From Rhodobacter capsulatus SB 1003 (lineage in GTDB: Bacteria > Pseudomonadota > Alphaproteobacteria > Rhodobacterales > Rhodobacteraceae), in the NCBI RefSeq assembly GCF_000021865.1, contig NC_014034.1, forward strand, positions 810,001 through 842,000: a stretch of DNA of 32,000 bases, written 5' to 3'. This document shows, piece by piece, positions 1 through 32,000 of this stretch. The notes beneath the pieces were generated by a model. It was given only the letters and a program-made list of their open reading frames with translations. It searched no databases and was not told where the DNA came from. How positions within the stretch are numbered: position 1 is the stretch's first letter; each line of letters starts with the position of its first letter. Both the position numbers and the translations under genes were made by a program.

Positions 1-199
1 GCTTTTCCTGGCTGATCAGCCCGGCTTCGGCGAGGATCGTCAGATGTTTCGAAATCGCGGCAAGCGACATCTGAAACGGCGCGGCGACATCGGTCACCGC
101 CATGTCGTCTTCCAGCAGCATGGTCAGGATCGCCCGCCGCGTCGGGTCGGCGAGCGCGGCAAAGACGGCATCAAGGCGGGCGGCGGCGGAAAGGTCCAT
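1..199 (-). CDS. ArsR/SmtB-family winged-helix transcriptional regulator (first 66 codons only; the gene runs off the left edge)
   Basis: Reverse-complement translation from the ATG at 199-197 gives MDLSAAARLDAVFAALADPTRRAILTMLLEDDMAVTDVAAPFQMSLAAISKHLTILAEAGLISQEK. This carries the ADPTRRxIL ... SxHLxxLxxAGL HTH signature of ArsR/SmtB regulators. It is missing from the ORF track only because it has no stop codon inside the window. Confidence 0.7.
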   Translation of the reverse strand, partial: MDLSAAARLDAVFAALADPTRRAILTMLLEDDMAVTDVAAPFQMSLAAISKHLTILAEAGLISQEK

Positions 200-230
200 G
201 CGCCACCTTTGCGCATCCTGCGGCAAAACG

Positions 231-246
231 TCAACCGATCGGTTGA
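231..246. promoter_or_regulatory. Perfect 16-bp palindrome TCAACCGATCGGTTGA, candidate operator of the adjacent ArsR-type regulator
   Basis: Read directly from the sequence. The centre lies about 39 bp upstream of the minus-strand ATG at 199. ArsR/SmtB proteins typically autoregulate through inverted repeats in their own promoters. Confidence 0.4.
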
Positions 247-357
247 ATATGACTTTGGCCCGGCGCATGCGAAAACCCCCCGCCCGACCCGCGGCTGATT
301 GCGCAAACGAAAATGAAAACAAGGACTTGCGCGTTCGGAAAGACTCTGTCAACGGCG

Positions 358-386
358 TTGACTCATCGGGCTTGCGTCGTTACACA
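358..386 (+). promoter_or_regulatory. Candidate sigma70-type promoter of the atp F0 operon (TTGACT-N17-TACACA)
   Basis: TTGACT at 358-363, a 17-nt spacer, then TACACA at 381-386, about 26 nt upstream of the atpI ATG. The -35 element lies inside the inverted repeat GTCAAC-GGC-GTTGAC (348-362). This is a pattern match only. Confidence 0.3.
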
Positions 387-411
387 CGGCCTCAACCTGC
401 GGGGAGCATCC

Positions 412-756
412 ATGTCGGAGGAAGTTGGCGGAGAACCTGATCCCGAGCGTCTGGCGGCGCTTGAGAAACGGCTTTCGCAACTGAAGAAGACCGAGGAGGC
501 GCCCAAACGCGCAGCGGATGGCGATCTGCGCATGGCCGACATGGCCTGGCGGATGGTCATCGAACTGGTTTCGGGGCTGGGGATCGGCTTCGGCATCGGA
601 TACGGGCTGGATGCCGTCTTTGGCACGCAGCCCTTCCTGATGCTGATCTTCGTCTTCCTCGGTCTCGCGGCGGGGGTGAAGGTGATGCTTCGCTCGGCCG
701 CGGACTTGACAAAGGCACAGGCAGCTGCGGCCGCAGCTGGCAAAGAGGGGAAATAG
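412..756 (+). CDS. atpI: ATP synthase protein I (AtpI/AtpZ family small membrane protein)
   Basis: Internal ATG at 412 of track ORF 313..756, preceded by GGGGAG (401-406). Product [21 protein letters not shown]... has two hydrophobic helices ([34 protein letters not shown]). It sits immediately before atpB, the first position of the alphaproteobacterial F0 operon. Confidence 0.8.
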
Positions 757-758
757 TC

Positions 759-1535
759 GTGGCAGAAGAAGCTGGCACCGGCCTTGTGTTCCACCCGATG
801 GAACCGTTCAAGATTCACTCGATGTTCGACGGCGAGGCGATCCGTTGGTTCGAGTTCTTCGTGCCGACGAACTCGACCCTGTGGATGGCGATCGGCGTTC
901 TGATGATCGCGCTGCTGATGGTCGTGGGCACCTTGCGCCGCGCCATCGTGCCGGGCCGCATCCAGTCGCTCGCCGAGCTGACCTACGGCTTCATCCACAA
1001 GATGGTCGAGGATGTCGCGGGCAAGGACGGGCTGGTCTACTTCCCCTATATCTTCACGCTGTTCCTGTTCATCCTGTTCTCGAACTTCCTTGGCCTGATC
1101 CCGATGGCCTTCACCCCCACCTCGCATATCGCGGTGACCGGCGTGATGGCGATGGGCGTGTTCATCGGCGTCACCGCGCTGGGCTTCATGAAGCACGGCA
1201 GCCACTTCCTGAACCTGTTCTGGGTCTCGGCCGCGCCGCTGCCGCTGCGCCCGATCCTGGCCGTGATCGAGGTGATCTCCTACTTCGTGCGTCCGGTGAG
1301 CCACTCCATCCGGCTTGCGGGCAACATGATGGCCGGCCACGCGGTGATGGAAGTCTTTGCCGCCTTCGCGCCGCTGATCCTGTTCTCCTTCGTCGGCGTG
1401 ATCGTGACCCCGCTCTCGGTGCTGGCGATCGTCGCGATGTATGCGCTCGAAATCCTCGTGGCCTTCGTGCAGGCCTATGTCTTCACCATCCTGACCTGCG
1501 TCTATCTGAAAGACGCGCTGCATCCGGGCCACTGA
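759..1535 (+). CDS. atpB: F0F1 ATP synthase subunit a
   Basis: Track ORF of 258 aa with a GTG start 2 nt after the atpI stop. It is a polytopic membrane protein containing the conserved subunit-a segment [14 protein letters not shown] (the stator Arg region). Confidence 0.95.
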
Positions 1536-1605
1536 GGCCCGGACCGCAGACAGGTCCCCGTCACAACCTCAATTCAGCCAATTCCAACCTCAAGGAGTGT
1601 CCATC

Positions 1606-1842
1606 ATGGAAGGCGATATCGTTCAAATGGGTGCCTACATCGGTGCTGGTCTTGCGTGCACCGGCATGGGCGGCGCCGCCGTCGGTGTGGGCCACGTCGT
1701 CGGCAACTTCATCTCGGGCGCGCTGCGCAACCCCTCGGCGGCCGCTTCGCAAACCGCCACCATGTTCATCGGTATCGCGTTCGCCGAAGCGCTGGGGATC
1801 TTCTCGTTCCTCGTCGCGCTTCTGCTGATGTTCGCCGTCTGA
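1606..1842 (+). CDS. atpE: F0F1 ATP synthase subunit c
   Basis: ATG at 1606 lies 8 nt after AAGGAG (1592-1597). The product [78 protein letters not shown] is a typical c-subunit hairpin, with a GxGxGxG helix, an RNP loop and the carboxylate Glu in AFAEALG. The track start at 1597 overlaps the RBS and was rejected. Confidence 0.95.
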
Positions 1843-1865
1843 TCCCTGCTGAGCAACCTTGCGGT

Positions 1866-1889
1866 CGGGTGGGTGTTCGCACCCACCCG
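1866..1889 (+). other. Intercistronic GC-rich stem-loop between atpE and atpX (CGGGTGGGTG-TTCG-CACCCACCCG)
   Basis: A 10-bp perfect stem with a TTCG tetraloop, read directly. No U-tract follows, so it looks more like an mRNA stability or processing element, or a partial attenuator, than a full terminator. Confidence 0.45.
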
Positions 1890-1915
1890 GTAACTGAAGG
1901 GTCCAGGGGGACGAC

Positions 1916-2476
1916 ATGGCAAACGAAACAAACGCGGTCGAGGCCGCTGCTGCTGTCGCCGGACACGCTGCCGAGGCTGCGGAAAAGGGCGGGATGCCGC
2001 AGCTCGACTTCTCGACCTTCCCGAACCAGATCTTCTGGCTGCTGTTGGCTCTGGGCGCCATCTACTGGCTGCTCAAGAACATCGCCATTCCGCGCATCGC
2101 GGCGATTCTGGCCGATCGTGCCGGGACCATCTCGGGCGATCTTGCGGCGGCGGAACAGTACAAGCTGAAGGCCAAGGACGCGGAAGCGGCCTATGCCAAG
2201 GCGCTGGCCGATGCCCGCGCGCAGGCGCAAAAGATCATCGCCGAGACCCGTGCGGTGATTCAAAAGGACCTCGATGCCGCCACGGCGAAAGCCGATGCGG
2301 ATATCGCGGCCCGCGTCGCGCAATCCGAGGTGAAGATCGCCGAGATCCGCGCCGGGGCGCTGGAGGCGGTGCAGATCGTCGCCACCGACACGGCCACGGC
2401 CATCGTCACGGCGCTGGGCGGCAAGGCCGACATGGGCGCGCTGAACGCGGCCGTGGGGCAGCGGGTGAAGGGGTAA
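1916..2476 (+). CDS. atpX: F0F1 ATP synthase subunit b-prime
   Basis: Track ORF of 186 aa with a single N-terminal TM helix ([15 protein letters not shown]) followed by a long Ala/Lys/Glu-rich helix. The position after atpE and before atpF matches the atpIBEXF organisation known for purple non-sulfur bacteria. Confidence 0.9.
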
Positions 2477-2480
2477 GGCG

Positions 2481-3038
2481 ATGAAGAAACTGACGTTCCT
2501 GCTTGTTGCTCTGGCGGCGAACCCGGCTTTCGCATCCGAAGGCCCGTTCGTCTCGCTGCGCAACGCGCATTTCGTGATCCTCGTCGCGTTCCTGATCTTT
2601 GTCGGCGTGCTGATCAAGTTCAAGGTTCCCTCGATGTTGCTGGGCATGCTCGACAAGCGTGCCGAGGGCATCAAGGCGGATCTGGACGAGGCCAAGGCGC
2701 TGCGCGACGAAGCGCAGAAGATCCTGGCGAGCTACGAGCGCAAGGCGCGCGAAGTGCAGGGTCAGGCCGACGAGATCGTCGCCGCGGCCAAGCGCGATGC
2801 GCAACTGGCGGCCGAGCAGGCCAAGGCCGACCTGAAGGAGGCCATCGCGCGCCGCCTGAAGGGCGCCGAAGACCGGATCGCCTCGGCGGAAGCCGCTGCG
2901 CTGAAGGACGTCAAGGATCGGGCCGTGCAGGTGGCGGTTGCCGCCGCGGCCGAGGTTCTGGCGAACCAGATGTCGGCCTCCGACAAGTCGGGCATGATCG
3001 ACGCGGCCATCACGGAAGTGGAAACCCGGCTGAACTGA
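2481..3038 (+). CDS. atpF: F0F1 ATP synthase subunit b
   Basis: Track ORF of 185 aa with an N-terminal hydrophobic region, the TM helix [16 protein letters not shown] and a long charged coiled-coil typical of the b subunit. It is the last gene of the F0 operon. Confidence 0.9.
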
Positions 3039-3059
3039 GCCGCGTTCCAGACCAGATCG

Positions 3060-3092
3060 AAAACCCGGCCTTGCGGCCGGGTTTTTGCTTTT
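3060..3092 (+). terminator. Rho-independent terminator of the atp F0 operon
   Basis: AAAACCCGGCC-TTGC-GGCCGGGTTTT followed by TGCTTTT, 22 nt after the atpF stop. Confidence 0.8.
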
Positions 3093-3111
3093 GGCCGTGT
3101 TGCAACGGGGC

Positions 3112-3149
3112 AGGGCAAAAGAAAACGCGCGCCCGAAGGCGCGCGTTTC
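3112..3149 (-). terminator. Rho-independent terminator of phaZ (minus strand)
   Basis: On the minus strand: GAAACGCGCGCC-TTCG-GGCGCGCGTTTTC followed by TTTTGCC, about 22 nt downstream of the phaZ stop at 3171. Confidence 0.65.
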
Positions 3150-3170
3150 GCATTGAACGGGGCAGATTGC

Positions 3171-4445
3171 TCAGACCGCGCGGATCGCGGTCACGGTCGC
3201 TTTCGGCGTTCCCGCATTGGCGTCGATGAAATTCAGCACCAGCGGCCGGATGTTGTTGCGCCAGGACGAGCCCGCGAAGATGCCGTAATGGCCCGCGCCC
3301 GGCTCCAGATGCTGCGCCTTCTTGTCCTCGGGCAGGCCGGTGCACAGCCGCAGCGCCGCCACGCATTGTCCGGGGGCGGAAATGTCGTCATTCGCGCCCT
3401 CGACCGTCTTCACCGCGACGCGGGTGATCTTGCCGATGTCGACGCGCTTGCCCTCGACCTCGAAGCGGTTCTGCGCGATTTCCAGCCCCTTGAAGATCCG
3501 TTCCACCGTGGACAGATAGAATTCCGCGGTCATGTCCATCACCGCCAGATATTCATCGTAGAAGATGTTGTGATGGTCGTGTTCCGAGCCTTCGCCCTTC
3601 GATTCCATCAGGATCTTGTCGGAAAAGGCCTTGGTGTGCTTGTCCATGTTCATCGAGATGAACGAGGCCAGCTGCATCAGCCCCGGATAGACCAGCCGCC
3701 CGGCGCCCTTGTATTTGAAGCCGACGCGCTGGATCACCATGTGTTCGAGCTGCCCCATGGTGACGCGGCGGCCGAAATCGGTCACCTCGGTCGCGGCGGC
3801 ATCGGGGTCGATCGGCCCGCCGATCAGCGTCAGCGTGCGCGGCTGCGCCTCGGGTTCTTCCTCGGCCAGATAGGCGGTGGCGGCCAGCGTCAGCGGCGCG
3901 GGCTGACAGACCGCGATCACGTTGATGTCGGGGCCAAGCAGGCGCATGAATTCGACGAGGTAAAGCGTGTAATCCTCGATGTCGAACTTGCCCGCGCTGA
4001 CCGGAATGTCCCGCGCATTGTGCCAATCCGTCACGTAAACATCGGCATCGGGCAGAAGACTGGCGACGGTGGAGCGCAGAAGCGTCGCGTAATGGCCCGA
4101 CATCGGCGCAACCAGAAGGATGCGTCGCGGCATCGGCGCCCGGCCCTGAACCTTGAAGTGGATGAGCGCGCCGAAGGGCTTGTCGATCAGCGTCTCGATC
4201 TCGATCAGGTGGTCCTTGCCATCGGCGGCGGGGATCGAGCGGATGCCCCAGTCGGGCTTGATCACCATGCGCGCGAAGCTGCGTTCGGTCACCCGGCCCC
4301 AGGCCGACATCAGCTTGAACATCGGATGGGGCGTCAGCCCCCAGACCGGATAGGAGGCCATGGCACGGGCCGAGGCGCCCATCCATTCATTGGTGTTCCT
4401 GATGGTTTCCATCAGGTCGTAGCTCATCATGCCCTTCATCGGCAC
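3171..4445 (-). CDS. phaZ: Intracellular polyhydroxyalkanoate (PHB) depolymerase
   Basis: Track ORF of 424 aa (MPMKGMMSYDLMETIRNTNEWMGASARA...LVAPMSGHYATLLR...DWHNARD...). This matches the intracellular PhaZ family. It is divergent from phaC, as in Rhodobacter pha clusters. Confidence 0.9.
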   Translation of the reverse strand: MPMKGMMSYDLMETIRNTNEWMGASARAMASYPVWGLTPHPMFKLMSAWGRVTERSFARMVIKPDWGIRSIPAADGKDHLIEIETLIDKPFGALIHFKVQGRAPMPRRILLVAPMSGHYATLLRSTVASLLPDADVYVTDWHNARDIPVSAGKFDIEDYTLYLVEFMRLLGPDINVIAVCQPAPLTLAATAYLAEEEPEAQPRTLTLIGGPIDPDAAATEVTDFGRRVTMGQLEHMVIQRVGFKYKGAGRLVYPGLMQLASFISMNMDKHTKAFSDKILMESKGEGSEHDHHNIFYDEYLAVMDMTAEFYLSTVERIFKGLEIAQNRFEVEGKRVDIGKITRVAVKTVEGANDDISAPGQCVAALRLCTGLPEDKKAQHLEPGAGHYGIFAGSSWRNNIRPLVLNFIDANAGTPKATVTAIRAV

Positions 4446-4530
4446 TCCCCAAGAAACCGCACAATCGTCGCTTGTTCCCGTGCAAGCGGACGTTATGTTT
4501 CAGGATAAAGGATAGGGAGGAAATTTCGTT

Positions 4531-6324
4531 ATGACAACGCCTGAAAAGGTCGAATCTGCTGCATCGCAGCAAATGCGGGACAATCTGGCGCGGATTGAGA
4601 CACTTACACAACGCATGGTTGAAGCCTTTGCGCAAAAGCGCGCGCCCAATCCTGCGCTGGAGGGGCCGGGGCTGGATCTTTACGTCGCCTCTTCGAGCGC
4701 GCTTTTGCGCGAGATGACGGCGAATCCGGCGAAGATCTTCGAGGCGCAGGTCAGCTATTGGGCGCAGGCGATGACGCATTACATCGACGCCACCCATGCC
4801 TTTGCTCAGGGCACCTTCAAGCCGCCCGCCGATCCGGGGCCGAAGGACCGCCGCTTTTCCAACCCGCTGTGGGACAGCCATCCCTATTTCAACTTCATCA
4901 AGCAGCAATATCTGATCGCCTCGAGCTCGATCGAGGAAGCGCTGTCGAAGATCGAGGGGCTGGACCCGGTCGATCGCCGCCGGCTGGAGATGTTTTCCAA
5001 GCAGATCATCGACATGATGGCGCCGACGAATTTTCTGGCGACGAACCCGGATGCGCTGGAAAAGGCGGTGGCGACCGAGGGCGAAAGCCTGGTGCGGGGG
5101 CTGGAAAACCTCGTGCGCGACATCGAGGCGAACCGCGGCGATCTGGTGATCACGCTTTCGGACAAGAACGCCTTCAGCGTCGGGCACAACATCGGCACGG
5201 CGAAAGGCCAGGTGGTCTGGCGCAACCGGCTGATGGAGATCATCCAGTACGAGCCCACCACCCCCGAGGTGCACAAGACCCCGCTGATCATCTTTCCGCC
5301 CTGGATCAACAAGTTCTACATCCTGGATCTGAAACCGCAAAACAGCCTGATCCGCTGGATCGTCGATCAGGGCTTCACGCTGTTCGTCGTCAGCTGGAAG
5401 AACCCGGACCGGTCCTATGCCGATGTGGGGATGGAGGATTACGTCCGCGACGGCTATCTGGCCGCGATCGAGGAGGTGAAGGCGATCACCGGCGAGAAAC
5501 AGGTGAATGCGGTCGGCTATTGCATCGCGGGCACGACGCTGAGCCTGGTCCTGTCGCTCTTGGAAAAGCGCAAGGACAAGTCGATCAAATCGGCGACCTT
5601 TTTCACCACGCTGACCGACTTTTCCGATCAGGGCGAATTCACCCCCTTCCTGCAGGATGATTTCGTCGACGGGATCGAGCGGCAGGTGCGGCTGGATGGC
5701 GTTCTGTCGAGCTATTACATGACGCGGACCTTTTCCTATCTGCGGGCGAATGACCTGATCTATCAGCCCGCGATCCGCAGCTACATGATGGGCGAATCGC
5801 CGCCCGCCTTCGACTTGCTTTACTGGAACGGCGACAGCACCAACCTGCCGGGCAAGATGGCGATGGAATATCTGCGCGGGCTCTGTCAGGCCGATGCCTT
5901 CACCACCGAGGGCTTCGAGCTGATGGGCGAGCGGCTGCATGTCTCGGGGGTCAAGGTGCCGCTCTGCGCCATCGCCTGCGAGACCGACCATATCGCGCCC
6001 TGGATCGTCAGCTTCAACGGCGTGGCGCAGATGGGATCGACCGACAAGACCTTCATCCTGACGGAATCGGGCCATATCGCCGGGATCGTGAACCCGCCGA
6101 GCAAGGACAAATACGGCCATTACACCTCTGCGGCGCCGATTGCCGATCATCAGGTCTGGAAGGCGCAGGCCACCTACACGAAGGGCAGCTGGTGGCCGCG
6201 CTGGGGGGAATGGCTGGCCGGGCATTCGGGCAAGAAGATCCCCGCGCGGGCCCCGGGCGACGCGACGCATCCGCCGCTGGCCCCGGCCCCCGGCACCTAT
6301 GTCTCGGAGGTTGTGGTGCTTTAG
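4531..6324 (+). CDS. phaC: Class I poly(R)-hydroxyalkanoate synthase
   Basis: Track ORF of 597 aa with RBS GGGAGG upstream. It has the lipase-box-like GYCIAGT with the catalytic Cys, and conserved PPWINKFYILDL and WNGDSTN segments typical of PhaC. Confidence 0.95.
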   Translation: MTTPEKVESAASQQMRDNLARIETLTQRMVEAFAQKRAPNPALEGPGLDLYVASSSALLREMTANPAKIFEAQVSYWAQAMTHYIDATHAFAQGTFKPPADPGPKDRRFSNPLWDSHPYFNFIKQQYLIASSSIEEALSKIEGLDPVDRRRLEMFSKQIIDMMAPTNFLATNPDALEKAVATEGESLVRGLENLVRDIEANRGDLVITLSDKNAFSVGHNIGTAKGQVVWRNRLMEIIQYEPTTPEVHKTPLIIFPPWINKFYILDLKPQNSLIRWIVDQGFTLFVVSWKNPDRSYADVGMEDYVRDGYLAAIEEVKAITGEKQVNAVGYCIAGTTLSLVLSLLEKRKDKSIKSATFFTTLTDFSDQGEFTPFLQDDFVDGIERQVRLDGVLSSYYMTRTFSYLRANDLIYQPAIRSYMMGESPPAFDLLYWNGDSTNLPGKMAMEYLRGLCQADAFTTEGFELMGERLHVSGVKVPLCAIACETDHIAPWIVSFNGVAQMGSTDKTFILTESGHIAGIVNPPSKDKYGHYTSAAPIADHQVWKAQATYTKGSWWPRWGEWLAGHSGKKIPARAPGDATHPPLAPAPGTYVSEVVVL

Positions 6325-6340
6325 CTCCGGCGCGGCGGAG

Positions 6341-6363
6341 AGGGGGCTTCGGCCCCCTTTTTC
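6341..6363 (+). terminator. Rho-independent terminator after phaC
   Basis: AGGGGGC-TTCG-GCCCCCT followed by TTTTT, 17 nt after the phaC stop. Confidence 0.7.
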
Positions 6364-6409
6364 AAGCCGATTCTCCATGACGCAGATCAACCTGAACGCG
6401 AATTATGCG

Positions 6410-6459
6410 CTGCGACGCAGAAAATTTCCCTTGCAATGCTGCACTGCAGCATTTATATC
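6410..6459 (+). promoter_or_regulatory. phaP promoter region with two CTGC-N3-GCAG palindromes (candidate PhaR operators)
   Basis: CTGCGACGCAG lies at 6410-6420 and CTGCACTGCAG at 6439-6449. The second is the core of a perfect 9-1-9 inverted repeat AATGCTGCA-C-TGCAGCATT (6435-6453). That repeat fills the 17-nt spacer between TTGCAA (6431-6436) and TATATC (6454-6459). Confidence 0.55.
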
Positions 6460-6516
6460 TGAGTCAAGCGAACGGGCCCCGCCGCCTCGATGGGCCCTCT
6501 GACCGGAGCGACTGAA

Positions 6517-6963
6517 ATGGCCAAGACCCAGGATTTCACCAAGATGATGCAGGACATGATGGCCTCGGTGCCGATGGACATGTCGAAGATGCAGGATGCG
6601 TTCAAGGCGCAGACCGTGCTGACCGAAAAGATGGCCAAGGTCGCCATCGACGCGGCGGAAAAATCGACCGACATCTCGGCGAAATGGGCCAAGGACTCGC
6701 TGGCGAAAGTCGGCGCGCTGACCGCGTCGAAAGCCGAACCGGCCGATTACGCCAAGGTCATGAGCGACTTCGCCTCGGCCTCGGTCGAGATGGCGACCGA
6801 AAACCTCGCCGCCTTTGCCGAAGTGGCGAAGAAGGTGCAGATGGACACGGTCGAGCTGATGCTGGCCGCGGGCAAGGAAATGACCGAGGAAACCACCGCC
6901 GCCGTCAAGAAGGCGACCGAGGAAGTCACCGCCGCGGCGAAAAAGACCGTCGCCGCGAAGTGA
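6517..6963 (+). CDS. phaP: Phasin (PHA granule-associated protein)
   Basis: ATG at 6517 is preceded by CCGGAG (6503-6508). The product MAKTQDFTKMMQDMMASVPMDMSKMQDAFKAQTVLTEKMAKVAIDAAEKS... is Ala/Lys/Glu-rich and helical, which is phasin-like. The gene lies between phaC and phaR. Confidence 0.85.
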   Translation: MAKTQDFTKMMQDMMASVPMDMSKMQDAFKAQTVLTEKMAKVAIDAAEKSTDISAKWAKDSLAKVGALTASKAEPADYAKVMSDFASASVEMATENLAAFAEVAKKVQMDTVELMLAAGKEMTEETTAAVKKATEEVTAAAKKTVAAK

Positions 6964-7005
6964 ACCGGATCGGCCCGGTTTCCTCCTCCCTGCCGGGTTG
7001 ACCAT

Positions 7006-7036
7006 GGGCGCACTTCGGTGCGCCCTTTTCTTTTGT
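7006..7036 (+). terminator. Rho-independent terminator after phaP
   Basis: GGGCGCAC-TTCG-GTGCGCCC followed by TTTTCTTTTGT. Confidence 0.8.
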
Positions 7037-7099
7037 TGCTTTTGCCGCGGCGCAGCCTAAACATTGCTGCAGCGCCAAAAAACCACGGGAGGAGAGACC

Positions 7100-7642
7100 A
7101 TGGCCGAAGAGGCGAAGCCCTTGCTGATCAAGCGCTATGCGAGCCGGCGGCTTTATAACACCGAGACGAGCGATTATGTCACGCTCGAGGATATCGCCTC
7201 CTTCATCCGGCAGGGGCGCGAGGTGCAGATCGTCGACCTGAAATCGGGCGACGACCTGACGCGGCAATATCTGCTGCAGATCATCGCCGAACATGAAAGC
7301 CGGGGCGAAAACGTGCTGCCGGTGGATGTGCTGACCGATCTGGTGCGCAGCTACACGACGCAGGCGCAATCGGTGGTGCCGCAATTCCTGGCCGCGAGCT
7401 TCGAGATGCTGCGCGAGGGCCAGTCGAAGATGATGGAGAATTTCGCCACCTTCCCGCCGGTGCCCGGCTTCGAGGCGCTGCAGCGCCAGCAGGAGGCCTT
7501 CCTGAAGACGTTGATGTCGGGCTGGGGCGCGGCGGTCGGCACCGCGCCCGAGGCGGGCGGCGAGGGCGCGGGCGGGCGCGAGGAGCTTGACGCGATCAAG
7601 AAGCAGCTTGCCGAATTGCAGTCGAAACTGTCGAAACTGTAA
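7100..7642 (+). CDS. phaR: Polyhydroxyalkanoate synthesis repressor PhaR
   Basis: ATG at 7100 follows GGGAGGAG (7087-7094). The N-terminus MAEEAKPLLIKRYASRRLYNTETSDYVTLEDIASFIRQGREVQIVDLKSGDDLTRQYLLQII is the conserved PhaR DNA-binding domain. Confidence 0.9.
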   Translation: MAEEAKPLLIKRYASRRLYNTETSDYVTLEDIASFIRQGREVQIVDLKSGDDLTRQYLLQIIAEHESRGENVLPVDVLTDLVRSYTTQAQSVVPQFLAASFEMLREGQSKMMENFATFPPVPGFEALQRQQEAFLKTLMSGWGAAVGTAPEAGGEGAGGREELDAIKKQLAELQSKLSKL

Positions 7643-7647
7643 GCAGG

Positions 7648-7741
7648 CCGGGGGGCGCTGCCCCCCGGACCCCCCGCTCGGGGGCATGCCCCCGAGACCC
7701 CCGGCCCGAAGCTCTGGCCGTATTTCCTGAAACCGAGGGGG
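7648..7741 (+). repeat. REP-like intergenic element, copy A (divergent), directly 3-prime of phaR
   Basis: Hairpin CCGGGGGGC-GCT-GCCCCCCGG (7648-7668), a second hairpin CTCGGGGG-CATG-CCCCCGAG, then a GTATTTCCTGAAACCGAGGGGG tail. It has the same modular layout as copies B, C and D. Confidence 0.5.
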
Positions 7742-7801
7742 CCTTGGCCCGGGCGTGCCAAGGCAGGCTTCGGAGCGGCAGTCCGGCCCCGACAGGGAGC
7801 G

Positions 7802-8749
7802 ATGATGACGGGCAAGGCAAAAGGGCGGGGCGAGAAGGTCAGCCTCTGGGCGGTCGAGATGCTGGTGGCGACGGCCGAAGAGGGGGCGATCACCGCGGCG
7901 GCGCGGCGGCTGGGGGTCTCGGCCTCGGCGGTCAGTCAGCAGATCGTGGCGCTGGAAGCCGCGCTGGGGGCGGAGCTGGTCGACCGCACGGCGCGGCCCT
8001 TCGGGCTGACGGCGGCGGGGCGGGCCTTTCTGCCCCATGCCGAGGCGATGCTGGACGAGCTGGCGCGGGGCCGGGCCGGGGTGGGCCTGGCCGATCCTGC
8101 GGGCTTGCGCAGTTTCCGGCTGGGCATGATCGAGGATTTCGAGGCCGAGGTGACGCCGCTTTTGCTGGCGGGGATGGGGGCGGAACTGACCGCCTGCCGG
8201 TTCCTGCTCGAGACCGGGCCGAGCCATCGTCTGGCGGCGCAGCTGGAGGCGCGGGCACTGGACATGGTGGTGGCGGCCGAGATCGAGGCGGCGCAGGAGG
8301 GGGTGGAGCGGCATCCGCTGCTCTCGGAACCGCTGATCGCGGTCTGGCCGGAGGGTCTGGTGGGGGCCGATCTGCCGCTTTTGCATTATTCGCGCCGCAC
8401 GCTGATGGGGCAGCAGATCGCCGCCTATCTGGGCCGGATCGGCGAGAGCCCCGGGCATCGCTTCGAGATCGACAGCACCCCGGCGATCCTGGCGATGGTG
8501 GCGGCGGGGCAGGGCTGGTCGATCCTGACGCCGTCCGGGGTTTTGCATGGCAAGCGGGCGGGGGTGGCGCTGGCGCCGCTGCGGGGGCCGGGGATGAGCC
8601 GCCGCATCGTGCTGAGCGCGCGGGCGAGCACGATGGGGGATCTGCCCGGCGCGGTGGCGCAGCGGCTGCGCGGCCTTCTTGCCGAGCGGATCGTGGCGCC
8701 GGCTCTGGCCGAGGCGCCCTGGCTCGCGGCATCGCTGCGCGTCGAATGA
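7802..8749 (+). CDS. LysR-family transcriptional regulator
   Basis: Track ORF of 315 aa. The N-terminal HTH (LVATAEEGAITAAARRLGVSASAVSQQIVALEAALGAELVDRTARPFGLTAAGRAF) is the LysR signature, and it has a C-terminal substrate-binding-type domain. ATG 7802 and ATG 7805 are both possible starts. Confidence 0.85.
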   Translation: MMTGKAKGRGEKVSLWAVEMLVATAEEGAITAAARRLGVSASAVSQQIVALEAALGAELVDRTARPFGLTAAGRAFLPHAEAMLDELARGRAGVGLADPAGLRSFRLGMIEDFEAEVTPLLLAGMGAELTACRFLLETGPSHRLAAQLEARALDMVVAAEIEAAQEGVERHPLLSEPLIAVWPEGLVGADLPLLHYSRRTLMGQQIAAYLGRIGESPGHRFEIDSTPAILAMVAAGQGWSILTPSGVLHGKRAGVALAPLRGPGMSRRIVLSARASTMGDLPGAVAQRLRGLLAERIVAPALAEAPWLAASLRVE

Positions 8750-8778
8750 GTGCGCCCGCCTGCGCGGTCGCCCCGAAA

Positions 8779-8856
8779 GGGGGGCTTTCCGCCCCCCTCT
8801 GCTCCTGCGGAGCATTCACCCCCCGAGGATATTTGCCGCAAGGTGAAAGGGGAGGG
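8779..8856 (+). repeat. REP-like intergenic element, copy B, 3-prime of the LysR gene
   Basis: GGGGGGCTTTCCGCCCCCC hairpin, TGCTCC-TGC-GGAGCA hairpin, then ACCCCCCGAGGATATTTGCCGCAAGGTGAAAGGGG. Confidence 0.65.
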
Positions 8857-8992
8857 CTGCGGCGCGCTGTGCCACGGGGAAAGCCCGGCTCGGGCCCGGG
8901 GCAGGAGGGGGAACCCAGTGTTTCACCCTGGAGCCTCATCGCGTTCCCGCCTGGACTGTGCCCGAACCCGTCGCCAAGCCGGTCGAGACTGG

Positions 8993-9066
8993 CCTTTGCC
9001 TTTTACCTTGCGGCAAATATCCCGGGGGGTGAGCGGCGCACCCGCGAGGGGGGCAGCGCCCCCCTG
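8993..9066 (-). repeat. REP-like intergenic element, copy C (inverted relative to B), 3-prime of pyrG
   Basis: The reverse complement reads GGGGGGCGCTGCCCCCC-TCGCGGGTGCGCCGCTC-ACCCCCCGGGATATTTGCCGCAAGGTAAAAGGCAAAGG. An 18-nt core (9005-9022) is the exact reverse complement of 8827-8844 in copy B. Confidence 0.65.
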
Positions 9067-9098
9067 TTGGGGCGCCCGCGACAGCGGGCGCAACCGTT

Positions 9099-10742
9099 TC
9101 AGACCAGACGGCTTTGCGCCAGCGCCGCTTTCACGAAACCGGCAAACAGCGGATGCGGCGCGAAGGGTTTCGACTTCAGCTCCGGGTGGAACTGCACGCC
9201 GATGAACCAGGGATGGTCCTTGTGCTCGACGATCTCGGGCAGACGGCCGTCCGGGCTCATCCCCGAGAACACCAGACCGCAGTTTTCCAGCGCTTCGCGA
9301 TAAGTGATGTCGACCTCGTAGCGGTGGCGGTGGCGTTCCTCGATTTCGGTCTTGCCGTAAACCTCGGCCACTTTCGAGCCCGCCGTCAGCTGCGCCGAAT
9401 AGGCGCCCAGACGCATCGTGCCGCCCTTGTCGTCGGTCAGCTTCCGCTCCACCCGGTGGTTGCCCTGCACCCATTCCTTGAGGTGGTAAACCACGGGCGT
9501 GAAACGCTTTTCGCCTGCCTCATGGTCGAATTCCTCGGAGCCCGCATTGGCCAGCCCCGCCATGTTCCGCGCGGCCTCAATGACCGCCATCTGCATGCCC
9601 AGACAGATGCCGAGATAGGGCACGCCCTTTTCGCGGGCGAATTGCGCGGCGCGGATCTTGCCCTCGGTGCCGCGTTCGCCAAAGCCGCCGGGCACCAGAA
9701 TGGCGTGGAAAGGCTCCAGATGCGGCGCCGGGTCTTCGCGTTCGAAGATCTCGGCGTCGATCCATTCCGCCTTCACCCGCACCCGGTTCGCCATGCCGCC
9801 ATGGGTCAACGCCTCGGCGATCGACTTGTAGGCGTCCTCGAGCTGCACATATTTGCCGACGATGGCAACGCGGACCTCGCCCTCGGCATGGGTCAGCCGG
9901 TCCATCACATCTTCCCAGCGGCTCATGTCGGGCCGCGGCGCGGGCGAGATGCCAAAGGCGTTCAAGACCGCCTGATCCAGCCCGGCGCGGTGATAGGCCA
10001 AGGGCGCCTCGTAGATCGAGCGCAGGTCATAGGCCGGGATCACGCTGTCGGGCCGCACGTTGCAGAAAAGCGCGATCTTCGCGCGTTCCTTGTCCGGGAT
10101 CGGATGTTCCGAGCGGCACACCAGCACGTCGGGCTGCAACCCGATCGAGCGCAGCTCCTTGACCGAATGCTGCGTCGGCTTCGTCTTCAATTCGCCCGAG
10201 GCCGCCAGATAGGGCAGCAGCGTCAGGTGCATGAAGATGCACTGCCCGCGCGGGCGTTCCTGGGCGAATTGCCGGATCGCTTCGAAGAAGGGCAGGCCCT
10301 CGATGTCACCCACCGTGCCGCCGATCTCGCACAGCATGAAATCGACCTCGTCATCGCCCACGGCAATGAAGTCCTTGATTTCATTTGTGACGTGCGGGAT
10401 CACCTGGATCGTCTTGCCCAGGTAGGCGCCGCGGCGCTCTTTCTCCAGCACGTTCGAATAGATCCGCCCGGACGACACCGAATCCGTCTTGCGGGCGCTG
10501 ACGCCGGTGAAGCGTTCGTAATGGCCCAGATCAAGGTCGGTCTCGGCGCCGTCATCGGTGACGAAAACCTCGCCGTGTTCGAAGGGGCTCATCGTGCCCG
10601 GATCGACGTTCAGGTAAGGGTCGAGCTTGCGCAGCCGCACCGAAAAGCCGCGGGCCTGCAGAAGGGCGCCGAGGGCGGCCGAAGCCAAGCCCTTGCCCAG
10701 CGAGGAAACCACGCCCCCGGTGATGAAGACATAACGCGCCAT
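9099..10742 (-). CDS. pyrG: CTP synthase
   Basis: Internal ATG at 10742 of track ORF 9099..10838. The product starts [33 protein letters not shown]..., the canonical PyrG N-terminus. It has a C-terminal glutamine amidotransferase domain (GICLGMQ, HRHRYEV). Confidence 0.95.
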
Positions 10743-10756
10743 GAGACCCCCGTGAC

Positions 10757-10797
10757 AAGCAAAAGAAAGGCTTGTTCCGGTCGGGATCGACCGGAAC
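10757..10797 (-). terminator. Stem-loop plus T-run downstream of secG (minus strand), between secG and pyrG
   Basis: Minus strand reads GTTCCGGTCG-ATCC-CGACCGGAAC followed by AAGCCTTTCTTTTGCTTG. The 10-bp perfect stem was read directly. Confidence 0.55.
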
Positions 10798-10892
10798 CAC
10801 GGGATTTGACTGATACACGATTCGCAGCCTGCCCGCAACCAGACCGCAAGACTTGGAGTAAACTAAGAGCCGAAGTCCCAGTTATAGTGGGC

Positions 10893-11336
10893 TCAGTTCG
10901 AGGCGGGCGCCTCCGGCGCCGGCGTTTCGGTCGCCGCGGGCGCTTCGGCCGGGGCCTCGGTGGCCGCGGGCGGCGTGACCGGCGGCACGACCGGCTCGTC
11001 GGTCGAGGGCGGCGGCGCCGAGATCAGCGGCGAGGTCCCGGTGCTGCCGGGCGCGGCGGGCGCCTCGGCCGGGGTGGTGTCGACGACCGAGGCCTCCTTG
11101 CCCGCGCGGGCCGAGAAAACCGTCAGCGTGATCGAGGTCGCCAGAAAGCCGATGGCAAAGATCCAGGTCAGCTTGGTCAGCGCATTCGCCGCCTGCCGCC
11201 CGGTCATCACGCCGCCACCGCCACCCCCGCCCATGCCAAGGCCGCCACCTTCCGAGCGCTGCAGCAGCACCACCCCGATCAGGAGGAGCGCCAGCACGAG
11301 GTGGACGACGAGGATGACGTTTTGGACGTTTTCCAT
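10893..11336 (-). CDS. secG: Preprotein translocase subunit SecG with an extended Pro/Ala/Thr-rich C-terminal tail
   Basis: Track ORF of 147 aa. The N-terminus MENVQNVILVVHLVLALLLIGVVLLQRSEGGGLGMGGGGGGG is the SecG TM1 plus Gly-rich loop, and a second TM is WIFAIGFLATSITLTVF. The position next to pyrG is a common synteny. Confidence 0.85.
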   Translation of the reverse strand: MENVQNVILVVHLVLALLLIGVVLLQRSEGGGLGMGGGGGGGVMTGRQAANALTKLTWIFAIGFLATSITLTVFSARAGKEASVVDTTPAEAPAAPGSTGTSPLISAPPPSTDEPVVPPVTPPAATEAPAEAPAATETPAPEAPASN

Positions 11337-11511
11337 GAGGGAGGCGCGCCTTTGTTCAATCGACGCGCCTATCTAGGCGCTTGGGCCACGGCGCGCAACC
11401 CGGTTTTCTGCCGCTGCCGGGCCGGGCGGCGTCCTTGCGGCGAAAAATCGGTTTCCCCCGGGCGTTCACCCCGCTATATGTCGCGCGGTTTCAGACCTGC
11501 GGAGAATGCGA

Positions 11512-12804
11512 ATGGCCAACGTGGTGGTTGTCGGCGCCCAATGGGGCGACGAAGGCAAGGGCAAGATCGTCGACTGGCTCAGTGAACGGGCCGACGTCAT
11601 CGCCCGCTTTCAGGGCGGCCACAATGCGGGCCACACGCTCGTCATCGGCGGCAAGGTCTACAAGCTGAACGCGCTGCCCTCGGGCGTCGTGCGCGGCGGC
11701 AAGCTTTCGGTGATCGGCAACGGCGTCGTGCTGGACCCCTGGCATCTGGTCAAGGAAGTGGCGGCGATCCGCGAACAGGGCGTCGAGATCAATCCCGACA
11801 ATCTGATGATCGCGGAAAACACCCCCCTGATCATGCCGTTCCACGGCGAGCTGGACCGTGCGCGCGAAGCCCATGCCGCGGTGGCGAAGATCGGCACCAC
11901 CGGCCGCGGCATCGGCCCCTGCTACGAAGACAAGGTCGGCCGTCGGGTCATCCGTGTCGCCGATCTGGCCGATGACGAGACGCTGCAGCTGCGCGTCGAT
12001 CGCGCGCTTGTCCATCACAACGCGCTGCGCGCCGGGCTGGGCCTTGGCCCGATCGATCGTGACGCCGTGCTGGCCGATCTGCGCGCCATCGCCCCCGAGA
12101 TCCTGCAATATGCGAAACCGGTCTGGAAGGTCCTGACCGAGCTGCGCAAGGCGGGCAAGCGGATCCTGTTCGAAGGCGCGCAGGGCTCTCTGCTCGACAT
12201 CGACTTCGGCACCTATCCCTTTGTCACCTCCTCGAACGTGATCGCGGGGCAGGCGGCGACGGGCGTCGGCCTCGGGCCGAATGCGGTCGATTATTCGCTT
12301 GGCATCGTCAAGGCCTATACCACCCGGGTGGGCGAGGGCCCGTTCCCGACCGAGCTGAAAGACGACGACGGCGAGCGTCTGGGCACGCGCGGCCATGAAT
12401 TCGGCACCGTCACCGGGCGCAAGCGCCGTTGCGGCTGGTTCGATGCGGTGCTGGTGCGCCAGACCTGCGCGATTTCCGGCATGAAGGGCATCGCGCTGAC
12501 CAAGCTTGACGTGCTGGACGGGTTCGAAAAGCTCAAGATCTGCGTCGCTTACGATGTCGATGGCGTGCGCTACGACTATCTGCCGACGCAGGCTGCGCTG
12601 CAGGCAAAGGCGAAGCCGATCTACGAAGAAATGGACGGCTGGTCGGAAAGCACGCAGGGCGCGCGGTCCTGGAACGATCTGCCCGGCGCGGCGGTGAAAT
12701 ATGTCCGCCGCATCGAGGAGCTGATCCAGTGCCCGGTGGCGATGCTCTCGACCTCGCCCGAGCGCGACGACACCATCCTGGTCACCGACCCCTTCGAGGA
12801 TTGA
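11512..12804 (+). CDS. purA: Adenylosuccinate synthetase
   Basis: ATG at 11512 lies 7 nt after GGAG. The product [23 protein letters not shown]...GGHNAGHT...[14 protein letters not shown]... matches canonical PurA motifs. Confidence 0.95.
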
Positions 12805-12808
12805 GCCC

Positions 12809-13054
12809 GTGCCGATCCCCTACAAGACCCGCCGCCGTCTGGCGCTTTTTGTTCTGGTCGTCGGCCTGCCCGCCTATATCGTCGCGGCGGTTTCCGCCGT
12901 CGCCTGGGCCGAGGCGCGCTGGGGCGGGCTGCCCTGGTGGGGATCGGTGCTGGTCTATGTGGGACTGGGCTTTCTCTGGATCGCGCCGATGAAGCCCGTC
13001 TTCATCGGCGTCGGCAAACCCGATCCGGACGCGCAACCGCCTGAACAGAAATGA
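12809..13054 (+). CDS. Small two-TM membrane protein (DUF2842-like), probably co-transcribed with purA
   Basis: Track ORF of 81 aa with a GTG start 4 nt after the purA stop. It has two hydrophobic helices (LALFVLVVGLPAYIVAAVSAVAW, SVLVYVGLGFLWIAP) and is followed by a strong hairpin. The family name is from memory. Confidence 0.55.
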   Translation: MPIPYKTRRRLALFVLVVGLPAYIVAAVSAVAWAEARWGGLPWWGSVLVYVGLGFLWIAPMKPVFIGVGKPDPDAQPPEQK

Positions 13055-13080
13055 AAACGGAGGGGCGAGCCCCTCCGTTT
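13055..13080. terminator. Bidirectional stem-loop between the convergent purA unit and the 795-aa gene
   Basis: AAACGGAGGGG-CGAG-CCCCTCCGTTT. On the minus strand it is followed by TCATTTC. It lies between the stops at 13054 (+) and 13101 (-). Confidence 0.7.
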
Positions 13081-13100
13081 CCGCATCGCGTCGTCCGGTT

Positions 13101-15488
13101 TCAGGCGCGGGCCTGATAGAACCGGCTCGCCTCGGTGATCGCGTATTGGCCGCGCTTCACCTTGGCGATCTTCCCCTGACGCAACAAGGTTCCGAACATC
13201 CGCAGCCGGTCTTCGCGGCTGAAGCTGGCGTCGCCCACGGCCGAGACCTTGCTCATGATCTGCGGCGGCGAGAAATGCGGCCGCCCCTCGACCTGCGCGG
13301 TATAGGCGGCGGCGGCTTCCAGCAGCTCGGCCAGACCCTGCGGCGCCCGGCTTTGCGCGAATTCGGCAAAGCTCGAGGCTTCCTCGGGGCTCAGCGGCAG
13401 CTCGATCTCGTCGTCGGTGGCCTCGGGGGCGGGCTCCTGCGTCAGGCTGGCGGCGATGATCCGGCGCGGACGGACCGCCTGCGCCTTGGCGACGGCCTCT
13501 GCGGGGGCGCGGTCGACGCGCTGTTCGGAGACCAGCACCAGCGGCGCCGGGCGTGCCTCGGGGCGGGCGGCGGTCTGATGGTGGCTTTCGCCGACCGCGG
13601 GCAGCACCGGACGGCGCGGCCGCACCGCCTGGGTCAGATCCTGCCGATAGGGCGCGGTTTCGTCCTTTTGCGCCTCTTCGGTGCCGGCCCGGCGTTCGGC
13701 CACGGTGGCGGCCACCGCGGCCTTGAGATGCGCGATCGCCGAAATCCGGCGCCGGTTCTCGTTGCCTGCCATCTGCGCATCGGCCTTTTCCAGCAGCCGC
13801 GGCAGGTCGCCTTCGGGCAGCGGCGGCACTTTCGCGGCCGGGCGCGCGGGCAGGATCAGCGGCTCGGCCGGATGGGTGCGGCGCTCGGCGACACCGGGCG
13901 GCGGCGCGTCGGGCGGCAGCGTGACCACGGTGAAGGCGGCAGGCGCGGGCGTGTCTTCGGCGAAAAGCGCGTCGATGTCGATCTCGGGTTTCTTCGCCGC
14001 GGGCGCTTCGGGCACGGCAGAAGCGGCGGCGGCCTCTTCCTCCGGCTCGGGGTCCAGCTCGACCACCAGCGCCTCGATTTCGACCTCGGGCTCCGGCGCG
14101 GCTTCGGCCGCAAGCTGGGGCTCGGGGGCGGGTTCGGGGACGGCTTCGGGGGCGACGGGGGCAGAGGCGACTTCGGCTTCGGCGCTTTCGGTGCTCCAGC
14201 CCTCGATGCCCCAATCGACATCGCCCAGATTTTCCGTCAGCGCGGCCAGTTCCGCCATCAGCTCGGCTTCCGCCTCGGGGCTCAGCGCCGCCGGTTCCGG
14301 CGCGGCCGGGCTTTCGGGGGCAGCGGCTTCGGCCATCGTTGCGCTGACCGAAGCCAGCATCCGGTCGATGTCCTCGGCGGCGGGGTCCGCGACGGATGCG
14401 GCTTCGGGCGTCGTTGCGGGCGCGGTTTCGGGGGCGGGCACCGGCGCGGCGGCGGCCAGCGGCTCGGCGCGGCGCAGCTTGATCACCCGGGCGCGGATCA
14501 CCGGACGGGGCGCCTCGGGCGCGACCGCGGCTTGCGCTGCCGCAACCTCGGGCGCGGTCGTCTCGGGCGCAGTCGTCTCGGGGGCGGCGGGCGTCGACAC
14601 GGCCTCGGCCGCCGGTTCGGCCGCATCCTCGGCGGTGCCCTGCGCCTCGGCCTGCACCTGACGGGCGGCGCGGCGTTCGGCACGGCGGCGCATGCGCTCG
14701 ATCTTTTCGGGATCCATGCTGCCCGGGGTCTCGTCTTCCTCCTCGTCCTCGCTGTCAAGGGCCGGATCGGGAAGGGCGGCTTGCGTCACCGCGGCGGGCG
14801 GCGCTTCGGCGCCCGGCTCCTCTGCCGCCAGATCCTCCGCACGCAGCGGACCCGAGATGTCCAGCGCGAAGCCGAAATCCTCGGGCGCGGCGATCGCCTC
14901 GGTCCCGGGGTCGGTCTCCGCTTCGGGCACGGCTGCGGCCACAGGTTCGGCCTCGGGGATTTGCGCGGTCTGGACGGGGGCGGTCTGGACGGGGGCGCTC
15001 GGGGCGAGGTCCGGATCCGCGTCGGGCTCTGCCGGTCCCTGCGCCGCGCGCGCCTGCGCCACCGCCGAGCGGATGCGCTGCAGCTTCGCCGCCACCGATT
15101 CGCTGATCGGATCGCCGCCGACCTCGGGGGGCGCCGCGATGGGGGCCGCCGCGACGGGGGCCGCGGGCGTCCCGGCAACGGGCGTCCCGGCGGGCATCGC
15201 CACCACGACAGGGGCCGGTTCCCGCGCCGCCGCCTCGCCCGGACGCAGGATCACGCCGTTCTTCTCGATCTTCGCATCGACCCGCCGCGCCATTTCGCGC
15301 TCGGCGATGCGATGCAGCATCTCGGCGTCGGGCTGCGGCGGCTCGGCGCCAAAATACCGATCTTCCGCGGCCAGATCGCGGAAATATTCCGCAATCGCCT
15401 TCATCGTCGTGAAGGGTTCGTCGAACCCCTCCAGCGTGCACGAGAAGGTGCCGTAGGAGACGGTTAAGATCTTGCTCGCTCCAACCAT
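13101..15488 (-). CDS. Hypothetical 795-aa acidic Ala/Pro/Glu-rich protein with structured N- and C-terminal domains
   Basis: Internal ATG at 15488 of track ORF 13101..15527, preceded by AGGAGAGG. The N-terminal roughly 90 aa (MVGASKILTVSYGTFSCTLEGFDEPFTTMKAIAEYFRDLAAEDRYFGAEPPQPDAEMLHRIAEREMARR) and C-terminal roughly 90 aa (…RPHFSPPQIMSKVSAVGDASFSREDRLRMFGTLLRQGKIAKVKRGQYAITEASRFYQARA) have normal composition. They flank about 600 aa of A/P/E/T low complexity. I recognise no family. Confidence 0.7.
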   Translation of the reverse strand: MVGASKILTVSYGTFSCTLEGFDEPFTTMKAIAEYFRDLAAEDRYFGAEPPQPDAEMLHRIAEREMARRVDAKIEKNGVILRPGEAAAREPAPVVVAMPAGTPVAGTPAAPVAAAPIAAPPEVGGDPISESVAAKLQRIRSAVAQARAAQGPAEPDADPDLAPSAPVQTAPVQTAQIPEAEPVAAAVPEAETDPGTEAIAAPEDFGFALDISGPLRAEDLAAEEPGAEAPPAAVTQAALPDPALDSEDEEEDETPGSMDPEKIERMRRRAERRAARQVQAEAQGTAEDAAEPAAEAVSTPAAPETTAPETTAPEVAAAQAAVAPEAPRPVIRARVIKLRRAEPLAAAAPVPAPETAPATTPEAASVADPAAEDIDRMLASVSATMAEAAAPESPAAPEPAALSPEAEAELMAELAALTENLGDVDWGIEGWSTESAEAEVASAPVAPEAVPEPAPEPQLAAEAAPEPEVEIEALVVELDPEPEEEAAAASAVPEAPAAKKPEIDIDALFAEDTPAPAAFTVVTLPPDAPPPGVAERRTHPAEPLILPARPAAKVPPLPEGDLPRLLEKADAQMAGNENRRRISAIAHLKAAVAATVAERRAGTEEAQKDETAPYRQDLTQAVRPRRPVLPAVGESHHQTAARPEARPAPLVLVSEQRVDRAPAEAVAKAQAVRPRRIIAASLTQEPAPEATDDEIELPLSPEEASSFAEFAQSRAPQGLAELLEAAAAYTAQVEGRPHFSPPQIMSKVSAVGDASFSREDRLRMFGTLLRQGKIAKVKRGQYAITEASRFYQARA

Positions 15489-15628
15489 GGGCGTTTCGCC
15501 TCTCCTGAACCTCATTGCGTTCACCATGCTTGGGAACTGGTGCTTTCCGGTGAACGAAATAGGGCAAATGCAGGGAATTTTAGCGATATCGGTTGCATGG
15601 CTTTGCCTTAATCATCATCAATCATGCC

Positions 15629-16300
15629 ATGAATGCGGAAATTGTCCATTGTGAAGGCGGGGTCACGCTGCTGGGCGGGGGAATCGCCGCTCCGGCCGAT
15701 GTTGCCAATTCGTTGACGATCGCGCCAGTGCTGGTGGCGGCCGATGGCGGCGCCGACCGGGCTTTGGCGCTGGGTCTGATGCCTGCGGCGGTGATCGGCG
15801 ACATGGACAGCCTCTCGGCGGCGGGCCGGGCGGCGCTGGCCGGGCGGCTGCATCCGGTGGCCGAACAGGACAGCACCGATTTCGGCAAATGCCTGCGGCT
15901 GGTCGCGGCGCGGTTCTATCTCTGCCTTGGCTTCACCGGGCTGCGGCTTGATCACACGCTGGCGGCGCTGACCGAACTGACCACGCGGCCCGGGCAGATC
16001 GTGATCCTGATCGCCGAGGACGAGGTGATCTTTCGCGCCCCCCCCCGGCTGGCGCTGGATCTGCCCTTGGGCACGCGGCTGTCGCTGCATCCGATGGGAC
16101 CGGCTTCCGGGCGCTCGACCGGGCTGCGCTGGCCGATCGACGGGCTCGCTTTCGCCCCCGAGAGCCGCACCGGCACCTCGAACGCGGTGACGGGCCCGGT
16201 GACGCTCGAGATCGACGGCCCGATGCTGGTGCTGCTGCCGAAGGATCAGCTCAGCCCCGTGCTGCACGCGCTTTTGCCGCCAGACGTTCGCGGTGAATGA
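15629..16300 (+). CDS. Thiamine pyrophosphokinase (thiamine diphosphokinase)
   Basis: Track ORF 15593..16300. The motifs VAADGGA, IGDMDS and EQDSTDFGKCL match the TPK catalytic domain. ATG 15629 is preferred over TTG 15593, but the start is uncertain. Confidence 0.7.
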   Translation: MNAEIVHCEGGVTLLGGGIAAPADVANSLTIAPVLVAADGGADRALALGLMPAAVIGDMDSLSAAGRAALAGRLHPVAEQDSTDFGKCLRLVAARFYLCLGFTGLRLDHTLAALTELTTRPGQIVILIAEDEVIFRAPPRLALDLPLGTRLSLHPMGPASGRSTGLRWPIDGLAFAPESRTGTSNAVTGPVTLEIDGPMLVLLPKDQLSPVLHALLPPDVRGE

Positions 16301-17162
16301 TGTAAAGCCCCGAGGCGGTGATGATGCCGATGCCGACCCAGGTCAGCGCATTCGGGAAATCGCCGAAGACCAGATAGCCGAACAGCGTCGCCGTCAGCAT
16401 CTCGAAATAATGCAGCGGCGCCAGGGTCGAGGAGGGGGCGTATTTCAGCGCATAGCTCATCGACATGTGGCTGACGGTGGAGGCCAGCCCGACGCAGAAG
16501 CACCAGAGCCAGAAGATCCCCTCGGGCGTCTCGAACCGGACCTGGCCGATGTCGAATTGCCCGCCCAGCGCCAGGATCGGGATCAGGATCACGATGGCGG
16601 CCCAGGCGGTGTGCAGGTTCATCGGCACCGGATGCATGTGGCGCGACAGCGCCCGCGTCAGCAGGATGTAAAGCGCGAAACCGACCGCCGTGCCCAAGGG
16701 ATAGAGCGCGACGACGCCGAAGACGGCAAAGGACGGCTGGATCACGAAGAGCGCGCCGATGAAGCCCACGACCGAGGCGGCGATCCGGCGCGGCCCGACC
16801 TCTTCGTGCATCACGAAGCGGCCGATGAAGAGGATGACGAAAGGTTCGACAAAGGCGATGGCCAGCGCATCGGCGATCGGCATGTGCTGCACGGCCGCGA
16901 CAAAGGAATAGGTCGAGAGCACCGAGACCGCGGCGCGCGCAAAGGTCAGCGCCAGCGCCCGGCGGCTCATGCCCCAGGGATGGCCCAGAAGCGCCACGAT
17001 CGGCACCATCAACAGCAGCTGCGCGACATAGCGGCCCAGCGTGACGGTGCCGACGGGCACGGCTTGCGCGGCCAGTTTCGAGGCGACGTCGATCAGCGGC
17101 GCGATGATGCAAAAGCCAAGCATCAGCAGGATGCCGGGCAGGATACGGTCTTGATGGCTCAT
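16251..17162 (-). CDS. DMT-superfamily (EamA-like) transporter
   Basis: Track ORF of 303 aa with about 10 predicted hydrophobic helices in two repeated halves, the typical EamA architecture. Confidence 0.85.
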   Translation of the reverse strand: MSHQDRILPGILLMLGFCIIAPLIDVASKLAAQAVPVGTVTLGRYVAQLLLMVPIVALLGHPWGMSRRALALTFARAAVSVLSTYSFVAAVQHMPIADALAIAFVEPFVILFIGRFVMHEEVGPRRIAASVVGFIGALFVIQPSFAVFGVVALYPLGTAVGFALYILLTRALSRHMHPVPMNLHTAWAAIVILIPILALGGQFDIGQVRFETPEGIFWLWCFCVGLASTVSHMSMSYALKYAPSSTLAPLHYFEMLTATLFGYLVFGDFPNALTWVGIGIITASGLYIIHRERLAAKARAARG

Positions 17163-17314
17163 GCTTTCGCCTAGCCTGCGGGGCAGGGGGCGTCCATCCT
17201 GAAAACGACGGGCGGCGGGCGATTTGCCGCGATCCGCATTGCCGGGTTGAGGGCGGGCGCGCTTGGGGGGTAGGCTTGCCGAAAGCTTCAGGCCCGACCT
17301 TACAGGAGACCGCC

Positions 17315-18055
17315 ATGACCGATTTCTTCGACAGCCCCGAGGGCCGCCGCATCGCCTATGACCGCCGTCCGGGCAAGGGACCGGGGGTGATGTTCCTGCA
17401 CGGGCTGCATTCCGACATGACCGGCACCAAGGCCACCGCGCTCGATGCCTGGGCGGGGGATACCGGCCGCGCCTTTCTGCGCTTTGATTGTTCGGGGCAC
17501 GGGCAATCCTCGGGGGTCTATGCCGAAACCTCGATCGCGGACTGGTATCAGGACGCGCGGTCTGTTCTGCTGAACCTGGCCGAGGGGCCGCAGGTGCTGG
17601 TGGGCTCCTCGATGGGCGGCTGGCTGGCGTTGTTGCTGGCGCGCGACTGCCCGGAGAAGGTCGCGGGTCTGGTGACGATCGCGGCGGCCGCCGATTTCAC
17701 CGAGGACGGCTATTGGGCCAGTTTCTCGCCCGAGCAGCAGGCACAGCTGATGGAGCAGGGCTATCTCGATCTGCACCATGGCGGGCCGGTGCCCTATCGC
17801 ATCAGCCGCAAGTTCATCGTCGATGGCCGCGACCATTTCGTGCTGCGCAGCCCCCTGTCGCTGCCCTTCCCGACGCGGCTCTTGCAGGGCTCCGAGGACC
17901 GCGCCGTGCCGCCCGATTGGGCGGTGAAGCTTTTCCACCATGCCGCGGGCCCCGATATCCGGCTGACGCTGGTGAAGGGCGCGGATCACAATTTCTCGGC
18001 CCCCGACAATCTGGCGCTGATCAAGGCGGCGATCGACGAGGTCGCGCCGCTCTGA
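17315..18055 (+). CDS. Alpha/beta-fold hydrolase
   Basis: ATG at 17315 follows AGGAG (17304-17308). It has an HG oxyanion motif (VMFLHGLHS), the nucleophile elbow GSSMGG, and a C-terminal GADHNF carrying the His. Confidence 0.85.
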   Translation: MTDFFDSPEGRRIAYDRRPGKGPGVMFLHGLHSDMTGTKATALDAWAGDTGRAFLRFDCSGHGQSSGVYAETSIADWYQDARSVLLNLAEGPQVLVGSSMGGWLALLLARDCPEKVAGLVTIAAAADFTEDGYWASFSPEQQAQLMEQGYLDLHHGGPVPYRISRKFIVDGRDHFVLRSPLSLPFPTRLLQGSEDRAVPPDWAVKLFHHAAGPDIRLTLVKGADHNFSAPDNLALIKAAIDEVAPL

Positions 18056-18160
18056 GCCGCCGATCTGACCCCGGTCGCGGATCTGTGCGCGGCGGGGGTT
18101 TGCCCTTGCCCGGCCTTCGCGCTAGCTAGGCCGAAAAGCGCGAAACTGCGCGTCGCTGGG

Positions 18161-18868
18161 GTGAGCATGTCTGCCGATCCGTTGATCTTCCTGCCGGGCT
18201 TCATGTGTGATGCGCGGCTCTACTGGCATCAGATCATTGCCTTTTCGGCCGATCGCGCAGTGATCGCCGCGCCGCTTTCCGGCGCGACGGTCGAAGAGAT
18301 GGCCGAGCATGTCCTTGCGGTTGCGCCGCCGCGCTTCGCGCTTGTCGGGCATTGGCTGGGCGGGCTGGTCGCGATGGAGGTGGCGCGCCGGGTGCCCGAG
18401 CGGGTCTCGGGACTGGGGCTGATCGACGTCTCGCCGCTGGCCGAGACCCCGGCCCAGGCGGCCAGCCGCGAGCCGCGGATCATCCGCGCCCGCACCGGGC
18501 GGCTGGACGAGGTGATGCTGGAAGAAATCCCCGCCGCCGCGCTGGCCCCCGGAGAGGGCCGGGCCGAGGTGCAGGCGATGCTTCTGGAGATGGCCGGAAC
18601 GCTTGGCCCGGAGCTGTTCACCAGCCAGTCCCGCGCCCTGATGCGCCGCCCCGATCAGCAGCGCGCGCTGCGCAGCCTGCGGGTGCGGACCTTGCTGATC
18701 TGCGGCGCATACGACACGATCTGCCCGCCGCGGCGGCATGAATTCCTGGCGGAACTCATGCCGCAGGCGGCGTTCCGGCTGATCCCCGGCGCCGGTCATC
18801 TGGCGCCGCTCGAACAGCCGCTGTTGGTCACCGAGGCGCTGCGCGACTGGCTCGACGCGCCGCGCTGA
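18161..18868 (+). CDS. Alpha/beta-hydrolase-fold protein with Trp at the nucleophile position (GHWLGG)
   Basis: Track ORF of 235 aa. The fold motifs are present (LIFLPGF, CGAYDTICP, GAGHLAPLEQP). The elbow reads G-H-W-L-G-G, with TGG at 18353-18355 where Ser is expected. GTG 18161 and ATG 18167 are both possible starts. Confidence 0.8.
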   Translation: MSMSADPLIFLPGFMCDARLYWHQIIAFSADRAVIAAPLSGATVEEMAEHVLAVAPPRFALVGHWLGGLVAMEVARRVPERVSGLGLIDVSPLAETPAQAASREPRIIRARTGRLDEVMLEEIPAAALAPGEGRAEVQAMLLEMAGTLGPELFTSQSRALMRRPDQQRALRSLRVRTLLICGAYDTICPPRRHEFLAELMPQAAFRLIPGAGHLAPLEQPLLVTEALRDWLDAPR

Positions 18869-18878
18869 GCCCCTTGGC

Positions 18879-21221
18879 TCAGGCGCTGCGGCGCGACACG
18901 AAGAGCGCCGGACGGGGCTCCTCGGCCACCGGCGCGCGCGGCGCCCAGCTTTCCTCGCGCTGCAGCCGGAAGGTCGCCACGGCCTCGGCCAGCGCCGTCG
19001 CCTCGCCCTGCAGGGAGCGCACCGCGGCATTGGTCTCTTCGAAGACGGCGGCGTTCTGCTGCGTCGTGCGGTCCAGTTCCGTCGTCGCATTCGAGATCTC
19101 GGTGATCCCGGTCGCGGTTTCCTGCGAGGCGGTGACGATCTCGGCGATCTTTTGCGCCACATCCTCGACCCCGGCGACGATCTCGCGCAGCGCCTGACCG
19201 GAATCATGCACCAGCCCGACGCCCTGATTGACGTTGTTCGACGCGGTCTCGATCAGCCGGGCGATCTCGCGCGCGGCTTCCGAAGACCGCTGCGCCAGCG
19301 CCCGCACCTCCGAGGCGACGACGGCAAAGCCGCGCCCCGCATCGCCCGCCCGCGCCGCTTCCACCCCCGCATTCAGCGCCAGAAGGTTGGTCTGGAAGGC
19401 GATGTCGTCGATCACCTGCAGGATGCGCCCGATCGCCTCGGACGAGGCCTTGATCTCGTCCATCGCCGAGACGGCCCGCGACACCACCTGATGCCCGGCC
19501 CCGGCGCGGGTCGAGATCTCGGTCACCGCGCTGCGGGCGGTCTGCGCCGAATTCGCCGCCGAACGGACCGTGGCCGACATCTGTTCCAGCGCCGAGGCGG
19601 TCTGTTCCAGCATCGCCGCATTGCGTTCCGACCGCCGCGCCAGATCGTCGGCGGCCCCGGCGATTTCGCGCGCCGACGTGTCGACGGCGGTGGCGGACAC
19701 CGAAATGTCGCCCAGCGTGCCGGTTAGGCTTTCGGTGGTGCGGTTCATCGTCTCCGCGATCTCGGCAAAGACGCCGTGGAACCGCGTCGGCATGCGATGG
19801 GTCAGATCGCGTTCGGCCAGACGTTCCAGCGCGACGCGCACCGCGGTCAGCCCGTCATCCGCCGCCTCGCCGATCCGGTTCATCCCGGCGCAGAGATCGG
19901 CGAAGATGCCGGTCTTGTCGTCGGTGCGCAGCCGGCGCGAGAAATCGCCCTCGGCACAGGCGGCCACCACGGCGGCGATTTCCTGGGCGGCGGCATGTTC
20001 GCGCGCCTGGGCGGCGGCGGCGGCGGCGCGGTCTTCCTCGGCCAGACGGGCCCGTTCCGCCATCTCCGCGCGTTCCTGCGCGGCGGCGGCGATCCGGGCC
20101 TCGGCTTCCCGCTCGGCGGCGGCGGCGCTTTCCGCCTCGAGCCGCTGTCGTTCCAGGATCGTGGTCCGGAAACTCTCGAGCGCCGCCCCGATCGAGCGCA
20201 CCTCGGCCACCCGGGTCTCGGGCACGGTGATGTCCGTCCGCCCCTCGGCCAGTTCCTGCACCGCCGTCGTCACCGCGCGCAGCGGCGTCACCGTGGCCCG
20301 GAACAGCCGCACCGCCGAGGCGCCGAGCACCAGCATGCCGATCCCGCCCGCCAGGGCCATCAGGAGATAGCCGCGCATCTTCGCCGCATCGGTCGCCGCC
20401 GTCATCTGCTGGACATCGGCCGCAAGGCCGTCGCGTAGCGCGGCAAGCGCCAGCGGCATCGCGTCATAGCTGTCGTCACAGGCGCGGATGATCGAATCGA
20501 TCTGCAGCGCAAGGTCGGCATATTGGTGGAAGGCGTCCTGATATTCCGTCAGCTTCGCCAGCGTCCGGTCCCGGTGTTGCGTCGAGACGAACATCGTTTC
20601 GGGAAAGGACTTGAAGGTCTCGATTTCCTTGTCGAGCTTCTCGATATAGGCCGGATCGAGGCGCAGGATGAAGTCCTTTTCGGCCCGGCGCATCTTCAGC
20701 AGACTCACCTCGACCTTCGGCAGGGCAAGCGCGCCCACCATCTTTTCGGCGGCATGCACGGCCGCGCGCAGCTGCCCCTCGAGCCCGGAATCGGCATTGA
20801 GCCCCAGAACCACCCGGGTATCGGCAAAAAGCGCGAAGTTTTCCTCGTAACTGTAAAGCAGATCCTGCAACGCGCCCGCCCGACCTGCGCTTTCGGCAAG
20901 GCCGAGGTCGGTTTCATGGGCCACCAGCGTCTTGAGCTGCGCCGAGGCCTGGGCGATCTGCCCGGCATGATCCGCGATTCGGGATTCCTTGCGGTCGATG
21001 CGGAACTTCGCCTCGGTGTCGCGCGCCGAAGCCAAGGTTCGTTCCAGCGTGGCCAGATCCGTGCTCAGCCGCGAAATCTGCAGGCTTTGCTGTTCGGCCC
21101 TGCGGTCGACGAGTGCGGAATAAAAGACTGTGGCGAAAACGGCCGCCGTGCAAACGATGATGACGAGGCCCATGCGGACCAGATAGGACAGAAAGCTGCG
21201 GGATGTACCTGCGCGTGCCAT
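18879..21221 (-). CDS. Methyl-accepting chemotaxis protein with a large helical periplasmic sensor domain
   Basis: Internal ATG at 21221 of track ORF 18879..21536, with GGAG 7 nt upstream. TM1 is [21 protein letters not shown], followed by a helical ectodomain of about 260 aa, TM2, HAMP, and the conserved MCP signalling tip [43 protein letters not shown]. Confidence 0.9.
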
Positions 21222-21345
21222 GCGGTTGCTCCGAAAGATCGCTTCCGCAAAATCGGGCAAAGGAATTAAGGTCCGGTGAAGTCGCGCGCGGATTGGTAAA
21301 CTTGTTTGTTTTGCTGAAATCCGGATCCGGCCTTGTCGGCGGGAG

Positions 21346-21367
21346 CCCCCGGCCCTTCGGCCGGGGG
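21346..21367. other. GC hairpin between the two MCP genes (CCCCCGGCC-CTTC-GGCCGGGGG)
   Basis: A 9-bp perfect stem about 30 nt downstream of the upstream MCP stop at 21397. The T-run is on the plus-strand side only, so its role as a minus-strand terminator is uncertain. Confidence 0.35.
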
Positions 21368-21396
21368 AAGTTTTTCGCTGCGGCCGGGGGGCGCGG

Positions 21397-23334
21397 TCAG
21401 CCCGCCATCCGCTGGTCCCAGGACGCGCCGCCCGCACGACCGGCGATGCGGAACACGGCGCTGAACTCCTTGAGCATGCGGGCCTCGTGCAAAAGCCCCT
21501 GTGTGGCAGCGGAATTTTCCTCGAACATCGCGGCATTGTGCTGTGTCACCTGATCGAGCTGGTTCACCGCCGCCGTCACCTCGGAGATGCCGGAAGACTG
21601 CTCGGCCGCGGCACTGGCGATGCCGTCCAGAAGCCCGTCCAGCTCGGTCACCAGGGTCTCGATCTCGCCCAGCGCGGTGTCGGACCGCGCCGCCAGATCC
21701 ACCCCCGCGGCGACTTGCCGCGACGAGGTGTCGATCAGGGCGGCGATCTCGCGCGCGGCTTCCGAGGACCGCTGCGCCAGCGCCCGCACCTCGGAGGCGA
21801 CGACGGCAAAACCGCGTCCGGTCTCGCCCGCCCGGGCGGCTTCGACGCCCGCATTCAGCGCCAGAAGGTTGGTCTGGAAGGCGATGTCGTCGATCACATG
21901 GGTGATGCGCGAGATCTTGTCGGAACTTTGCGCGATGTCGTCCATCGCCCGTTGCGTCTGCCGCACCACCTCGCGGCCGGTGGCGGTGGTGGCCCGGGTG
22001 CGGTTCACCGCCTGCGCCGCAGAACGCGCCCCCTCGACCGATTGCGCGACCGAGGCCGCCATCTCGTTCATCGCCGCCGCCGTCTCCTCGAGCGAGGCCG
22101 CCTGCGTCTCGGTGCGCCGACCCAGCTCCATCGAGGCCGACCCGAGCTGGCCCGCCTCCGTCTCGACGACATCGGTCGTCTGCACGATCGAGGCGATCAG
22201 CCCCGCGACCTTGTCGATGGCGCCGTTGAAATCATGGCGCAACCCTTCGTAGGCGGGCGGGAAGGTTTCGGTGATCCGGGCGGTCAGATCGCCCGCCGAG
22301 AGCGCCTGCAGGCCCTGCGCCAGCGCCGAGACGACATTCAGCTGCTCGCGCATCTGCGCGTCCCGCTCGGCCTCGGTGCGCTGGCGTTCGGCCTCGCGTT
22401 CGGCCCGGCGGGCGGCTTCGGCGCGCTGGGCTTCCGCCTCGGCCTCCTGTTCGCGGCGCCGCAGCGCTTCTTCGCGGTCGCGGGCCTGGGCCTCGGCCCG
22501 GGCGATCTCGGCCTCCTGGTCGCGGCGTTGCCGTTCCAGCTCCGCCTTTTCCGCCAGCGAGGCCCGGAACACTTCGAGCGCCTTCGCCATCTCGCCCACT
22601 TCGCCACGCGCATCGGTGCAGGGGACCGGGCTTTCGGTGTCGCCGCCGGTCATCTGCCGCATCCGGTCATTCACCGCGCCGAAGGGCCCGGTGACCGTGC
22701 GCGCCAGCGCCGTCGCCGCCCCGCCCAGCGCCACCAGCGCCACCGCCATCGCGATCAGCGAGGCGTTGCGCAGATGCGCCAGCGCCGCGGTGATGTCGGT
22801 GACATAGGAGCCGGTGCCGACGATCCAGCCCCAGGGGGCGAAATCGCGCACGAAGCCGATCTTTTCCTCGGGCGTGTCGGTGTCGGGTTTCTTGAAATGG
22901 TATCGCACCTCGCCGCTGCCCGCGGTCTCGGCGATCTTGACCATCTCCACGAAGATCTTCTTGCCGTAGGGATCGGTGTAGCCCATCTGCGACTTGCCGA
23001 TCCAGTCGGGCATCGTCGGGTGGACCAGCATCACGCCCTTGTGGTCGAGCACGTAAAAATAGCCGGATTTGTCGAATCGCAGTGCGGTCAGGCGGCGGGC
23101 CGCCTCGGCCCGGGCCTGGTCGGCGGAAAGGCTGCCCGCTTGCACCTGTGCTTCCAGATCGATCAGCATGCCGATGGCGGTGTCGGTGACGTCGCTGAGG
23201 TGTTGTTCGCGCATCTCATAGGCGTTCGAGCCCGCAAAACGCACCAGCGTTTCGGACAAGATGATGAGCGAAACGGCGGCAAGGGCCACGATCGCATAGA
23301 TGCGGGCGGAAATACCGAAGAATTTGTTTTTCAT
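21397..23334 (-). CDS. Methyl-accepting chemotaxis protein with a single-Cache (sCache_2-like) periplasmic domain
   Basis: Internal ATG at 23334 of track ORF 21397..23478. The order is TM1, a Cache-like ectodomain ([19 protein letters not shown]...[12 protein letters not shown]), TM2, HAMP, and an MCP signalling domain ([43 protein letters not shown]). Confidence 0.9.
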
Positions 23335-24399
23335 GGGGCCTTGAGGTCTGGGAAGGTGAAAGCCTGGCCAGGAACGGTACGCGACAAGACAGGGAACGGG
23401 CCGAGTGGAACCCTCACTCTGGCAGCCATCTGTCAATTTTCTCTTACAGTTCTGGATTTGTTTTAGATTGATCCACACCCGTTGCGGCTGTGGGAGGCCC
23501 CCCGGAGTGCCCCCCAGAGTGCCGCCATGGCGTGCCCCCGGCCGTCCGCGGCGCGGGACTCGGGGCGCCGGATGCGGGCCGCGAGACGCGCCGAAATGCC
23601 GGGTGACAAGAAGGTTTCCAGTTTTTCGATCCGCTGGAATATTTTTGATCGCGACCTCGTTTTCCGGCCGTCATGGCGGCGACGCAAAACGCGGATAGGG
23701 TCGGATCGGGCCGCCATTTCAGGGCCGAAAATCGCCTTTTGCGCGTGTCCCTGCGTCGAATTTCGCACCCTCAGAAAGGGCCGATCCGGACCCAGCGACG
23801 GCGTATCTTCGACCGGGGCGGGTGTTTTCGACCCGCGGGAGCGCTTTTTTTCGGTGCGGATGGGGCCGCCTGTTGCCTGAATCGGCCTGTCGATGCCCGA
23901 ATTCGGCGCTCTTTTGCGGGAAATGCCCGGCGTTCCGGGCTTCCGTCCGCCGGATCGGGGCTTTGGGGCAAAATCAGGGTCAGCATTCCTTCCTTACCTG
24001 CGCGCGCGACCGGGGCGGGGCTGTCGCCGCCCCGGAAACCCTTTGGAAAGCACGTTGAAAAGCTTTCGGACGCAGCGGGCAATTCGTTTGACCCGCCCGG
24101 CGTGCTGGCGCAATTTTGATCCATCCCAAGGGAAGGGTGGAGGATGGAGAGGTTCGGGCCGCGAAGGGCCGCAGATCTTGGAAGATGACGACGGGGTCCG
24201 GGTCGGACACAGGGCCCCCGAACCATCGCGTCGACAGCGGGAGAGATCCCGCGCCGACCACAGGAACCGCGGCGATCGTGCCTGACCTCTCCATGACCCT
24301 CGACCGGACCCAGGCACCGCTGTTTCGTGCCCTGTGCTCTGCCGATTCTGTTTTTTCGACCCGCGGGGCTGTCCCCGCCTGCTGCCGCTGAGTGCCCCG

Positions 24400-25911
24400 A
24401 TGCTTGCCCTCGAGACTGCCCCCGCCCTGCGCCTGCCGCCGATCCCGGTCGAGACGGTGGCCCGTCCGGCCTGCCCGGGCCCCGCGCGCGGCGAGACTGC
24501 GGGACAGGGCAGGGTCACGATCTGCCTTGATGCGCGCGGACAGGTCCGGCAGGTGCAGCTGCACCTTCTGGACCTTTGCGGCGTCGAGACCTTGCTGGAA
24601 GGCCGCGCGATCGCCGAGATCCCCGAGGCGGTGCAACGGCTGTGCGGCCTGTGCCCGGTCAGCCATCATCTGGCCGCGGTCAAGGCGATGGACCGGATCG
24701 CGGGTTATGACCGGCTGACGCCGACGGCGGAAAAGCTGCGGCGGCTGATGCAATACGGCCAGATCGTGCAAAGCCATGCGGTGCAGCTTTATCATCTGGC
24801 CGAGCCGGACCTGCTTTTGGGCTTCGACAGCGAACCCGCAAGGCGCGGTCTGGTCGATGTCGCGCGCGCCTTTCCGCAGCTGGCGACCGAGGGGGTGCTG
24901 ATGCGCCGCTTCGGTCAGGAGGTGGTGCGGGCGATCACCGGCGGGCGGTTGCCCGGCGCGGGGGCGGTGCCCGGGGGCATGCGGCGCCCGCTGCCGCGCG
25001 CGGCCCGCGATCAGCTGCGCGCCGATGTCGATCAGGTGATCGACTGGGCGGCGGGGGCGCTGCGGGTGCTGGAACGGCTGCACGGCACCAACCCGGCCTT
25101 TTACGACCATCCGGCCGAGACCGGCGGCAACCTGCTGGCGCTGGTCGGCGCCTCTGGCGCGGTGGATTTCTACGATGGCCGGCTGCGGGCCCGCGATGCC
25201 CGGGGGGCGACGCTGTTCGACGCCGTCCCCGCCGCGGCCTATCGCGGCGTTCTGGCCGAGCCCTCCGGCCCGGGCGGGCCGCATCTGCGCGCGCTGGGCC
25301 CCGAGACGGGCTGGTATCGCGTCGGACCGCTGGCGCGTTTGCAGGTCTGCGACCTTCTGACCTCCGAGAAGGCCGAGACCGAACGGCAGCGGCTTCTCGC
25401 CCCCGGGGACGGGAAGCCGTTGCAGGGGTCGGTGTTCCATCACGGCGCCCGGCTGGTCGAGCTGCTGCATGCGGCCGAGCTGATCCGCGACCTTCTGGAC
25501 GATCCCGAGCTGCTGGGCACCGATCTGATGGCCGACCGCGGCGCCCCGCAGCGCGAGGCCGTCGGCGTGATCGAAGCGCCGCGCGGCACGCTTTTGCAGC
25601 GCTACGAGGTCGACGAGGCCGGGCGGATCCGCCGCTGCACGCTGCTTTTGTCCACCCGCAACAACAGCCGGGCGATGGATGCGGCGCTGCAGGGGGTGGC
25701 GGCGCAATATTGCGACGGCCGCCGCGTCACCGAGGATCTGCTCGCCCATATCGAGGTGGCGATCCGCGCCTTTGATCCCTGCCTGTCCTGTGCCGCCCAT
25801 GCGCTGGGGCAGATGCCGCTGTCGGTCGAGCTGATCGATGCCGGGGGGGCGGTCGTCTCGGGGCTGCGCCGGGGCGCGGACGGGGGGGTGTCATGCTGCG
25901 TTCGATCCTAG
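24400..25911 (+). CDS. [NiFe]-hydrogenase large-subunit paralog, HoxH-like (group 3-type), orphan with no adjacent small subunit
   Basis: Track ORF 24334..25911. The N-terminal Ni-ligand motif RLCGLCPVSHH is at 24637-24669. The C-terminal motif DPCLSCAAH is at 24774+1000 = 25774-25800 and is followed by a 36-aa tail ALGQMPLSVELIDAGG... Other large-subunit blocks are EKLRRLMQYGQIVQSHAVQLYHL, VPGGMRRPL, YRVGPLARL and EAPRGTLL. The start is uncertain: ATG 24400 has no clear RBS, and GTG 24334 is the alternative. Confidence 0.8.
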   Translation: MLALETAPALRLPPIPVETVARPACPGPARGETAGQGRVTICLDARGQVRQVQLHLLDLCGVETLLEGRAIAEIPEAVQRLCGLCPVSHHLAAVKAMDRIAGYDRLTPTAEKLRRLMQYGQIVQSHAVQLYHLAEPDLLLGFDSEPARRGLVDVARAFPQLATEGVLMRRFGQEVVRAITGGRLPGAGAVPGGMRRPLPRAARDQLRADVDQVIDWAAGALRVLERLHGTNPAFYDHPAETGGNLLALVGASGAVDFYDGRLRARDARGATLFDAVPAAAYRGVLAEPSGPGGPHLRALGPETGWYRVGPLARLQVCDLLTSEKAETERQRLLAPGDGKPLQGSVFHHGARLVELLHAAELIRDLLDDPELLGTDLMADRGAPQREAVGVIEAPRGTLLQRYEVDEAGRIRRCTLLLSTRNNSRAMDAALQGVAAQYCDGRRVTEDLLAHIEVAIRAFDPCLSCAAHALGQMPLSVELIDAGGAVVSGLRRGADGGVSCCVRS

Positions 25912-26438
25912 GGCCGCGTCTGGTCGTCTTTGCCTGGGGCAACGAAAGCCGCGGCGATGATGCGCTGGGGCCGCGGCTGGCCGCGCGCATCGCCCAGGCG
26001 GGCTGGAGCCACATCACCCTGATCGAGGATGTGCAGCTGCAGGTCGAACATGCGCTGGATCTGGTCGGTCAGGATCTGGCGCTGTTCATCGATGCGGGGA
26101 TGGGCACGCCCGCGCCCTTTGCCTTCGTGCAGGCGGTGCCGCGCCGGTTTCTCGGGCCCTCGACCAGCCTTGGCATCGGTCCCGAGGGGGTTCTGGAAGC
26201 CTATCGCCAGGTCATGCATGACGAGCCGCCGCCCGCCTTCGTGCTGTGCCTGCGCGGCGAAAGCTTCGCGCTGGAAGAGGGTCTCAGCGCCGCGGCCCGG
26301 GCGCATCTGGCGCAGGCCTGGGGCTTTCTGATCCCGCTCCTCTCCTGGCCCGGGATCGACCGCTGGCAGGCGGCGCTGACCGGCCCGGCCGAGGATCTGT
26401 TCCCCGCCAGCGACGATCGCCGCTCTGCCGCCGAGTGA
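25893..26438 (+). CDS. Hydrogenase maturation endopeptidase family protein (HoxW/HybD/HupD-like)
   Basis: Track ORF of 181 aa. The N-terminus LVVFAWGNESRGDDALGP carries the family GNxxxxDDxxG motif, and LALFIDAG matches the second metal-ligand strand. The ATG overlaps the end of the preceding large-subunit gene by 19 nt. Confidence 0.7.
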   Translation: MLRSILGPRLVVFAWGNESRGDDALGPRLAARIAQAGWSHITLIEDVQLQVEHALDLVGQDLALFIDAGMGTPAPFAFVQAVPRRFLGPSTSLGIGPEGVLEAYRQVMHDEPPPAFVLCLRGESFALEEGLSAAARAHLAQAWGFLIPLLSWPGIDRWQAALTGPAEDLFPASDDRRSAAE

Positions 26439-26511
26439 CCCCGCAGGGCCGGGCCCCTTGCGCCGGGCTTCGGGCCCGATATGCTGGGGCAGCCCCCACC
26501 GGAGCCGCGCC

Positions 26512-27882
26512 ATGCCCCGACTGCCAGTCAAGGACAGTCCGCCCCGTTTCGATCCGGCCCCTTTGGCCGGTCTGCTGCCCGGTCACGCGGCGGGCGATGC
26601 GGTCTGGGTCGATGTGCTCTCGGCCGTCGATCGCACCTATGCGGAACTTGTCGATTATCAGGAACGGCTGGAGCGGCAGAACCACGAACTCGAAGACCTG
26701 CGCTCTTATCTCGGTTCGATCTTCGCCTCGGTTTCGGATGCGCTGATCGTCGTCTCGCGCGCGGGGGAGGTGCTGGGCACTTCGGCCTCGGTCGAGGCGC
26801 TGACCGGGCAGGGGGCGGGGGTCTGGCAGGGGCGGCCCTTGGCGGCGCTGTTCGATCCGGCCTCGGGGCCGCGGCTTGATCGCGTGCTGGCCGAGGCGGC
26901 GAACCGCCGTGCCCCGGTCACGGTCGAGGCGGCCCTGCTGGGTCCGGGCGGTCCGGCGCCGCTGGAACTTTCGGTCAGCCCGCGGCTGGACGAGCGGGAT
27001 CGCCTCATCGGCTATGTGCTGACCGGCCGCCCGCTGGGGGAATTGCGTCAGGCCTATTCCGAGCTGGAACGCTCGCATGCGGCGCTGATCGCGGCACAGG
27101 CGCAGCTGGTGCGCAACGAAAAGCTGGCTTCGCTGGGCCGTCTGCTCGCGGGCGTCGCGCATGAGCTGAACAACCCGATTTCCTTCGTTTACGCCAATGC
27201 CCATGCGATGGAGCGCTACGCCGCGAAATTCGAGACCTATTTCGCCGCGGTGCAGGCGGGCGCGACGCGCGAGGAGCTGGTGGCCCTGCGCGAGAGCCTG
27301 AAACTGGAACGCGAGGTCGGCAATCTGCGCACCGCGATCGACGGCGCCCGCGACGGGGCCGAGCGGGTCCGCGCCATCGTCGAGGATCTGCGGCGGCTCT
27401 CCTCGGACGGCACCGGCGAGCAGGTGGTCTTCGATCTGGTCGCCACCGCCGGGGTGGCGGCCGATTGGGTGCGGCGCGGCTCGAAAACCGCGGTGGCGGT
27501 CGATTTCACCGGCCTTGCCGCGCTCGAGGTGATCGGGCGGCCCGGCCATATCCAGCAGGTGGTGATGAATCTGGTGCAGAACGCGCTCGATGCGATGGGC
27601 GATTTTCAGGACGGCCGCATCCGCATCGAGGCCCGGATCGCGGCCGGGCGGGGCGAGCTGGTCGTGTCCGACACCGGCCCGGGCGTGGCCGAAGACGTGG
27701 CGCCGACGATTTTCGACCCGTTCTTCACCACCAAGGATGTCGGCAAGGGCACCGGGCTGGGCCTCTCGATCAGCGCCAAGATCGTCGAGGAACATGGCGG
27801 GCGGCTGCGGCTTTTGCCCGAAAGCCCGCTGGGCGGCGCCTGTTTTTGCTTCGATCTGGCGCTGGCGGGGGACCCGGCATGA
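26512..27882 (+). CDS. hupT: Histidine kinase HupT (H2-sensing signal transduction, partner of HupUV)
   Basis: Internal ATG at 26512 of track ORF 26458..27882, with GGAG at 26501-26504, giving 456 aa. It has a PAS-like N-terminal region, an H-box (LASLGRLLAGVAHELNNPISF), an N-box (VVMNLVQNALDA) and G-boxes (DTGPGV, GTGLGLSIS). It is followed by hupU and hupV with overlapping stop and start codons. Confidence 0.9.
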   Translation: MPRLPVKDSPPRFDPAPLAGLLPGHAAGDAVWVDVLSAVDRTYAELVDYQERLERQNHELEDLRSYLGSIFASVSDALIVVSRAGEVLGTSASVEALTGQGAGVWQGRPLAALFDPASGPRLDRVLAEAANRRAPVTVEAALLGPGGPAPLELSVSPRLDERDRLIGYVLTGRPLGELRQAYSELERSHAALIAAQAQLVRNEKLASLGRLLAGVAHELNNPISFVYANAHAMERYAAKFETYFAAVQAGATREELVALRESLKLEREVGNLRTAIDGARDGAERVRAIVEDLRRLSSDGTGEQVVFDLVATAGVAADWVRRGSKTAVAVDFTGLAALEVIGRPGHIQQVVMNLVQNALDAMGDFQDGRIRIEARIAAGRGELVVSDTGPGVAEDVAPTIFDPFFTTKDVGKGTGLGLSISAKIVEEHGGRLRLLPESPLGGACFCFDLALAGDPA

Positions 27883-28877
27883 AGGTTCTGTGGTTGCAGG
27901 CCTCGGGCTGCGGCGGCTGCACGATGTCGGCGCTTTGCGCCGAGGCCCCCGATCTGATCGACACCCTGGCCACGGCGGGGGTGGAATTCCTGTGGCATCC
28001 GGCGCTCAGCCTCGCCACGGGCGGAGAGGTGCGGCAGCTTTTGCAGGCTCTGGAAGCGGGCGAGATCGCGCTCGACTGTCTGGCCGTCGAGGGGGCGATC
28101 GCCCGCGGGCCGATGGGCACGGGGCGGTTTCAGATGCTTTCGGGCACCGGGCGGTCGATGCTTGACTGGGTGCGGGCGCTGGCGCCGCTGGCCGGGCATG
28201 TCGTCGCGGTGGGCTCTTGCGCCGCTTATGGCGGCGTGACCTCGGCCGGGGGGAACCCGTCGGATGCGGTCGGGCTGGCCTTTGAGGGCGCGCATCCGGG
28301 GGGCGTGCTGGCGGCCGAGTTCCGCGCCCGCTCGGGCCTGCCGGTGGTGAATATCGCGGGCTGCCCGACCCATCCGGGCTGGGTGACCGAGACGCTGATG
28401 CTGCTGGCGCGCGGGCACCTGGCCGCGGCGGATCTGGATGCGCTGGGCAGACCGCTGTTTTATGCACAACATCTGGTGCATCATGGTTGCCCGCGCAACG
28501 AATTCTATGAATACAAGGCCTCGGCGCTGCAGCTGTCGGATCTGGGCTGCATGATGGAACATCTGGGCTGCGTCGGCACGCAAGCCGTGGGCGATTGCAA
28601 CATCCGCCCCTGGAACGGCGAGGGTTCCTGCACCCGGGGCGGCTATCCCTGCATCGCCTGCACCGCGCCGGAGTTCGAGGAACCCCGCCACCCCTTCACC
28701 GAAACGCCGAAGGTCGCGGGGATTCCGGTGGGCCTGCCCGCCGACATGCCGAAGGCCTGGTTCATGGCGCTGGCCTCGCTGTCCAAGGCCGCCACGCCCG
28801 AGCGGATCGCGAAGAACGCCGTGGCCCCGCGCCTGACCGTGCCGCCGACGATCCGCAAGCCCGGGGGGCGGCGATGA
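27879..28877 (+). CDS. hupU: Regulatory (H2-sensor) [NiFe]-hydrogenase small subunit
   Basis: ATG 27879 overlaps the hupT TGA (ATGA). The product starts MKVLWLQASGCGGCTMS with no twin-arginine signal peptide. It contains small-subunit Fe-S Cys motifs (GSCAAYGG, GCPTHP, HHGCPR, GCVGTQAVGDC, GYPCIAC). Confidence 0.9.
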   Translation: MKVLWLQASGCGGCTMSALCAEAPDLIDTLATAGVEFLWHPALSLATGGEVRQLLQALEAGEIALDCLAVEGAIARGPMGTGRFQMLSGTGRSMLDWVRALAPLAGHVVAVGSCAAYGGVTSAGGNPSDAVGLAFEGAHPGGVLAAEFRARSGLPVVNIAGCPTHPGWVTETLMLLARGHLAAADLDALGRPLFYAQHLVHHGCPRNEFYEYKASALQLSDLGCMMEHLGCVGTQAVGDCNIRPWNGEGSCTRGGYPCIACTAPEFEEPRHPFTETPKVAGIPVGLPADMPKAWFMALASLSKAATPERIAKNAVAPRLTVPPTIRKPGGRR

Positions 28878-30304
28878 GCGACACGCCGCGGCTGGTCGTC
28901 GGCCCGTTCAACCGGGTCGAGGGCGATCTGGAAGTGCATCTGGATCTGGCCGGGGGGCGGGTGGCCGCGGCCCGGGTCAACAGCCCGCTCTACCGCGGGT
29001 TCGAGCGCATGCTGGAGGGCCGCGCCCCCAGCGATGCGCTGACGCTGACGCCGCGGATCTGCGGCATCTGCTCGATCTCGCAATCGGCCGCCGCGGCGCG
29101 GGCGCTGGGCGCGGCGATGGGGCTTGCGCCAACCGATCAGGGCGCGTGGCTCGCCGCGCTCATTCATGCGGTCGAAAATGTCTCCGACCATCTGGTGCAT
29201 TTCAACCTCTTCTTCATGCCCGATTTCACCCGGCCCTGTTACGCCGCCCGGCCGTGGTATCCGCGCGCGGTGGCGCGCTTTGCCGCGATCGAGGGGCAGG
29301 CGGGCCGGGCGGCGATTGCGGCGCGTTCGGGGCTGATGCACATTCTGGGGCTGATGGCGGGGAAATGGCCGCATACCCTGGCGCTGCAACCGGGTGGCGT
29401 CACCCGCACGCCGGGGCCGCGCGACATCCTGCGCATTCAGACCGAGCTGCGGATGTTTCGCAAGCATCTGGAAACGCAGGTTTTCGGCGGGCGGCTTGAA
29501 GATTTCGTCGTGCTTGCCTCGGTCGCCGATCTGCTGCGCTGGGATCGTGGCGATGCCGGGCTGTTTGTGGAAATCGCCGCCGATCTGGACCTGGACCGGC
29601 TTGGCCGCGGCGCCGGGCGCTATCTGAGTTTCGGCGCCTATCCGCTGGCCGAGGGGCATGGTTTCGCGCCGGGGCTCTGGCAGGCGGGGGCGGTCACGGC
29701 GCCGGACATGGCGGCGATTGCCGAGGATCTCAGCCATGCCTGGATGCTGGGCGGCACGGCGCATCCCTTTGACGGCGTCACCCGCCCCGACGAGACGATG
29801 CGCGAGGGCGCCTACAGCTGGTGCAAGGCGCCGCGGCTGGGCGGGCAGCCGGTCGAGGTGGGGGCGCTGGCGCGGCAGCTGATCGACGGCCATCCGCTGG
29901 CGGTGGATCTGGCGGGGGGCGGCGTGCTGGCGCGGGTCGCCGGGCGGCTGCTGGAACTGGCGCGGACGCAGCTGCTGATGGAGACCTGGGCGGCGGCGCT
30001 CGACCCCGGGGCGGTCTTCATGGTGCAGGGCCGGATGCCCGAGACGGGCGCGGGCGCGGGGCTCGTCGAAGCCGCGCGGGGAAGCCTGGGCCATTGGCTG
30101 CGCATCGAGGGCGGCAAGATCGCCTCCTATCAGATCATCGCGCCGACGACCTGGAACTTTTCCCCCCGCGACAGCGCGGGCGTGCCGGGGCCGCTGGAGG
30201 CGGCGCTGGTCGGCGCCCCGGTTGCGCCCGGCGAGGACAGTCCGGTTGCGGTGCAGCATGTCGTGCGCAGTTTCGATCCCTGCATGGTCTGCACCGTGCA
30301 TTGA
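28874..30304 (+). CDS. hupV: Regulatory (H2-sensor) [NiFe]-hydrogenase large subunit
   Basis: ATG 28874 overlaps the hupU TGA (ATGA). Motifs present are NRVEGDLEV, RICGICSISQ and ARGSLGHW. The protein ends exactly at DPCMVCTVH-stop, with no C-terminal extension, as is typical of sensor hydrogenases. Confidence 0.9.
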   Translation: MSDTPRLVVGPFNRVEGDLEVHLDLAGGRVAAARVNSPLYRGFERMLEGRAPSDALTLTPRICGICSISQSAAAARALGAAMGLAPTDQGAWLAALIHAVENVSDHLVHFNLFFMPDFTRPCYAARPWYPRAVARFAAIEGQAGRAAIAARSGLMHILGLMAGKWPHTLALQPGGVTRTPGPRDILRIQTELRMFRKHLETQVFGGRLEDFVVLASVADLLRWDRGDAGLFVEIAADLDLDRLGRGAGRYLSFGAYPLAEGHGFAPGLWQAGAVTAPDMAAIAEDLSHAWMLGGTAHPFDGVTRPDETMREGAYSWCKAPRLGGQPVEVGALARQLIDGHPLAVDLAGGGVLARVAGRLLELARTQLLMETWAAALDPGAVFMVQGRMPETGAGAGLVEAARGSLGHWLRIEGGKIASYQIIAPTTWNFSPRDSAGVPGPLEAALVGAPVAPGEDSPVAVQHVVRSFDPCMVCTVH

Positions 30305-30310
30305 GCGCGG

Positions 30311-30359
30311 TGGGGGCGCTGCCCCCACACCCCCGGGATATTTGAGGCAAGATGAAATG
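30311..30359 (+). repeat. REP-like intergenic element, copy D, between hupV and hypF
   Basis: TGGGGGCGCTGCCCCCA hairpin followed by CACCCCCGGGATATTTGAGGCAAGATGAAATG. It matches the first and third modules of copies B and C. Its 3-prime end includes the hypF RBS-like GAGG and the ATG. Confidence 0.6.
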
Positions 30360-32000
30360 CAGGCTTGGCGGATCAGGGTGCGCGGACAGGTGCAAGGCGT
30401 GGGGTTCCGGCCCTTCGTCTGGCAATTGGCGCGGGCGCGCGGGCTGCGCGGGGTCGTGCTGAACGATGCCGAGGGGGTGCTGATCCGGGTTGCGGGCGAT
30501 CTGGGCGATTTCGCCGCGGCCTTGCGCGATCAGGCGCCGCCCTTGGCGCGGGTCGATGCGGTCGAGGTGACGGCGGCGGTTTGCGACGATCTGCCCGAGG
30601 GGTTTCAGATCGCGGCCTCGGGCGCGGCCGGGGCCGAGACGCGGGTGACGCCCGATGCCGCCACCTGTCCGGACTGTCTGGCGGAGATCCGGGGGGAGGG
30701 GCGGCGGCGCGGCTATGCCTTCACCAACTGCACCCATTGCGGGCCGCGGTTTTCCATCCTGCAAAGCCTGCCCTATGACCGCGCCCGCACGACGATGGCG
30801 CCCTTTGCGATGTGCCCGGCCTGCCGGGCGGAATATGAAGACCCCGCCGACCGGCGCTTTCACGCCCAGCCCATCGCCTGCCCCGATTGCGGGCCGCGGC
30901 TCTGGCTGGAGGCGGGCGGCGCGGAGCTGCCGGGCGATGCGATCGGTCTGGCCGCCGCCCGGCTGAAGGCCGGGGAAATCCTTGCGGTGAAAGGGCTTGG
31001 CGGCTTTCATCTGGCCTGCGATGCGACGAATGCTGACGCCGTCGACTTGCTGCGCGCAAGGAAGCGCCGTCCGGCCAAGCCCTTTGCGTTGATGGCGCGC
31101 GAAGAGGATCTGGCGCGCATCGTCGCGGTCAGCCCCGCGGCCCTGGCCGCGCTGCGCGATCCCGCGGCGCCGATCGTCCTGATGCCCGCGCGCGGCAGCC
31201 TGCCCGAAACCCTTGCCCCCGGCATGGCCGAGCTGGGCGTGATGCTGCCCTATACGCCGCTGCATCACCTGCTGCTGGATGCCTTTGGCGGCGTGCTGGT
31301 GATGACCTCCGGGAACCTCTCGGGTGCGCCGCAGGTGATCGGCAACGATGAGGCGCGCGAAAAACTGTCGGCCTTTGCCGATGCCTTCCTGATGCATGAC
31401 CGCGCCATCGCCCGGCGGCTGGATGACTCGGTCGTTCGCGTCGATCCGCCGATGGTGCTGCGCCGTGCCCGCGGGCAGGTGCCCGGCACCCTGCCGCTGC
31501 CGCCGGGGTTTGAGACTGCGCCGCAGATCGTGGCCTATGGCGGGCAGATGAAGGCGGCGCTGTGCCTGATCAAGACCGGCCAGGCGCTTTTGGGCCATCA
31601 CCTGGGCGAGTTGGACGAGGCCCTGACCTGGGAGGCGTTCCTGCAGGCCGACGCCGATTATGCGGCGCTGTTCGATCATCGCCCGCAGGCGGTGGCGGTC
31701 GATCTGCACCCCGATTTCCGCGCCTCGCGCCACGGTGCCGCCCGGGCCGGGCGGCTTGGCGTGCCGCTGATCGCCGTGCAGCACCATCACGCCCATCTGG
31801 CCGCCTGTCTGGGCGAGAACCTTTGGCCCAAGGACGGCGGCAAGGTGGCGGTGATCGTGCTCGATGGGCTTGGCCTTGGCCCCGACGGCACGGTCTGGGG
31901 GGGCGAGCTGCTGCTGGGCGATTACAAGGGCTTCGAGCGGGTGGCCTGGCTGAAACCCGCGCCCCTGATCGGCGGCGACCGGGCGCAGATCGAGCCCTGG
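30357..32000 (+). CDS. hypF: [NiFe]-hydrogenase maturation carbamoyltransferase HypF (5-prime part; continues beyond the window)
   Basis: Manual translation from ATG 30357 gives MQAWRIRVRGQVQGVGFRPFVWQLARARGLRGVVLNDAEGVLIRVAG (acylphosphatase domain). It continues with two zinc-finger units, CPDCLAEI...NCTHCGPRFSI and CPACRAEYEDPADRRFHAQPIACPDCGPRLW. The frame stays open to position 32000, which is why it is absent from the ORF track. Confidence 0.9.
   Translation, partial: MQAWRIRVRGQVQGVGFRPFVWQLARARGLRGVVLNDAEGVLIRVAGDLGDFAAALRDQAPPLARVDAVEVTAAVCDDLPEGFQIAASGAAGAETRVTPDAATCPDCLAEIRGEGRRRGYAFTNCTHCGPRFSILQSLPYDRARTTMAPFAMCPACRAEYEDPADRRFHAQPIACPDCGPRLWLEAGGAELPGDAIGLAAARLKAGEILAVKGLGGFHLACDATNADAVDLLRARKRRPAKPFALMAREEDLARIVAVSPAALAALRDPAAPIVLMPARGSLPETLAPGMAELGVMLPYTPLHHLLLDAFGGVLVMTSGNLSGAPQVIGNDEAREKLSAFADAFLMHDRAIARRLDDSVVRVDPPMVLRRARGQVPGTLPLPPGFETAPQIVAYGGQMKAALCLIKTGQALLGHHLGELDEALTWEAFLQADADYAALFDHRPQAVAVDLHPDFRASRHGAARAGRLGVPLIAVQHHHAHLAACLGENLWPKDGGKVAVIVLDGLGLGPDGTVWGGELLLGDYKGFERVAWLKPAPLIGGDRAQIEPW

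Follow-up and report, generated by a model that had tools for sequence, protein, structure and literature searches.

The NAD+-reducing hydrogenase HoxFUYH of Hydrogenophilus thermoluteolus (5XF9/5XFA) contains a large subunit, HoxH, that carries two Cys pairs, the Arg of a PRG motif and a C-terminal extension; its gene is followed by hoxW. A precedent for a large-subunit homologue that lacks catalysis and some Ni ligands and is nonetheless retained for a non-catalytic job is HupK/HoxV. This group-1-derived protein has an incomplete Cys set, carries the Fe(CN)2CO moiety and is often paired with a HypC-type chaperone. According to Ludwig et al. in 2009, it is said to be a large-subunit-like, Cys-depleted scaffold for maturation of the membrane-bound [NiFe]-hydrogenase. 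Large subunits can also be obtained alone: in two reports on Cupriavidus necator, isolated HoxC and HoxG are described as stable and cofactor-loaded without a small subunit, these being laboratory preparations of proteins that keep all catalytic motifs and have a small-subunit gene adjacent (PMC8159394, PMC9886862).

Here, we analyze a hoxH-hoxW pair of Rhodobacter capsulatus SB1003 (hereafter hoxH' and hoxW') in a 32,000-nucleotide stretch of its genome (the window; NC_014034.1, positions 810,001 to 842,000, from whose first letter all coordinates are counted). Judged from comparative sequence, the pair is what is left, at the 3' end, of an ancestral five-gene hoxF-hoxU-hoxY-hoxH-hoxW operon, and we favor the reading, with a probability of roughly 0.7, that it is a catalytically dead relic kept by selection for a non-catalytic role. 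Like its H. thermoluteolus counterpart, HoxH' retains both Cys pairs, the PRG Arg, the extension and a neighboring hoxW; unlike that system, the R. capsulatus locus has no HoxY, HoxU or HoxF, and unlike the C. necator proteins, HoxH' has been naturally and long without a small subunit and its motifs are eroded. The genes in question are:

24400-25911, + strand: hoxH', orphan group-3d [NiFe]-hydrogenase large-subunit homologue of 503 aa (RCC00761, ADE84526.1), with an ATG start
25893-26438, + strand: hoxW', HoxW-type maturation endopeptidase homologue of 181 aa (ADE84527.1), whose first 19 nt are shared with hoxH'
26512-30304, + strand: hupT (26512-27882), hupU (27882-28877) and hupV (28877-30304), H2-sensor kinase and sensor hydrogenase

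All coordinates were re-checked. A first-pass annotation of the same DNA had described a HoxH-like ORF of roughly 503 aa, a HoxW/HybD-family gene overlapping its 3' end by 19 nt, and hupT starting 73 nt past hoxW, followed by hupU and hupV, and each of these was borne out. The hupTUV genes are genomic context and lie outside the relic.

Full-length sequence and fold identify HoxH' as a group-3d (HoxH-type) large-subunit homologue. The protein matches Pfam NiFeSe_Hases (PF00374) with E = 6.5e-22 and, by phmmer, the HoxH chain 5xf9_D over its full length with E = 2e-120, at about 46% identity in structural alignment; the same chain is the top PDB match of its predicted AF2 structure (Foldseek, TM 0.82). 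Many proteins named 'NAD-reducing hydrogenase large subunit' are 55-58% identical to HoxH', which falls below every NCBIfam equivalog cutoff. Alignment located the following elements within it:

24484-24510, + strand: L0 block, degenerate, reading ARGETAGQG where canonical HoxH has TRVEGHG, in a hypervariable segment (aa 9-35)
24637-24666, + strand: L2 motif RLCGLCPVSH, first Cys pair, intact
24940-24978, + strand: L3 region GGRLPGAGAVPGG, in which the His of canonical GKRIHGTGAIPGG is Pro (Pro185)
25573-25599, + strand: L4 motif EAPRGTLLQ, Arg retained, His replaced by Gln400 (CAG at 25597-25599)
25774-25800, + strand: L5 motif DPCLSCAAH, second Cys pair, intact in SB1003
25801-25908, + strand: C-terminal extension of 36 aa, conserved in all relatives (regional dN/dS 0.28)

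Proper alignments thus agree with the earlier description of two Cys pairs, a divergent RxEGH block, an L4 Gln encoded by CAG and a 36-aa tail after DPCLSCAAH, and they do not restore RxEGH or PRGxxxH as conserved; only two extents needed correction, RLCGLCPVSH ending at 24666 rather than 24669 and the RxEGH block spanning 24484-24510 rather than 24481-24522. In L0 the His has become Gln and the Glu is not alignable, which removes the proton-gate Glu of RxEGH. What H. thermoluteolus HoxH has as RVEGH is in HoxH' a hypervariable, predicted-disordered segment (residues 1-35 have pLDDT < 50 in the AF2 model) that diverges between strains SB1003 and DSM1710 as intergenic DNA does, with frameshifting indels. 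Both the L3 His and the His of PRGxxxH, present in that protein, are gone from SB1003, where the Arg is retained. The four Ni/Fe-ligand cysteines (RxCGxC and DPCxxC) are all present. A start codon downstream of the hypervariable N-terminus was considered and rejected, the ATG and first eight codons (MLALETAP) being clade-conserved and resembling canonical HoxH.

Erosion extends across the orphans, that is, the 13 sampled lineages that hold hoxH-hoxW after at least two independent losses of hoxFUY. Over 210 reference columns in which conservation among 99 canonical HoxH sequences is 97% or higher, the intact R. aestuarii protein deviates at 5 positions, that of Rhodobacter sp. TJ_12 at 12, older orphans at 33-54 and SB1003 at 51. 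The L3 His, conserved in at least 97% of the 99 canonical sequences, is lost in 12/13 orphan lineages including the youngest (TJ_12); the only orphan to keep it, L018, has an insertion beside it. In other hydrogenases this residue faces the proximal FeS cluster. Among the orphans only TJ_12 has an unaltered L0 block; in the others the extent of the change varies. Individual alleles have lost a single Ni-ligand Cys (C1 in P0010, C3 in P0052, C4 in SP36 and in P0013) or, in L017, the PRG Arg.

The partner gene shows a defect of its own. HoxW' is 56-60% identical to canonical HoxW of Pinisolibacter and Rhodoblastus, scores 45.6 bits against TIGR00072 (just below the 47.45 cutoff) and has no Pfam match; when HoxW was searched against the PDB as a profile, the alignment covered only the N-terminal half. 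The metal ligands of the endopeptidase HybD are Glu16, Asp62 and His93 (PMC2670836). HoxW' has the acidic residues (GDD and FIDA), and the third ligand is missing:

26169-26171, + strand: hoxW' codon 93, CTT, encoding Leu where HybD has its metal-ligand His93

The assignment of residue 93 rests on a pairwise alignment to HycI (5zby, in which 'STHGLP' aligns at this position), on the family alignment and on the literature. Canonical HoxW and most orphans read TSH here, SB1003, DSM1710 and SP108 read TSL, and SP36 reads TSQ. What the first-pass annotation described as the subunit's own endopeptidase lacks a metal-ligand His.

The earlier claim that the locus has no small-subunit or diaphorase ORF stood up to homology searches. 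HoxY, HoxU and HoxF gave no tblastn match in the window at E <= 1, and a 120-sequence HoxY HMM run over its six-frame translation found no HoxY, the sole match being HupU at E = 8.8. A partner small subunit encoded elsewhere was likewise not found, as no R. capsulatus HoxY appeared among the best 120 HoxY relatives in a search of 5.8 billion proteins, which a very divergent partner could escape. Lacking an FeS small subunit and a diaphorase, HoxH' has no electron outlet. Since hoxFUY are gone and RxEGH, the L3 His, the L4 His and HoxW' His93 are lost in SB1003, the pair is probably not a working hydrogenase/protease couple. None of the four Cys, the PRG Arg or the C-terminal tail is missing from SB1003 HoxH', which could therefore still bind the cofactor.

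The origin of the pair is recorded in related genomes. Orthologous loci in R. aestuarii DSM 19945 and Rhodobacter sp. JA431 share the downstream flank hupT, hupU, hupV, hypF and hupS, and at this position R. aestuarii has an intact nik-hoxF-hoxU-hoxY-hoxH-hoxW-hypC-hupTUV cluster (L007; a further locus, L014, is 98-99% identical to it). R. aestuarii HoxH and HoxW are 66% and about 67% identical to the SB1003 proteins, and unlike R. capsulatus this species has hoxF, hoxU, hoxY, a hypC-like gene and canonical motifs. It is the only intact lineage in the phylogeny apart from the outgroups Pinisolibacter and Rhodoblastus, whose gene order is hoxFUYHW. Remnants are graded: TJ_12 retains fragments of the hoxF 5' end, the hoxU 3' end and mid-hoxY at 81-83% nucleotide identity, and R. 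lacus and R. maris retain a mid-hoxY fragment. Ancestral orphan loci have a hypC-like gene after hoxW that the capsulatus clade has lost, and upstream R. capsulatus has two MCP genes where R. aestuarii has the nik cluster. Of the explanations first offered, a relic of a lost Hox operon is thereby established as the origin. In orphan L015, hupU is not adjacent and no hupTUV follows; the response regulator beside its hoxHW gave only generic NtrC-family matches in NCBIfam, too little to name it HupR.

In R. capsulatus, traces of the deleted genes persist upstream of hoxH':

24087-24119, + strand: hox promoter-like element TTTGACC-N-GCGCAATTTTGA, by its conservation a putative remnant of the promoter of the ancestral hoxF
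24139-24188, + strand: ribosome-binding site (GGAGGA) and 14-codon uORF MERFGPRRAADLGR with its stop (uORF 24144-24188), aligned as a remnant of the hoxF start

The first-pass annotation had seen no recognizable remnant in the 1.07 kb upstream, a statement that these two elements overturn. The promoter-like element also occurs upstream of the intact hoxF of R. aestuarii and of the hoxF stump of TJ_12, in L015, and, some 313-320 nt ahead of hoxH, at four further loci of the capsulatus clade (the DSM1710 copy has one mismatch to the strict pattern, yet aligns). It opens the best-conserved block of the intergenic region upstream of hoxH. The uORF ribosome-binding site and start align with hoxF of TJ_12 (MQRF...) and R. 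aestuarii and are kept across the capsulatus clade, where the hox promoter and hoxF start, about 255-310 nt upstream of hoxH, are all that remains of the hoxFUY region; blastn (word size 7) found no other hoxY, hoxU or hoxF nucleotide remnant in the window. The ancestral operon, flanked by a nikR/Ni-transporter cluster on one side and hypC-hupTUV on the other, specified a soluble, NAD-linked [NiFe]-hydrogenase of group 3d. In the capsulatus lineage a deletion took out hoxU, hoxY and all of hoxF past its first codons, fusing the hox promoter and leader to hoxH.

Pairwise dN/dS (NG86 with bootstrap 95% limits), crude as such estimates are, indicates protein-level purifying selection on both genes in every sampled hoxFUY-loss lineage. 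The hoxH values were 0.16-0.44 (no upper limit exceeding 0.56) and the hoxW values 0.06-0.31 (none exceeding 0.46), all distant from the ratio near 1 that the annotation had named as a sign of a decaying relic. Selection on hoxH' is relaxed about 2-4 fold (in R. capsulatus 0.3-0.44 versus 0.06-0.19 for neighbor genes), and that on hoxW' is still strong. Neither gene has a broken frame or a dN/dS of about 1, the first 32 residues of hoxH (0.75) excepted; each 50-codon bin past residue 32 gave 0.13-0.43. GC3 is 0.86 in hoxH and 0.83 in hoxW, similar to hupTUV. Between SB1003 and DSM1710, the one pair used for indel counts because more divergent pairs gave alignment artefacts, identity is 79.9% in the intergenic DNA, where 35 indel events fall within 685 nt, as against 94.5% in hoxH past codon 35 (1398 nt) and 96.2% in hoxW, neither of which has any indel.

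Could the pair nevertheless be a plain pseudogene in slow neutral decay, its intactness owed to time and to a high G+C content that makes stops rare? Eroded canonical motifs, a near-neutral and indel-ridden N-terminus, single Cys, Arg and His ligands lost in various alleles, a scrambled segment in strain P0002, the lost hypC-like neighbor and the commonness of long spurious ORFs in the R. capsulatus genome would all agree with this. We consider it quite unlikely, given the dN/dS upper limits, the absence of indels from 1.4 kb of hoxH beside intergenic DNA riddled with them in the same strain pair, and the full length of both ORFs in 13/13 orphan lineages whose divergence reaches dS > 1. At least two independent hoxFUY deletions, moreover, each spared exactly hoxH-hoxW, and no part of the intergenic region is better conserved than the hox promoter block. 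Disrupted alleles in sister strains had been named as a further sign of decay: the 13 lineages contain no truncation, and the near-identical strain allele P0002 does contain a compensated out-of-frame segment of 47 aa, the sole internal disruption seen. Single active-site residue losses and the P0002 frameshift would also fit early, slow pseudogenization.

Published data place the pair under regulation, and a published RegA ChIP-seq motif occurs just upstream of it:

24361-24375, + strand: RegA motif CCGCGGGGCTGTCCC, an exact match, unique in the window, 25 nt upstream of the hoxH ATG

The published table attributes RegA ChIP peak 7 to hoxH (2.96-fold) and hoxW (2.05-fold) and gives the regulation as repression (PMC5359404, Table 2). 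RNA-seq differential-expression entries exist for both genes, contrary to the concern that there might be no transcript, and in fnrL and redB mutants hoxH shifts in the same direction as hupT and hupU. Regulation of hoxH/hoxW involves RegA, FnrL and RedB.

This co-directional response could also reflect constraint on operon architecture, in which hoxH' is translated for the sake of downstream hoxW' (through the 19-nt overlap) or of hupTUV (through read-through or polarity) and the HoxH' protein is idle. The hoxW start does fall within the 3' end of hoxH, the constraint on hoxW' exceeds that on hoxH', and none of the three terminator-like sites in a consensus scan of 23300-26700, a number no greater than chance, falls between hoxH and hupT (the same scan gave no sigma-70 promoter). 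We judge this explanation unlikely: it predicts an amino-acid dN/dS near 1, where the bins past residue 32 lie far lower, and it leaves the need for HoxW' itself unexplained. L015, too, retains hoxHW without hupTUV, and its hoxH has a dN/dS of 0.30 against sister L018. Finally, hupT has a conserved promoter-like element of its own:

26458-26485, + strand: TTGCGC-N16-TATGCT in the hoxW-hupT spacer, found in 7/7 capsulatus-clade spacers and, by this conservation, a likely hupT promoter

An abstract by Elsen et al. from 1996 reportedly assigns hupTUV its own promoter, and together with the spacer element this makes a separate hupT promoter likely.

A third alternative is that HoxH' still activates H2, whether with borrowed HupU or HupS, alone as a 'minimal hydrogenase', or as an extra H2 sensor feeding HupT. 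The four Cys, PRG Arg and tail of SB1003, its predicted HoxH fold, the position of hoxH' next to co-regulated hupTUV and the cofactor held in vitro by isolated HoxC and HoxG (PMC8159394, PMC9886862) might be read this way. The idea is nonetheless highly improbable. The L0 Glu/His proton gate is gone in SB1003 and altered in all orphans but TJ_12, the L3 His survives in L018 alone, the Ni-ligand cysteines have been lost singly from otherwise intact ORFs (SP36/P0013, P0010, P0052), and HoxW' lacks His93 in SB1003. The proposal that HoxH' borrows HupU or HupS fares no better: L0 and L3 His, which should lie towards a small subunit and relay protons, are lost, which disfavors a borrowed partner, and Ni-ligand Cys losses in orphans and the absence of hupU next to the L015 pair give it no support.

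We therefore return to the catalytically dead pair kept for a non-catalytic role. Both genes have been held intact by selection throughout the genus, which probably means that they serve another function, and it is this selection that points to a non-catalytic one. The pair would persist as a folded, non-catalytic ('pseudoenzyme') module with a role for which the NiFe site need not be intact, most plausibly in the adjacent Hup/Hyp maturation or H2-sensing machinery. The low dN/dS and lack of truncation favor the neofunctionalized protein suggested in the first-pass annotation over pure decay. More specifically, and only tentatively, the pair may have been neofunctionalized and recruited across Rhodobacter to scaffold or buffer a cofactor or nickel, or to regulate Hup/Hyp/H2 sensing, with NiFe site and proteolysis dispensable. 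A scaffold role for HoxH' is purely hypothetical, by analogy with HupK/HoxV, whose pairing with a HypC-type chaperone recalls the hypC-like gene of ancestral orphan loci; unlike HupK/HoxV, HoxH' comes from another lineage and has no adjacent hypC-like gene in the capsulatus clade. If the new role is real, HoxH' would be a second large subunit recycled as a non-catalytic protein, after HupK/HoxV, in a genetically tractable model organism and beside the best-studied H2 sensor.

Whatever its present role, the locus offers a natural, dated decay series of one operon in one genus, from the intact state, through a recent deletion that left the motifs canonical, to long-standing orphans in which they are eroded, and reveals which residues no longer matter without a small subunit (L0, the L3 His and the N-terminal strand). 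It also bears on the record. Our literature search found no paper describing the orphan status of R. capsulatus hoxH, and its published treatment as a NAD-reducing hydrogenase is very probably wrong, since by its gene content the locus should be unable to encode such an enzyme. Automated tools that classify hydrogenases by counting large subunits would over-call group 3d at this locus. The pair is not undescribed, as had been supposed: SB1003 carries it as annotated hoxH/hoxW, and an older GenBank entry, AAD38065.1 ('HoxH'), is the same R. capsulatus gene.

Directly ahead of hupTUV lie ORFs of 503 aa and 181 aa, hereafter hoxH' and hoxW', which match ADE84526.1 and ADE84527.1 of Rhodobacter capsulatus SB 1003 exactly; the first record carries the name "NAD-reducing hydrogenase HoxS, beta subunit", the second "hydrogenase maturation factor HowW". 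Identical sequences occur in an older GenBank pair (AAD38065.1, "HoxH"; AAD38066.1, "unknown"), and the locus tags are RCC00761 for hoxH, RCC00763 for hupT and RCC00764 for hupU. In several NCBI records the HoxW orthologue of R. capsulatus appears as "homospermidine synthase", an evident mis-annotation.

Features of the gene pair (window coordinates)
24400-25911, + strand: hoxH' ORF, 503 aa
24484-24510, + strand: degenerate N-terminal block ARGETAGQG
24637-24666, + strand: RLCGLCPVSH
25597-25599, + strand: CAG codon of Gln400, last residue of EAPRGTLLQ
25774-25800, + strand: DPCLSCAAH
25801-25908, + strand: 36-aa tail of HoxH'
25893-26438, + strand: hoxW', overlapping hoxH' by 19 nt
26512, + strand: hupT start

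A coordinate check of the ORF, motif blocks and overlap bore out the first-pass annotation's description of an orphan HoxH with its own endopeptidase. Its claim that small-subunit and diaphorase genes are missing likewise held, as tblastn (E <= 1) detected no HoxY, HoxU or HoxF in the window, and a 120-sequence HoxY HMM found no HoxY there, its sole match being HupU (E = 8.8). HoxH' matches Pfam NiFeSe_Hases and reaches group-3 NCBIfam models only below cutoff. It aligns end to end (E = 2e-120) with the HoxH chain of the NAD+-reducing hydrogenase from Hydrogenophilus (5xf9_D), which is also the top structural match (TM 0.82) of its AF2 model (pLDDT 79, pTM 0.83).

To place the pair in context, we compared nine Rhodobacter loci with hoxH from a one-genome-per-species scan and five more found via metagenomic relatives. 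At the orthologous position, R. aestuarii (L007) carries nikR, a CbiMNQO-type Ni transporter, hoxF, hoxU, hoxY, hoxH, hoxW and a hypC-like gene, followed by hupT, hupU, hupV, hypF and hupS; a second locus (L014) is 98-99% identical to it, and the closest relatives outside Rhodobacter (Pinisolibacter, Rhodoblastus) have plain hoxFUYHW. In Rhodobacter sp. TJ_12, which groups as sister to R. aestuarii with 95% bootstrap support, ~56 nt from the 5' end of hoxF are joined to ~130 nt from the 3' end of hoxU, and a mid-hoxY fragment also survives; all of these show 81-83% DNA identity to R. aestuarii. Residues ~72-122 of hoxY are all that survives in R. lacus and R. maris, and hoxY is undetectable in L015, L016, L018 and the capsulatus clade (SB1003, DSM1710, SP108, SP18, R. 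viridis, SP36 and L017). Given the intact R. aestuarii operon and the graded remnants in its relatives, we regard it as settled, on comparative sequence grounds, that the pair originated as the relic of a lost hoxFUYHW operon.

A neighbor-joining tree of HoxH and HoxW separates the outgroups, R. aestuarii and TJ_12 from all other orphans (hoxH-hoxW pairs lacking hoxF, hoxU and hoxY) with 100% support, and the loss of hoxFUY in TJ_12 was therefore independent of the others. Because remnants and flanks differ among the other orphans, these may reflect one loss or several. Every deletion spared exactly hoxH-hoxW.

Elements flanking the pair (window coordinates)
24087-24119, + strand: promoter-like element TTTGAC-N-GCGCAATTTTGA
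24139-24188, + strand: RBS and 14-codon uORF (MERFGPRRAADLGR*), the stump of the hoxF start, kept in the capsulatus clade
26458-26485, + strand: TTGCGC-N16-TATGCT within the 73-nt spacer between hoxW and hupT, conserved in each of the seven capsulatus-clade loci

The promoter-like element is kept in the capsulatus clade and L015, also stands before hoxF in R. aestuarii and TJ_12, and, within the 1.07-kb intergenic region, begins the most conserved stretch, which includes the uORF (24087-24188). The first-pass suggestion of a hox-operon relic is correct as to origin; its statement that nothing recognisable lies upstream needs slight amendment, as a promoter-like element and the hoxF start are kept.

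Within the window, the RegA ChIP-seq motif published for hoxH is found a single time (24361-24375). RegA was bound upstream of hoxH (ChIP enrichment 3.3-3.5), a regA-mutant RNA-seq comparison gave 2.96-fold for hoxH (PY medium) and 2.05-fold for hoxW (RCV medium), and this regulation was marked as repression (PMC5359404). Log2 fold changes in fnrL and redB mutants, respectively, were -1.16 and +0.40 for hoxH, -0.42 and +0.57 for hupT, and -0.55 and +0.42 for hupU (PMC9603517 supplement).

We counted deviations across 210 alignment columns, chosen for conservation of 97% or more among 99 canonical HoxH proteins. The operon context of one relative (P0016) was predicted from its deviation count ahead of look-up, and the look-up agreed.

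Deviating columns out of 210
R. aestuarii (intact operon): 5
P0016, L014-type protein (intact operon): 5
TJ_12 (fresh deletion): 12
Older orphans: 33-54
SB1003 (window): 51

State of active-site positions in HoxH and HoxW
L0 motif (TRVEGHG): canonical in R. aestuarii and TJ_12; RVEAHG in L016; TEGHG in L018; degenerate in others, His to Gln or Arg
L3 His: gone in all orphans including TJ_12, except L018, where it is kept beside an insertion
L4 His (PRGxxxH): Gln in R. capsulatus sensu stricto only
PRG Arg (L4): Gly in L017
Ni-ligand Cys: first to Leu in P0010; third to Ser in P0052; fourth to Gly in SP36 (L011 10001-11542) and, with codon GGG, in the independently assembled P0013
HoxW ligand His ("TSH", residue 93; window codon 26169-26171): Leu in SB1003, DSM1710 and SP108; Gln in SP36; kept elsewhere

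The single active-site knock-outs in SP36, P0013, P0010, P0052 and L017 are independent, and the ORF is intact each time. In [NiFe] hydrogenases the L0 Glu acts as proton gate, the PRG Arg provides the base over the active site, and the L3 His abuts the small subunit's proximal FeS cluster; the motif losses fit a protein that has given up both small-subunit contact and H2 turnover. In the endopeptidase HybD the metal ligands are Glu16, Asp62 and His93 (PMC2670836). Compared with group-3d HoxH/HoxW, the pair is homologous and keeps the fold and cysteines but fails the other defining features, and is therefore not filed as a functional group-3d member. A hydrogenase function of the hoxH' locus is very unlikely.

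Despite these losses of active-site residues, hoxH and hoxW ORFs are full-length in 13/13 orphan lineages. Where the first-pass annotation had named dN/dS near 1 as the mark of a decaying relic, pairwise NG86 estimates within orphan clades were 0.16-0.44 for hoxH (bootstrap 95% upper limits <= 0.56) and 0.06-0.31 for hoxW; across those pairs the range for hupT, hupU and hupV was 0.05-0.19. The upstream junction is common to all capsulatus-clade members, among which dS reaches 0.67, and their divergence therefore arose in the orphan state. When SB1003 is compared with DSM1710, intergenic identity is 79.9%, with 35 indel events over 685 nt; hoxH after codon 35 shows 94.5% identity and no indel over 1398 nt, and hoxW 96.2%, also with none. 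Codon-position G+C follows the pattern of a coding gene, with GC3 at 0.86. Constraint is uneven along HoxH': residues 1-32, where frameshifting indels occur and pLDDT is < 50, evolve at a dN/dS of 0.75, and the remainder at 0.13-0.43, with a minimum near the first Cys motif. Constraint on hoxW' is tighter than on hoxH' even where His93 is lost, its dN/dS within R. capsulatus being 0.08-0.12 despite Leu at codon 93. Intact ORFs in 13 lineages, dN/dS well below 1, coding-gene G+C and coding DNA free of indels beyond hoxH codon 35 led us to reject neutral pseudogene decay.

We tested two explanations for this retention that do not involve the proteins. The first is that the ORFs are kept open to express hupTUV; against it, the spacer element is conserved throughout the capsulatus clade, and L015 retains hoxHW though hupTUV is missing downstream. 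The spacer element is probably the hupT promoter, in agreement with expression of hupTUV from a promoter of hupT. If hoxH were instead kept open solely for translational coupling to hoxW, amino-acid dN/dS near 1 would be expected, which is not seen in hoxH. What remains is protein-level selection on a fold with an active site that is individually dispensable in several lineages. The pair likely holds a pseudoenzyme-type, residual non-catalytic role; real neofunctionalisation behind it is possible, though less likely than not.

HupK/HoxV would be the closest functional precedent for such a retired large subunit. Isolated HoxC and HoxG show that large subunits can be stable without a small subunit (PMC8159394, PMC9886862). 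Our literature search found no paper on the orphan state or its conservation; the genes themselves have long been present in databases. The analysis corrects the annotation of a locus named as an NAD-reducing hydrogenase, and the orphan series offers a clean natural experiment on large-subunit constraints.

Several further observations concern individual loci. P0002 comes from an R. capsulatus strain (3.79-Mb contig). Its HoxH shares ~100% identity with SB1003 outside residues 189-235, a 47-aa stretch read out of frame through a compensated frameshift, either real or a sequencing error. R. aestuarii, TJ_12, R. lacus, R. maris and L016 have a 74-77-aa HypC/HupF-family gene (TIGR00074) separating hoxW from hupT (at about 12000-12270 in L006-L009 and at 8034-8258 in L016); the capsulatus clade, L015 and L018 lack it there. 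Upstream of hox, where the other Rhodobacter species (L006-L009 and L018) have a cluster of nikR and a CbiMNQO-type nickel transporter, the capsulatus clade has two genes for methyl-accepting chemotaxis proteins (window 18879-23334, - strand). On the metagenome scaffold L015, the orphan pair (6001-8018) has an EttA gene upstream and no hupTUV downstream; a CheB/CheR-PAS fusion lies on that side together with an NtrC-family sigma-54 response regulator. In the metagenomic relative L018 (10647-11995), hupV, the large subunit of the H2 sensor, is called in two pieces (117 + 331 aa), possibly a frameshift or assembly error.

Other genes in the window
3171-4445, - strand: phaZ
4531-6324, + strand: phaC
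9099-10838, - strand: pyrG
11506-12804, + strand: purA
13101-15527, - strand: 808-aa Ala/Pro/Glu-rich acidic ORF
15593-16300, + strand: thiamin pyrophosphokinase

The 808-aa ORF has ordered-looking termini, gave no match in a Pfam scan, and lies in the region of the window's highest G+C (0.71-0.75).
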